64,000 nt of DNA from Heterodontus francisci (lineage: Eukaryota), in assembly GCF_036365525.1 (NCBI RefSeq), contig NC_090411.1:26920819-26984818 (forward strand), written 5' to 3'. Numbering within the stretch: the first letter of the stretch is position 1; every line of letters begins with the position of its first letter. A model generated the notes under the pieces. The model was not told the origin of the DNA, did not search any database, and saw nothing but the letters and a program-made list of their open reading frames with translations. The translations under genes were made by a program, and so were the position numbers. Shown piece after piece: positions 1-64,000 of the stretch.

Positions 1-51
1 TTTGATTGTGCTGGCCTGTCTCACAATTGAATGCTCTGCTCACATGCACTT

Positions 52-507
52 AAAAGGTTGCCAACTATGGTTGGATGTGTTCCCAGAGGTTTCATCACAT
101 GACCTCCCATTCGCTGAACAGCCTTTCCCTACCCATTTCATAGAACCATAGAAAAATTATGGCACAGAAGGAGGCCATTCAGCCCATCGTGTCTGTGCCA
201 GCCAGAAAAACTAGCCACCCAATCTAATTTCACCTTCCAGCAGGTCCTTCCTGTCTTGTCTATCTAGGCCCCTCATAATTCTGTACACCTCAATTAAGTC
301 ACCCCTCTTCTAAGCAAAACAACCCTTGCCGATCCAATCTTTCCTCATAGCTGCATGTTTCAAGCCCTGGCAGCATTAATCTTTTTCAGAAAATTGTTCA
401 AAGAAAATGGAAAATAGCCACATTTTTTAAACACCCCTATGATTTTTCTCCCAGGTTGTTCTCAGCAGTGTCCATGAAATTAAATTCCTGGAAGGTTGGC
501 AATCCTA
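52..507. mobile_element. Degenerate hAT (Tip100-like) MITE, interrupted by a CR1 3' fragment (~139-375, - strand)
   Basis: Ends read AAAAGGTTGCCAAC and GGTTGGCAATCCTA, an imperfect inverted pair of the TAGGGTTGCCAAC type. The internal TTTCATCACATGACCTCC recurs in a second copy at ~1040-1900. Confidence 0.55.
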
Positions 508-709
508 GGTAATGGCCATTTGGGGAACTGGAGGCAAGGTACTTCCTGTGAAACAATATGTGAGAAAAAAGCCTATGCCTTCAGCAGAGAGAGGATCCAG
601 GAAAAATTGAATGTCTGGAGAGGAAAGGTCAATTACATAGCAATCCTATCCTGAAGAAGGAGTACATGTTGTCTACCTATACTGGGTTTCCTTGGGTCTT
701 TTTTTTATT

Positions 710-1040
710 TACTTGTGAGATATGAAAGTGTGGGCAAGGCCAGCATTTGTTGCCCACCCCTAATCACCCTCGAGAACGTGGTGGTGAGCTACCTTTTTGA
801 ACTGCTGCAATCCATCTGATGTAGATACACCCACAGTCCTGTTTGGAAGGGAGTTCCAGGATTTTGACCCAGCTACAGTGAAGGAACGGTGATATAATTC
901 CAAGTTAGGATGCTGCGTGGCTTGCGGGGAAACTGCAGGTGCCTGTGCCTCTGGTGCCCTTGTCCCAGTTGGTCGAAGTTTGGAAGGTGCTGTTGAAGGA
1001 GCCTTGGCAAGATGCTGCAGTGCATTTTGTAGATGGTCAT
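710..1040 (-). mobile_element. 3' fragment of a CR1/L2-group LINE
   Basis: The ORF remnant FTVAGSKSWNSLPN...GLQQFKKVAHHH is a typical LINE ORF2 C-terminus. The same family occurs at ~11380-11950, ~43495-43720 and ~59243-60370. Confidence 0.7.
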
Positions 1041-1167
1041 TCCTGGAGATTTCATCACATGACCTCCTGCCGTGAACTACTCCACCCCACACTCCCAACA
1101 TTGGTCCATTCTCTAGGTGCTCTGCCTTCCCATGGCCAATTGAAAAGAGAAGAAACTATTATTCAAT

Positions 1168-1707
1168 CAACGCAAGCTCGAGGAACAGCATCGCACCTAC
1201 CGATTAGGCACACTACAGCCTGCCGGACTGAACATTGAGTTCAATAATTTCAGAGCATGACAGCCCCCCATTTTACTTCCATTTTTAGTTATTTTTTCTT
1301 TTTTACAATTTTTTTGCATTTATTTCATTTCATCTTAGTTTGTTCAGTTTGCTTACCCACTGTTTGCACTTGCTGCTGTTCAATATTCAGTCCATTAACA
1401 CCTTTTCTGTACTAATGCTTTGTCTTTCAACACACCATTAACATATTGTTTGCCTTTGCTCCATGACCTTTTGGTCAGCTATGTGGCCTTGTCCAATCTA
1501 CACCTTCTCCTTTGTTATCTCTTGCCCCACCCCCACCTCACTTGCTTATAACCTGTGACATTTCTAATATTTGTCAGTTCCGAAGAAGGGTCACTGACCC
1601 GAAACGTTAACTCTGCTTCTCTTTTCGCAGATGCTGCCAGACCTGCTGAGTGGTTCCAGCATTTCTTGTTTTTATTTCAGATTTCCAGCATCTGCAGTAT
1701 TTTGCTT
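1168..1707 (+). mobile_element. Penelope-like element 3' fragment (GIY-YIG C-terminus plus pLTR-like tail) with 11-bp TSD
   Basis: Encodes RKLEEQH..YRLGTLQPAGLNIEFNNFRA*. Flanked by TATTATTCAAT at 1157-1167 and 1708-1718. Inserted in a hAT MITE relic (~1040-1900). Confidence 0.8.
1576..1612 (+). ncRNA. Minimal hammerhead-ribozyme-like motif in the Penelope tail (U4>C variant)
   Basis: AGTT-CCGAAGA-A-GGGTC-ACT-GACCC-GAA-ACGT-T-AACT: stem I AGTT/AACT, 5-bp stem II, palindromic ACGT stem III. Confidence 0.55.
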
Positions 1708-2234
1708 TATTATTCAATTGAATTTATCTTGACTATTAGTGAAACAGCCTTTTTCCCTCATCTCCAATATTTCTACAATTAATAGATGAAAAAGGTACGA
1801 TTTTATTTAATGTTTTCCCTATGATTTTTCTTGCAAGTATTTTCCCACAACAGTGTCCTGATGATTAATCTTCAGTTCCTGGAAACTGATAGCCACTACA
1901 ATTGAGACCTTTTGCATCTGCTGGGCACTTTGGGGACTGGAGATTGTTCTGACAAGAATGAATAATATTTAATTTTACAAGGTGTCTGTTTCCTACTTTA
2001 CACCATTGACTGCACCTGAAAAGTACTTGGTTGGTAAAGTGATTTGGGACATTCTGAGGTTGTGAAAGTCGCTAAATAAATGAAAATCTTTTTGTAGTTT
2101 ATTTATTTATTACTTTTGCCCATCTATAAAGGGACGCACTTTCTTGCTTTTATCTGATGACACTGGCAACCAGCCCAGCTGTCTCCTGAAAGAAAGACAG
2201 GAATAGGCCTGAGGGGCAAGGATGGGAGGGGGTT

Positions 2235-2510
2235 GTGGGTGTCAAAGATGGCGGCGCGGCCGTGGCAACACAAGCACACAATTGCCCCGCAATGGCGTCA
2301 CTTCCGTTCACCTGATGCCACAACGGCCCCCTCTGCAACGCAACTTCCGGAAAGATGGTGGCGCCCATGGACTGAAAACGCTGGAAGGATCTGGAAAAGT
2401 GGAGAAGCTTCGGTGTGGGCGCTAGCGGGGAAATACCCGTACGGAGACTGTGTGAGGGGGTCGGGGACAGTGGGTAAGGGGCGCCGTGATAACCTGTAAC
2501 GGGAGTGCGG
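2235..2510 (+). promoter_or_regulatory. HSPBP1: CpG-island promoter and probable non-coding exon 1 of HSPBP1
   Basis: Local CpG enrichment. YY1-type AAGATGGCGGC (2245-2255), ETS/CRE composite CGTCACTTCCG (2296-2306), ACTTCCGGAA (~2343). Candidate donor GG|GTAAGG at 2474. The next exon has an acceptor 17 nt before the ATG. Confidence 0.7.
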
Positions 2511-2519
2511 CCTATAATT

Positions 2520-2740
2520 AATAAGAGAAAGTGTTGGAAATTCTCAGCAGGTCTGGCAGCATCTGTGGAGAGAGAAGCAGAGTTAATGTTTCAGGCCTGC
2601 GACTCTTCATCAGAACTGGCAAAGGTTAGAAATGAGCACTGACCTGAAACGTTAACTCTGTTTCTCTCTCCACAGATGCTGCCATACCTGCTGCCTATTT
2701 CCAGCATCTGCAGTATTTTGCTTTTATTTTAGTTTATTAT
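2520..2740. mobile_element. Inverted (head-to-head) pair of Penelope pLTR-like fragments
   Basis: ~2523-2630 is the reverse complement of the tail family and ~2636-2730 is the forward copy. Flanks GGCCTATAATT (2509-2519) and GGCCTGTAATT (2741-2751) match at 10/11. Confidence 0.7.
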
Positions 2741-3321
2741 GGCCTGTAATTGTTTGGGGGAGGGGCGGCCATTTTGAGGCATGTTGTTGATGGCAGGTGT
2801 GAATGTGAGTAGCCGGTATTTCAGCCCTGTGTGCTGGTAATTCAGCTTCCTAACGGCCTGGGTGGGGGAACTATCACTGGAAGTGCTGTTTACACAGAGG
2901 TGCCAGCCTCATGGGGAGGCTTGTGACAAAGAGGGGGGCAAGTTAAAGGTGTATTCTGACAGGTTGATCTGTCAGAAGCATCAAAGTAGCACATCGCCTC
3001 CACACTGAGGAGTGTTCAAACTGAGCTGAATGGATTTGGGGGAACTAACCTTAAAGCTAGAGTTATTCCATTCAGGAGGCTAGGTATCACAATTGGCTGA
3101 GACTGGCCTGAATGGATGACTATCATTGTTTGAAATCAGGGAACACTTTTTCTCACGAGGTAGTAGGTATATTTTCCTTTCTTGTGCTCCATCCATGGGT
3201 TACTAAAGGCCCAGGCAATACAGATGAAAATCTATCCCATGATTTGACCGATGAGGATTCAGTGAGGGCAATTCAGTGTAGGACTGGGTATCTGGACCTG
3301 AGAAGGAGCAAGCAAAAGAAT

Positions 3322-3715
3322 TCTGAGAAATTGGGTTTTTCATTAGGAGATTGAAGGGTGATCTGGTTGAGGTGATAAGATGTCAAAAGGATTTGATTGG
3401 GTCGATAGAGAGAAACTTTTATCTGGGAAATCTAAAACAAGGGGCTATAATTGTAAAACAGGAGCTAGGCCATTTAGGAGAAAGCTCGGAAGGTAGTAGA
3501 AAATCTGGAACACTGTCCCCCTAAAAAGCTGTGGATACTACGGGGCAATTAGAGTGATTAAGGCTGAGATCGATAGATTTTTATTTTGTGTAAGGGTATA
3601 AAGGGAAATGGAGGAATGAAGGGTAAATTGATTTGAGATACAGATCAACCATGATCTAATTGACTGTTGGAGCAGGCTTGAGGAGCTGAATGGCTTATTC
3701 CTGTTCCTGTGTTCA
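3322..3715 (+). mobile_element. Degenerate CR1 LINE 3' fragment
   Basis: Similar to the CR1 ORF2 end and 3' UTR of the better copies (GGCTGAGATCGATAGATTTT...GAATGGCTTATTCCTGTTCCT). Confidence 0.65.
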
Positions 3716-5459
3716 AAGGTAACAGTTCTGCTATTTGTTTGTATTGGCATAAAGCAACAGAAATGATGTGATAGTAATGTTACATGTATAGGAAGCTCAA
3801 TGACCCTTGTGGACTCCAGGCATCACAGTTTGAAAACCCGTGTTTTAAATTATTCACTCCATAATAAGAAAGGAAAAGTTCACATTTATATAGCCCCATG
3901 TCATGTCCACAGGCACCCAAAGTACATGACAATCAATTACTTTTGAAGTAATTTTGTGCAGGAAAATGGAGCAGCCTATTTGTGTGCAGTAAACGTCTAA
4001 CAGTGAATGAGTTGGCGAGACAAATGGAGCCTTGGTTTGGTGTCTAACCTCTGAGAACTCCACTGAAATATCAGCCTAAATTATGTTATCAAGTCTCAGA
4101 CTGGGGCTTGGACCACAACCTTCTGACTTTAGTGTTACCAACTGAGTCAAGCTGAATGAGAGCTCAGCATTGCAATGGTGGGAATTACATTTGACATGTT
4201 CTTATTTCTCTGCATGCGGTTTCATTTGTTGGGACTTTTTTTTTAACCTGAAGGCATAAGAATGGGAATATTCTTCATACTGCATGTTCTTGTGTCATCT
4301 TTAAATTTTGGGGTTTTTTTTTTTTAGTTAAAAACAGAAAGGCGAATGTGAGCCGGGACCATTCTGAAATCTGGGCATCAGTACAGTTCACGTTGAAAAT
4401 GATTTTTATTTGCAAATTTTCTCCATTTCCCTACTGGAGTAATGCCCCCCCCACACAAACCAGTTGCCCTCTGATACTTTGCCCAAGTGGCAGTTATGAG
4501 CCCAGCCTATCAGCATTGGCAAGCTGTTTGATCAAGTTAGCAGCACTGAGAAACCTTCTGATCTCAAGTTATACGTGCACTTTTCAACAGCATCACTGCT
4601 TTGATGTGAACTGCACTGACATCCAGATTGCAGAATGGTCCCACTCACATTTGCAAACATTGTTTCGTCCCCTCTGTTTCCTTTCTGCCTCGCCAGACTA
4701 TTTTAGTGCCTTTCATACCATTCTGACATTAGCTAACTCGGTGCAATTAAGGGATCAGACCTGGAACCCACCTGATCTGTAATATCATGCAATTTATCTA
4801 CTGTGCCTTGATGGGAGACTTCTAGAATTTATGCCCATGGAAATATATTTTTTGTGGTATTTCTCCTCACAATTCCTTAAACTTAGAGTATGGCACACAA
4901 AGCTGTCAAAACCAGTTCAGTTCCATCATTGGAGGAAACCTGTATGGCGTATCCGGTGGCTTGACCACCCCTGAGTTATGTGGTGTTGCATTTTTTCATG
5001 TGCAGCATTTCATATGTGGGTTAAAATAAAATGCTGGAAACACACAACAGGCCAATTGGCAACTATAAAAAGGAGAGACAAGTTGTGATATTGTAGATGC
5101 GTGTTGCCGTTTCAATGTAGGGGGCACACCTGTAACCTGCCTGTTCCCTTCACATTTGCTGACTGACCTGCTGTGTATCTCTGTTTTACTTGCAATGTTT
5201 GGGTAAATGTTTGTTTGGGTATCTGGGCTTGGGAAAGTAGAGATGGGGCAACACCATCAGGTCCATCTGCAGTCACTGTGTCCACTTGCCAGCACAGCTC
5301 TCATGCAGCACGCTCCCTGTCTGCCACTAACACAAACTCAGTAATGAAAACTCGTGAGACAATTCCAACACAAAAGCAATGGGGCACTCCACCTCAGTGG
5401 AGTGGTGGAAAGAATTTGGTGCAGATTTTCCTCATGCACACTAGTTGCTTTAATGAAAA

Positions 5460-5748
5460 ACAGAAATGAAATAAAAAGGATGCTGGAAATCTGGAAATAA
5501 AAATCAGAAATTGCTATGCTGGAAGCACTCAGCAACTCAGGCAGCATCTGTTGAAAGAGAATTGGTTAATACTTTAGGTCGATGATCTTTCGTTAGAGAT
5601 GTAACAGATTTTACACAAGTACAGAGGCAGGGAAAGTGGGAAGGAGGGGAGAGAGAACAAAAGGGAATGTCTGTGATAGGGTGGGAGGCAGGAGCGATTA
5701 AACGACAACAGAGATGATGGTGCAAAGCAAAATGAGATGGTATTGGGA
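5460..5748 (-). mobile_element. Short non-autonomous Penelope-tail repeat (~290 bp family)
   Basis: Shares ACAAGTACAGAGGCAGGGAAAGTGGG...TGTCTGTGATAGGGTGG with 53990-54295 and, as reverse complement, with 56800-57050. Confidence 0.65.
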
Positions 5749-5749
5749 C

Positions 5750-6505
5750 ATGGGAACATAGGAGTAGGCCATTCAGCAGAACGAGTCTGCCCTGCCATTC
5801 AATGCAGTCATGGCTGATCTTCCATTTCAATGCCTTTTTCCCACACTATCCTCATATCCCCTTATGTCATTTGTATTTAGAAATCTGTCAATCTCTGCTT
5901 TAAACATACTCGATGACTGAGCTTCCACAGCCCTCTGGGGTAGAGAATTCCAAAGATTCACAATCCTCTGAGTAAAGAAATTTCTCCTCATCTCGGTCCT
6001 CAGTGACTTCCCCCTTATTTTAAAATTGTGTCCCTTGGTTCGAGACTCCCGAACCAGGGGAAACATCTTAGCTTCATCTACCCTGTCTATCCCTTTAAGT
6101 ATTTTGTAGGTTTCAATGAGATCACCTCTCATTCTTTGAATCTCTAGAGAATACAGGTCCAGTTTCCCCAATCTCTCTTCATAGGACAGTCCTGTCATCC
6201 CTGGAACAAGTCTGGTGAACCTTTGTTGCACTCCTTCTATGGCAATAATATCCTTCCTAAGGTAAGGGGACCAAAACCGCATTCGGTACTCCAAGTGTGG
6301 TTTAACCAAGGTTCTATACGATTGAAGCAAGGCTTCACTACCCATATACTCCAAATTCTCTTGTGATAAAGGCTAACATACCATTAGCTTCTTAATTGCT
6401 TGCTGCACCTGCATGTTAGCTTTCAGTGACTTATTGACAAGGGCACCCAGGTCCCTTTGTACATCTACACTTTCTAATCTCTGATCATTTAAGAAATACT
6501 CTGCA
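5750..6505 (-). mobile_element. CR1 LINE 3' fragment
   Basis: ORF 5827-6354 YRTLVKPHLEY..FWSPYLRKDI..LSYEERL..RRNFFTQRIVNLWNSLP is the CR1 ORF2 C-terminus. Confidence 0.9.
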
Positions 6506-6624
6506 CAGTTCTTTTGTTATTTATACATCCTGAGTATTTCTAGCATTTTCCGTTTTGCTTTAATAAATAAAAGGTTGATTTTTTTTTTTGTTTTTATTTT
6601 CTTCCAGATTGAGGTTTCTTTAAA

Positions 6625-6750
6625 ATGGCGGAAGGTGGACCTGAGAGAAACAGGCAACATCCCAACAATTTGCAGGGTCTGTTGAGACTTGCAGTGGAGG
6701 CAGGGTCTGTGGGTGACACAGCTCCTGAAATACAGCCTATGCCAGAAGAA
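6625..6750 (+). CDS. HSPBP1: HSPBP1 (Hsp70 nucleotide exchange factor, Fes1 family) coding exon 1
   Basis: Acceptor AG at 6606-6607 after a T-rich tract, ATG in AAAATGG context, PNNLQGLLRLAVEAG matching human PRNLQGLLQMAITAG, donor GTAAGT at 6751 (phase 0). Confidence 0.95.
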
Positions 6751-7169
6751 GTAAGTATGATTCTACTTGGCCACCCTCTTCCATGCTCTACTCAATGGCC
6801 CACTGTTGAAAGGCATTGCAAAGCTAGACAGATCAGATGGTTTGGCATTCACTACTCTTTATGGAGCTAGCTGCTGTGTCCCTGGGTAGCAGTAAAACGA
6901 AAAGCAGTGCTGAAACCTGCAACACAAACAGAAAATGCTGCAAATGCAGCAAGACAGACACTGCATCTATGGCAAGAAATGGCAAGTTATCCTTTCAGGC
7001 ATAACCCATCATTGGAACCCTTACTTACTGAGTGTTTCCAGGATTTACTGGGTTTTTTTCTGTGTCTTAGTAGGATTACATTAATTAGCATAAGTGTAAT
7101 GAGTGAGTCCTGCTGGAAAATGCATATGCAGTGTGGATGTGATCATAACTGAAACAAAAGAAAAAGAAA

Positions 7170-8810
7170 GACTTACATTTATATAGTGCATTTCACAAAC
7201 TTGGGACGTCCCAAAGCCCTTTACAGCCAATGAAGTACTCTTTAAATTAAAAGCAAGGAATGCTGGAAATAGTCAGCAGGTCTGGCAGCATCTGTGGAGA
7301 GAGAAGCAGAATTAATGTTTCAGGTCAGTGACCCTTCAACAGAACTGGCAAATATTAGAAATATTTTGGTTTTAAGCAAGTAGTGTAGGGGTGGGGCAAG
7401 AGATAACAAAAGAGAGGAGGTGTTGATAGGACAAGATCACAGAGAATAACTGACCAGAAGGTCATGGAGCAAAATCAAATGGTATGTTAATGGTGTGGTG
7501 AAAGACAATGCGTTAGTACAGAGAGGGTGTTGATGGACAGAAAACTGAACAGCCTGGCCCCAAGCACAAACATGAAAAAAACAGTGGGTAGGTACAGTAG
7601 AAACAAATTAACAAACTAAAATAAAATAAACGCATAAAAAAGTAAAAAAATAACTGAAAATAAAAAGGGGGGCCCATCATGCTCTGCAATTATTGAACTC
7701 AATGCTCAGTCCGGCAGGCTTTAGCGTGCCTAATCAGTAAATGAGGTGCTGTTCCTCGAGCTTGCGTTGATGTTTACTGGAACACTGCAGCAATCCCAAG
7801 ACAGAGATGTGAGCATGAGAGCAGGGGGAAGTGTTGAAATGCCAAGCAACCGGAAGCTCAGGGTCATGTTTTCAGACTGAGTGGAGGTGTTCCGCAAAGC
7901 GGTCACCCGGTCTGCGTTTGGTCGCCCCAGTGTAGAGGAGACCACACTGTGAGCAGTGAATACAGTATACTACATTGAAAGAAGTACAAGTAAATCACTG
8001 CTTCACCTGAAAAGAGCGTTTGGGGCCTTGGATAGTGAGGAGAGAGCAGGTAAATGGGCAGGTATTACACCTTCTGTGACTGCAGTGGAAGGTGCCGTGG
8101 GAAGGGGACGAGGTGGTGGGGATAATGGAGGAATGGACCAGGGTGTCGCGGAGGGAACAATCCCTTCGGAATGCTGACGGGAGGGAAGATGAAGATGCGT
8201 TTGGTAGTGGCATCGTGCTGGAGGTGGCAGAAATGGCGGAGGATGATCCTTTGGATGTGAAGGCTGATGGGGTGGAAAGTGAGGACTGTCGCAGTTCTGG
8301 GAGGGAGGGGAAGGGGTGAGGGCAGAGGTGCAGGAAATGGGCCAGACAAGGTTGGGGGCTCTGTCAACCACAGTGAGGGGGGGGAATCCTCGGTTGAGGA
8401 AAAGGGAAGACATATCAGAAGCACTGTCATGGAAAGTACTGTTTGAAGTTTGTAATGTTATAGTGTAGGAAATGCGGCACACAACAAGATGCTACAATCA
8501 GCTATGTGATAATGACTAGATAATATGTTTTTGTGATGTTGACTGAGGGATAAATATTGGCCAGGATGATTTCCCCGCTCCTCTTCAAAATAGCGCCATG
8601 GGATCTTTTACATCCACCTGAGAGGGCTGAAAGGGTCTCAGCTTAATGCCTCATCTGTAAACAACACCTCCGATGGTGCAGCAGTCCCTCAGTACTGCAC
8701 TGGCGGTGTCAGTCTAGTTTTTTGTGCTCAAGTCTTTGGAGTGGGACTTGAACCCACAACCTTCTGGCTCTGAGGCAAGACTGGTACCAACTGAGGCATG
8801 GCTGACAAAA
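7170..8810 (-). mobile_element. Deu-domain tRNA-derived SINE split by a Penelope insertion
   Basis: Tail ACTTACATTTATATAG...CCCAAAGC (7170-7246) continues at 8434 into ATATTGGCCAGG...GGGATCTTTTACATCCACCTGAG and a tRNA-like head GGGACTTGAACCCACAACC. Confidence 0.7.
7247..8433 (-). mobile_element. Penelope-like element, 5'-truncated, with a frameshifted GIY-YIG region
   Basis: Remnants FLNRGFP, LTFHP, AFRRDCSLRDTLVHS, GTFHCSHRRCNTCP, plus the same tail as 1168-1707. Imperfect 14-bp TSD AAGTACT(C/G)TTT(A/G)AA at 7233-7246 and 8434-8447. Confidence 0.85.
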
Positions 8811-9482
8811 ACAGGTACCAAGTCCGAGAAGCAGCACGTATTGAGTTTAGTTACCCGTGAATGGATTTTAAAACCTGGGGGGAAAAAAAGTGAGTTATTA
8901 GATGATTTGCAAGGGTTGTCTCCATTACTCTAAGGAAGGGTCTCTGCCTGAATCATTAACTTGTCTTTCCAAATGCTGACAGACTTGCTGTCCATTTCCA
9001 GTTTCCAAATTTCATAGGACTTAGCAGGAGTAGGCCATTCGGTCCTTTGAGCCTGCTCTGCCATTCACTAAGATCATGGCTGATCTGGTTGTGGTCTCAG
9101 CTCTGCTTTTCTATCTGCTCCCCATAACCATTGACTCCCTTGTCTATCAAAAATCTATCTATCTGAGCCTTGAATAAATTCCAACGTCTGCAATCTATTT
9201 GTTTTATCTTCACCCGAGATCAGCACAGACTAGGAATCGGGCCAGTGAGCTTCTGGATTATGTTGCTGAGTTAAATCCTGCTTTGCCAACTAAGCAGCTG
9301 GCAGGGGAAGGTGGGGGTGGTGTGGGATGTCACGCCATTTTCCTCTTTCCCTAGCCCAATGATGCAGAGGTTGCCTGCTTCTCCGTGTGGTGCATGTTTT
9401 ACTGCCATTTAATAATGGTTCATTTCTCTCTCTCTCTCTCTCTCTCTCTCCTTCCCTCCCTCCTCCCCCCCCCCCCCCCCAG

Positions 9483-9669
9483 CGCAGACAGTGGCTGCAG
9501 GATGCGCTGTCGGATGTGTTTCATGGACAGTTGGATGAACTGAAACAGATTAAAGAATGCCTCCAGATCCTGAATGCAACATCTGAGGGCGACACAAATG
9601 AAGATGGGAGGAGGTGCAATGCACTCGATACTGTAGCGGATTTGTGCGAAAACCTTGACAATGCAGGAG
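9483..9669 (+). CDS. HSPBP1: HSPBP1 coding exon 2
   Basis: AG at 9481-9482 after a (TC)n/poly-C tract. RRQWLQDALS...ADLCENLDNAG. Donor GTAATT at 9670. 187 nt, phase 0 to 1. Confidence 0.95.
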
Positions 9670-9928
9670 GTAATTGATGTTGTCCGTGAGGCTTGGGGTC
9701 ATTTTCTGATTTTATTCAAACTTTAAAAAAAAAAAGACTTGCATTTGACTAGCGCCTTTCACAACCTCAGGATGTCCCAAAGTGCTTTGAAGCCAATTAA
9801 GTTCTTTGAAGTGAAGTCACTGATGTAATAGGAAATGATTGGGAGTGAAAACTGTGGCTGATATTCTCCACTCGTTAGCCCCGATTCAACTGAGGCAGGT
9901 TTATTAATACCCTCTTCGCTTTCTTTAG

Positions 9929-10153
9929 ATTTCTGTAAACTGGCTGGCATGCAGATGGTGGTGGAGAACTTCCTGGAATGCCCGGACCCTGAGCTGCGTT
10001 GGCGAACGGCACACCTCATTGGCACGTGTAGCCAGAATAACCCCTTTGTCCAGGAGCACGTGCTGAACCTGGGCACGATGCCCAAACTCCTGGAACTTCT
10101 GAACAGTGACAACAGCGACATGGTTCGAATCAAGGCTCTCTTTGCTGTATCAT
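9929..10153 (+). CDS. HSPBP1: HSPBP1 coding exon 3
   Basis: DFCKLAGM..LRWRTAHLIGTCSQN..VRIKALFAVS with AG/GTAAGT boundaries. 225 nt, phase 1 to 1. Confidence 0.96.
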
Positions 10154-10764
10154 GTAAGTGTAATGGTTGATTGAGGGCAAAATATTGGCCAGGATACAAG
10201 GGATAACTTCCCTACTTTTCTTCGAAATAGTGCCATGAGATCTTTTATGCCCACCTGAGAGGGCAGATGGGGGCTTCAGCCATGTTTGGGTTCATGGTGC
10301 AGAAAACTGGGTCCTTACAACAATGATGACTTGCATTTATATAGCACCTATAAGGTAGAAATGGAGCCCCCAAGGAAGAACTATACACCGATCAAAAGAG
10401 AGATACGAGGGAGAAGCAAAGGCTTTGTTGATAGGATGGGTAATAAAACAGGATCTTAAAGGTGGAGAGGAGGTTTAGAGAGGTAACGTCAAAGCATGGG
10501 CCTAGGCAGTTGATGGCATGACCGCCAATGGTGACACAAAAGGTGGGGGCATGCACAGGAGGCTGGAGTCAGGCATAAGGACAGTTTGAGGGTGAAGTGG
10601 GGGACCATGGAAGGGTGTGTGGTTGTAGGGCTGGAGGAGGTATTGGACACAAGGAAGAATCCTGCAGAAATACCAGTTTGTGCTCTATCCCAACCAAGAG
10701 GTGGGTTCCAAAGTACAGGTAGGTATAATACTAGGAGCCCACTTAAAAAAAAAATGTAAATACG

Positions 10765-11352
10765 AACATAGGAATTAAGAGCAGGAGTAGGCCACTCGGC
10801 CCCTCGGGCCTGCTCCGCTATTCAATAAGCTTGTGGCTGAACTACTTACTCCACATTTCCACTTAACTCTGATAACCTTTCACCCGCTTGCTTATCGAGA
10901 ATCTATCTACCTCTGCCTTAAAAATATTCAAAGACTGCTTCCACCGCCTATTGAGAGAAAATTCTGCTCATTTCTGTCTTAAATAGGCGACCCCTTATTT
11001 TTAAACAGTGACGCCTTGTTCTTGATTCTCCCACAAGAGGAAACATCCTTTCCACATCCACCCTGTCAAGACCCCTTAGGATCTTATATGTTTCAATCAA
11101 GTCGCCCCTTACTCTTCTAAATTCCAGGGGATACAAGCCTAGCCTGTCCAATCTTTCCTCATAAGACAGCCTGCCCATTCCAGGTATTAGTCTAGTAAAC
11201 CTTCTCTGTACTGCCTCCAATGCATTTATATCCTTCCTTAAATAAGTACACCAGATGTGGTCTCACCAATGCCCTATATAGCTGAAGCATAACCTCCCTA
11301 CTTTTGTATTCAATTCCCTTCACGATAAACGATAACATTCTATTAGCTTTCC
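10765..11352 (-). mobile_element. CR1 LINE 3' fragment
   Basis: ORF 10948-11220 EAVQRRFTRLIPGM..LSYEERLDRLGL..RGDLIETYKIL. Confidence 0.88.
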
Positions 11353-11379
11353 AAGAGGATTAAAAAATTTTTTTTAGAA

Positions 11380-11950
11380 TTCATTCATGGGGCGTGGGCA
11401 TTGCTGGCCACGTTTGGCCAGCATTTGTTGGTCATTTCTATTTGAGAAGGTGGTTGTGAGCTGCCACTTTGAACCGCTGCGGTCCCAAGTGGTGTAGGTA
11501 CACCCAAGTGCTGTTAGATAGGGAGTTTCACAATTTTGGTACAGTGACAGTGAAGGTACGATGATATATTTCCAAGTTAGGATGGTACGTGGCTGGAGGG
11601 GAAATTGCAGCTGGTGGTGTTCCCGTGCGCCTGCTGCCCTTGTGCTTCTAGGTGGTCAAGCTTACAAGTTTGAAAGGTGCTGTTGAAGGGACCTTGGCGA
11701 GTTGCTGCAGTGCATCTTGTAGATGGTACACACTGCAGCCATGTTACACCGATGTTGGAAAGATTGAATGTCTAAGATGGTGGAGGATAGGCTGAATGGT
11801 GTCGAGATTCTTGAGTGGTGCTGGAGCCACAGTCATCCAGGCAATTGCAAAGTATTCCATCACACTCCTGACTGTACCTTGCAGGTGATGGAAAGATTTT
11901 TGGGAAGTCAGAAGATGAGTCACTGCAGAATACCCGACTTGTAGCCACAG
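11380..11950 (-). mobile_element. CR1/L2-group LINE 3' fragment
   Basis: Same family as 710-1040 and 59243-60370 (GGCCAGCATTTGTTG..GAGAAGGTGGT..GGATGGT..GGAGGGGAA). Confidence 0.7.
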
Positions 11951-12310
11951 TCTATGTTCAAAAGATTCACTGCATCAGATGGGTTGGCATTAAACCTGTT
12001 CCACCTCTCGAATACCACAGAGCACAGAGGGTGGGGGAAACATCCCAACTAATACCTTTTGTTGGTGTAGATATTAACACTGAACCATACAGACCAGAAA
12101 CTCCCAGTTCTGATTCCCTTAAGACACTGTGATGCCATCTATAGTCAAATAGCCACCTAATATTCATAGCTGAAGAATTGGGCTGAAGCTCAGATACAAG
12201 TAACTGCTATGCTCAATGTATTAATACAGCAGTGGGTGTTTGTAACGCTGATTAGCTTTTGAAAGTTGACTAGATGTTAATTTAACACACTTTCCTCCCA
12301 CCGCTTTCAG

Positions 12311-12466
12311 GTTTGGTGCGCGAACAGGAGGCTGGCTTACTTGAGTTTGTCGACCATGACGGTTTCTCGGTGTTGATGAGAGCCATGCAGAGTGGCATTG
12401 AGAAGCTGAAGGTGAAAGCTGCCTTCCTGTTGCAGAACCTGCTCATCAGCAGCCCTGAACACAAAG
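12311..12466 (+). CDS. HSPBP1: HSPBP1 coding exon 4
   Basis: CLVREQEAGLLEFVDHDGFSVLMRAMQ..KLKVKAAFLLQNLL..PEHK, bounded by TTTCAG| and |GTCAGA. 156 nt, phase 1 to 1. Confidence 0.96.
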
Positions 12467-12949
12467 GTCAGAATTTGCCAAAATAAAGGTGTGGAGAAGA
12501 GGGTGGGGCCACATCTTCCTTGCCCAGACTAATAATGTGGTGTGATGGGTTTTTAATTTTTTTTTTTCCTTTTCCCGTTTTTTTCTCCCCTCCTCTGCTG
12601 AAGGTCCTGACTCGTGCTGGGAGGCAGTTCCACGCCGGCCGGTTGTCCCCAGTAAGTATTGGCTGGCTATTCAATCATGGGGAACCTTCTCAGCTTGGCT
12701 CGATTTTGCCCTAATTTGATATGCACGAACACACAGTTTACCAGCCAGTGTCGCTGAACACCAGTTTAGGAGCCCTATTTGCATTTTGGCTCTCCTTCAG
12801 GTCCACTGAAGTTCATGCTTGCTCTCCAGCCTGAGTTCAGCTGGAGCAAAGAAAACCAGATTTCATATTTGGGTCCTCCTGCTCTAAATGGCTTTGGAGC
12901 ACAACAATCAGTACATTTAGCCGCTCAGATTGCACACTCACTATAGCAT

Positions 12950-13585
12950 CAACAACAAGACCTTGTATTTATATAGCGCCTTTAGTGTAATAAAACATCC
13001 CAAGGCACTTAACGTTAAGAAGAAAATGACACCAAGCCGCATAAGGAGATGTTGGGGAAGATGACCAAAAGTTTGGTTTAAGGGGTAAAATTGAAAGAAC
13101 GCCTTAAAGGAGGAAAGAGCGGTAGAAAGGCAGGGAGGGAATTCCAGAGCTAAAGGCACAGCCACCAATGGTGGAGTGATTAAAATCGGGGGAGGGGTCT
13201 GCACCAGGCCAGAATTGGAAGAGTGTAGATAATTCAGAGGGTTGTGGGGCTGGCAGAGGTTACAGAGACAGCCAGGGGTGAGGCCATGAAGGGATTTAAA
13301 AACGAGGATGAGAATTTTAAAATTGAGGCTTTGGTTAACCAGAAGCTAATCTTGGTCAGCGAGCTCAGGGGTGATGAGTGAACGGGACTTGATACGAGCT
13401 GGGACACGGGCAGCTGAGTTTTGGATGACATCAAGTTTACGGAAGGTAGCCTATGGGAGGCTGGTCAGGAGTGTGTTGAAAGAGTCAATAGTCTGGAGGT
13501 AACAAAGGCATGGATGAGCATTTCGGCAGAAGATGAGCTGAGGCAGGGGTGGAGTCAGGTGATGCTGCAGAGGTAGAAATAGGCA
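12950..13585 (-). mobile_element. L2 LINE 3' fragment
   Basis: Reverse complement of an L2-type tail (TTGTATTTATATAGCGCCTTT..AAACATCCCAAGGC) and remnant ILKFSSSFLNPFMASPL. Confidence 0.7.
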
Positions 13586-14502
13586 ACAGAGCAAGTTATA
13601 CTTTGCCCACTCTCATTCTAGTTAAAATGTGACCTGGGCTTGACCTGACAAAGGAGTGAAATTTAGGTTTTAACTCATGATTTATGCTCCACAGCTTTAG
13701 CATCGGTGCAGAGACTTTGTATTGATGCTACACTTGTAGTCAGCGGGGAGCTAGAAATAATGTAATTTGATGCCGGGTTGCATTTGATCCTGGTCCACGA
13801 ATGTGCGATGTTTCCTTGGATGAGAGCTGGACCAGCAGCGCAGTGAGCCTGTAGTTTTATTCTTCTCGTGCCATTAAGAGTATGGGTCCAGTAAAGCTTA
13901 ACCAGTTCCTCATGAAATGGGCACTGGGTAAAGGTAAACTCCTCGGTGTTATTCTGCTTTACAGACCACGAGGTTACAGGTTTCTGTTCCTTTGTGTGCT
14001 GACTGTTGTGTTGGAAAGAACCTCATCTGCTTTGCTTTTCTCCTGTCTCCTCCCACCCCCTCCCTCCACCCCTTTTGGAAGTACATTTGCATGGACCTCA
14101 AGTAAAGGCAGTATCGAGCTTGTTTGCGATGCCCTCTGTGTTAGAATAGCCTGCCAACGCTTGGATGGGAATGATGCCTATTTGGTTGTGAGATTTGGGA
14201 GGGAGCTGACATGTGGAAAAAAGCCAGTGCTTCAGGAGGGGAGGAGTGAAGAAAGCGTCTTGATGGAAACATTGAGAGAGCAAGACTGAGGTGCACTACA
14301 CAGGTGCAATGTGGGAGTTCTCAAACAGTTCAAATTTCCCATGCTCCAAGCAGTCCTGGCGACTTGCAGATCCCTGGACAATAACTTAACTGTAGAATGA
14401 CAGGAGTATTGCATTAACAAAAAAATGGAAGACATGTAAAGAAAATGTCAAGAGGACATTGAAATTTTCAATCCAAAGTCCAACTGTTTTTCCTTCCTAC
14501 AG

Positions 14503-14599
14503 ATGTTCTTTGCTCAATGGGGATGGTCCAGCAGTTAGTATCGCTCATTCAGACAGAACATGATCCCTTTCATGAGCATGTTCTGGGTGCATTGTGCAG
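14503..14599 (+). CDS. HSPBP1: HSPBP1 coding exon 5
   Basis: DVLCSMGMVQQLVSLIQTEHDPFHEHVLGALC, bounded by CTACAG| and |GTAAGT. 97 nt, phase 1 to 2. Confidence 0.96.
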
Positions 14600-16019
14600 G
14601 TAAGTGGAACAAACCTTTGTCCAATTTCACTTTGTCCCTATTACCTGCTTTTATTTTCTCCTCCACTGTTGGCATTGCGTATTGTCCCTCCAGCTACCCA
14701 CTCGAGCATCTACTCTTCACATGGTGTGTGTTGGCAGGCTGTTTAACCATGGAGGGCAACACATCCGAACCGGATCCTGTTCTGGTTCACCGTCCATGCA
14801 CTTTCCAGCTGAGGCCCTTATTAACTGGAGGTAAAGGAGTTCAAGTGGGAGCTGGTGCATTGAGTCTTGATTTTTATTTTATTTATTTAAATACAGTAAG
14901 GATGCAGGTTGGAGCAAGTCTGTAAGATATTTTCTACAAGTGGAGAAAACAAGACCCCATCTCCCCCAAACCCAGTAGTATGGAATCCAGTTGTACTCTG
15001 TCCCTTCATCAGTGCTTTGCTGGTAGAGATGGTTGGGCCGTTCCAGGCTTATATTTACAGCAACAGTCTATGTTTATACAGTGCTTCTCATAACCTGGAG
15101 GTGGGTGCTAAGCTGGAAGTAAAGGCACTTGGTCAGGTGAGACTGTTGGTATAGTTAAAGTCCAAGGGGTTTATAAAGGGACTTTTGAAGGCAGAGAGAG
15201 GAAGCAGGGGAAAATGACTTGGGAAGAGAGTCGAGAGGAAGGAACATAGTAGTTGAAGGATTGGTCCCAGATGGAGGAGCTGGGGACTACTAATTATCCA
15301 GAGTTGGAGAAACTGGGTTTGAGCCACAGTGGGTGGTTGGAAAAGAATTCCCAAATAAGGGCTGTGGGGAAAGAGCAAGGGAGTGGAACTAATTGTGGAC
15401 AGAGTTGGCACAGGCACAATGGCCCGAATGGTCTGTAAAACTCTTATGAAGTAGGATGGGAGAGGCTGGTAAGCAACATGAAAGTGAGAATAGGGATCCT
15501 GAAGTCCATAACCTGAGGACAGGTTTATGAGGTTTGTGGGAGAGGAATTGGACAAAGGGTTAAGAAGGAAGCCAAGGAAAAGGCATTTAAGAGATAATCC
15601 TCAAGAAGTAAAGGTATGGGTGAGGATTTTGGCAGCAGATGAAGGGTGCAGTACGGGTGTAAACGAGCAGTGTTGCAGAAGTGGAAGATGGTGAACTTAG
15701 TGACAGGTCAAACCTGGGGTATCGCAGAAGCGATAAATAGTCACAGCAAACATCTGCTCCCCAGAGGAGCCCCAGTTTGAAAGCCTGTGATTCCAAGTTG
15801 TCTTGTTGGAGCCTTCTGTCATGCCTTTTGTGGGTATGGGGCGTGATTTATGCTAGATATTTTCTTGGACTCATTCACTTGCCGAGTGACAGTGACCCAA
15901 CCCTTCTGAAAGGGTACTTGATTGCACCTCTCATAGTTAGCAGGGGTCAACGGCCATCCATCATTATAGAATAGATACCTGACTTTTTACAGTGGCAAAG
16001 ATATGTGTGATAGAATGTA

Positions 16020-16537
16020 CAAAGTGATTCTTGACAACGCAGCCGGCGGGGACGTCATCCAACTGTGCCAACCTGCATTCCAAATTGTCAGGACCGGTTG
16101 GCACATGCGCGGACGACGTCATCATGTAAATTGCCAGGACTGGTACACGCATGCCCAGATGACGTCATTGCATAATGCGGGAGAGAGAGCAAGTGGAGAA
16201 GTGGGGAGAGAGTGGCGGTGGTGCGGGCGAGGCGGGTGTGCTCTTCTCCTGCCCCCCACCCCTGCCCGCGCTGTCCAGACATTCCCCCCGCCCGCTCTCT
16301 CCGGCCATTCACCCCTCACCCCGTTCTCTCCTGTCATTCCCCAGCCAGCCGATCTCTCCAGCCATTGTGTGCTGCCATATGTTTACGTTGCCTTTGTGTG
16401 ATTATTTGAGCAGTGCCATTTTTAGTCCTGGCAGCTGCCTGAATGTCGCTGGCTGTGACGTTTTAGTTGAACAGGCTGCATTTGCGCATGTGCCAGTGCA
16501 GTGCCACCTGGTGGCTGCGTTGTCAGCAAACGCAGCC
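16020..16537. mobile_element. CpG-rich 518-bp non-autonomous DNA element with 9-bp flanking direct repeat and 13-bp subterminal inverted repeats
   Basis: TAGAATGTA at 16011-16019 and 16538-16546. TGACAACGCAGCC (16032-16044) and GGCTGCGTTGTCA (16513-16525) each lie 12 nt inside an end. Confidence 0.7.
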
Positions 16538-16816
16538 TAGAATGTATTGGCTCGGGTCAATTAAACTTGCAGAGCCTTCTGCATCTAGCTTCCCTGGTTT
16601 GAGTTTATGGCCTTTCTGTTGAGAAATATTCCAAGACACCCTGGGTGTTAAACCATTGCATGCTGTTTCCAGCAATACAAAATACAAGTTCAAAAATCCA
16701 AAGTAAGGAAAAATCTATTCCCACAGTGGGGAAGGGAAGGTAAGGTCCTGTACGTGACAGGGCCTTTGAGCTGGTTTCTCTGCTTGAGTGGCTCTGAATA
16801 TTTCTTGCCTCTGCAG

Positions 16817-16928
16817 CCTGGTAACGGATTTCCCTCGTGGAGTGAAGCAGTGTCAAGAACTGGAGCTGGGTCTGGAGGATATTCTGATCGAGAGATCACA
16901 GATGCTGAAAGATCAGGAGGAATTTCAG
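16817..16928 (+). CDS. HSPBP1: HSPBP1 coding exon 6
   Basis: SLVTDFPRGVKQCQELELGLEDIL..EEFQ, bounded by CTGCAG| and |GTGCAT. 112 nt, phase 2 to 0. Confidence 0.95.
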
Positions 16929-18937
16929 GTGCATAAAATATTTTGGGGACAGCCCAGTGTCAGAAACATAAGCTGGGTCATTATTATATTCTTACAAGGG
17001 AGAATAGCTCCCAACAGACATATAATACTTGTAACTTGATTTGTAAAACCTTTGGAGACTAGAGCGTCAGCTCTGATTTTTGTGCTCTAGTCTCTGGAGT
17101 GGGACTGGAACCTGCAATGAGTGTATCTACTCACTGAGGCAGAGCTGACACTCCATTTAGTTGTATCCAGTATTGAACTGAGCAACACCAGCCAGGAAGG
17201 TCCTTGATCTATGCGGCAGACTGGTTACAAATAATCTCAGGGTGCTGAGCTGGTTGCAATCTAATAGCTTCTGCTTGAGGCCTAATTTCTGGCTCGGTTG
17301 TAGTGTCCACCGCCCCCCCCACCCCTCCCAAAAACAATGGAATATCTCCATGGTCGGGGCCCATTCTGCTTCCCACGAGCCACTTAGGCAGGATAGTGGC
17401 AGATTTGAAGCCTGGATGATTCTGGACCCTGGCAGCATTCAGCTGCTTCAGGAGAAGACAGGGGTGAGGAAATGTTCAGATGGAAATGTTCGAATTCCCA
17501 ACAGCAGTGCACAGAAACAACACCAGCACTTTATCGATCTAACAATACCCAGCCTGGAACCAGACAATGCAATCGGCCGGCCAGTCAGAAAGTGAAAAGG
17601 GCCAGGTTAATACTTCTGGGGTAGATTCTTTGCCTTGTCATTGTCTCAGAGATAGTCTTTGTGGATCATCCATCAGTTTTCACCACCTCCAGCTTTTCAA
17701 AGAAATCTGTTTGACAGCCGTTTACCCTTCTCAGTGATGCAAGTCGGCATTCCTGTCTGTTCATTTATATTCTGTTCTCTGTCTCTTTATTTTGTCCTGT
17801 CCTACTTAAGGGACCTTCCCCTCTTCCAGTTCAGGCGAAGAGTCCACTCCTGAAATATTAACCTGCATTTTCCCTTTACAGATACTGATGGGCCCTCCAT
17901 GTTTTTACTTAGAATTTGTATATAATTTACTGCACAGCCACAGACCTTTTTAGCCCAAATGGTCTAACCTGGTTTTAATGCTACACACGAGCCTTCTCCG
18001 TACTTGATCTAACCCTTCTAATATTTTCTTCCTCATGTCATATCTACCTATGGCAGTGAGTTATATATTCTAACCATTCTCTTGCTAGAGCAGTTTCTCA
18101 TGAATTCTTAACTATCTTTTATTTATGGCCCCTGCTTTTGAGACATCTTCACGTCTACTCTAACAAACCCCCCTTATAATTTTAAAGAGCCCTTATCAGG
18201 TCAGCCACTCAGCCTTCAATTTTCTAGAGAAAAGAGCTCCAGCCTGTTCCATCTTTCCTGTCAGTTCTAGTATATTTGTAAACCTTCAGTACTTTCACCG
18301 GTGCCTCTATATCTAATGTGTGATGGGGATTTTTTTTGCATTTTTGTTTATTTGAAAGCTAATACCTGTTGCTTTCATTGGCCTGTGGAATTCTCTGAGT
18401 CAGCAGCAAATTCTTCCTATTCATCTAACTTTCAAAAATAACTTTTCTGACCATTTAAAAATGTTTTTATTAGTTTTGTTCTAAAAGTTTTACAGGCGTC
18501 TGCAGTACCAGAAGGCCCCTATTAGTGACATCACAACAGGTTGTTCAGCATCCCGAAAAGTGAAAATGCATGTTATAGGTGTATAGATTCTGTCACATGG
18601 CTCACATCACCCTTGCTGCCTTTCCATGGTCCCAAGACCCATTTGTATGTAAATAGTGTACGTATGGTGCCTCATTGAAGAAGCTGGATGTGTTTGCACA
18701 AGATTAATAATTATCTTAAGTAACTCTAATCCTGCATTCATTTCAATATTTGCAACTCCACACCACACTTAACCATGGGCATGGCCAACAGCCTTGATGC
18801 CTCTACCATTTTCTGTCTGTGCTGAGTTATTTGGCCTTAGCCAGGGATAGCATTAGATCACTAAAGTTGGATTCAGCACCACAAAACTCAGGAGGGAAAT
18901 TCAATTGGATTCCAGCTTTCAGTTACTATTCTGTTGG

Positions 18938-19034
18938 AATAAAAACAAAGTGCTGGAAATAAACAGCGGGTCTGGCAGCATCTGTGGAGAGAGCAGCAGA
19001 GTTAAGATTTCAGGTCAGTGACCCTTCATCAGAA
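18938..19034 (-). mobile_element. 97-bp solo Penelope-tail insertion with hammerhead-like motif and 13-bp TSD
   Basis: ACTATTCTGTTGG at 18925-18937 and 19035-19047. On the - strand the insert begins TTCTGATGAAGGGTCACTGACCTGAAA. Confidence 0.8.
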
Positions 19035-19313
19035 ACTATTCTGTTGGCCCTAGTTGGAAAACTGGTGCGTTTGTGCCTATCATCCGAAGTTGGGATTGGG
19101 CTTTAATGTGATGCCTTCTGTAGTTGAATGGCCTGATAATACTTCTGAAGCCTCACCAGTGCCAAATGGTCATTTCGATGAGATACCAGAGGGCAGGTGC
19201 CTCTGGAACAGCGCTGTAGCAGGATCTATTCCCATCAGGGGAGGAAGGGGGTAATAACAGATGGAAATTGGAGGATGAAAAGAATAAATTCTATCTGACT
19301 TAAATTTTAACAG

Positions 19314-19388
19314 GAAGAGTTGGAGTTCTGTGAGCAACTACTACGAATTTGCTTCAGCCAGCCAGAGGAGAATGGGATGGATCGGTGA
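19314..19388 (+). CDS. HSPBP1: HSPBP1 last coding exon
   Basis: AACAG|GAAGAG; EELEFCEQLLRICFSQPEENGMDR* matches the human C-terminus (EELEFCEKLLQTCFSS..SMDR). The spliced CDS is 978 nt, 325 aa, in frame throughout. Confidence 0.95.
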   Translation, partial: EELEFCEQLLRICFSQPEENGMDR

Positions 19389-20788
19389 TCACCGGCAGAA
19401 GTTGCTCTTCAGTAGTTGATGCTGCATTGTCAGAGAGAGGTTCCCTGATTTTCAAACGGCTAACTGGGATCTGTAAAGGCCTGGAATCTTGGTGTGTTTT
19501 ATATCAGCCTATATATTACACTTATTAAAAAAAAAGGACTGTTTAACAACCATTTATTTAATCTTTTAATGTCAATTTATGGTAGAGACATACCTGATCC
19601 CAAACATTTGAGCACCCATCCAACCAGAGCATTTCCCAATTACCTTTCGCAATGAATTTCTGCTCGGCGCAGAATTTTCTCCATTCATTTCCCTTTAATG
19701 GTCAGTGGTAGAATAATTACAGTTCGCAAGCAGTGACCAGATCATTTTACAAATTCTGTCACTTGCTATTTAAAATCTGTTTCGGTGCACATGTTTTTAC
19801 TTTATAGAATAAGTCGTTGAAAGGGTACGCAAGCTAGAAATTCGCAGTCGGCTATTTTTGCAGAATCACTGACCCCATAGAACAGCAATGAGCAAATGTG
19901 TTGTGGCAATTTGCCTGCATCAGCCACCTCTTTTTTTTTTCCTCTCCCCCTCCCCCAGAGGGATGTGCAGTTTGTTTCTGAGTGACTGTTTGTGTTCTCG
20001 GGTCATTGATCCTGTGGCTGCTTATGTGACATACAAACCCAGATGAGTGACTACAAAGTGGTGAAGCTGCTGAATAATTACCCCACTGTCTGATATCTGA
20101 ACACCTTTTTCTGCACGCTGGGTCTGTAATTTGAAGTGCTCACAGTAGCAATTATTCGAGTGGTTAATGAAAAAGAAATTGAATTTTAATTTGAGGGAGG
20201 GGTATTTTTAAACCCTGTTATCTTGCAAAAGCATTTTAACCTTCAAGATGTTCTGGAAAACTGAAACCATTAATTGAGAGACCTTATAGAATGTCAGGGT
20301 GATCTGAATCATTCAAGTGTTGACCACAAGGGTTGCTGACCTGCCCTGCTTGTAATGAGGGGTTGCAAAATGACTTTTTACCTGAAGCTCTGAGGGTCAG
20401 ATGCAGCTCTGGTAGGAGGGGGGGGCGGGGGGGGCTGCAGGTCTCCTCTGTGGCTGCAAGGTGGTCCCAGTGCTGACCCTGGAAGGTACACAGCACCAAG
20501 AGTAATATTGATTGCTCTACGTAGCATTTTAAATTCAGAAGCAGTTATACGTGTTTAAAAACTGAAGGACGGGCTATGACTGTAATAACCTGGTGTCATT
20601 TTGTTAAGCCATTTGTTTTTGCTGCAAAATGTTAGATTCAGTTTCTGTGAAAAAAATTAAAATGGCATTTGAACATGTTCTGATCTGTGGGTTTTTCTTT
20701 GTACTTTAGTGTCAACGTTTGACTGTCTTCCTTTTGTGTTTCTCTTCATCTGTCTCTAAAATGGACAATTATGTTGGTTACACTCTTC

Positions 20789-20794
20789 AATAAA
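20789..20794 (+). terminator. Candidate HSPBP1 poly(A) signal AATAAA (alternative ATTAAA at 19524-19529)
   Basis: Hexamer match downstream of the stop codon. Usage cannot be determined from sequence. Confidence 0.35.
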
Positions 20795-21067
20795 AGACCA
20801 CCAACTCTATAAACAAACAACAACTTGCATTTATATAGCGCCTTTTAACATAAAATGTCCCAAGGTGCTTCACAGGATCATTATCAAGAAAATTTGACAT
20901 TTGTTGAGAAACCCACTGGGAAAGAAATAATTCCAAGTTTCTCTCAGCTCCAACTGGAGTTGCCCATCACTCCATGCTATTTAGCTACATTTTCTTCATT
21001 TCATAGTTAGCACAGCAGTTCAAGCAGCCGTGAAACCATCTAGTTGATTATCTCTATCATGCCAGAG

Positions 21068-21139
21068 ACCCGGCTAACTCAGTTGGTAGAGCAGACGACT
21101 CCTAAACTTAGGTCGTGGGTTCGATTCCCACATTGGCTG
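21068..21139 (+). pseudogene. tRNA-Lys(CTT)-derived pseudogene
   Basis: ACCCGGCTAACTCAGTTGGTAGAGCA..GACTCCTAA..GGTCGTGGGTTCGATTCCCACATTGG aligns to vertebrate tRNA-Lys-CTT. The anticodon now reads CCT, and the anticodon and acceptor stems are mispaired. Confidence 0.75.
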
Positions 21140-21649
21140 ATCTGTGTCTCCAGCACAGTCAGGATGGGCCAAATAGCTTGCTTTCCGAGCTGTCAAGATT
21201 CTAACCTTCAATTTCATTCCTAACCAGATATTTAGCCATTTTTTATATTCCATTAACAACAGTCACTGCTTTTTGACGGGAGTCATCACTTTTTTCCTGC
21301 ATGTAGCAGAAATAATTTCCAGTATACATATATATTCCTCACAGCATAACATGGGAGCTGGAGGTTACTGCAAGACTGTTGTGGGTCTTCAGTCTGCAAT
21401 AACTGTTCTATTGCTTAGAATTCTTTACCTCTGATTAGCCATTTAAAGAGTCTCCAAGCCAAACTCTCGCTGAGACCACCGCCTGGTGTGGAACTGCATA
21501 CCAGAAAGGTGCCAAGGATTGTGACTGGTCTGTGCTTGGCTGACCTCCACCAGGAAGGATGAGAGGACTGTCCTATGAAGAGAGATTGAGTTCAGAGAAT
21601 AAGAGGTAAACTCATTGAAATGTATAACATTCTTGGCTTGACAGGGAGA

Positions 21650-21905
21650 TAATCTGTTTTTTGTGATGTTGCTTGAGGGATAAGTATTGGCCAGGACACC
21701 GGGGAGAACGCCCCTGTTCTCCTTGAAAATCGTGCAATGGGATCTTTTACATCCACCCAAGAAAGATGGGACCTTGGTTTAACGTCTCATCTGAAAGACA
21801 GCACCTCTGACAGTGTAGTACTTAGTACTGCACTGTAGTGTCAGCTTTGATTTTTGTGCTGAAGCCCAGGAATGAAATTTGAACTCTGAACCTTGTGACT
21901 CAGGC
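21650..21905 (-). mobile_element. Deu-domain SINE fragment
   Basis: GATAAGTATTGGCCAGGACACCGGGGAGAAC..GGGATCTTTTACATCCACC..TTTAACGTCTCATCTGAAAGACAGCACCTC. Confidence 0.7.
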
Positions 21906-22018
21906 GAAAAATATTTATCCCTCCATCAACGTAATAGAAAACAGATTACCTGGTTATTATCATATTGCTGTTTGTGGGAGCTTGCTGTGTGTATACTCGC
22001 TGCCATTTTCTCTGCACT

Positions 22019-24769
22019 TCTTTTGGGCCTCCTTATCTCGAGAGACAATGGATACGCGCCTGGAGGTGGTCAGTGGTTTGTGAAGCAGCGCCTGGAGTGG
22101 CTATAAAGGCCAATTCTGGAGTGACAGGCTCTTCCACAGGTGCTGCAGAGAAATTTGTTTGTTGGGGCTGTTGCACAGTTGGCTCTCCCCTTGCGCCTCT
22201 GTCTTTTTTCCTGCCAACTACTAAGTCTCTTCGACTCGCCACAATTTAGCCCTGTCTTTATGGCTGCCCGCCAGCTCTGGCGAATGCTGGCAACTGACTC
22301 CCACGACTTGTGATCAATGTCACACGATTTCATGTCGCGTTTGCAGACGTCTTTATAACGGAGACATGGACGGCCGGTGGGTCTGATACCAGTGGCGAGC
22401 TCGCTGTACAATGTGTCTTTGGGGATCCTGCCATCTTCCATGCGGCTCACATGGCCAAGCCATCTCAAGCGCCGCTGACTCAGTAGTGTGTATAAGCTGG
22501 GGGTGTTGGCCGCTTCAAGGACTTCTGTGTTGGAGATATAGTCCTGCCACCTGATGCCAAGTATTCTCCGAAGGCAGCGAAGATGGAATGAATTGAGACG
22601 TCGCTCTTGGCTGGCATACATTGTCCAGGCCTCGCTGTCGTAGAGCAAGGTACTGAGGACACAGGCCTGATACACTCGGACTTTTGTGTTCCGTGTCAGT
22701 GCGCCATTTTCCCACACTCTCTTGGCCAGTCTGGACATAGCAGTGGAAGCCTTACCCATGCGCTTGTTGATTTCTGCATCTAGAGACAGGTTACTGGTGA
22801 TAGTTGAGCCTAGGTAGGTGAACTCTTGAACCACTTCCAGAGCGTGGTCGCCAATATTGATGGATGGAGCATTTCTGACATCCTGCCCCATGATGTTCGT
22901 TTTCTTGAGGCTGATGGTTAGGCCAAATTCATTGCAGGCAGACGCAAACCTGTCGATGAGACTCTGCAGGCATTCTTCAGTGTGAGATGTTAAAGCAGCA
23001 TCGTCAGCAAAGAGGAGTTCTCTGATGAGGACTTTCCGTACTTTGGACTTCGCTCTTAGACGGGCAAGGTTGAACAACCTGCCCCCTGATCTTGTGTGGA
23101 GGAAAATTCCTTCTTCAGAGGATTTGAACGCATGTGAAAGCAGCAGGAAGAAGAAAATCCCAAAAAGTGTGGGTGCGAGAACACAGCCCTGTTTCACACC
23201 ACTCAGGATAGGAAAGGGCTCTGATGAGGAGCCACCATGTTGAATTGTGCCTTTCATATTGTCATGGAATGAGGTGATGATACTTAGTAGCTTTGGTGGA
23301 CATCCGATCTTTTCTAGTAGTCTGAAGAGACCACGTCTGCTGACGAGGTCAAAGGCTTTGGTGAGATCAATGAAAGCAATGTAGAGGGGCATCTGTTGTT
23401 CACGGCATTTCTCCTGTATCTGACGAAGGGAGAACAGCATGTCAATAGTCGATCTCTCTGCACGAAAGCCACACTGTGCCTCAGGGTAGACGCGCTCAGC
23501 CAGCTTCTGGAGCCTGTTCAGAGCGACTCGAGCAAAGACTTTCCCCACTATGCTGAGCAGGGAGATTCCACGGTAGTTGTTGCAGTCACCGCGGTCACCT
23601 TTGTTTTTATAGAGGGTGATGATGTTGGCATCGCGCATGTCCTGGGGTACTGCTCCCTCGTCCCAGCACAGGCATAGCAGTTCATGTAGTGCTGAGAGTA
23701 TAGCAGGCTTGGCACTCTTGATTATTTCAGGGGTAATGCTGTCCTTCCCAGGGGCTTTTCCGCTGGCTAGGGAATCAATGGCATCACTGAGTTCCGATTT
23801 GGTTGGCTGTATGTCCAGCTCATCCATGACTGGTAGAGGCTGGGCTGCATTGAGGGCAGTCTCAGTGACAGCATTCTCCCTGGAGTACAGTTCTAGGTAG
23901 TGCTCAACCCAGCGGTCCATCTGTTTGCGTTGGTCAGTGATTATGTCCCCCGATTTAGATTTGAGGGGGGTGATCTTCTTGATGGTTGGCCCAAGAGCTC
24001 TCTTCATGCCATCATACATTCCTCTGATGTTTCCGGTGTCTGAGGCCAGCTGAATATGACTGCATAGGTGTTGCCAGTAGTCGTTTGCGCAACGCCTAGC
24101 TGTTCTTTGTGCAGTACTTCTGGCTGCTTTAAGTGCTGCGGATGTTAAATCGCTGGGGGCTTTCTTGTAGTTCAAAAGTGCAATGCGCTTAGCGGCTATG
24201 ACAGGTTCCAGCTCTTCATTATGAGATTGAAACCAGTCTGCATTTCTCTTCGCACTTTTGCCGTAGGTGGTCAAAGCTGACTCATAGATGGCGTCTCTGA
24301 TGTGGGCCCACTTGGTCTCAGCATCCCCTGTGGGAGTGTTTTGAAGGGCTGTTACAAGTGAATTTAGAAATTTTTGTAACAGCTGTGGGTGAGAAATTCT
24401 GCTCGTGTTGATGCGCGGGTGGCCCTTCTGCTTGGAATGATGCAACTTCTTTGGTCTGAGTCTAACCTTGCTGCACACCAGGGAGTGGTCGGTGTCGCAG
24501 TCCGCACTGTGGAAGCTGCGTGTGATTTGAACACTGTTTAAGGCGGCTCGCCTTGTGACAATGAGGTCTAGCTGGTGCCAACGACGTGATCTTGGGTGCC
24601 TCCATGAAACCTGGTGACAGGGTTTAGTGTGAAAGAACGAGTTGGTGATGCAGAGGTTATGATAGGTACACAACTCAAGCAGTCTCTGCCCGTTCTCATT
24701 CATCCTTCCAACGCCATAGCGCCCAAGGCAGGAGGGCCATGAGTCATGGTCGGCCCCAACCCTGGCTAA
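22019..24769 (-). mobile_element. Young RTE-clade LINE, 5'-truncated within the APE domain, ORF otherwise open, 72-bp TSD
   Basis: About 900 uninterrupted codons with APE C-terminal motifs (NENGQRLL, DTDHSLV), RT motifs (NYRGISLL, FIDLTKAFD, GVKQGCVLAP, LFADD) and a C-terminal CSTCGRAC..HSRRC. Tail CCAAAAGAAG. Identical 72-bp flanks at 21947-22018 and 24770-24841. Confidence 0.95.
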
Positions 24770-24989
24770 TACCTGGTTATTATCATATTGCTGTTTGTGG
24801 GAGCTTGCTGTGTGTATACTCGCTGCCATTTTCTCTGCACTACAACAGTACAAAAAGTACTTCATTGGCTGTAAAGCATTTTGAGGTGTCCGGTTGTTGA
24901 GAGAGGCGAAATAAATTCATAAATGCAAGACATGAATGCAAGTCTTTTTTTTTAGATCACTGTTAGACCTCAATTAGAATATATATGTT

Positions 24990-25108
24990 CTGATGAAAGG
25001 TCACTGATCTGAAACGTTATCTCTGCTTCTCTCTCCACAGACATGAGTATTTCCAGCACTTCTTATTTTTATTTCAGATTTCCAGCATCTGCAATATTTT
25101 GCTTTTAT
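24990..25108 (+). mobile_element. 119-bp solo Penelope-tail insertion with hammerhead-like motif and 17-bp TSD
   Basis: ATTAGAATATATATGTT at 24973-24989 and 25109-25125. The insert begins CTGATGAAAGGTCACTGATCTGAAACGTT. Confidence 0.82.
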
Positions 25109-25409
25109 ATTAGAATATATATGTTTGTGTGTCTATTATAGATATATGTAGATACATATATATTTGTGTGTGGATATGATAGATATATTGTACATTGATA
25201 CATATATATTTTTATATATTATAGAGCAATATAGATAGGGCCCTACAAATTTAGTCAAATTTTACAAATTATACGGGCACGGTATTTTAAGAATCATGAA
25301 TTTCACGATTTCAAATATTTAAATTATAAATTTCAGAGTTGCAACAAGCCATGAAAATTATCTATTTAAAACAAAAAAAGTCCAAGGAGGTTTCTGGTTT
25401 CAAATGGCA

Positions 25410-25415
25410 TTTATT
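25410..25415 (-). terminator. Candidate poly(A) signal of the CGGBP-like gene
   Basis: AATAAA on the - strand about 64 nt after the stop codon. Confidence 0.5.
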
Positions 25416-25478
25416 GTATATTCAAAAACTATTGTAAAATGTTAACTATAAACAGTTCATGTTCTTTACTCACTGAAA

Positions 25479-27479
25479 TCAGTGGTTGAATGTGAGCATG
25501 GAGCAACCTGCAACTGTCTCTTTCTTCATTCCCTGTCTCTGCGCTGTGAACACCTGTCCACGTTTAGACACAGCTCTCTCCACATTCGCTGAGTTTGTCG
25601 GAATTGTCAGACAGCGCCGTGCTAGCCTTGCAAGGTGGGGGATTCTGCATTCCACAGAGTTCCAAAACTGCAGCACAGGCAAAGTAGAATCCGCTTCCTT
25701 TGCAATGCTTTTATAAGCAGGAATCTCCAACCTACAGTTCTTATCAAAGCCAGGAATTGCATGAAACAAGTTTAAATCCACCATCAACAGGTTTATTTGT
25801 GCAGGGTCAAAGATACGCACAGCTTTCAGGAATGCTGCAGAAGGTTGTTGAAACTTCTGAGCCACATTTTCTTCACTGCTTGACTGTTCCCCGTAGCAGT
25901 AATATCGTTTGAGCTTCTTTGCCATGCAAGAAAACACTTGTTGAGCACAGGCATTTAATTCAGTTTCATCAGAGTGTTGTTGATTTGACTGTGCTTCAGC
26001 CCAGAACAGTACATCCATTACTTTATTGTAAGCTTTGTGGATTGTGACATGTCGAGATTCAAACCAAGTGATTAAATCCATCAGTTGTGTAACATTCTTG
26101 GCAACAAACTGAACCTCCTCATTAAGCTGAGCATCGTTTAGAAGGGTTACAATGTCTGTTAAAACCTGTATTTTTGGTGTCAGTGTGAGCTCTTCTGAGA
26201 TGAAGTCTGAGTAGTATTTCAGGTGAGCTGCATGATATTGTACTGCCCGAAACCAAGAATTGCAATGTGTAATTACTGGCTCTGGAGGAAGGGCTATGTT
26301 TTGTTCCCCAATTTCAACTGCATTTGCAATATGTTGCCTGTATCGAAGCTTGCGACTAGGGCAGTGTTTGAAGATCTCTTTAATGTAGCTGACCAGTTTG
26401 TCGACATTACCAAACTCGCTTTTCCACAGCTCACTAATAAGAGAAATTATATGTGCATTACATATAATATGGACAACATTAGGCATTACACCTTGGAGCA
26501 CAGATTTGAAAGATTTTGTTAAATAAGTTGCATTGTCACTAACGAAAGCAGACACTTTGTTGAAATCTGCACCATATTTTGAAACGGTTTTGAGTATCGC
26601 TTGGGAAACTGTGGTGGAATTAACAGCTTCTAAGTAGACGCAGTTTGCAAGCACTGTTGTTAGCTTTCCTGATTGTACATCTTCAGCTTTGTCAGACATA
26701 AAATCAAATAAAACATGCAGCACATAGTTGTTTTGCTCATTGGTGGACTCATTACAAACAATTGCAAAAGACTCACATGCGTTAATCTGAGACTTCATCT
26801 CCTCACAATGTGTAGCAAAAACCTTCGGTAGGTAGTCTTGTCGTAGTTTATTTGCACTTGGCAAGCAACCACCATTTTGCACATTACGTTGAATGAATAC
26901 CCGCAGCTTTGGGTGATCAAGTTTTTCCAATGGTATGTTGGCGCTTGCAAAAGCATCCACAAGTTCCATTGTAAGCAGCTGACGATTTTCTGAGCTTTCA
27001 GTCGACTTCTTAAAAAGAGATGAAACAGTTTGTTTTTTTGCATGTTTGTTTTGCAGCCGTGCGGTGTCAGATGCTCTCTTCCCGCAACCCCTGTTTTGCA
27101 CATTGCGTTGAATGAATAGCCGCAGCTTTGGTTGATCAAGTTTATCCAACGGTATGTTGGCGCTTGCAAAAGCATCCACAAGTTCCAGGGGAACGCACTG
27201 ACTGTTTTCTGAGCTCTCTGTCGACTTCTTAAGAGATGAATCCGGTGCTTGTTTCTTTGCGTGTTCGTTTTCCAGCAGTGCCGTGTCCGATGCTCTCTTT
27301 CTGCTGCGATGACTTTCGGACTCTAAATGCCGCTGAACCGTTGCCCGCCGTGTGTGATCCAGCGAAACATTGCAACTCGTACAAAACAGTATTCCACCAG
27401 CAGCATGCAAAATTTGGCTTCCAAATTCCTTCACTCGATGTGCTGCAGTAATGGTTGTGGCCTTTTTAGATTTGCTCAT
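25479..27479 (-). CDS. CGGBP1-like hAT-transposase-derived protein, 666 aa (BED zinc finger, duplicated DNA-binding segment, RNase H-like domain, hATC-like C-terminus)
   Basis: RVKEFG..GGILFCTSCNVSLDH..HLESESH and ANIPLEKLDHPKLRVFIQRNVQNGGCLPSANKLRQDYLP closely match human CGGBP1 (RVTEFG..GGKLFCTSCNVVLNH; ANIPLEKADHP..VKNGGSIPKSDQLRRAYLP). hAT motifs VSDNA, CNAH, QFW..PHLARLA..IPTNSANVER are present. Confidence 0.9.
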   Translation of the reverse strand: MSKSKKATTITAAHRVKEFGSQILHAAGGILFCTSCNVSLDHTRRATVQRHLESESHRSRKRASDTALLENEHAKKQAPDSSLKKSTESSENSQCVPLELVDAFASANIPLDKLDQPKLRLFIQRNVQNRGCGKRASDTARLQNKHAKKQTVSSLFKKSTESSENRQLLTMELVDAFASANIPLEKLDHPKLRVFIQRNVQNGGCLPSANKLRQDYLPKVFATHCEEMKSQINACESFAIVCNESTNEQNNYVLHVLFDFMSDKAEDVQSGKLTTVLANCVYLEAVNSTTVSQAILKTVSKYGADFNKVSAFVSDNATYLTKSFKSVLQGVMPNVVHIICNAHIISLISELWKSEFGNVDKLVSYIKEIFKHCPSRKLRYRQHIANAVEIGEQNIALPPEPVITHCNSWFRAVQYHAAHLKYYSDFISEELTLTPKIQVLTDIVTLLNDAQLNEEVQFVAKNVTQLMDLITWFESRHVTIHKAYNKVMDVLFWAEAQSNQQHSDETELNACAQQVFSCMAKKLKRYYCYGEQSSSEENVAQKFQQPSAAFLKAVRIFDPAQINLLMVDLNLFHAIPGFDKNCRLEIPAYKSIAKEADSTLPVLQFWNSVECRIPHLARLARRCLTIPTNSANVERAVSKRGQVFTAQRQGMKKETVAGCSMLTFNH

Positions 27480-27599
27480 CCTGCCTTTCCCTCTCCTCTG
27501 CTAACACTTGACAATGCAGTTGGAGGCCCTCCCTTAGCTGCCAGTCGGCGAGTTATGTCAATCACTAAAACATCATTTTAGGCAAGCGGGCCCATTTGA

Positions 27600-28242
27600 C
27601 GGAGGACGTGAGATTTCATGGTCCCTGACGCATTTTTCACGGCGCTGAATGCGGTCGGGCGCTAATTTTGTTCTGGAGCAATGCTATTGCTAAGGAAGGT
27701 GCAGAGGCCGCAAGATGGTCTGGCCCCGTCCCCTGCCCTGGCGGCGGCGCGGTGCACTGTAGGATACGGGAGGACCGAGGCGGGCGGACATGTTGTGCGG
27801 AGGGAGCCGGAGTGAGTGAGCGATAGTAAATAGCAACGGCGAGTGAGAGGCGGACACGGAGCTTCGGGCAGACAGACACTTATCCCGCCTTTTCGCTACT
27901 CCAGCTTCCCCTCCTCGGTTTGCTCGCACTCTCACCTCCTTCCTTCTCCATCTTATTTTACCCCCCCCCCCCTTACCAAAAAAAAACTTGCTCCCGCTCC
28001 CTCGCTCTCTTTGTGAGGCCTAGCGGAAATAGGTCAATCCCCGGGCTTTCCTGGAGAGCGTAGCCGGGCCAGCTGAGGGGGTAAGCCGGGGTTGCTGAGG
28101 TTGAGGCTGGAGGGGGATCAGACAGGCGCCCAATGCAGCTTCTCGGCAGCCGATTGCTTCGCATTTCACCATCTCCATCCAACCAGAAGCACCTCCATTA
28201 TCGTTTGGCGGTGGGAATTTACCCACTCACACTGATTTAAAA
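27600..28242. promoter_or_regulatory. PPP6R1: CpG island: PPP6R1 promoter and non-coding exon 1, probably bidirectional
   Basis: Dense CpG, GC boxes (GAGGCGGGCGG ~27777), YY1-like CAAGATGG (27711). Candidate + strand donors GTGAGT (27812), GTAAGC (28081), GTAAGT (28243). No other comparable CpG island lies between here and the PPP6R1 ATG exon. Confidence 0.75.
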
Positions 28243-28549
28243 GTAAGTCTCTGCCTCATAACTTTGTTATATTGACCACTTCACTCCTGTGAAAACCCCA
28301 TTATTGTCAACCTGTAGATACTTTCACTTGTGTGTCTGTGCCAGCTGTAGTATTAACTGTTAGAAGTGGTTGGAGGAGGGGGAAGAGGGCTTTTTAAAAA
28401 ATATAAAAATGATTGTATGATGCACTTACCACAACTCAATGGTTCAGTGAATTGCTGAGCTGTACAGATTGCAAAGGTCCCTGTGTAATAAAAGTAATTG
28501 CACTCCAAAAGTAGTGGAAAAGAATTAATGTGCTGTGTAAATTCAGATT

Positions 28550-28945
28550 TTCTTTGGGACATAGGAGGTTGAGAGAAGATTTTATTGAGGTTTACAAAAT
28601 TCTAAGGGGCCTCTATAGAGCGAAACTACTTTCCTCGACAGCGAGGTCAATAACCAGGAGGCAAAGATTTGAAGTAATTGGTAGATGGATTTTCCGGGGG
28701 GGGGGGGGGGGGTTGAGAAATGTTTTTAGCCAGAGGGTGGTGGGGGGTGTCTGGCACTCACTGCCTGAAAGAGTGGTTGAGGCACAAACCCTCATCACAT
28801 TTTGAAAAAAACTTGGATATGCACTTGAAGTACTGTAAATTACAGGACTGTGGACCAAGAGTTGGAAGGTGGAATTAGGCTGGAATAGTTCTTTTATGAC
28901 CAGCACTGACAAAATGGGCTGAATAGCCTCGTTTTGTGCCTTAAA
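28550..28945 (+). mobile_element. CR1 LINE 3' fragment
   Basis: RRLREDFIEVYKILRGL..NVFSQRVV..WHSLPERVVEAQTLITF. Confidence 0.8.
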
Positions 28946-30195
28946 TTATCTGTTGCTAATGTTAGCTCGGTCCCTGAGGTCAGTGGCAGGAGTGATACAG
29001 ATTGGTCTCAATGTACCTCGGGTGAGGCATGATAAGAAGAAATCAAGCAGGGATCCTCTTGATCACTATCCAGTGGTACTATTCTGCTTTTTTTTAAAAA
29101 ATTGGCTGTATGGATGTTGGTTGAGTAGAGGAATCAGGCTAGACTATGATGCCATCCATGATTAAATAGCCCGCCAATACTTAGTGTCTAGAATTGTACA
29201 CAGAATGAACAGTGAGGTACTCGAGGATAACTGGTGTCTGTGGAATTGCACCTCAGTGGGAGTTAGTCTATTCATAGAATGGGGGAGATAAATTCCTTGA
29301 TGGAATAGAGAAACGTCAAAAGTTAATAATTAGAAAAGGCCGTTCAGTCCATCAAAACTCCTCGCTCTAGTACATGAGTTCCTCCGTCCTGAAATCTAGT
29401 TGTATTTTGAATAACCTGAATGTTTTTGTCTCTATTGCTTTACTCAACAAATTATTCCAAACATTTATCAGTGAGTAAGAGAGGTTTTCCTCATGTATGT
29501 AAACTTTGCAGTGATTTGTCAATCTGCTGTCCTGCTGAGGAGGCAGCTTACAGCCTCTTTATAGTTTAAGTAATTTAAAATGTCTAATCTTTAAAACGTA
29601 ATGTTCTTTGGTTGCTGGGCCCTGTTTGTTCAGTATAATGGAATCTGGTTTGGTTAAAGTGTCGGTATTGTGGGGGATAGGAATATAACTGCATGTCATT
29701 GCTCGTATATGTTTTATTTTCCCATTCCTAACCACCATCCAATGATTTCTGCTGAAAACAGCCTGTTTATATGTGGGAATAGGTTCAGACTTGGCAGTGA
29801 TGTAGCCCCAACAGGCTCGCTTGGACAAGGTAGCATAGGGTGACAGCACCTGTTGCTATCTCTCTAGCAAGTCACCACCTACAGGAGAGAAAAGGACTCC
29901 TGAGTCCTTGGAGGATTTATCCAGTGAGCTAGTTGAATGAGGAAGGTCTGAGGTCGATTCCCAGTCTCTGCTGAGTCAGCTGGTCTCAGACGAGGCAGTG
30001 GCAAAGGGGGCTACTGTTTGTCTTGGATGGATAGCTTGATTCTTGCTTTCTAAACACATAGATAACAATTACTTGGCTAAGTTACTGGAGGGCACTAAGG
30101 TGTATCCTCGCAAGGATGCAATATCTGGGGAGAAAGTTGCTGAAGGAAAGAAAGCACCAAAACGGGAAAATTTGGAACAATGCATACTGAAGTAT

Positions 30196-30531
30196 GTTTA
30201 GAGATACAGCACTGAAACAGGCCCTTCGGCCCACCGAGTCTGTGCCGACCATCAACCACCCATTTATACTAATCCTACACTAATCCCGTATTCCTATCAC
30301 ATCCCCACCTGTCCCTATATATTTCCCTACCACCTACCTATACTAGGGGCAATTTATAATGGCCAATTAACCTATCAACCTGCAAGTCTTTGGCATGTGG
30401 GAGGAAACTGGAGCACCCGGAGGAAACCCACGCAGACACAGGGAGAACTTGCAAACTCCGCACAGGCAGTACCCAGAATCGAACCCGGGCCCCTGGAGCT
30501 GTGAGGCTGCAGTGCTAACCACTGTGCCGCC
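30196..30531 (-). mobile_element. HE1-like V-SINE
   Basis: tRNA-like head (GGCACAGTGGTTAGCACTG..GGGTTCGATT), V-domain (GTGGGTTTCCTCCGGGTGCTCCAGTTTCCTCCCAC) and CR1-like tail (GGGCCGAAGGGCCTGTTTCAGTGCTGTATCTCTAAAC). Confidence 0.85.
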
Positions 30532-33500
30532 CAGCCGCCGCTGTGTTCTTCATAGCGCTGAGGCTTTGCAGTGAGGCAAGCCATTGGACTTGAGTGATGT
30601 AATGTGACAGATTATTTGAAGCACTTCAAAATTGTTTTGTGTCTTAGCATTATCGTGGCATAGTGTGCACCAAAAAAATGTCAGATCATTTAGTATCAGC
30701 AGGTGTAGGTACATGCAAGATTACAGGAAGATTCCTTTTAACTTTATTTGTGGCCTAAGAGACTTCACGGGCTACACAGACAAAAGACTTGGACGTTCTG
30801 AAGCAGGCAAACAATGTCATACTGAGGGAGTGCTGCATTGTCGGAGGTGCTTTCCTTTAGCTGAGACTTCAAACCGATCTCCTATTTTCTTATTCCGGTA
30901 GATGTTAAAGATTCCGTGGCAGTCTTTTAGCAAGCGTGCAGGGAGTATTCTTATCCAGTCAGCGCCACAGAAATCCTATTAACTGGTCATTTATATTGTT
31001 GGTGATGGGCTGTTCCAGGTGTAGAATGGCTATCAAGTTTGCCTATGTAAGTGTAGGTGCATAAGTGCACCATAAAGCTGTGCATGAAGTTTGGAAAGAA
31101 TTTATCTGGGCTATATATGTATGACTCTTATGTACACCAGTGTAGTTTCGGTTATGCTGCATAACGTGTTGGTGATTTGTGGTGTATTTGTTGACTTTGC
31201 TATGACTAGAAAGATAAAAATCCTTATCGGTTATTTGAGTCACCAGGTGGAAAATATTCCATCTATTGTTTGACAAGTGTAGTTCAACTGAGATGTCATT
31301 CCCAGAGAGGCACATAGGTGCGTGCCTATGTGAGATGCTGAGTATGTTTAATCAGGAAGTGTGAACTATAAAATGCCAATGACTAAGATGACTATGTTGA
31401 TGTGGGCAAGGAAATCTCAAGTGCGTATGTGCGTTGATCGGGGACAGGGAGCGGGCGATGAGGTTGTGGTGAAGCAAAAGTTTGATTTGTGGACAGGGGT
31501 GGTGGAAAAGCTGGGCCAATTAAAAGCATGGTTTGGCCTGAGTGTAGCTTAACTTTGCAGCTTTGTAAGTAAATTGGAGAGAGTCGGCTTAACGCCTGCT
31601 TCCAATGTACTGCAGTCTCTGACCAGTATTGACAGGATGCTGCATTAATTGGGCTCTAACTCTGATTTTACTTGCCACAGCAATGTCAGACAGAATAATA
31701 CTATTACTTTGTTGAGGAATGGTATGCGATTCATTCAGTGTTCCATATTCTAAATTGGATTGGCCTGATTTACTAAGGGAAGTTTTTTTGATGTGGCTAA
31801 TTCCATTTTATATTGTGGATTATTTATAATTGTTGAATGGTTGTGTAGTTTCCTCCTGTTCTCCCTGCTGATTATAGTGATGTCTAATGGTCCCATTGCA
31901 CAACTTTAACTCTTGTATCAGACTATTCACCTAGGTAACAGGTAAATGCAGGATTACAGCATTATTTGGGATGTTGCATTTGACCTCGGAGCTTAAAACA
32001 GATTGGCGCTAAGGATCACTGTGAAAAATGTTCTGCATGTGGATGTTGTAAAGACATAATTGAGCTTGGCTGCGATGTCTTGTACAGTCGGATAGTGTGC
32101 AGTTTGAGCAGTTTTACACAAAAGAAATGACCATTTGGCTGAGGTACTGAAGGGCTACCTGTGGAACCTGAACCGACTGTGCTGCTCTGGAGAGGAGAGG
32201 TGGGAATATTACATAAAGGTTTGCCATCTCCTAATTTACCTCATGTACAGTGGCTCCCTTTTATCTAGCGAGAAATGGTTTTGTCTAATTCACAGTGACC
32301 TGGTTATACCTCCTGCAAGATAGTCATTCTTTTGCTCAGTTGAAGAAGGAACTGCTTTGATCTGAAATCTCTTGAAGAACTAAAGATAGCTCAGCAGCAA
32401 TCTGAATTATAGACTGTGTATTGCCTAAATTGCTTACCCTGCTGTCGCTTTCTTTGCTTTTCTTTCCTGTGTACCTTAGGAAAGTGCCTGCCCAGTGCTG
32501 TTACTTAACAAGCTTCTCTTACAAGAACCTTTAGGAAGCAACAATTAAAGCTACTAAGCCCATCCCATTTGGAAAGATGTCAACCCCACCTGCCCTCCAT
32601 CACTTAATCCCTGCTCTGAATGTCTCCTGAACCTGTTTATACCGTTTGACGGAATTTCTTTGGTAACTTATTCCACAACACTGTAACCCTTTGTGTGTGT
32701 CTGTGTGTGAAAATAAATCATCCAAGCTTCCCTTAGTTGATTGTTTCCCTGATATTTGGACCTCTAGCATGAAGCATTGACTTGCTGTTACTGTGTCTCA
32801 TCTAGCTAAGACTGGAAACTCATCGTGCCTGAGGAATTATGGCTGCGAATTTGAGCCGAAACACCCATTGCAGAGTTTATTGGTACACTGAACTGCCAAA
32901 TCCTCTTCTATGAAGCTTTAGTTACATCCCATCTTTGCTGATGCCGGATGTGGCCAGCTGAAGGGAGTTGTTGGGGAATAGGTGTATAGCTTTGCCGGGC
33001 TGTGCATATGCTCCTAAAACTGGTCTCACCTGATGGCACTTTTTAACTTGAACCATAGAGACTAGAAGATCCCAGGTTTGACTCCCAGTCCAATGTGTGG
33101 CAGTAGGGGTAGTATAGCTGGCATCAGCACTTCTGTGGCAAGACGGGGGGAAATCAGACTGGGTCCTTCTAACTGCATCCAGTGATTCTTGTCGAAAGTG
33201 TACCTGTGTGAGCATTGGATGAGCTTGTGATTCAGTGTGGTTGAATAACCTATTGTGCAGAAAGACTTGAGCGAGTTACCCCCAGAAGGTGACTATACTC
33301 CAGCAAACTTCCGCACTTACAGGAGAGCAAGGGAGCAAATAAGCTGAAATAAATTTTACCTTACCTGCTTCACAGACTAACCACTAGTTCCTCAAACTCT
33401 CTTGCTTGAACAGTTTTGTCCTGCTCACTTTGTTTATGAAATGTTACAAAAAAACTACCATGGTAACAATATGTAATCGTGTACTTCTTGCAACATCCAC

Positions 33501-36500
33501 TATATCTAAATTAGAACATTGTTGGCGCAGTGCACTGCTGTTGTCAGGCACCTTGCCAGAATTGGTAACTATATTAAAGTACAAGTGCTTCCTGAGCTGC
33601 TTAGGCGTTTGGGCCTGCAATGTAGCCCCCACAATGAGTGCTGTCTGAGCAGACCTGTTGGGCAATGTGTTGAACAGAGGTAGGCACTTTCCTCTGAAGA
33701 GGGCAGAATGGGAGGGGTTGCTGCTATGTGCTGAGCAGTTTAGGTTTACCAATGATGCAAAGATAGAGGAGTGGCGTGTGCAGGAAGGAGGATGTAACTT
33801 AAGATTTGCAAAGGAATTTCGACTGGTTATTGAGCTAGGCAAACTATCTTTAACAGTGAAAATTGTGAAGTGTTCTACATAGAATATGGGACGTAGCTTA
33901 CAATGCATAACATTGAATTGGCTCGAGAAGAGTTAAAAAGGAAGCTGGGAGTAGCTGTGGACACGTCATTTTCAATATCGAGACAATGTGGTGAAGCAAT
34001 TTCAAAAGCTTTTAAGAAATGTCATTATATCGTCAGGAGAGTTAAATAGCAGTTATGCAAGGCATTGGTCAGCCATGCTTAGAATGCAGTTCTGCAAACA
34101 TAACCTCACATTAAAAAGATAGAAAAGCACCAATACAGATTCCAGGTGGAAAGGGAGTTAAGGTCAGCGAAGCTTAAGTTTTACAATCGAGAGCGACGTC
34201 AACTAAGTAGACCTGTAGATGTACCTAAAATATTAAATGGTGTAGATAAAGTAAAGCCAGATCATTACTTCAGAACAATGAAAAGAAAGTCAGGTGGAAC
34301 GGGGTAAATTGGATTTTCAAGGCGATAACAGGAAATTGTCAGCTCAGCACTAAATATTTGGAATAATCTCACTCATAGGGAATAATATTGCAGTTATTCA
34401 AAATTCACGGCAAGAATGGGAGAATTAATGTATTAAGAGTATATAGCGTCAGAGGATTGAGTGGACCCTGACTTGTCTTATGTTTGTCAGCTGCGGGAAA
34501 CTGTCTTGAACAGAGGCCTGGGAGCACATTGCATGGCTGCTTCCTTGGCTGGGTAATCGTGCTTAATACAGCAATCTAAGAAGGCTCAGGAAAAAGAATT
34601 GTCTGAATGGCCAAAAATTTTGGTTGCTCCCACATCTGCATGGTGTTTGCGAGCGAGTAACGCTTGCTATATATTGCTGTAGTCAAATTTCCTGAAAGGA
34701 ATGATGCCAACTTCCTATTAAAACTTGGATAAAATGATTTTTACCTGTGAAGGAAACTTTCATCTTCCCCCTGAGCTGTCCACATTGAATTGTGGCTGAG
34801 TTGGCACAAAGAGACACTTTCATTGCTGGAAGTCTTGAGAATGAGTGGTTTGATGACGAAACTCTGTTGGTTTTACTTTTTCCTTGTATCCAGTGCCCCC
34901 ATGTCTCCTTCCACCATCTCTCTCCTCTCAGACAAATCAAAATTGACACCCCTTCCTTTGCATTATCTTTGAAATGAGTGCTTCCTTAGCTAGTAAACTC
35001 TGTTATTTTTGTAGCATCATTGGAGAGGCATTGGTGACTTTCTCAGCCTTGCAGAGACTTGTAATTCTAATAACAATTATTCCTTGTTGAAGATGTATGC
35101 TGTCCCTTACCCCAGTTTCATGCTGCACTACCGATTGTAAGCTTAGATTCTGCACTGCCCAACTCCATGCTCCCCCTCTGCTCCCACTGCCATTTCTTAC
35201 CATTCTAAATGGGAGAACTTTTGGCTTTTTTGTATGGAAAGTCACGGCCAGTCATCTGCACCCACGCCCTGACTCTAACCCCTTCCTTTTTCCACCCTAT
35301 TCTGCTTCCATAATTTTTCTTCCTTCTTCTGTTGCTCTCACCAATCTAATTTTATTGCTTAAAGTCCTGTTGTCTTGTTCTGCTCTCCCTGCTCCTTACT
35401 GCCCAGGTTCCCTTTCCTAGCCTTCAGTGTAGTGATATCAACCTATCTTTAGCAACATCCCTACTTCCATCAAAGCAACTAATTTAAAACTAATCTTAAA
35501 CCATCCTCTTCAGTTATGCTCTATCTAAAATCTTCCCTTCCGGTCCAAAGTTTCAGAACTATTGCCTTGCAACTATGTGCCCACTGCTCCCATTGCTCCT
35601 TGTTTGGGATTCTGCAGTATTGTTTCTTCCCTCAACACAAAGACTGATCTGGTTAAAGTCACTCGTGATCATCTCTTTGGTGATCACTATGGCTATTATC
35701 CCCTTATCCTCCACAATCACTCTGCTGCTTTGGTACCATTGATCATTCTGCCTCCTGCAATGTGTCTTCTTGACGGTATACCTTCATGACACTACTCATC
35801 CTTGGGTCCTTTCATACTTGTATCAAAGGCAGCATTAAATATCTTTCAATGGATTCTCCCAAGAGCTGTATCCAGGGTTAAATCCTTGGTCCTTTCCATC
35901 ACCTATATGCTGCCTTTATAGTGACATCAGTTGGGTGCACAAGGTCAGGTTCCATATGTATATTGATGGCTTTACCGTTCTGCCGCCTGTTGATTCTAAC
36001 TCTAACTGCCCACTCCAAGTCTTAGATGAATCGAAACTTCCAGCAAAATTGAAACCAGAATTTTAAAATCCCATCAGCTCTTACATATGGCTCTTTTCAA
36101 TTTCACCCTCCCCAATTGCACTTGGACTTAGTCGAGTGGTACAAAACCGTGACATATTGCTTCTTCATGTCAGTTCCATCACTGCTGCCTTCTACCGTTG
36201 AAACATCCTCAACACCTTCCCTTCCTTCCGCGTTACTGACAAGACCCTTAACTGTTGTCACCTTGAGTCATGCTTCTTCAGGGTTCTTCGAGAAAGCCAC
36301 CCCCCCCCCCCCCCCCCCCCCCCAAATGATAAATTAGAACACATTCGGACAACCTTCACAAACCTTAACCATTCAGCCCCTTGCTCTTCCATCACCATGG
36401 TTTTTGCTTGGCTCGCTATGTAATTGTTTATTAGTTTCAAAATCCTTGATCCTTAGCTTCGAGTGCCTGCACAAGCTTAGCAGCTATGTTCAGCCATGTC

Positions 36501-36934
36501 CCTACTCATACTGTTGGGTTGCAGAGGGCTTGAGCTGAGGTAAGACACAGTAAATTGTTCCGGAGCAATATTTCCTATTTTGGAAACTGCTTTGAACTCT
36601 GTGTAAGACAAGTATTATGGATCAACTCTAAAGACCCCTAAGATCTTGAGTGTTTGACTGCTGTTTTGTGAAGTTTTTCTGTATTGTTAGTAGGTTGATG
36701 GATTTTTGCCAATTAAGTGCTTGTACTGGAAAGGTTGATGGAGTGGATAAGCTAATTGATAATGGAGCGGGTGGGCCAGGTACTAAAGAAGCTCATAGCA
36801 TTCGTGTTTGAAGTCAGGTGTGGGAGGAGGCAGTTAAAAGTGAGCAAGTGAAGATGTTGAACAAGGATGTGCAGAGAGAAAGGGACTTTGTTGCCATGAG
36901 ACATATAGAGCTTCTTGAGAGGATCTACCAGAAT

Positions 36935-37370
36935 CCCTCTCTGGATAAGGGTTTTAGCTACAAGGTTAGGTTGGTGAAGCTGGGGTTGTTCTCCTTGGAG
37001 CATAGGAAATTGAGAGGAGATTTGATCGCTGTGTACAAGATTAGGTTTGGATAGGGTAGATAAAGAAAAGCTGTTCCCATGAGCTGATGGTACAAGGACT
37101 AGGGAACACAGATTTAAGGTTTTAGGGCAAGAGATACAGCGGATGTGAGGAAGAACTTTTTTTTAACACAGTGAGTGGCAATGACCTGGAACTTGCTGTC
37201 TACGAGAGTGGTGGAAGCAGGGGCACTGAATGATTTTTAAAAGAAATTGTATGGATGCTCGAGGGAAATAAACTTGCAGGGATGGAGCCCGGGAGTAGAA
37301 CTGATTGGATTGCTCTACAGAGAGCCGGCATGGACTTGATAGGTCGAATGGCCTCCTTCTGTGCTGTTAT
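36935..37370 (+). mobile_element. CR1 LINE 3' fragment
   Basis: FSYKVRLVKLGLFSLEHRKLRGDLIAVYKI plus a CR1-type 3' UTR. Confidence 0.8.
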
Positions 37371-40300
37371 GATTTTGAGAACAGGTGTGGTTTGCTTGCT
37401 GCTGATTTTCAGGTTAGATGAAATGCTTGCAAAAATTTATTTTGATACAAAATATGTTTAATCGACATAATGGTAAAGGATAAAAGTGTTGGAGTAACAA
37501 ACTAGCTTCCAAATATTTTCCAATCCTGTTGAGGATAGGTAAATAAGTAATTATGCACATCTGTTGTCTGCAGCACTGTCAACCCATATTTATTCTACTA
37601 GATGCTTTATCGCAGTTTGTGGTTCTGTCCTTCATAGCTCGTCTAATACTGTTAGCTTGAAACACTAATGATAGACCCCTACTAATTATGCGATACTGGA
37701 CCGAGCAAGATTGCATTCGTTGTCCATGGCAAACGTGGATATGTTAACCAACGAGCATTTCTGGTCAATTGTTATTCAGGGTGAAAGCAGAATTTTGACT
37801 GTTAATTTACCCTGTCTCTCAGTCTTCCTCTCTCTTCCCCATTTGAAATTCATAATGTCGGTTTACTAATGATGATTGATCATTAGAGTGACTTACTGGA
37901 AGAATACCACTGCCTCTTTATCCTGACGTGAACCACCACTTCCAGGAGAGATGTGGTTAAGGGAGCGTATTTGTGAAGAAAATTTGAAAGCATTGCATTT
38001 GCCTCTTAATGTTGCTTCAGGGAACATAGAGCAACTATACAGATGGTATATTGGGTCAGGGTAGTCCAAAGCACTTTTTTTATTTTCTATTTTCTGGATT
38101 ATCTGTGGTGGAAGTGCAAGAGTGTAGTTTGAATCTTATTGGAGCATTTGTACTGTCCTTGGAGACCGATGTTATCTGTTGGGCTGGGTATTTATATTTA
38201 TTCTACTCAAGTAGTTTGCAGTTCAGTCTGAAAAAACTCTTCTCTAATACTATTGAGAGCTTGTAATGTTAGTGATACATCACGTGACACTGTGGACCAA
38301 TCAATACCCACATTGCCATGTTGCCTGCTATTTTGAACAAAAATAATTGAAGTTAAAAGTTTGCTGGTTTAAAAAAAAAAGCAGGAGCAGGTTACAGTTG
38401 AATTTCACCCCTTTTAATTATTTCTTGAGGCATCTGGTTGAGGAAAAGAAACAGAATAGCAACCAGTAAAATACATGGGTGCAGCTGATCTTGCCATAAA
38501 GCAACCGTAGACAATGAATTATAAACTCAGCTATTCAGGGGTTGTGGAATGTCATCAGAGGGAAAAGAAAGGAATGGAGTTAGGAGAGCTAGGACTTCAG
38601 TTCCAATCACTATATACTACAGTGCCTCGTACCAGCATCCACAGGGAGAGGCAAGTGCTGAATCCATGAGCATTGCCATGGGAGATTCACTGGGTACAAA
38701 TAACATTTTATTCATTTTAAGAGGAAACTACACCCATTTTCCATCCTGCATCACCTCATCTGAGTGCCAGGAAAAGCTGATTTGTGGCCTGCTCATTCTG
38801 GGCTTCCTGACTCTGGTTTTCATCCTTCATAAGCAAAGACAGCAAATTTTGACAGGCTATTCGACTGTGATGGGCGTCACAGTTGAATCCACATTTTGTA
38901 TTGGATACCAAAAGTTGGAAAAGTGGGTGATTTCTTTTCCTTCATCTCTAGCCTCCATGCTGTAACTACTATCCTAGCTAAATTAGCTAAATCAGCACAA
39001 ATCAAAGACCAAACTTGGGAGTTTGTCATCTGTGTGGCTCAGTATTGTACCATCAGGGGAGCTGTGTGTTGTCCCCTTTGTTTTGAATTTGAGTGCAGTG
39101 CAACGAGTCTGATGCAGCACATAAAACCTACCCACATCAGAATGGCTGACTGAACACCCAGCTTTGTGTTTTTGGGAGGAACAAGCTCAGTGAAGTGAGG
39201 GATTGTGACCCTTAATACTGGCAAATGCACAGATAAGCATCCAACTGGAGAAAGGTTGGGGCTTGGGCATGCTATCCCGTGTCATTGAATGACTTGTCTA
39301 CACTCACTTTAGATCTCACGAACGGTACCACTTGCATGCGATGCTCTTGCAAGCAGTCAGTTTCTTAATAATAGAACGGGGAGTGGAAAAACTGGGAAGG
39401 AACAGAAAAAACACAGTATATGGTGTTAAAAATAGGAGATGTGAAAAAAAAAGCTTGTTTTAACATGCCCGTCAAAAGCTGTGGACCTACTGGGATTGCA
39501 GTAATTTTCTAATATAATAAGACTAACTAAATCCATCTTTAAAGAAAAACTCTAGGGAATGCTGGCAAATACCATAGCTGTGACCTCCCCCTCCCCCTCC
39601 CCCCAAGTACCTTGTCTCTTAAAATAAAGTACTATAATATTTTTTTTTAAACTCCAGCAGAGGCCTCGTATTTAGGTATACGAGTCTGCATCTACGCAAG
39701 GTAACCACTCATCTCATTGTTGCGCACAATGTCTGGAGACCTCTAAAGTGTAATTATCTGTTTGAGAATTTTATCTCCATTTACTGTCGTCTCATGGTGT
39801 GAGAGAATTACTGAGGGTTTTAATTATATATTTGCCAGAAACGCAGATCTCAGTGCAACGTTGATTCTGCTCACTAGCTTTAGATGTGACAGATGGTGGT
39901 AACTGGAATGTGTAAAGCACGGCACGCTGCAAGGACAGGATACAGTTTTATCACAAAATCGTCAAAGGGTCACAGGTTCTTTTGTAGAGTGCATTAATGA
40001 TCATGTGACGCTTTATGTCCACATAAAGTATAAACAGTATTCAGTATGATTTGTTTATAGATTTGTGCGCTTCCAAACTTGGATTGGATCTGGAGAGTAT
40101 TTTTAGCTCGGATAAAATACTGCTTATGGCAATGGGGAGCAGTTTGAGAGAATGAATATACCAGTTGAAATGGCCTTCTGAGCTGTGTGATTCTTTGATT
40201 AATATTAAAATACATTGGCTCAGACATCAATTTTCCATCCCACTCTGGCTTTGATTTCCTGTACAACATCTTGGTACAAATCTGCTGAATAGGTTTACAG

Positions 40301-41577
40301 CGCAATATTGTATTTGCCGTCAGGGCTGATGTTTGGAAGTACTGAACTGGGTGTCGCTTTTGGATTGGAGTATGTGGGCAGCTCAAATGTGGGTGGATGT
40401 AGATGGCTGAGGTCATTAAAGTGCTGTAGCAATTTGAGAATGAGTGCAGGAAGTGTCTAGCTTTGATCCTCCAATAAGCAGAATGGGGTTTACCGAACAA
40501 AATTTGAGCTTAATTATGATGCTCCCCTTGGTTGAATAGACTGTCAGCATTCTGTGTCAATGGTCCAATCTGCTGTGAGGTAACAGGGCAATTGTGGAAC
40601 CGCACCCAGCAAGAACTCGGTCAATGCCTTCAGAAGACTAACAACTGAAATGTTTTAACAGTTGTTAATGTGGAAGAGGAGGGGAAGGAAACAGTTATTG
40701 AGTAAATGAATACTTGAATTAAAATCCTATTTTGGTTAAAGGGGTTGGAGCAAGTGAAATGTAATTTAAAGAGTTCACAGGCCTCAAAATGGATGCACTG
40801 CAGTGCAATTTTTAGTTTTGAATCGTTGACCTATTCCAGTGGGCTATACGATCCACCACATCTGCCTTGAAACTAGAGAGCACAATCTTTTAAACTCGTA
40901 CAGATCCATCCTTGAGTTTAATCAATCCTGTACGCTGCAGCACAACTACTCATTTCAAAACCAGCATTATTTTCAGATGAATTGCAGAGTTGTTTATGAC
41001 TCTTGCTTTATATAGCAGTCTTTACAAATTTTAGAACTCATTTTGAGCCACACATACAGCCTGCTAACCTATCCAGATTAGACCCTTTTACCCTTGTCCA
41101 TCTCCAGTTTCTTACAGGTGTTGGCTCATACTGCAGTTCAATTGCTGGCAACTCTAGCCAATTGGCCTTTCTTTATGGATGAGGCTAGATAATGAGAATT
41201 AGGTTGTTTGAAACTAAGGCTCAGTCATGGTTTCCTCATGCCTGTGTTTGTATATTCATTCAAATATTTTTTATTTCCATTTTTCCTTGCCCTGACCCAG
41301 TGGTTGTAATACCCCCTGATTTTATTTGTGCATGTCTTTTCCATCCTTCTATGATGTCTCATAATTTTTCTTCTTGCTGAAGGCAGTGACTCATCCCAGG
41401 GTGTAGTTCTGCCACTCCCTGTAGCACTCAGCTACCTAGTTTGATTGTCTATTTCTGATACATGAGATAGGCAGTGAATACTGGCAAAGTATTGATCATT
41501 GGTTAGGAGGAAATTGTAGCTGAATTTAATTCAGGCATTATCCAATAGCCAAATATGTGCTTTGCAGCAGGGAAAAA

Positions 41578-41975
41578 AAGATTTGTGTTTATATACAACC
41601 TCTGTGCATTCCCAGGTGCTTTACAATGGTACTTATATTGTGGTAACTCTTGTAATGTGCAGCCAGTTTGTGCACAGCAAGCTCCCACAAGCAGCAAAGT
41701 GATCATAAGCAGATAGATAATTTGTTTTAGTGCTGTTGCTTAAAGGATAAATATTCGATAGGAAAACTCCCCTGTACTTCTCTGAAGTAGCATATCGGGG
41801 TTTTTTTCCCATCCATCTGAGTAGGCAGAAGGAGCCTTGGTTTAACGTCTCATCCGAAAGACGGCACCTCCGACAATGCGACAGTCCCTCGGCACTGCAC
41901 AAAAGTGTAGGACTAGCTTTTGTACTCGAGTCTCTGGAGTGGGACTTGAATCCACTACAGCTTTCTGACTTGGGA
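41578..41975 (-). mobile_element. Deu-domain SINE
   Basis: CACAGCAAGCTCCCACAAGCAGCAA..TTTAACGTCTCATCCGAAAGACGGCACCTCCGACAATGC..GGAGTGGGACTTGAA. Confidence 0.75.
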
Positions 41976-43869
41976 GTGATCAGGAATGGGAGCCTTGCCT
42001 GATGCTTTTCTCCACTGCCTTCTAACCCAGTAATTCTGAGGCCAATTCTCGCACCTCACTGCTAACTGAAATGAAATCACCCAGTTCAACACAGGTTTGC
42101 GATCAGAACCTTGAACCTGCTAACTTATGTATTATATTTCCACATTGAAAAGTTGGGCAGTGCTGTGTTGGAAAAAATTGAAGTGGGCATCCAGTGGTGA
42201 TGCAGTTTGTAGCTGGGTCTGTACTAATGTTCTCGACAATGAATACAATGAAAATTGAGCTCCACTGCAGCTGAGTCTTTGACCTTTGATGTTTGAACCT
42301 GGTTTCTTTGGGTGGGCAGGGAGGAGAAGAATGGGAATGTTATGTTTCTCTTAAAGTCACCACTTTTAAATGAGATGAAAAAGTTTGTCGCATGTACACT
42401 TCGGCAGTTTATTGAAAAGAGTTTCTGCAAGAAATTCTGAAGTAGTTAAATATGTGTTTCTTTGACATTGCTCCTGACCAATGCCATTCAGTACTTGTGT
42501 GAGATGTACACGGGTTTAATTATGCCGCAAACATTTAAGTGAAAATTTTCCTGTTTCTGAGCCTGGATGCTGGAAAACCAGGCAGGGAGGAATGTATATC
42601 CGCAAGGGGAGCCTGCCTGATTTTATCACTCTTTTTAAATTGATGGATAGAAATTGGGCAGTCTCCTTTCAAGGGCCTACACTCTTTCCTGCCAGATTTT
42701 CCTGTCTTTGCACCCAGGTAATCCAATGCCTCAGGTGCAGAAACAGAAAAATCTACTGCACCATGTGTAGTAATTGTAAACTGAGTGTTATCCTCACTTT
42801 GCTGAATTAACACCTATAAACAACAGTTGTGTTGCGAATACTGGTCTGTATTAATTGGCCATCCTGTGTTTGTTGCTGATGGTGCCAGCCTGACTAGGCC
42901 ACTTGATTATATCCTGTCCCCTCCTTTTCCCATCTATCGTTACTTGTTCATGCAGTTTTCAGATTATGAAATATTTGCTCCATACAGTGGGATTTATTTC
43001 TGGCTTCTCTGTTCCTAGTTTTAGTTTTTTTTTCCCCCTTAATTTTGTTTTCCCACTGCACTTTCTCAGCTCTCTTCTCTTGAAGGCCTTGACTTGTGCT
43101 CGTGGGTACTTCCATGGATACCAGAATTTTTTTGGGTTCTCTTGCCCACGTTGGCAGTGTTTCATTTGTGAGTCTGAACTTGGGGTTTCTTGACAATGGC
43201 GAGAGCATGGTTGACTAACCAAGCCTGTTCCTACCTTGCCCAGTAACTACATACACGCAGAAACAGTGGCAGTTGTCCCTTTTGTATCCCAAGGGCACCT
43301 CTGCGTGGTTCAGTTACATGCTTAGTTCACCAACTGAGTCATCAGGAAAGCACCCCCATTTTCCAAATTATTCTGTCCATCCAGGATTTCCCTTCCATGC
43401 CAATTTTCTGCCCATAGGCCTCTGCATTTTCTGCTCTCTACACAGTTGATACAATCTTAATCTTACTTCCTCCCTTTTATTCATAAATTATAGGATTTTC
43501 TGGCAAGGCCAGCATTTATCACCCATCTCTATTTGCCCTTCTGTAGGTGGTGGTGAGCCATCTTGAACCACTGTAGTCCATGTGCTGAAAGTACATTCGT
43601 AGTGCCATTAGGTAGGGAGCTCTAGGACTTTGACTTGGAGGTGGTGGTATTGCCCTGAACCTGCTACCCCTGTCCTTCTAGGTGGTGATGGTTGCGGGTT
43701 TGGGAAGCACTGTTGAACAACCCTGAGACACAGTATTAGGGGTGCAGTCCAATTATGATACACATGAGGATTTGTTATATGTTTCATATCTGATTGGTTA
43801 TAATTGTATTTAGAGTTCGCTAAGGTACATGATTTTATTGTCTCTACTCTTGATGTTCTATAGCACATC

Positions 43870-44096
43870 ATGTTTTGGAAGTTTGACCTTCACACGACAT
43901 CGCACATTGACACGCTCCTGGAACGTGAGGATGTCACGCTCTTTGAGCTTATGGACGAGGAGGACGTCCTACAAGAGTGCAAGGCTAACAACCGCAAGCT
44001 GGTGGAGTTCCTGACACGGCCGAACAACATGGAGACACTTGTTACCTGCATTACCATGGAGCCATCTGATGATATGGACGAGAAAGTTCGATACAA
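43870..44096 (+). CDS. PPP6R1: PPP6R1 (PP6 regulatory subunit 1, SAPS family) first coding exon
   Basis: Acceptor AG at 43862-43863. [44 protein letters not shown]. Donor AA|GTAAGG at 44097. 227 coding nt, phase 2. Confidence 0.93.
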
Positions 44097-46262
44097 GTAA
44101 GGAGTTGTTCCACAGGGCCTGATCCTAGAGGAAATATATGTTTGATAAAGAGTTAATCATTTTGTGAAATTTAGCTCTGGATTGGAAGAGGTGTTCCCTA
44201 TTTTTTTTTTTAAATCTCCCCTCCTTTGTTGAAGATGTTGAGACCTGATGGGGTGCATTCCACAAGTACTGGCAACCCTTCAGTACGTCATTCACTGGAC
44301 CATTTTTCATTTATTAGCTTCTACAGAGCATGATGGCAGGCTGTCCAACTGTATCATAACTGATATCCCTCTTCATCCAGTATCCACACTAATTCATTTT
44401 ATAGCAGGTGTTAAGCGGTACTAATTGGAGCCTTATGTTTTTTCTCTCCCAGCCCACAGCTATACCATTATTTGAAGTGGAATCTGCTGGCTCCACACAC
44501 AGAGGGGATCAGATCTTGGTCTACCTTGGTCTATGTGTCTCTAATCCACACTAGGCAGTACATTTACTGACTGAGTAAGGTGGTGAAGAGTGCAGTTATT
44601 TTTCCTCCTCACATACGAGGATTGCTTTCCCACTCAAACTGAGAGTGAGAGCACAGCAGCTGAGGGAAGTATGGATTTGCATTCATATCTACGCATGAGT
44701 CTTTATATTAAAGAAAACAATTTTAATATGTGACCTAGTTTGATTCTATATAGGCTGTCTTGAAGTCAACACATTGCACCATCTCTGTTGTTCATTTCTA
44801 GGATCTCAATTATGTAGCTTCTAACTCTCCTCCACCCCACTACCACCTCACTCTGGCAATGTACAGACTTTTAAATCCTGCGCCTGCTATCACTGTTTTC
44901 AGAGTTTTTTTGCTTTCCCCTCTTTACTGCCAATTTTCTCTGCATTATACTCCTTTTCAGGAGGTGGCATCTCCCTCCGGTTTCCCAATTGTCAGGCTTC
45001 CTTGCCGACCTCCCTTAAGCTTGCCTTGTTTTCACCACGACCTTAACATCCATAGATTCTGGTTCTCTTTTAAACCTAGCAGATGCCGTGCAAAATGGAC
45101 CCCAGCGCCTTGCTCTTGAGTCTCAATAAACAAAAGACCTTGTCCGCCCACAGCTTGTGCATATGCAAATATCAGATCTCCAGCGTTAGCACATTCGTGC
45201 ATATATTGGGGCAAGTCGCAGCCAGTAGTGAGGTAGCATGAAATTCGTCTGCTGTTCGAAGTTGACTGTTCTGTGGTTAACGTTGCCTCTTTTTTTTTAA
45301 AAAAAGAGGTTACATTGCCATGATGTCTGTTGAGTGGTGAATTCCTGTCTAACTCAGTTTCTTAAAATAACCCAGTATCCTGCGAGCTCTACATTATAGC
45401 AGTAACCAGCAATATTAGAACAGGCCTGCATTTTTCTTTTGAAAGAAAACCCCAGAACTGCTAACTGTTCGCCCGAGGATTGTAGACAGTAAAAAAACAG
45501 CCTTAACATTCAGTCTGAATACATCTTTGTTCTTATGATTTGAAATCATCTGAGCAGTTTTAATGTATTTTCTCCCTAAATTTTAATCCTTTTTTCTCCT
45601 GTAGTAACTGGTTGTTGCTAAGTATGACTTCACAGCCACCAGGCAAACTCTCATGTTTCGTCCACGTGCCTGCTGTTTCACATGTGACTCTGGACTATGA
45701 GCATCAGTAGGGTGCTTGACCAGAAAGATATGACCGCTTAGCCCAAGCTCAATCCTGCCCCACTGGCAATTTCAAACAGGAAGTCACTGATTACTTATCC
45801 ATGCTAGCTGACATTGTAAATGGTCCCTGCTCCTCAACTACTATTCACCTCCCTTTCAAAATCCCTGTCATTAATTTCCTCACCATCAAAAAAATCTGCC
45901 CTTAACCCCTTTCTTTGATGATAACTGCTCCATCTACAAGCTCCCTTTACGCCCTCAAATCCTTCCAGGTGTTCTCTTCCAGATCAGTGCCCATCTTTCC
46001 CACAACTCCGTTTGAATCTTTGCTATCTGTTTCCACCCTCCCACATCACTGACCCAGCCCTAACCAGAGCCACTAACAATGTTCTCTGTGACTATGCGTA
46101 GAGGTTTATTCCTCCTTACCATTAATAATGAGCTTACTTTATTCTCTTTTTGCTCCCCCTACAAGAATGAATTTAGAGGAAACAAGTGATTATTTTTGTC
46201 ACTGATGTAATGCATTATAAAATATGACTTTATTTTCCTTGGTTTCGATTTGCATAATTCTA

Positions 46263-46606
46263 ACAGTGGTGCAGTGCTTAGCACCGCAGCCTCACAGCTC
46301 CAGCGACCCGGGTTCAATTCTGGGTACTGCCTGTGTGGGGTTTGCAAGTTCTCCCTCTGTCTGTGTGGGTTTTCTCCGGGTGCTTCGGTTTCCTCCCACA
46401 AGCCAAAAGACTTGCAGGTTGGTAGGTAAATTGGCCATTATAAATTGCCCCTAGTATAGGTAGGTGGTAGGGAAATATAGGGACAGGTGGGGATGTGGTA
46501 GGACTATGGGAATAGTGTAGGATTAGTATAAATGGGCGGTTGATGGTCGGCACAGACTCGGTGGGCCGAAGGGCCTGTTTCAGTGCTGTATCTCTAAACT
46601 AAACTA
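46263..46606 (+). mobile_element. HE1-like V-SINE
   Basis: Near-identical to the reverse complement of 30196-30531. Ends CTCTAAACTAAACTA. Confidence 0.85.
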
Positions 46607-47499
46607 GCCAAAGATACGTTTGTTGCCTTTTGGAATCGATGTTTATTCAGTGGATGGGTGGATCTAAGTAGATCGTAACTGTATTATTGGTTATATGTCG
46701 AGTACACCTATTGGATAAATATTGTGTGTCCAAATTTGTATTTGAGGCGTTTTTCTATCTCCATCTTCCCAATCTCACAGTGTTCTGCCCCCATGTGCGA
46801 GTGAAAGCAGCCTTTGAGGAGCATTCAAGAATACTTGCATTTTCTCTCCTGCTGTCTGAAAGCACAGACCCATTGACACAGTTCCATGGGTGCCTGCAGC
46901 CCTTGGGTACCCTACCTAAGGGCTGCCAACTCTAGACGGGCAAGTGTTGGTACCCACTTCAATTGTAGGGAGTATAGTAACCAAGGGTGACAAGGTTCTT
47001 AGCTGCTGATGTGGAGCATTTAGCCATCTTGTCCAGAAGTAGAACATCTCATTTTTCAACTAAGGGATTACTTTCAGAAATTTTGCAACATAGACAAATG
47101 CAGCAGTCATTTTGCATGGAGCTATCTGCTGTGAATAGCAAATGCATGGATGACCAGATAATTTGTTCCTGATGTTGATTCATTGAGAAGAACACTGGCA
47201 GTACATCAGGAGAGATCCCTGCTGCTCCACAAATAGTGCTATAATATATTTTACCTGGACAGGCATTGCCTTGGTTTAACATCTCATCCATAAAACACAT
47301 TTTCAACACCCCAGTACTCCTTCAGTACTGCAATAGTTGCCAGTGCACCAGTATCTGCCTGGTTGTGTGCTCGAGTCAGCCATGTCTCAAGCGAGATGCT
47401 GCTAAATGAGCCAAGTTGGTAGTGATCATATAACAGTGCCTCTTCCCCAAATTTTTCTTTTTAATACATAAACCATGAATATTAAACTGTTGTCACAAG

Positions 47500-48352
47500 G
47501 AGGTCGTGGACAACTTTGTCACTAAGATTGAAACCATCTGTTCACCTGCCTCTGCTGCATCCTTCCCTTGCCCTAGCCCTGAACTTGCATCTTTCTCTAT
47601 TTTCTCTCCTATCTCCCCTAATGCCCTCTCCAAGCTTATCTTGTTCATGAGACCCACCTTCAGCGCTCTCAACCCTATTCCCCTAAATTGAGGACCACTC
47701 AGTTTTTTTTTCCTTGGGAAATGCTAGGTGATGTTGTAAATGGTTCTTTCTGTTCTGATGCTCTCCACCTCCTTTTCAAATCTACCATTAACATCCCCCT
47801 CTTCAGAAAACCCACCCTTGACCCTTCGGTCATCAACAACAATGCACGTTTACTTTGTGCATCAGAATTTTGGGATCGAGCCATATAAGAGAGGTGTTTG
47901 TACAGGTGATCGAAAGAGATAGGGAGGAATTTGAACATAATGAGAATTTTAAAATCGAGGCATTGCTGGTCGGGGAGCCAATATAGGCCAACGAACAGAG
48001 GGGAACAGGACTTGGTGCGAGTTAGGTAGCAGAGTTTTGTTCAAGTTTACAGAGGGTGGTAGGTAGGAGGGCGGTCAAGAGGCCATTGGAATAGCGGAGT
48101 CTGGAGGTAGCAAAGGCATGAATGCATGTCCTGCAAGAACTTAGCTGTCTAGTCCCTAAGCTGTGGAATTTCCTAATACTCTCTGCCTCTCCTCCTTTAA
48201 GATGCTCCTTAAAACTTACCTCTGTGACCAAGCTTTTAGATAACCATCCTAATGTTTCCTTCTTTGGATTTATGTCAATTCTGCCTGATAGCGGTCATGT
48301 GAAATGCCTTGGAATGTTTTACTGTGTTAAAGATGCTATATAAATGCAAGTC
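47500..48352. mobile_element. Cluster of degenerate L2 fragments in both orientations
   Basis: L2 ORF2 remnants (DNFVTKIETI, PLFRKPTLDPSV) and a + strand L2 tail ending GCTATATAAATGCAAGT at ~48335-48351. Confidence 0.6.
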
Positions 48353-50997
48353 ATTATATTGCGTCAATCTTCAAAGGTACAACTGTATATTTTATCACCT
48401 TCAATTGCTATCAGACAGCCTTTCCCACATGTGCAGTGTGCACTGTGGATTCAGCTTCTCTCAGCTCAATGTTCTGCTCAATACAAGTGTTTAATTTGGT
48501 GGACTTCCATGAAATGATACTGGCTAAATATCCTACCATGTCCTGGGCTGAGTGGTCAGTAAAATAGCTGCTGATATTTTGTCAACTTTGTGATTATTTA
48601 GATGCCTAAGCTCCCATATGACAATCTGGGATTGGGAGTGCAGCAGGATCATTTGTAGCAAATGAGATTGGGTCAGATCCAATTGGGGAGCTGGAACAGC
48701 ATCCCTCAAACCACAGTTGGCCTGCCAGTCACATTGAGTCTCCCCTAGTTATAGTGAGAATTTACAGTCAATTTTATGCTTAAAAAAAACTCTAAATTCT
48801 CCAATTATTTGAATTAAGCAGCACAGCAAAAAAAAACTTGCATTTATTTAGCGCCTGTCAGAACCACAGGGCATCCCAAAGTGCTTTGCAGCCAATGAAG
48901 GAATGTAGGAAACACGATAGCCAATTTACACAAAGCAAGTTCCCACAAACAGCAATGCGCTAATGACTAGATTTTTCTTTTAGTGACACTGAAAACTTTG
49001 GGCAAAAGATGCAGGGGGAATATGAAGGCGCATTTTTTTACGCATTGGGTGGTAATGACTTGGAACTTGATACCCACAAGGGCAGTGGAAGAGCAGACAA
49101 TCACTGACTTCTAGAGGAAGTTGGATGGCCACCTGACAGAGATAGACTTACTGGACTATGGGGATCAAGCCGGGGAGTGAAACTGACAGCATAGCTCCAT
49201 GAAGAGAGACCTGATGGGTTGAATGGCTCCTTCTGCACTGTAAATGACACCATACTGGTTGAGGAATAAATACTGGCTTAGGGCACTGGGGAGAACTCCC
49301 TGCTCCTCTTCGAAGTAGTACCCTGGGATCTTTTGCATCCACCCGAGAGGGCAGTCTGAACCTTTGTTTAACGTCCCATCTGAAAGCACTCCCTCAATAC
49401 TGCACTGGAGTGTCAACCTTGAGCTTTGTGCTCTGGAGTGGGACATGAACCCACCTTCTTCTGACTCAGACAAAAGTGCTACCCACTGAACCACAGCTGA
49501 CGGTGGGGGAGGTTTCGTGCTAAAGAAATTTGATCAGACAATTTGGGCTATGACTTTGAATTAAAGGGGGTAACGTGTTGATAGCATGTAAAGAAGGATG
49601 AAACCAAATGGCACAGTCATTCCTTTTGTTGCATTATTCTTGCTTTATTTTTAAGCTCTTTAATGCGGATCCTGGTGAAGGCTATTAAAATTGGGAAGTG
49701 GACCACTTACCAATTCACTGTCACCATCAAGCATTCTGAGATTAGCTATACTCAGAGTAAAGCTCCTCTTCCTCTGTGTTGCTTCAGTCCCATCCTTAGA
49801 GAACCCCTTATTGAACCAGTGTGGTATTTTTCCACTTCTCAAAGGAGCCACTCTGTGATTTATTCAGGTGAAATTGCCATTTCAAAACCAAACTCTTACA
49901 CATTCCTTTTACATCACTACCAACCACTCCTCCCCCCTTGCTACCCAGCAATGTTCCTTTCATTACCTGTGATTATGTGTTTCTGAATTTAATTGCTGGG
50001 ATAATGTTTTGTTAATGGGAAGATGAGAAATGTATTTGGGTAAATATTATCGTTGGCCTGAGTATTTGTATGGCCTGTTTTGTATCCATTAAGTTACCTC
50101 ACGTGATCAACTCTGCTAATTTGCACTTTCTGCAGAAAGGGGTAGAGCTGCAGATTAGGATCCTCAAAGCACCAGTAAAAATACAAAATCCCTCGCAATA
50201 AAAACTAAATTTACTTATTCAAACACCATAAACTACTGAAACCTAATTATAAATGGGCAGCATTACAGAATGAGATCCCAAAACACTGGTAAAAATCCTG
50301 TAATAAAAATGTAATTTTAGTTTTTCGATCATGCAAAAGCAATAATCCTCGTAATTGAAGATATCACTCCTAAATTTACATTTAATTTTCTTTGTTCCTC
50401 ATCTCGCCCCCTGCAGAAAAATTTGATTTAAGTATGCACCAAAGCAAGTTATAAAATAACATCAGGCTAATGCTTCTGATGTTGATTTTATGAAATTTAT
50501 AATGTTGTGTGTCAATTGTCAGCAATTGTGCATCTGGGTCAGACGATTATGGGTTTGTGCAGCACACCATGGTTTCAGCTCATAATCCAGATTGATATTC
50601 CAATGCTGCAATGAGGGTGAGCTGAATCGTTGGAAATGTCATCCGCAGTTGAAACATTAAACCTGAGGTTCTGCGTGCCTGTTCCTGTGAATCAGAGACA
50701 TTATTGCATCTGATGGTACTGTTCACAGAGCTGGGGCTTCTAGTGTCTTTGCAAACATTCCTCCCCCAACTAACACCATCAAAAAAAGTACAGACGGGTT
50801 CATCTTGTGGCTGTTCCTGATGCAGAATAGTTGCCATGTTCACTTTAAAATAAAAGCACAACAAAAGTAATTAATTGGGTGAAGCATCTTGAACCTTATT
50901 AATATGACATATGAATCATAGTTTATGAAATAAACAGAAAATACTATTGATTACAATAAATAGCCTTTTAAATAAAAATTCATGCCCATTTGAAAGA

Positions 50998-51440
50998 AAA
51001 ACTTGCATTTATTTAACTCATTTTACCACCTCGGAGCATCCCAAAGCGCTTTACAGCCAATTAAGCACTTTTGAAGTGTAGTCACTGTTGTAATGTAGAA
51101 AACTTATCAATAAATTTGTGCATAGCAAGGTCCCATGAACAACAGTGAAATAATGACCAGGTAATCTGCTTTTTTGTGATAGTTGTGGGATAAACATTAG
51201 TCAGAGCACTGAGGAAAACTTCCCTGCTCCTCTTCGAATCATGTCATTTTACATCCGCTTGAGAGAATAGATGGGGCCTTAGTTTAACGTTTCACCCTGA
51301 AAGGCTGCACTTCTAACAGTGCAGCACTCTCTCAGTACTGCACTGAAGTGTCACCTTAGATTAAGTGCTTGTGTCTCTGGGGTGACTTGAACCCATAACC
51401 TTCTGACTTGGGTGAGCATACTACTCATTAAGCCAAGGCT
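50998..51440 (-). mobile_element. Deu-domain SINE, near full length
   Basis: Tail ACTTGCATTTAT..CCCAAAGCGCTTTACAGCCAA through the Deu core to the head GACTTGAACCCATAACCTTCTGACT. A further copy lies at ~51630-51970. Confidence 0.75.
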
Positions 51441-52182
51441 GCCAACTTTGAGAGCTTTTATCTGTATGTTAAATGTTCATCATGTAGGTTATGTGGAAAT
51501 TGAGCTTAACCTACACAACAACCTTGCATTCCCCCTGCAGGCACACAGTGTCATATTTGAACGCTTGAGACCAAGACTTTCCCAAAGTCTGCAACACCTC
51601 ATCACTTCGACCTCTTTATAATCAATGGATTACTTTTGAAGTGCAGTCATTATTATATAGATAGACATGCCAGCCAATTTGAGCACAGCGCTATCCCCCA
51701 CACAGCAGTGAGATGTACAGCCAGTTAAGCTGTTGGTTAAGAGATGAATGTTGTCCAGGTTGGTGAGCAAACTCCCTACTGTTCTTCAGGTATTGCCATT
51801 TATCTTTTACATCCACTTGAGCAAGTAGACAGTGCCTTGGGTTAAGTCTGAGAGGTAGTGCCTCCAATAATGTAAGACTTACTCAATACGGCGCTGAAGT
51901 ATGACCTTGGAGTGGAACTTGAACCCATGACCATGTGACTCAGCAGCGAAAGTTCTACCCAGTGACTCATAACGCATCAGTAGCAATTTTTGTTGGTTTT
52001 GGTAGCAACAGTTTTCCAACATATATCTTAACATATCCTGATGTAGGCCACATTCATAATTGCAACTGTGCTGCGAGAGGCTCCTCCCTAGTGGAAGAGG
52101 GAGGAGAACAAGGGGATTGAGAGAAAGTTGTCTTCTGTTCTTTGCATTTAGAGGGTATTGGCACAGGCCTTAGAGCTAGTTA

Positions 52183-53492
52183 CATAGTCGTACAGCATAG
52201 AAACAGGCCCTTTGGCCCACCGCATCCATGCCGACCATAATGCCTATCTATACTAATCCCACCTGCCTGCATTAATTCCATATCCCTCTATGCCTTTCTC
52301 ATTCAAGTACCTGTCCAGATGCCTCTTAAATGTTGCTACTGTTCCTGCCTCCACCACCACCTCCGGCAGCTCATTCCCGATACCCACTATTCTTTGTGTG
52401 GAAAAGTTTACCCCTTTGATGCTCTTTAAACCTCCTCCCTCTCACCTTAAATCTATGCCCTCTAGTTTTAGTCCCACCATGGGAAACAGACTTTGGCTAT
52501 CTATCCTATCTGTGCCCCTCATAATTTTATATACCTCTATCATGTCCCCTCTTAGCCTCCTTCCCTCCAGGGAAAACAGACCCAGCCTATCCAATCTCTC
52601 TTTATAACTCAAGCCCTCCAAACCAGGCAACATCCTTGTGGATCTTTTCTGCACCCTCTCTAGCTTAATCACATCTTTCCTGTAGCGCAGCGACCAGAAC
52701 TGCACACAGTACTCCAAATGCAGCCTAACCAACGTTATGTACAACTGTAACATGACATCCCAACTCATGCCATAAGCATGCCATAAGCCTTCTTCACCAC
52801 CCTGTCTACCTGTGTTGCCACTTTCAGGGAACTATGTACTTGTACCCCAAGGTCTCTCTGCTCAACAACACCCCCCAGGGCCCTGCCATTCACTGTATAT
52901 GTCCTCCCCGGTTTAACTTCCCAAAATGCATCACTTCGCACTTGTCTGTGTTAAATTCCATTTGCCAATCCCTTGCCCACTTTCCCAGTTTATCTATATT
53001 CTGTTGTAACCTTAGACAACCTTCTTCACTGTCCACTATACCACCAATTTTGGTGTCATCTGCACACTTACTAATCATGCTCCCTACATTCACATCCAAC
53101 TCATTAATATATATGACAAACAACAAAGGGCCCAGTACCGATCCCTGCAGCACACCACTGGTCACCGGCCTCCAATCTGAAAAACAACTTTCCACTGCCA
53201 CCCTCTGCCTCCTGTCACCAAGCCAATTTTGTATCCAATTGGCTAGCTCACCCTGGATCTCAAATGTTTGAACCTTCCGGACCAGCCTACCATGCGGGAC
53301 CTTGTCAAAGGCCTTGCTAAAGTCCATGTCGACAACGTCCATCACCCTGCCCTCGTCAATCCTCTTGATCACCTCCTCACCTCAAATTCGTGAGACATGA
53401 TTTCCCACGCACAAAGCCATGCTGACTATCCCTAATCAGACCTTGCCTTTCCAAATGCATATAAATCCTGTCTCTCAGAATCCCTTCCAATA
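52183..53492 (-). mobile_element. CR1 LINE 3' fragment with RT domain remnant
   Basis: DFSKAFDKVPH..GVLQGSVLGPLLFVIYIN..ISKCADDTK and YITLVRLHLEYCVQFWS, frameshifted. Confidence 0.92.
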
Positions 53493-53989
53493 ATATTCAT
53501 TCCCATAAAAGCGGGGAGGGGGCAGTGGTGAAGAAAGGAAGCTTTTTTTATAACTGGGAAGAGCACAACTTGGGTAGAAAATGGAGAAGTTTCATACCCT
53601 CCAAAGCGCACTGTACAAATGTATTCTAAGGTGAAAAACTCAGATGATCTGAAGCCCAGACCCTGCTTCTATACTACAAATGCAGAGTCCATTGCAACTG
53701 TGGCAAATTGAAACAATGTATGACTAACAATATTGTGCAATTAACGGTTTCACAATAATTGACCCTCCTTTTACCTGTTGCATCACTGCCAGGATCATGG
53801 GCAGACAACAATGAAGTGCAGCATTGAATTAAAAGAGCTGTATTTTTAGTGCAGGGGGAGGCTTGTCCATTCATTCCCAAATGGCACACAGGTCACAAAA
53901 AACTCAGGTGGTTGCAGAACAGTTGTCAGCTGTTGCTAATATCTGCATCTACCTGATATAATAAGAGTAATTGGTCAACGTTGTAGCGG

Positions 53990-54295
53990 CAGAAGCAAAA
54001 TGCTGTGGATCCTGGAAATCTGAAATAAAAACAGCAACTGCTGGAACCACTCAGCAGGTCAGGCAGTGTCTGTGGAGAGAGAAACAGAGTTAGCAAAGTT
54101 TCAGGTTGATGAGCTTTCGCCAGAACTGAAGAAAGTTAGAGATGTAATGGGCTTTAAACAAGTACAGAGGCAGGGAAAGTGGGGTAGAGGAAGAAAGAGC
54201 AAATGTCTGTGATAGGGTGGAGGGCAGGAGAGATTAAATAACAAAAAAGGATGATAGTGCAAGGCAAAAGGGGCTGGTAATGGGGCAAGTTTTTT
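53990..54295 (-). mobile_element. Short Penelope-tail repeat
   Basis: Same family as 5460-5748. Degenerate hammerhead-like motif at 54088-54127. Confidence 0.65.
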
Positions 54296-54307
54296 AAAAA
54301 AACAAAA

Positions 54308-56798
54308 GAAATGGCAGACCAATTAAATACATACTTTGGTTTTGTCTTCACAAAGCAGGACGCAAATTACCTCCCAGAAATGTTGGGGAACATGTGGTCT
54401 AGTGAGAAGGAGGAACTGTATGAAATGAGTATTAGTAGGGAAATTGATGGGAGTGAAGGCCAATAAATCCCCAGGGCCTGATAATCTACATCCCAGAGTA
54501 CTTAAGGAAGTGGTTCTTCAAATAGTAAATGCATTGTTGGTCATTTTTCAAAATTATATAGACTCTGGAACAGTTCCAACAGATTGGAGGGTAGCTAATG
54601 TAACCCCATTATTTAAAAAAGGAGGCAGAGAGAAAACGGGATTATAGACCGGTTAGGCTGACATCAGTAGTGGGGAAAGTGCTACAGTCCATTATAAAAG
54701 ATGTAATAGCAGAGCATTTGGAACGCAGTGACATGATCGGACAAAGTCAGCATGGATTTACGAAAGGGAAATCATGCTTGACAAATCTACTGCAATTTTT
54801 TGAGGATTTAACTAGTATAATAGATAAGAGAGAACCAGTGGTGTGGTGTATTTGGACTTTCAGAAGGCTTTCGATAAGGTCCCACATAAGAGATTAGCAT
54901 GCAAAATTAAAGCACATGGGATTGGGGGTAAGGTACTGACATGGATAGAGAATTGGTTGGCAGACAGGAAACAACGAGTAGGAATAAACGGGTTTTTTCC
55001 CCGAGCGGCAGGCAGTGACTAGTGGGGTACTGCAGGGATTAGTGCTAGGATCCCAGCTATTCACAATATATATTAATGATCCAGATGAGGGAATTAAATG
55101 TAATATATCCAAGTTTGCACCTACACTGTTTGGCATTTTCTTCTCCCTGCTGCTCTCACATGCGTTCAAGTCTTCAGAAGAAGAAATTTTCCTCCACACA
55201 AGATCAGGTGGCAGGTTGTTCAACCTTGCCCGCCTAAGAGCGAAGACCAAAGCACAGAAAGTCCTCATCAGGGAACTCCTCTTTGCTGATGATGCTGCAT
55301 TAGCATCTCACACTGAAGAGTGTCTGCAGAGTCTCATCGGCAGGTTTGCGGCTGCCTGCAACGAATTTGGCATAACCATCAGCCTCAAGAAAACGAACAT
55401 CGTGGGACAGGGCGTCAGAAATGCTCCATCCATCAATATCGGCGACCACGCTCTGGAAGTGGTTCAAGAGTTCACCTACCTAGGCTCAACTATCACCAGT
55501 AACCTGTCTCTAGATGCAGAAATCAACAAGGGCATGGGAAAGGCTTCCACTGCTATGTCCAGACAGGCCAAGAGAGTGTGGGAAAATGTCGCACTGACAC
55601 AGAACACAAAGGTCCGAGTGTATCAAGCCTGTGTCCTCAGTACCTTGCTCTACGGCAGCGAGGCCTGGACAACGTATGTCAGCCAAGAGCGACGTCTCAA
55701 TTCATTCCATCTTCGCTGCCTCAGGAGAATCCTTGGCGTCAGGTGGCAGGACCGCATCTCCAACACAGAAGTCCTCGAGGCGGCCAACATCCACAGCTTA
55801 TACACACTACTGAGTCAGCGGCACTTGAGATGGCTTGGCCATGTGAGCCCCATGGAAGATGGCAGGATCCCCAAGGACACATTGTACAGCGAACTCGCCA
55901 CTGGTATCAGACCTACCGGCCGTCCATGTCTCCGCTTTAAAGACGTCTGCAAACGCGACATGAAGTCCTGTAACATTGATCACAAGTCGTGGGAGTCAGT
56001 TACCAGCGATCGCCAGAGCTGGCAGGCAGCCATAAAGGCGGGGCTAAAGTGTGGCAAGTCGAAGAGACTTAGCAGTTGGCAGGAAAAAAGACAGAAGCGC
56101 AGGGGAGAGCCAACTGCGCAACAGCCCCGGCAACCAATTTTTTCTGCAGCACCTGTGGAAGAGTTTGTCACTCTAGTATTGGCCTTTATAGCCACTCCAG
56201 GCGCTGCTCCACAAACCACTGACCACCTCCAGGCGCTTCTCCATTGTCTCCCGAGACAAGGAGGCCAAAGAAGAAGAGCAGATGACACAAAGCTGGGTGG
56301 AAGTGTGAGCTGTGAGGAGGATGCAGAGAAGCTCCAATGTGATTTGGACAGGTTGAGTGAGTGGGCAAATACATGACAGATGCAGTATATTGTGGATAAA
56401 CGTGAGGTTAAACATGAAGACTGAGGGGTGACCTGATCGAGGTGTACAAGATTGAGGGGCATGAACAGGGTGGATAGGGAGCAGCTGTTCCCAGTTGAAG
56501 GGTCAGTTACGAGGGGTCACAAGTTTAAGGTGAGGGGCGGGAGGTTTAAGGAGGATTTGAGGAAGAACATTTTTACCCAGAGGGTGGTGACGGTCTGGAA
56601 TGCACTGCCTGGAAGGGTGGTCGAGGTGTGTTGCCTCACATCCTTTAAAAAGTACCTGGATGAGCACTTGGCACGTCATAACATTCAAGGCTATGGGCCA
56701 AGTGCTGGCAAATGGGATTAGGTGGACAGGTCAGGTGTCTTTAATGCATCTGTGCTGACTCGATGGGCCGAAGGGCCTCTTCACTATTATTCTGTGTG
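54308..56798 (+). mobile_element. CR1 LINE fragment interrupted by an RTE insertion
   Basis: KSPGPDNLHPRVLKE, DWRVANVTPLFKKG, SQHGFTKGKSCLTNLL, ISKFA|ADDTKLGG, and 3' end FTQRVVTVWNALP. Confidence 0.9.
55120..56277 (+). mobile_element. RTE-clade LINE 3' fragment (same family as 22019-24769) nested in CR1
   Basis: PTLFGIFFSLLLSHAFKSSEE..LFADD..SWQEKRQ is nearly identical to the first copy. Tail CCAAAGAAGAAGA. GCA is duplicated at 55117-55119 and 56278-56280. Confidence 0.93.
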
Positions 56799-56799
56799 A

Positions 56800-57050
56800 T
56801 TACCATCCCTTTTTGCCTCACATCATCAGCTCTTTTGTCACTTAATCTCTCCTGCCTTCCACACTATCTCAGACCTTCCCTTTTGTTCTCCCCAACATTT
56901 CCCTGTCTCTGTACACACTTAAAACCTGTTACATTTCTTAACCTCTTCCAGTTCTGATGAAAGGTCTTAACCCTGAAATGTGAAATCTGTTTCTGTCTCC
57001 ACAGATGCTACCAGACCTGCTGAATATTTACAGCATTTTCTGTTTTCATA
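56800..57050 (+). mobile_element. Short Penelope-tail repeat with hammerhead-like core
   Basis: AGTTCTGATGAAAGG..CCTGAAA at 56950-56978, followed by CACAGATGCTACCAGACCTGCTGA. Confidence 0.65.
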
Positions 57051-58835
57051 TTGGTATAGTGGTAGATATTGGTTACTGCAAGCATATAGGAATAATTAGG
57101 CCTTTGCATTCTGGCATGACTTCTGGTGCATCCAACTGAGGAAAGGAACAGGTCTGGTTTGGTTTCTGCCTTTCATCTTTGACTTTCCCAAAGTGGTAAA
57201 TCTTTACATGCAAGTCATGATCTGGAATGCATTGGCTGAAAGGCTAGCGGAACCAGATTCAATAGTAACTTTCAAAAGGGAATTGGATAAAAATTTGAAA
57301 GGAAGGGGCTAATAGGAAAGAGCAGGGAAGTGGGACTAATTGGATCGCTCTTTCAAAGAGCTGGCACAGGCACAATGGGACAAACGGCCTCCTCCTGTAC
57401 TGTGTAATTCTGTAAACCTGCACACCAGAGTGTCTGCAAGCTGTGTGACTGTGTGTGGGAGATCAGAACCGAGCCCAATAATATTTCGACCTGGCATCTG
57501 CTTGACTGCATTTTCTGTCAGGGTTCACATGGATTATGACCAGGGAGAGGGGGAGCTCCAAGATGATTTCCGTTCCCTCCTCCCGCACCCCCACCTCTTG
57601 CCCCATTCCTCTCCCTACTGGGATCTTGCTGGCCCAATTGTTTACCTGTCTGAAGTGAGAAAACTCGGCATAGAGCAGCAGTCAAACCCTGGGCCTTCCT
57701 GTTCTGCGTGACTCAGTATGACAGTGAGTGAGACCATCACCCACTAAACCATCAGGGAGGAAATTTAGCTCCAGAATTCAGAGTTCAGTTTAATTTGCTT
57801 TGCCACAAAAAAGGGCTTCTGCTTTTTTTTTTCTGCAACTGTTGTTTAAACATCAAAATTGGTAGAAAAATACTTCTTTCAGCCTAGTTGGGAGTCTCGC
57901 ATTGGTGCTGTAGTGTGGATAGCTGTGGTTAAAGCAGGCCACTGGAACAGTGTAGAGGAACCTTGCATACTTCTGGCTTCCAAGTGCTTCATGGAGTTGG
58001 AGAGCATGATTTACGCTGCATGTAATCGGTGTTGTGCTTAACCTGGGAGTGCTTGATGGACCAGTGCAAAGAGGGCTTTATGTTGCATGTAATATCATTT
58101 GGCCAACTTGATGTAGAGTGCTTGATGCTGACGCTAATTATAGTGGGAAGTGTTCCATTGCTGTCCCTCATGAACACAAAATTAACCTAAAATGTTGATT
58201 CAGATGTGATTTTTTTTTAAAAGGAGCTCTCAAGCTTGGCGCTCGGGCTTTCTCTCTTGCTCCCATGCGCACACCCATTGCAGTGCTGAAAAGAGAAAAA
58301 TATTCACTGTTCCTCACTTCTGTTATCCTGATTCCTTAGCATTCTTGTATCTTAGTGCAGGGCACGTATAATATCAACAGGGAGGATATTGAGATCCTTT
58401 GTAAAGTTTTGGATTCACCGGAACCATTTGTGTTGTTGCCAGCTTATCCATCATATTAGTACCAATGTGCTCTGGGGATTGGGGAAGTTGCACTTAAGCC
58501 AGTACACTGCAGTTTTGTGCAATACCCTTCTGATCTGATCCTTTACTGTGTTAAATTGTTACCATCTCTGCTGCTGCCATTTGCAGACTTGTAATCACCA
58601 GAACTTCGCCCTGGTGTTATGTAGCTCAAAATGCTCTCTCCAGACAAACCCTAGTTTGGAAGGATGAGACGTATAATTGTACTGCTGGGTGTGTTCAGTA
58701 TGAAAATGTCACACACCCTGTACTGAAATCCTAGTAACGCAAATGGACTAGTTTCCCTGAAAGGGCCTTTTTATAATACAGTAAATGGCTTTCACTGGGA
58801 ATGTTTAATCTATAAGTTAAAATATCTCATTCCAG

Positions 58836-59022
58836 GTACCCTAATATATCCTGTGAGATCCTGACAGCTGATGTGACACAGGTTAATGATGCACTGGGCG
58901 AGGATGAGTCTCTGCTGAGCCGTCTCTATGCCTTCCTGCAAAACGACAATGTACTTAACCCTTTGTTGGCAAGCTTCTTCAGTAAAGTAATGGGCATCCT
59001 CATCAATAGGAAGAGCGAACAG
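58836..59022 (+). CDS. PPP6R1: PPP6R1 second coding exon; the gene continues beyond the window
   Basis: TTCCAG| and |GTACGT, 187 nt, phase 2 to 0. [32 protein letters not shown] is the PPP6R1-type sequence (PPP6R3 has KVLSILISRK). Adjacency to HSPBP1 supports the call. Confidence 0.92.
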
Positions 59023-59242
59023 GTACGTGACTGGATTTTTTGTTTATTTGAGCGCAGTGTTGTCCTGTTTGTTTTACTGGGAGTTGCAGGGTTTGAAGAT
59101 GGTTGTATTGTGTCCAGATCAAGAATAAATGCTTCCATTTATTAGGCACCTTTAATGTAGCGAAACATCCCAGGGCACTTCATATGAGCATATTAGAACA
59201 CACTAACATTGAGCCAAAGAAGGAAATATTAGGACTTTTTAA

Positions 59243-60370
59243 AATTCTTTCATGGGATGTGAGTGTCGCTGGCAAGGCCAGCATTTGTTGCCCATCCCTA
59301 ATTGCCCTTCAGAAGGTGGTGATGAGCCACCGCTTTGAACCGCTGCTGTCCATATGGTGTAGATACACCCACAGTGCTGTAAGGGAGGAAGTTCTAGGTT
59401 TTTGACCCAGCAACAGTGAAGGAATGGCAATATATTTCCAAATCAGGATGGTGTGTTACTTGGAGGGGAACTTGCAGGTGGTGCTGTTCCCATCCGTCTG
59501 CTGCCCTTGACCCTCTGGGTGGTAGATGGTGCAGGTTAGGAAAGTGCTGCTGAAGTGCATCTTGTATATGGTGCACACTGCTACCACTGTGTGTCAGTGG
59601 TGGATGGGGTGCTGATCAAGCAGGCTGCTTTGTCATAGAGTCATAGAGAGACACAGCACTGAAACGGGCCCTTCAGCCCACCGAGTCTGTGCCGAACATC
59701 TACCACCCATTTTATACTAATCCTACATTAATCCCATGTCCCCTACCACATCCCCACCTTCCCTCAATTCTCCTACCACTTACTTGCACGAGGGGCAATT
59801 TACAATGGCCAATTTACCTATCAACCTGCAAGTCTTTGGCTGTGGGAGGAAACCGGAGTTACCAGCGGAAACCCACGCGGTCACAGGGAGAACTTGCAAA
59901 CTCCACACAGGCAGTACCCAGAACCGAACCCGGGTCGCTGGAGCTGTGAGGCTGCAATGCTAACCACTGCTGGAAGGTGTCGAGCTGCTTGAGTGTTGTT
60001 GTAGCTGCATTCATCCAGGCAAGTGGAGAGTATTCCATCACACTCCTGACTTGTGTCTTGGAGATGGCAGACAGGCTTTGTCCAGTCAGGAGGTGAGTTA
60101 CCTGCCCCAGAATTCCTGGCCTCTTAGCTGTTCTTATAGCCACGGTATTTATATGGCTTGTCCAGTTAAGTTTCTAGTCAATGGTAACCCCCAGGATGTT
60201 GACAGCAGGGGATTCAGCGATGGTAATGCCATTGAATGTCAAGGAGAGATGGTTAGATTCTCTCTAATTGGAGGCGGTCATTGCTTGGCACTTCTGTGGG
60301 GCGAGTGCTATGTGCCCCTTATCAGTCCAAGCCTGGGTGTTGTCCAGGTCTTGCTGCACGTGGACACTGA
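59243..60370 (-). mobile_element. CR1/L2-group LINE 3' fragment interrupted by an HE1-like SINE
   Basis: QVRSVMEYSPLAWMNAATTTLKQLDT and QQDLDNTQAWTDK remnants. The host sequence resumes at 59970. Confidence 0.78.
59635..59969 (-). mobile_element. HE1-like V-SINE (different subfamily)
   Basis: Head, V-domain and tail as in 30196-30531, with a different central segment. Confidence 0.82.
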
Positions 60371-61326
60371 CTGCTTGGCCAAAGAGATGGGTTTTAAGCA
60401 GAGGAGAGAGAATTTCTGAGTCACAGAGGTTTGGGGTGGAATTCCACAGCTTAGGGCCTAGACAGCTGAAGGTAATCATGGAATGAAGGAAGTTGGCGAT
60501 GCATAAGACTCCAGAGTTGGAGGAACACAGAGTTCTCAGAGGGTTGTAGGACTGGAGGAGGTTAGAGATGGGGAGCAGCGAGGCCATGGAGGGATTTGAA
60601 CACGAGGATGAGAATTTTAAAATTAATATATTGTGATCTGGAAGCCTTTGTAGATTTGCAGGCATGAGGACGATGGGTGAAAGGGACAAGTGCGACTTGA
60701 GGTTCAGGCAGCAGCGTAAATGGAGGGTAGAAGGTGGGAGGCCAGCCAGGAGAGGATTTGAAGAGTCAATTAGTGGAAAGAGTAGTGTAATTTGAAGCCA
60801 TTTAAAGTGTTATATGGATTGTGTTTCTTTCTATAGTCTTCCTGTGAGAGGGGGAGTTTCTGGGGAAAGAGGCAGGAAGCAGGCAGACACCACTGGGATC
60901 TGGATTGAGCACCATTCTAGACTGATGAGATGGGAGTCTGCTGACCAATGATCCTGTGTGAAATGTGTTTAGTCTCAACCTAGTTCCTCGTGGGAATAAG
61001 ACCATAAAACCAAACACTGCCTAATTTGACCAAGTTGACAATCTCATAGAGCACAGGATGATGAGTAAGGAATGGAAAAATGTTGTGCCTTCATAATTGA
61101 GGTGCTCACCTAAGGTTGTGACTGAGGAACATTGAGACAGGGATAGTTACATCTAAGTCTGCAATACCTGACTCAGAATTGCTGCTCCTGAGTAGCTTAT
61201 ATGGAATGTGCTCCATTCTCTTATACTAATCTTGATGAGAACAAACAGTTATCAAAAAAAGAGAGGTGCCTTCACAAATTACTGATGTTGGCTATGGTGA
61301 GGCTACAGGGAGGGGAAACTATGCAG

Positions 61327-61626
61327 TTAAGCCTGGCTCGGGTATAAAATTAAAACCAAACCCTATCCGACCACAACCAACACGAGACCGAGCCCTTTAA
61401 TTTTTTTTCATGCCCGACCCGACACAAATCCCGTTCATCCATTCTGGCAGCAGGCTATTGCTGCAGCTGGAGTTGTGGGGATTCATGGGTAAGCCTGATG
61501 CCGTGACTTACCCGCAGCAGTGTCCAGTCCGACTTGACCCGAGCCCAAATGCTGGACTCGCAATTTCGACCTGAACCCGACATGTAGTCAGGTCTAGTCG
61601 GGTTCAGGTCAGGTAGCCAGGCTTTA
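61327..61626. mobile_element. 300-bp hAT-type MITE with 8-bp TSD
   Basis: TSD CTATGCAG at 61319-61326 and 61627-61634. TIRs TTAAGCCTGGCT and AGCCAGGCTTTA (11/12). Many internal ACCCGA/CCCGAC motifs. Confidence 0.8.
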
Positions 61627-62904
61627 CTATGCAGTTTAGTTTCACAAGTGGATTGGTGGAAGTATAGAGTAGGTTGTCCACCTGCCATCTTGACTGGAGA
61701 TGGTGCATCATACACTAAGCCCCCAGGAGAGAGAGAATAGCAGTGAAGATTTAGGGCAGCAAAGCAGGCTTGAGACAAAGAGAACCAACATTTCTTTGGT
61801 TCTTTGTTTTGTTGCTCGCTTCTTCCTGAAGGACTTAATCATGCTGTAGTTCCTCAGCTGCCTTGCTCAAGTAGCCATCCTTTGTTAACTGAAGACAGAT
61901 TTTTTTTTAATCTGATGATTAAGCCTGCTAAGGTGTTACAGCTAAAGCCTTATTCTATGTGTGTCTAACGTATCACATACAATTCTGTATCCCACCCATA
62001 CGCCTGTTTAAAATTGGGAACAGTGCGCACAAACCCCAGGTTCTTTGTGTTACTGTGCAGTGTGGTGGTAGTATGCCACCTCACAACGCACCACTCTGAG
62101 GACTTGTAGTAGGCTGTGAGCTGGGAATCGGGATTGCAGTCGGCACGTTGTCACTGAGGAGCATCCAAATGACTGATGTGGGATTGAGACATTGAAAAGG
62201 GAGCGGGATGAATTAATCAGGATTATGAATCCGGGAAAGCAACATTTTCATTATTCTGACACGTGTTTGGTTACTGGCTTGACACTTGCTGAGTTTTTGC
62301 TTGGCAACAAACAATGGCAGATGTTTTGTGGTTAAATATTAACCCATCATGAAAGGTTATTGTTTGTGTCGACGTGTGCATTTTTATTATCTCTCGTTCT
62401 CAGGTCACTTAAAATAGGATGACATGTCTTGAACTTTGACAGTGTTATACCGACGCAGCGAATGCCATGAGCTGAAGGAAAACAATTACTGTCTGTTTAG
62501 TTTTGTATTTCCTGATGAGTGCCCTGTGCTTACAAGATGCATATCATCGTATTACTGCGTCAGCGCAGTATAATGCTTCCAATTAGAGACTCTGGTTTTA
62601 ATGAAATAAACATCAGAAGGCATGCATAAAACGTAGTCTTTACAATTAAAATTCCTTTATCATAATGAGAAGTTTTTAGCTTGCTGTAGGTTTTAAAGTT
62701 CTTTAATGAATTAGGAAAACCTTTGAACTGTTCAGACCTCTGCCATTTTACAATAAAATTGACTATGGCTGCAAAACAAGTCCATTTCAGAATTATTTTA
62801 GTAATCATAACCTCTTGAACCCTGTCTGTACTAATATTTGTTTCAATATTAACCGCAAAAGAAATGTAAACTCCAATCGACTAAGACAAGCTCCAATTCG
62901 TAGG

Positions 62905-64000
62905 ATCATAGGAAATAGCAAGAGTAGGCTATTCGGCCCGTCGTGCCTGCTCTGCCATTCAAACAGATCATGGTTGATCATCTACCTCTACATCATTTTC
63001 CCCACTATTCCCAAATCCCTTGAAGTCATTAGTATCCAGCAAGCTATCGATTTCTGTCTTGGACATGCTCAATGATTGAGCTTCCACAGCCCTCAGGGGT
63101 AGAGAATTCCACAGATTCACCACCCTCTGAGTAAAGAAATTTCTCCTCATCTCAGTCTCAAATGGCCTGCCCCTTAGTCTGAGACTGTTCTAGACTCACC
63201 CGCCAGAGGAAACATCCTATCCACATCAACCCTGTCACTCCCTGTAAGAATTTTGTAAGTTTCAATGAGATCACCTCTCATTCTTCAAAACTCTATAAGA
63301 ATACAGGCCCAGTTTCTGCAGTCTCTACTCATAAGTCCTGCCTCCCCAGGGATTAGTCTGGTGAACCTCTACTGCACTCCCTCTATGGCAAGTATATCCT
63401 TCCTTAAATAAGGAGACAAAACTGTACACAATGCTGCAGGTGCAGTCTTACCAAGGCTTTATACAATTGCAGCAATAGGTCTTTACTCCTGTAATCAAAT
63501 CCCCTTGCAGTAAAGGCCAACATACCGTTTGCCTTCTTACTATCTTGCTGCACCTGCATACTAGCGTTTAGTGACTCACGAACAACACCCTGGTCTCTTT
63601 GGACATCGATGCTTCGTAACTTCTCACCATTGAAGAAATACTCTGCCTTTCTGGTTTTTTTCTACTAAAGTGGATCACTTCACACTTATTCACAATATAT
63701 TCTATCTGCCATGTTCTTGCCCATTCACTTAGCCTGTCCAAATCCCCTTGGAGCCTCCTTGCATCCTCCTCCTCAGTTTACACACCCTCCTAGTTTTGTG
63801 TCATCTGCAAATTTGTAAATATTACAATTGGTCACATATCCAAATCATTTATATGGAATGTTAACAGCTGGTGGCCCAAGCAGTGATCCATGCGTGTCCC
63901 ACTAGTAACAGCCTGCCATCCTGAGAATGGCCCTTTTGTCCCTACTCTCTGCTTCTGTCTGTTAACCAATTCTCAATCCATTGTAGTATATTCGCCCGTG
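62905..64000 (-). mobile_element. CR1 LINE 3' fragment running off the window
   Basis: MRRNFFTQRVVNLWNSLPLRAVEAQSLS. Reverse complement of TTTGCAGATGACACAAAA (FADDTK) at ~63794-63811. Confidence 0.9.

Follow-up and report, generated by a model that had tools for sequence, protein, structure and literature searches.

The locus described here raises the question of why a transposase-type reading frame of 666 codons has stayed open within a decayed hAT element beside the presumed promoter of a PPP6R-family gene, and whether it now serves the host. In the window, that is, the whole 64,000-nucleotide stretch of DNA that was analyzed, the hAT DNA transposon copy extends on the minus strand from TIR to TIR (25236–27664), with its 3′ end, TAGGGCCCTAC, at 25236 (3′ TIR, 25236–25255) and its 5′ end, TAGCGCCCGAC, running from 27664 (5′ TIR, 27645–27664, decayed through changes chiefly towards G/C). 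As an earlier sequence-only reading had stated, the TIRs agree at 9 of 11 positions, a recognizable 8-bp TSD is lacking (the flanks agree at 3 of 8 positions), and the intronless frame (25479–27479, minus strand) runs through 666 amino acids with zero stops; an identical protein is present in NCBI/UniRef. The neighbors named in that reading, HSPBP1 and PPP6R1, were also recovered: a Fes1-domain exon (HSPBP1) lies upstream at 9471–9665 (+), and the first coding exon of a PPP6R-family gene (MFWKFD...) lies at 43870–44100 (+), with SAPS exons of a PPP6R-type gene directly beyond the window. A donor-like GTAAGT at 28243–28248 (+) presumably marks the 3′ limit of a non-coding PPP6R exon 1. We take the gene to be PPP6R1, chosen over the other PPP6R paralogues by its adjacency to HSPBP1, as in human. 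The relevant passage of PMC10888217 gives HSPBP1 and PPP6R1 variants in linkage, agreeing with this naming.

The encoded protein comprises a BED domain, an RNase-H fold with a helical insertion, and a C-terminal dimerization domain, and is related to Hermes by both profile and fold. The N-terminus with the BED zinc finger (27300–27479, minus strand) carries the zinc ligands C33, C36, H51, and H57 and the Leu two residues before the finger (L31), and the C-terminal dimerization region (25479–25715, minus strand) gives a PF05699 match at residues 598–657 (E = 5.5e-12) that includes E634. These residues, together with D315, C340, and H343 (the latter two in C340xxH343), are retained as the sequence-only reading had described. 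The first catalytic motif (26730–26753, minus strand) is dead; the claimed loss of its aspartate through N243 and N247 was confirmed, with N250 as an additional change. This first Asp was assigned from its conservation in the family and its place on the first core strand, rather than from a residue alignment to Hermes. The replacement of TRWNS by THCNS (H405 and C406) was read correctly, but R405H represents common CpG decay, the codon being retained in only 7 of 45 dead copies, while ERAVS, formerly taken as decay of ERxFS, turned out to be the normal reading of the family (P0004 and P0005). According to the relevant passage of PMC6027215, an active hAT transposase needs the equivalents of D180, D248, R318, W319, and E572; in the window copy N243, H405, and C406 depart from this set and D315 and E634 conform to it, and neither the ends (5′ TIR decayed, TSD 3/8) nor the other copies (at most 91% identity between any two of 49 sampled) are those of an active element. 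The window protein is predicted to be unable to cut DNA.

The ORF proved to belong to one copy of a large, dead, and old CGGBP-type hAT family, which the earlier reading had not reported. A DNA search of the genome gave at least 1,821 candidate places, of which 40 were scored, those other than the window copy being 84–89% identical over the main match; a search with an intact relative from outside returned 3,546 candidates, and among the 74 scored, near-complete frames were found in only three. Exact 22-base family ends occur 279 times in the genome and zero times in the reversed-sequence control. At the family level the hAT hallmarks are present, with a short TIR (TAGGGCCCTAC...) and an 8-bp TSD; among the 28 other copies for which both ends were located, 21 match at 6 or more of the 8 TSD positions. 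The 60 loci examined correspond to 50 distinct copies (10 duplicates). Two of these (L041 and L042) were left out for partial, unreliable alignment, and the neutral control comprised 45 dead copies, from which the window copy and the long-framed L002 and L015 were excluded. All copies were aligned pairwise to L002, and the control copies were chosen by similarity, which biases them towards the less decayed. They differ on average by 6.5% at non-CpG sites from the commonest letter per column and carry means of 7.1 frameshifts and 6.0 stops (6–23 combined), and their pooled dN/dS at non-CpG sites is 1.00 (3263 replacement [N] and 1239 silent [S] changes; range, 0.71–2.28). The family tree is star-like and no pair exceeds 91%, which indicates an old burst without a young member among the sampled copies and agrees with the expectation that near-identical copies would be absent. 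The AATAAA at 25410–25415 (minus strand) is indeed present, as previously noted, but carries no weight as evidence, being family-ancestral and found in 33 of the 41 dead copies that cover the site. Confounding by subfamily structure was considered for the first 48 copies and rejected, since shared changes are at the background level. Two further family copies, L002 and L015, carry long frames; CpG-rich DNA upstream of L015 was considered as a second promoter capture and rejected, because it is a tandem repeat.

Also unreported previously was a 219-bp in-frame tandem duplication of the dimerization domain in the window copy. Unit 1 (27084–27302, minus strand; 73 codons) consists of a partial extra linker and Hermes-type dimerization/DNA-binding domain, and unit 2 (26865–27083, minus strand) is the intact Hermes-type domain; the two Hermes-domain prolines, by our own reading of which ones are meant in the relevant passage of Yellan et al. 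(PMC8097297), are present as P183/P190 in unit 2 and P110/P117 in unit 1. The duplication junction was found at only two places, both by a junction query and by a pattern allowing two mismatches. The second carrier, the sister copy L073 (contig C27; own TSD, 7/8), came to light only via this junction search. It joins the window copy with a tree support of 0.976, and the two share 15 coding changes outside CpG sites (11 N and 4 S); D243N, D247N, D250N, and D279N are among the changes common to both. Their shared parent branch was neutral, spanning about 13% of the family age. After the split, L073 evolved with a dN/dS of 0.95; its reading frame gathered 11 stops and numerous frameshifts, and the copy took up three large insertions. 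Because L073 shares the junction and the catalytic Asp-to-Asn changes and then decayed neutrally, catalysis must have been lost before selection began, and the presence of both features at two sites indicates that a defective parent moved in trans. On these sequence comparisons, the catalytic losses of the window copy are inherited from that parent and older than the selection.

Selection on the ORF was assessed by counts against the calibrated control, not by likelihood models. For the whole window copy, 49 N and 36 S changes give a dN/dS of 0.52 (p = 0.005), lower than in any of the 45 controls, and on its own branch, after removal of the sister-shared changes, 36 N and 32 S changes give 0.43 (p = 6e-4 versus the dead copies; p = 0.021 versus the sister); with CpG sites included, the own-branch value is 0.42 versus 0.91. 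Thus, the dN/dS comparison suggested earlier departs clearly from neutrality. The deficit is centered on the BED finger and the Hermes-type domain: the BED finger has on its own branch 1 replacement per 111 N sites versus 8 silent changes per 45 S sites, a low ratio due in part to the raised silent rate under GC-biased substitution (weak-to-strong versus strong-to-weak changes, 30:10 in the window copy versus 504:713 in the controls). In the CGGBP module, with its extent defined by the short CGGBP1-like proteins, dN/dS is 0.13–0.15 (p = 1e-4) and pN is under that of all 44 comparable controls. Moreover, a run of 71 unchanged residues begins in unit 2, against runs of 17–47 in dead copies. Own-branch ratios are 1.09 for the RNase-H core, 0.63 for the insertion, and 0.30 for the C-terminal region, none significant by ratio, and outside the N-terminal module (reference residues 158–598) dN/dS is 0.64 (p = 0.25, not significant). 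In that part the argument comes from the open frame and a low pN: the C-terminal 441 codons have fewer replacements than all 45 controls and 0 disablements versus 8.9 expected (P = 1e-4), and the C-terminal dimerization region likewise has fewer replacements than any control copy. Unit 1 gave an own-branch dN/dS of 0.57, not significant versus controls, and 10 N changes where the elevated local rate predicts 22.6 (p = 0.002), the estimate of that rate depending on the possibly non-neutral leader; by these counts unit 1 appears relaxed and at most moderately constrained.

Over the whole ORF, zero stops and frameshifts were found versus 12.7 expected (P ~ 1e-5). The copy was chosen for its open frame, and the chance-open expectation among about 2,000 candidates is about 0.02, low yet above zero. 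Its ORF indels (219, 3, and 3 bp, private or inherited) all keep the frame, in contrast to the frame-blind UTR indels. The silent divergence (pS, 0.073 versus 0.065 in the controls) and the UTR divergence (0.18 and 0.12 for the UTRs) match or surpass those of the controls, so that the window copy is neither young nor located in a cold spot. These counts, drawn from the sequences, argue for purifying selection after insertion, and selection on the amino acids in turn points to translation.

An orthologue at the same site, another expectation of the sequence-only reading, was found in a second organism (organism B), whose sequencing runs contain 0.33–0.42 of the words. Contigs from two studies are 1–2% diverged from the window copy and include duplication unit 1, and one of them (26922–27733) crosses the 5′ TIR junction by 69 bases into unique flank. 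In a region that holds 17 window-private changes and covers the Asp-to-Asn cluster, the contigs show only 2 differences, which means that at least two of three of these replacements are common to organism B. The contigs cover 1,332 of the 2,001 ORF bases without gaps. The listed coding differences between organisms A and B number 4 N and 5 S (p = 0.07), with 11 more unlisted in the same contigs, so that these few differences do not establish present-day selection or B's full frame. Contigs of putative RNA origin cover the copy up to 27690 in organism A and 27733 in organism B; they carry no information on transcription, strand, or start, and the uncovered stretch at 27800–28300 is equally uninformative. 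One contig end, at 27690, coincides with an acceptor-like CCTTAG. Pieces from organism C (share, 0.09) were considered as an orthologue and rejected, since they resemble paralogs close to the ancestral sequence: one exact match of 120 bp covers a region without window-private change, 5 private changes are missing from another piece, and one contig continues into unlike sequence before 27805. Three protein searches, with 33, 23, and 3 matches and only 8,000 candidates scored in the first, returned no other shark species. Together, dN/dS, the orthologue, and the absence of near-identical copies among those sampled support the earlier proposal that selection has preserved the frame of an old hAT copy, immobile and without catalytic function, as a lineage-restricted DNA-binding protein.

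The 5′ end of the element lies inside the strongest CpG zone of the window (27151–28220, the highest CpG o/e), which covers this end and the presumed PPP6R promoter. The ATG, formerly placed about 120 bp from the CpG island, is in fact within the CpG-rich zone, whose extent is given by the passing 200-bp windows. In the first 400 nt, 15 of 20 ancestral CpGs are kept versus 266 of 841 (32%) in the controls (p = 1e-4), and the 500 bp upstream contain 33 CpGs versus at most 14 in 36 other copies. The non-coding leader, with five upstream ATGs, is the most diverged part (28/154, with five private indels). From the CpG retention and the GC bias, we infer an unmethylated germline promoter region. 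Given the CpG retention and its position, the ORF is probably transcribed divergently from the PPP6R1-type CpG island. NCBI annotation is no proof of a gene here, because short fragments of sister copies are also annotated as genes. Proteins that NCBI assigns to Heterodontus francisci match two loci of the genome at 99.8–100%.

The predicted structure (pLDDT 86.9) matches the Hermes fold with a Z score of 30.0 and an rmsd of 3.9 over 444 residues. A predicted complex between units 1 and 2 is weakly supported, scoring 0.42 against 0.01 for the best control. Of 78 solved complexes, 51 reach the mark, as do 2 of 108 mismatches, but scores of 0.60 or less include only 5 of the 78 solved complexes and all 4 passing mismatches. 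The runs agree in 96% of contacts, with a partner pLDDT of 62. Since the Hermes dimer is intertwined through its dimerization domain, as described in the structural passages of PMC10368747, this pass may reflect mere likeness. We infer that oligomers form via the kept C-terminal half. The family ends contain seven CCGTGAA/TTCACGG columns, and the ORF contains zero; in the window copy only one of the seven sites is intact, beside the 5′ TIR. Because Hermes BED domains bind such subterminal repeats (same passages of PMC10368747), the window protein is predicted by analogy to bind CCGTGAA/TTCACGG; it is also predicted to be a transcriptional or chromatin regulator at TTCACGG-type sites.

Collectively, we consider it likely on this evidence that a hAT copy, dead and duplicated before the sister split, was then kept under purifying selection as a young domesticated gene for a DNA-binding protein, probably captured by a promoter. 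In the proposed course, a CGGBP-type hAT parent would have lost its first catalytic aspartate and gained the 73-residue duplication, and would then have moved in trans to two sites, giving rise to the window copy and L073; the window copy at the PPP6R1-type island would have come under divergent transcription, its steady expression being presumably harmless for a protein dead on arrival. The full-length dead hAT protein would bind TTCACGG-type sites as an oligomer and be a host regulator today, with an early role possibly as a brake on its own family. A bolder version, which we regard as rather unlikely in its entirety, sees a domestication that brings its own control. A non-autonomous parent would have carried a transposase already inactivated and equipped with an additional dimerization domain; it would have left copies at two sites, and only the copy at the housekeeping CpG island would have turned into a gene. 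In this version the product was at first a constitutive dominant-negative trap for its own family, its additional domain pairing either with the native domain or with active subunits, and today it would use the TTCACGG ends of relic copies as a ready regulatory network; a second gene, a C2H2-zinc-finger fusion, would stem from that burst as well.

The selection might also be past, a dead promoter-driven copy having been favored as a dominant-negative brake during the invasion and now drifting. This would suit the loss of catalysis ahead of selection, the open oligomer-forming C-terminal half, the extinction of the family among the sampled copies, and the 4 replacements between A and B, all in or near unit 1. 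However, the own-branch silent divergence amounts to about 87% of the family age, and long drift should have brought stops, frameshifts, and BED replacements, whereas the BED finger has 1 non-CpG replacement versus about 7 to 19 expected; we therefore give this explanation a small probability. That the frame is a neutral relic, open by chance among thousands of copies and perhaps aided by low methylation, seems very improbable, because the lack of disablements is accompanied by an independent missense deficit (p = 5e-4 at non-CpG sites) that tracks domain boundaries, silent and UTR rates are not low, and the sister L073 has decayed, even though 1,821 to 3,546 candidates at least were available, better-kept CpGs remove some CGA-to-TGA stops, and two other copies have long frames.

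Constraint on DNA or RNA (a PPP6R promoter or enhancer, or biased gene conversion) rather than protein might be suspected from the best-conserved part adjoining the promoter and from the GC-biased substitutions there; it deserves hardly any credence, as the silent sites of the BED finger evolved faster than in controls and the replacement sites did not, and the leader, nearer still to the promoter, is the most diverged part. Equally hard to credit is a late-inserted member of a still-active transposase lineage that merely inherited a low dN/dS. The window copy does have the lowest tip length in the tree (0.033 versus a median of 0.070), but its catalytic core is the least constrained part, the catalytic Asp was lost on the parent branch, the 5′ TIR and TSD are decayed, and the star-like tree holds no close relative among the sampled copies.

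The preferred reading, a promoter-captured dead transposase under selection, has partial parallels. The nearest named relatives of the window protein are coelacanth proteins, one named CGGBP1, and the protein search with 23 matches returned 10 sister-copy proteins named CGGBP1-like by NCBI besides this coelacanth CGGBP1; the distribution of the CGGBP-type family over shark, coelacanth, and turtle points to patchiness. In the passages concerned, Yellan et al. (2021, PMC8097297) describe non-amniote CGGBPs, notably the coelacanth set, as independent hAT domestications, and most CGGBPs as truncated (<200 residues) and/or containing introns. The window protein resembles the non-amniote CGGBPs in the conserved module of BED and Hermes-type domain with its key residues, and in being non-syntenic and lineage-restricted; unlike them, it is full-length and intronless with a doubled Hermes-type domain, and its selection is measurable against dead siblings. 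The passages concerned mention no shark, an entry in the supplement being possible. The ZBED1/4/6 and Buster-derived genes, as treated in the relevant sections of Hayward et al. (2013, PMC3606216), are likewise full-length hAT-derived host genes with BED, catalytic-fold, helical-insertion, and dimerization regions, some of them in or beside housekeeping genes; but ZBEDs are old and conserve the DDE triad, whereas the window copy lost its first Asp (N243) before selection and comes from the CGGBP-type clade. ZBED proteins were not among the matches of the three protein searches. Hermes transposase (PDB 6DWZ, 4D1Q, and 8EDG) has the same fold, with the CxxH, TRWNS, and ER motifs aligning, and differs in that the equivalents of D180, R318, and W319 are N, H, and C in the window copy, whose ends are decayed. 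The head-to-head THAP9/THAP9-AS1 pair, as presented in the abstract of PMC9326536, also places a domesticated transposase at a predicted bidirectional promoter, but belongs to the P-element superfamily, and its partner is a lncRNA rather than a housekeeping protein gene.

Domestication of hAT elements into CGGBP and ZBED genes is already known; a full-length, dead-before-capture variant with a doubled dimerization domain and a paired natural control appears undescribed in the searchable literature, in which we found no report of the window gene or of shark CGGBPs, closed journals lying outside this coverage. A lack of orthology hampers selection tests on CGGBPs, as stated in the text of Yellan et al. 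(PMC8097297) concerned; here, dozens of dead siblings, one true sister, and the orthologue in a congener allow the succession of events to be measured. As far as these sequences tell, that order is catalytic death, insertion at an open promoter, and then selection on the DNA-binding module. The case bears on the route from transposase to transcription factor, asking whether prior inactivation permits the capture of a strong promoter; it gives a testable predicted motif, CCGTGAA/TTCACGG, and extends CGGBP-type genes to cartilaginous fish.

Another copy of the shark hAT family (L002/L066; G000:C32:29468-29493 kb, in the Heterodontus francisci genome; proteins P0002 and P0034-P0036) showed a dN/dS of 0.41 relative to the decayed control copies (p=4e-4), and the value for the CGGBP module alone, that is, the BED finger and the Hermes-type domain, was 0.28. 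In the NCBI annotation, this copy belongs to a C2H2 zinc-finger gene with several exons, of which it is the final one, entered by splicing at an AG within the BED region. The catalytic E is replaced by A, and the last 19 codons are cut off by a stop. The BED codons 5' of the splice acceptor are conserved as well (2 N / 8 S), so that a stand-alone form of the protein may exist besides the zinc-finger fusion. L002/L066 likely represents a second domestication from this family. A third copy with a long frame, L015/L065 (protein P0003), lies on a 20,952-base contig (G000:C266) in surroundings of tandem repeats and gave a dN/dS of 0.63 against the same controls (p=0.04). It carries a stop at codon 4, a broken BED finger, and an excess of W>S substitutions, and is a weak candidate for domestication.

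At the 5' end of the window copy (27084-27664), the substitution rate was 2- to 3-fold over that of the control copies, with a strong AT-to-GC bias that fades 3' of the first unit of the tandem duplication; this rate and bias fit biased gene conversion at a promoter. Beyond the 3' end, at a distance of 370 bp, lies a long reverse-transcriptase ORF (22070-24865, - strand; 931 aa; PF00078) that belongs to a non-LTR retrotransposon; a 93% identical fragment occurs within the window at 55117-56222 (+). A 9-bp length variant at reference column ~1208 splits the family copies about evenly, and not even L073, the sister, has the same state as the window copy; the variant is therefore probably recurrent slippage, not a subfamily mark.

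Compared with the commonest residues of the shark family, coelacanth proteins were 84–85% and a turtle protein 68% identical (coelacanth and turtle set: P0004, P0006, P0045, P0050, and P0065), and other sharks were absent among the protein-search matches listed. This high identity, together with that absence, suggests horizontal transfer of the family. Contig pieces from run X15 of organism C, matching window 25894-26967, hardly differed from the commonest letters of the family, a hint that organism C has copies of much more recent origin. Alligator proteins P0016, P0019, and P0020 belong to the same clade as the shark family (~45% identical) and share, alike in two species, AE for DE and VKCNSW for TRWNSW; they are perhaps a parallel dead domestication.

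Follow-up and report, generated by a model that had tools for sequence, protein, structure and literature searches.

We describe a transposase-derived open reading frame of 666 codons (P0001) that carries an in-frame tandem duplication of about 219 bp and lies in a 64-kb window (the whole stretch of DNA analysed). On balance, and with moderate confidence, we read it as a young domesticated, catalytically dead CGGBP-like DNA-binding protein in which the duplication is a tolerated spacer. The duplication is confined to this locus and is not a trait of its transposon family. Judged from the sequence, the changes gather in the redundant middle of the duplicated region and spare one complete path of finger plus domain.

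A hAT transposase frame inside a transposon copy

The frame, the transposon copy that holds it and its surroundings are as follows.

25479..27479, minus strand: transposase-derived open reading frame of 666 codons (P0001), from the list of open reading frames; Pfam Dimer_Tnp_hAT match at E 5.5e-12 and Hermes-like model
25509..25688, minus strand: hAT C-terminal dimerisation region (aa 598–657; Pfam PF05699), with the third catalytic Glu retained in the Hermes alignment
26751..26753, minus strand: position of the first catalytic Asp (codon 243), which reads Asn; Asp in 59 of 64 homologues
26262..26267, minus strand: position of the conserved Arg–Trp pair (codons 405–406), which reads His–Cys; Arg in 47 of 57 and Trp in 50 of 57 homologues
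25410..25415, minus strand: AATAAA, candidate polyadenylation signal 64 nt past the stop, the sole such hexamer on this strand in 25201–25479
25236..27664, minus strand: one copy of a multicopy CGGBP-type (hAT-19-like) DNA transposon family, from X1 contig depth and terminal repeats
25236..25246, plus strand: terminal inverted repeat at the 3′ end of the element, beginning TAGGG, at the edge of the family depth
27654..27664, minus strand: degenerate terminal inverted repeat at the 5′ end of the element, matching the other end at 9 of 11 positions and the best 11-mer in 27480–28500
27001..28200, no strand: CpG-rich region, from CpG observed/expected, running from the 5′ part of the frame into the presumed host promoter

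P0001 formed a one-member cluster in NCBI/UniRef and lies on a 39-Mb contig. A model of aa 134–666 (pLDDT 93, pTM 0.89) was used for a Foldseek search, in which the best 11 matches listed were all Hermes (E 3e-12 to 4e-10), and comparison with the Hermes structures (PDB 4D1Q, 6DWW and 8SJD) gave Z 26–30. The RNase H-like core, the insertion domain and the C-terminal hAT region that define the family were all found by Pfam, Foldseek and Z scores. The model aligned along Hermes 85–604 (Z 28.7, rmsd 8.2, 426 aligned), the best match reached Z 29.7 (rmsd 3.1, 397 aligned), repeat copy 2 lies where Hermes has its intertwined dimerisation domain, and identity was about 15%. Among 33 matched proteins the nearest came from Heterodontus francisci (85% and 82% identity) and Latimeria (73%). 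Short matches to aa 1–230 included 10 of 27 that were Heterodontus models named CGGBP1-like, and the nearest of them carried such names in Heterodontus and Latimeria. These matches make it very likely that the window comes from a cartilaginous fish. Close relatives of P0001 bear the source name 'CGG triplet repeat-binding protein 1-like'. No relative of P0001 was found in the metagenome contigs searched.

Five residues are key to hAT transposases, namely Hermes D180, D248, R318, W319 and E572 (PMC6027215). P0001 keeps D315 and E634 and is changed at positions 243, 405 and 406; positions were mapped to Hermes numbers by motif conservation, with the Glu aligned directly. Because three of the five key residues, the first Asp and the Arg–Trp pair, are altered, transposition appears to have been lost, and P0001, which lacks the residue set of active hAT transposases, would be catalytically dead. 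The His at codon 405 is common to P0002 and P0003.

The element is about 2.4 kb long, with one clear and one degenerate terminal repeat, the clear one fitting the hAT end consensus, with which its TAGGG start was compared (PMC6027215). In the DNA run X1 the summed contig depth, which differs from copy number and was taken solely as a sign of a highly repeated family, is 3,500–13,000 across most of the element and 6–13 beyond 27683, falling in the bins 25142–25262 and 27562–27682. At the flanks of the element an 8-bp target-site duplication was not recognisable, with at most 5 of 8 matches when shifts of up to 3 nt were allowed.

The reading frame stands head-to-head with a CpG island, and the 5′ end of the element adjoins the CpG-rich region, in which CpG observed/expected is 0.8–1.0 at 27101–27900 compared with 0.34 window-wide. 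Exons with a Fes1 domain lie at 9.4–12.5 kb, and a SAPS-type first coding exon, for which a Pfam search gave no match, at 43870–44097, both on the plus strand. We take the former gene to be HSPBP1-like and the latter to be PPP6R1-like; on this naming, the island would be the promoter of the PPP6R1-like gene, and the element would stand head-to-head with that promoter. Locus-specific sequence is covered by X5 from organism A and X6 from organism B, which we guess to be RNA runs; their cover stops near 27690 (estimated from bin depth) and at 27733, respectively, as read from the loose contig ends listed, whereas the DNA run X1 runs on to 28500. This hints weakly that the start site lies inside the CpG island and that the gene is transcribed.

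A tandem duplication at a single locus

The duplication and its neighbouring parts are laid out as follows.

27246..27479, minus strand: conserved CCHH zinc finger (L31, C33, C36, H51, H57) with the tail helix aa 55–75, together aa 1–78; 2 changes in 72 columns against the family majority, pLDDT mostly 93–98
27084..27299, minus strand: repeat copy 1 (aa 61–132), tail helix of the finger followed by a dimerisation domain that is truncated and degenerate; 69 bits against the distant-homologue profile
27030..27245, minus strand: redundant middle (aa 79–150), which holds amino-acid changes and both one-codon deletions
26865..27080, minus strand: repeat copy 2 (aa 134–205), orphan tail helix plus an intact dimerisation domain aligning with Hermes about 85–139; 91 bits against the same profile, 126 with the next helix
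26823..26864, minus strand: unduplicated last helix of the dimerisation domain, aa 206–219 (P207, L212, R213, Y216, P218); conservation 0.70–0.89 in distant rows, aa 208 corresponding to Hermes 142

An earlier sequence-only reading had claimed an in-frame tandem duplication of about 219 bp, with the frame kept in both copies. Tandem Repeats Finder and the translation of the frame confirm that the duplication is real. The program reported 26875–27299 with a period of 219, 1.9 copies, 86% matches and a score of 635, the sole long-period repeat among its four rows in the window, and neither copy (aa 61–132 and aa 134–205 of the 666-aa frame) holds a stop or leaves the frame. Aligned as 71 codon pairs, the copies show 29 differences in 213 nucleotides. 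Since each copy has shed a different single codon relative to the family, Phe in copy 1 and Ala in copy 2, the original duplicated unit was probably about 222 bp. A local repeat spacing of 216 was also seen (family D18).

The same reading had proposed asking whether the mobile family has one copy and whether orthologues keep two. By depth, contig gaps and domain counts the family reads as single-unit. In X1 the depth at 27102 and 27144 is 7.9 and 8.9, against 6.2 in the unique flank and thousands elsewhere in the element, and among the best-supported contigs listed for X1, X5 and X6 the family contigs jump 220–232 nt across the repeat region. The 10 Heterodontus CGGBP1-like models and all 27 short matches span at most 61% of aa 1–230. 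The distant-homologue profile detected the CGGBP-type domain in 196 of 205 fetched proteins and two units in P0001 alone, so that the partial tandem duplication was seen in 0 of the 195 other domain-bearing proteins. In a library of 1.84 billion proteins, 224 matched the unit, and P0001 alone had two true units among the 150 listed. P0012 has one unit, interrupted by an insertion. Two further candidates were rejected: P0199, with four matching stretches, is a chitin-binding repeat protein, and P0084, with two, has one unit by domain profile.

Organism B, in turn, keeps both copies and the junction. Contig 30 of its run X6, whose study is separate from that of the organism A DNA runs, covers 26922–27733 unbroken with 17 other letters and 2 gap letters, extending 159 nt on one side of the repeat junction and 653 nt on the other, past the 5′ end of the element. 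The insertion site and junction are thus the same at about 98% identity (the positions of the 2 gap letters are not given). X1 and X5 are one sample, possibly the source of the assembly, and are not counted as independent; the read evidence on the junction consists of assembled contigs of the runs rather than long reads. Inside the reading frame, four differences from organism B are listed, all in aa 79–132, two synonymous and two not. Because organisms A and B differ by about 2% and the copies by 23–28% at silent positions, the duplication probably far predates the split of the two organisms. In run X16 (organism C) family pieces are present, and the zero depth at 27078–27198 is uninformative since cover is lacking.

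One complete path and a redundant middle

The zinc ligands of the finger are conserved in 58–75 of 70–89 homologue rows. The sequence-only reading had equated the segment behind the finger with the Hermes dimerisation domain and had called the finger a BED finger. The former part was borne out: aa 146–205 align with Hermes about 85–139, and the whole-chain structure alignment, which pairs aa 146, 155, 182, 201 and 208 with Hermes 85, 94, 114, 135 and 142 (range ends, from different rows), places a Hermes-type domain behind the finger, as in CGGBPs. From the aa 1–235 model alone the domain was not recovered: Foldseek gave no match at E 0.001, and a wide search stayed below Z 6, with Hermes not listed. 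The BED label was not confirmed. Finger-fold matches of this model were weak (Z 4.0–5.5) and were to U1/matrin-type fingers. A profile of the repeat unit found no relative among solved structures save weak finger matches, and zf-BED was absent among the 25 listed of 75 Pfam families for 122 aligned proteins. Pfam misses the BED finger in CGGBP1 too (PMC8097297).

Hermes dimers join through an intertwined domain located behind the BED domain (residues 1–78; PMC10368747), and in CGGBPs two prolines of the Hermes-type domain are tied to DNA binding (PMC8097297). P0001 has L31, C33, C36, H51, H57, P183 and P207, and thus the seven residues linked with DNA binding in PMC8097297 all occur on the path formed by aa 1–78 and 151–225; copy 1 has the first proline only. 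Because the modelled finger module ends in the helix aa 55–75, the first quarter of the repeat unit is the tail helix of the finger, and because P207, L212, R213, Y216 and P218 sit just outside the unit, copy 1 lacks the last helix and the second conserved proline. The idea that the two copies are two complete domains therefore falls. Across an equal span copy 1 scores 22 bits under copy 2 against the distant-homologue profile. In the aa 1–235 model (pTM 0.54), aa 82–92 and 132–144 have pLDDT below 50 and aa 98–130 reach about 90, though the alignment has no cover at aa 81–150.

Sixteen amino-acid differences or gaps between the copies were polarised with 17 family and outgroup rows, one of them weakly (6 rows against 5) and one in a column that is off-family in both copies. 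Along the repeat, the first four arose in copy 2, and of the 12 that follow 11 arose in copy 1; 15 of the 16 fall in aa 79–150 (p 0.004 with a free breakpoint). Strict-majority polarisation leaves nine, eight of them in the middle, and is not significant (breakpoint-aware p 0.14). Set against the family majority, 4 of 141 path columns and 9 of 64 middle columns are changed (Fisher p 0.004, with the boundary between the two set after the data were seen). The path thus differs by 2.8%, against at least 9.8% in each of 12 family paralogues, which range over 9.8–40% with a median of 17%, the top values being inflated by frameshifted tails.

Two other causes of the conserved path were rejected. A lower mutation rate near the CpG island would not fit the middle, which lies in the same CpG-rich DNA yet is unconserved, and recombination between two family copies would alter one whole copy and not the middle.

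Further along the chain, aa 226–640 hold private changes at 33 of 415 columns, a rate between those of the path and the middle; the paralogue P0003 has 32. These changes hit conserved columns at chance, 9 of 27 lying at conservation of at least 0.8 against 29.5% expected. Because they ignore conservation and equal P0003 in number, the region may be drifting, and constraint on it may be weak or absent apart from the frame.

The comparison of synonymous with non-synonymous changes between the copies, which the sequence-only reading had called for, indicates purifying selection: dN/dS comes to 0.30 (p 0.007) or 0.41 (p 0.036) according to how transitions are weighted, with a silent difference of 23–28%. 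The frame differs from the common letter of the family at 21 sites, 11 non-synonymous and 10 synonymous (p 0.009–0.034), counted from the best 40 of 722 rows and possibly including subfamily differences. Within aa 226–640 the ratio of non-synonymous to synonymous changes is 9:7, a borderline result (p 0.04–0.11).

In simulations a neutral 2-kb frame remained stop-free in 0.4% of cases at 8% divergence and in 0.02% at 12%; with indels at assumed rates, at most 1% were intact even at 3% divergence. The redundant 72 codons alone stayed open in 42–56% of neutral simulations, so missing stops there are not by themselves evidence of constraint, and the earlier claim that an open frame across the diverged copies was independent evidence of it could not be sustained. 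The open 2-kb frame does count as such evidence, as far as sequence can tell, and constraint appears to be on one complete path rather than on both copies. P0001 thus has what is expected of a domesticated gene, an open frame under purifying selection, most strongly at aa 1–78 and 151–225 and weakly C-terminally.

Possible histories of the locus and their meaning

We propose that one member of a CGGBP-type hAT transposon family, abundant in the past, inserted head-to-head with a host CpG-island promoter and that the host would have retained it for a protein that binds DNA but is catalytically dead. A stretch of about 222 bp in the 5′ coding region would have been tandemly duplicated early in this history, at this single locus. 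The outcome would be one whole zinc finger with its helix (aa 1–78) and one whole Hermes-type dimerisation domain (aa 151–225), separated by two orphan halves (aa 79–150), namely a domain missing the last helix and a helix with no finger attached. Selection would act on the complete path and on the frame, while the orphan halves would drift as a longer finger–domain tether with 73 extra residues. The protein would dimerise between chains via copy 2 and bind DNA via the finger, like other CGGBPs, and it may regulate transcription or dampen the parent transposon family. The duplication, its restriction to this locus, the uneven spread of changes, the altered catalytic residues and the open frame are observed; that the host uses the protein, that the shared promoter drives it, that the middle serves as a tether and that the finger binds DNA we infer by analogy with CGGBPs (PMC8097297) and Hermes (PMC10368747). 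The longer tether could weaken DNA binding, because nine constructs with long insertions in the finger–domain region gave no motif (PMC8097297, Fig. S2 legend); most constructs in that study failed anyway, 22 of 61 in the best class having worked.

An intramolecular pseudo-dimer, as the sequence-only reading had suggested, would have the core of copy 1 (aa 98–130) pack on copy 2 in place of a partner chain, leaving the module monomeric or altering its oligomer state or specificity. We regard this as unlikely, although several results lean towards it. The predicted complex of aa 78–133 with aa 134–225 scored 0.40, a weak value, against 0.02 for the best of three controls; its runs agreed in at least 94% of contacts, with partner pLDDT of at least 61. 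AlphaFold folds aa 98–130 at pLDDT of about 90 without alignment cover, the core aa 99–129 has three changes, two of them conservative, and Hermes itself dimerises through the intertwined domain (PMC10368747). The confident prediction of aa 98–130 and the weak complex between the copies fit a folded copy 1 and go against a pure spacer. In the complex test, 51 of 78 solved complexes attained the mark used, as did 2 of 108 mismatches, and passes at 0.60 or below comprised 5 of the 78 solved complexes and all four mismatches that passed. Close cousins of the true partner passed in 10 of 12 cases; because cousins usually pass, a Hermes-like dimer is already solved and the score is at most 0.60, the pass may reflect likeness alone. 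Copy 1, moreover, lacks the last helix and second proline, has shed the family-majority Phe and carries a new Pro at 97, a place that in copy 2 belongs to a long helix. It has changed as often as decayed paralogues have, two of the four changes in aa 99–132 fall at positions conserved at 0.5 or more, matching chance, and the pTM of the aa 1–235 model is 0.54. That the core of copy 1 bends back onto copy 2, so that a single chain makes up the whole intertwined domain, is accordingly doubtful; if it does, an obligate-dimer transposase module would have become a single-chain, one-finger DNA-binding unit or a poison subunit for the parent transposase, by a route of hAT domestication without match in the literature searched, caught at an early stage and with single-unit parents as control.

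It is rather improbable that the locus is a neutral relic without host function: a dead transposon copy, duplicated in frame by chance and read through from the neighbouring promoter, whose frame has not yet been hit. The altered catalytic residues, several Asp-to-Asn changes that resemble CpG decay, C-terminal changes that ignore conservation and the degenerate terminal repeats would all suit such a relic, hundreds of family copies allow one lucky survivor, and the strict breakpoint test is non-significant. A neutral frame would survive in at most 0.4% of cases at 8–12% divergence with indels uncounted, however, dN/dS is 0.3–0.4, and the path stays far closer to the family majority than any of the 12 paralogues, as the middle in the same CpG-rich DNA does not. 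A duplication inherited from an active subfamily, or made by the assembly, is most improbable, and with it the two ways in which the sequence-only reading had said its claim could fail. A small two-unit subfamily could escape notice among contigs that are the best-supported rows listed, but the depth beside the junction equals single-locus depth in X1, the organism B contig joins the junction to the unique upstream flank, and the 29 nucleotide differences between the copies are too many for an artificial duplication.

As a domesticated, catalytically dead protein, which is the reading we favour, P0001 resembles the CGGBPs of PMC8097297 (amniote CGGBP1 and the coelacanth CGGBPs) in having a zinc finger, a Hermes-type domain and the seven DNA-binding residues, and likewise in an independent origin from a local hAT family. 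It differs in keeping the whole transposase body in an open frame, whereas most assayed CGGBPs are truncated or have introns (PMC8097297). As far as tested it is not an orthologue of CGGBP1, residing in its own transposon copy with ends. Compared with Hermes, its first catalytic Asp and Arg–Trp pair are altered, its finger is CCHH where the Hermes BED domain is CCHC, and it has the extra 73 residues between finger and domain. P0002 (Heterodontus francisci XP_067868695) belongs to the same transposon family at 85% identity; it is fused to C2H2 fingers in the gene model, has a single unit, lacks most of the finger and lies in another gene context.

In ZBED-type domesticated hAT transposases a full-length hAT body is kept as a host DNA-binding protein. 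By its CGGBP-type N-terminus P0001 would be of another hAT lineage, and it is young, with hundreds of related copies still recognisable. The ZBED-type proteins are named in PMC8097297, which also describes independent hAT-to-CGGBP domestications as frequent, in the dozens, and gives the lack of orthologues as an obstacle to measuring selection on CGGBPs. Its Table S1 includes no cartilaginous fish, and the passages covered of PMC11575156 do not mention sharks. The literature searched, which leaves most subscription journals outside, held no report of the P0001 gene or of a tandem duplication of a CGGBP-type domain.

Independent domestication of hAT transposases as CGGBPs is thus already known, and the present evidence suggests that the duplication is a tolerated accident rather than a new architecture with its own function. 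The locus has a built-in control: the same segment occurs twice in one gene, decayed single-unit paralogues number in the hundreds and a second organism has an orthologue. It would show selection keeping the finger and one whole dimerisation domain while releasing catalysis and the orphan halves. Should copy 1 not pack against copy 2, the locus would be a modest case, specific to its lineage, of a process already known; should it do so, partial duplication would be able to change the oligomer state of a factor derived from a transposase.

Surroundings of the hAT copy

The CGGBP-type hAT transposon copy, which carries the 666-codon transposase-derived ORF P0001, lies between two sets of coding exons: those with the Fes1 domain, which we take to be HSPBP1-like, and a first coding exon, presumably PPP6R1-like.

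Features of the window around the hAT copy
9363-12483, (+): exons of the HSPBP1-like gene (Pfam Fes1)
22070-24865, (-): open LINE-type ORF of 931 codons, reverse transcriptase-like by inspection
27573-27633, (-): five ATGs upstream of the P0001 ORF, in the element's 5′ region
43870-44097, (+): first coding exon, PPP6R1-like
54988-56373, (+): broken piece related to the 931-codon LINE-type ORF (Pfam RVT_1)

The open LINE-type ORF is on the same strand as the hAT element and approximately 370 bp downstream of it. If included in the mRNA, the five upstream ATGs could reduce translation of P0001.

Base composition near the CpG island

Within 27080-27479 (-), most silent differences between the two tandem repeat units of P0001 have G or C in copy 1 versus A or T in copy 2. 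Three of the four changes listed there for the second organism, whose contig spans the repeat junction, likewise run towards G or C. Possible explanations for this direction of change are an absence of methylation close to the CpG island or biased conversion there.

Related transposases and a possibly fused relative

The hAT family of P0001 is patchily distributed, being found in sharks, coelacanth, reptiles and mosquitoes. Pieces of related transposases occur in gene models of alligator and turtle (P0016, P0019, P0026 and P0060), some of them fused to host genes. An unnamed protein of 2311 aa (P0141), in which AWS and SET domains are joined to a CGGBP-type hAT transposase body, may be a SET–transposase fusion or a mis-joined gene model.

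Heterodontus francisci itself has a further copy of the family, P0002 (XP_067868695), whose gene model has four isoforms and shows the hAT copy as a fusion, placed after C2H2 zinc fingers. P0002 carries private changes at 15 of the 415 columns compared (aa 226-640), fewer than P0001, and is possibly a second domestication from the same hAT family.
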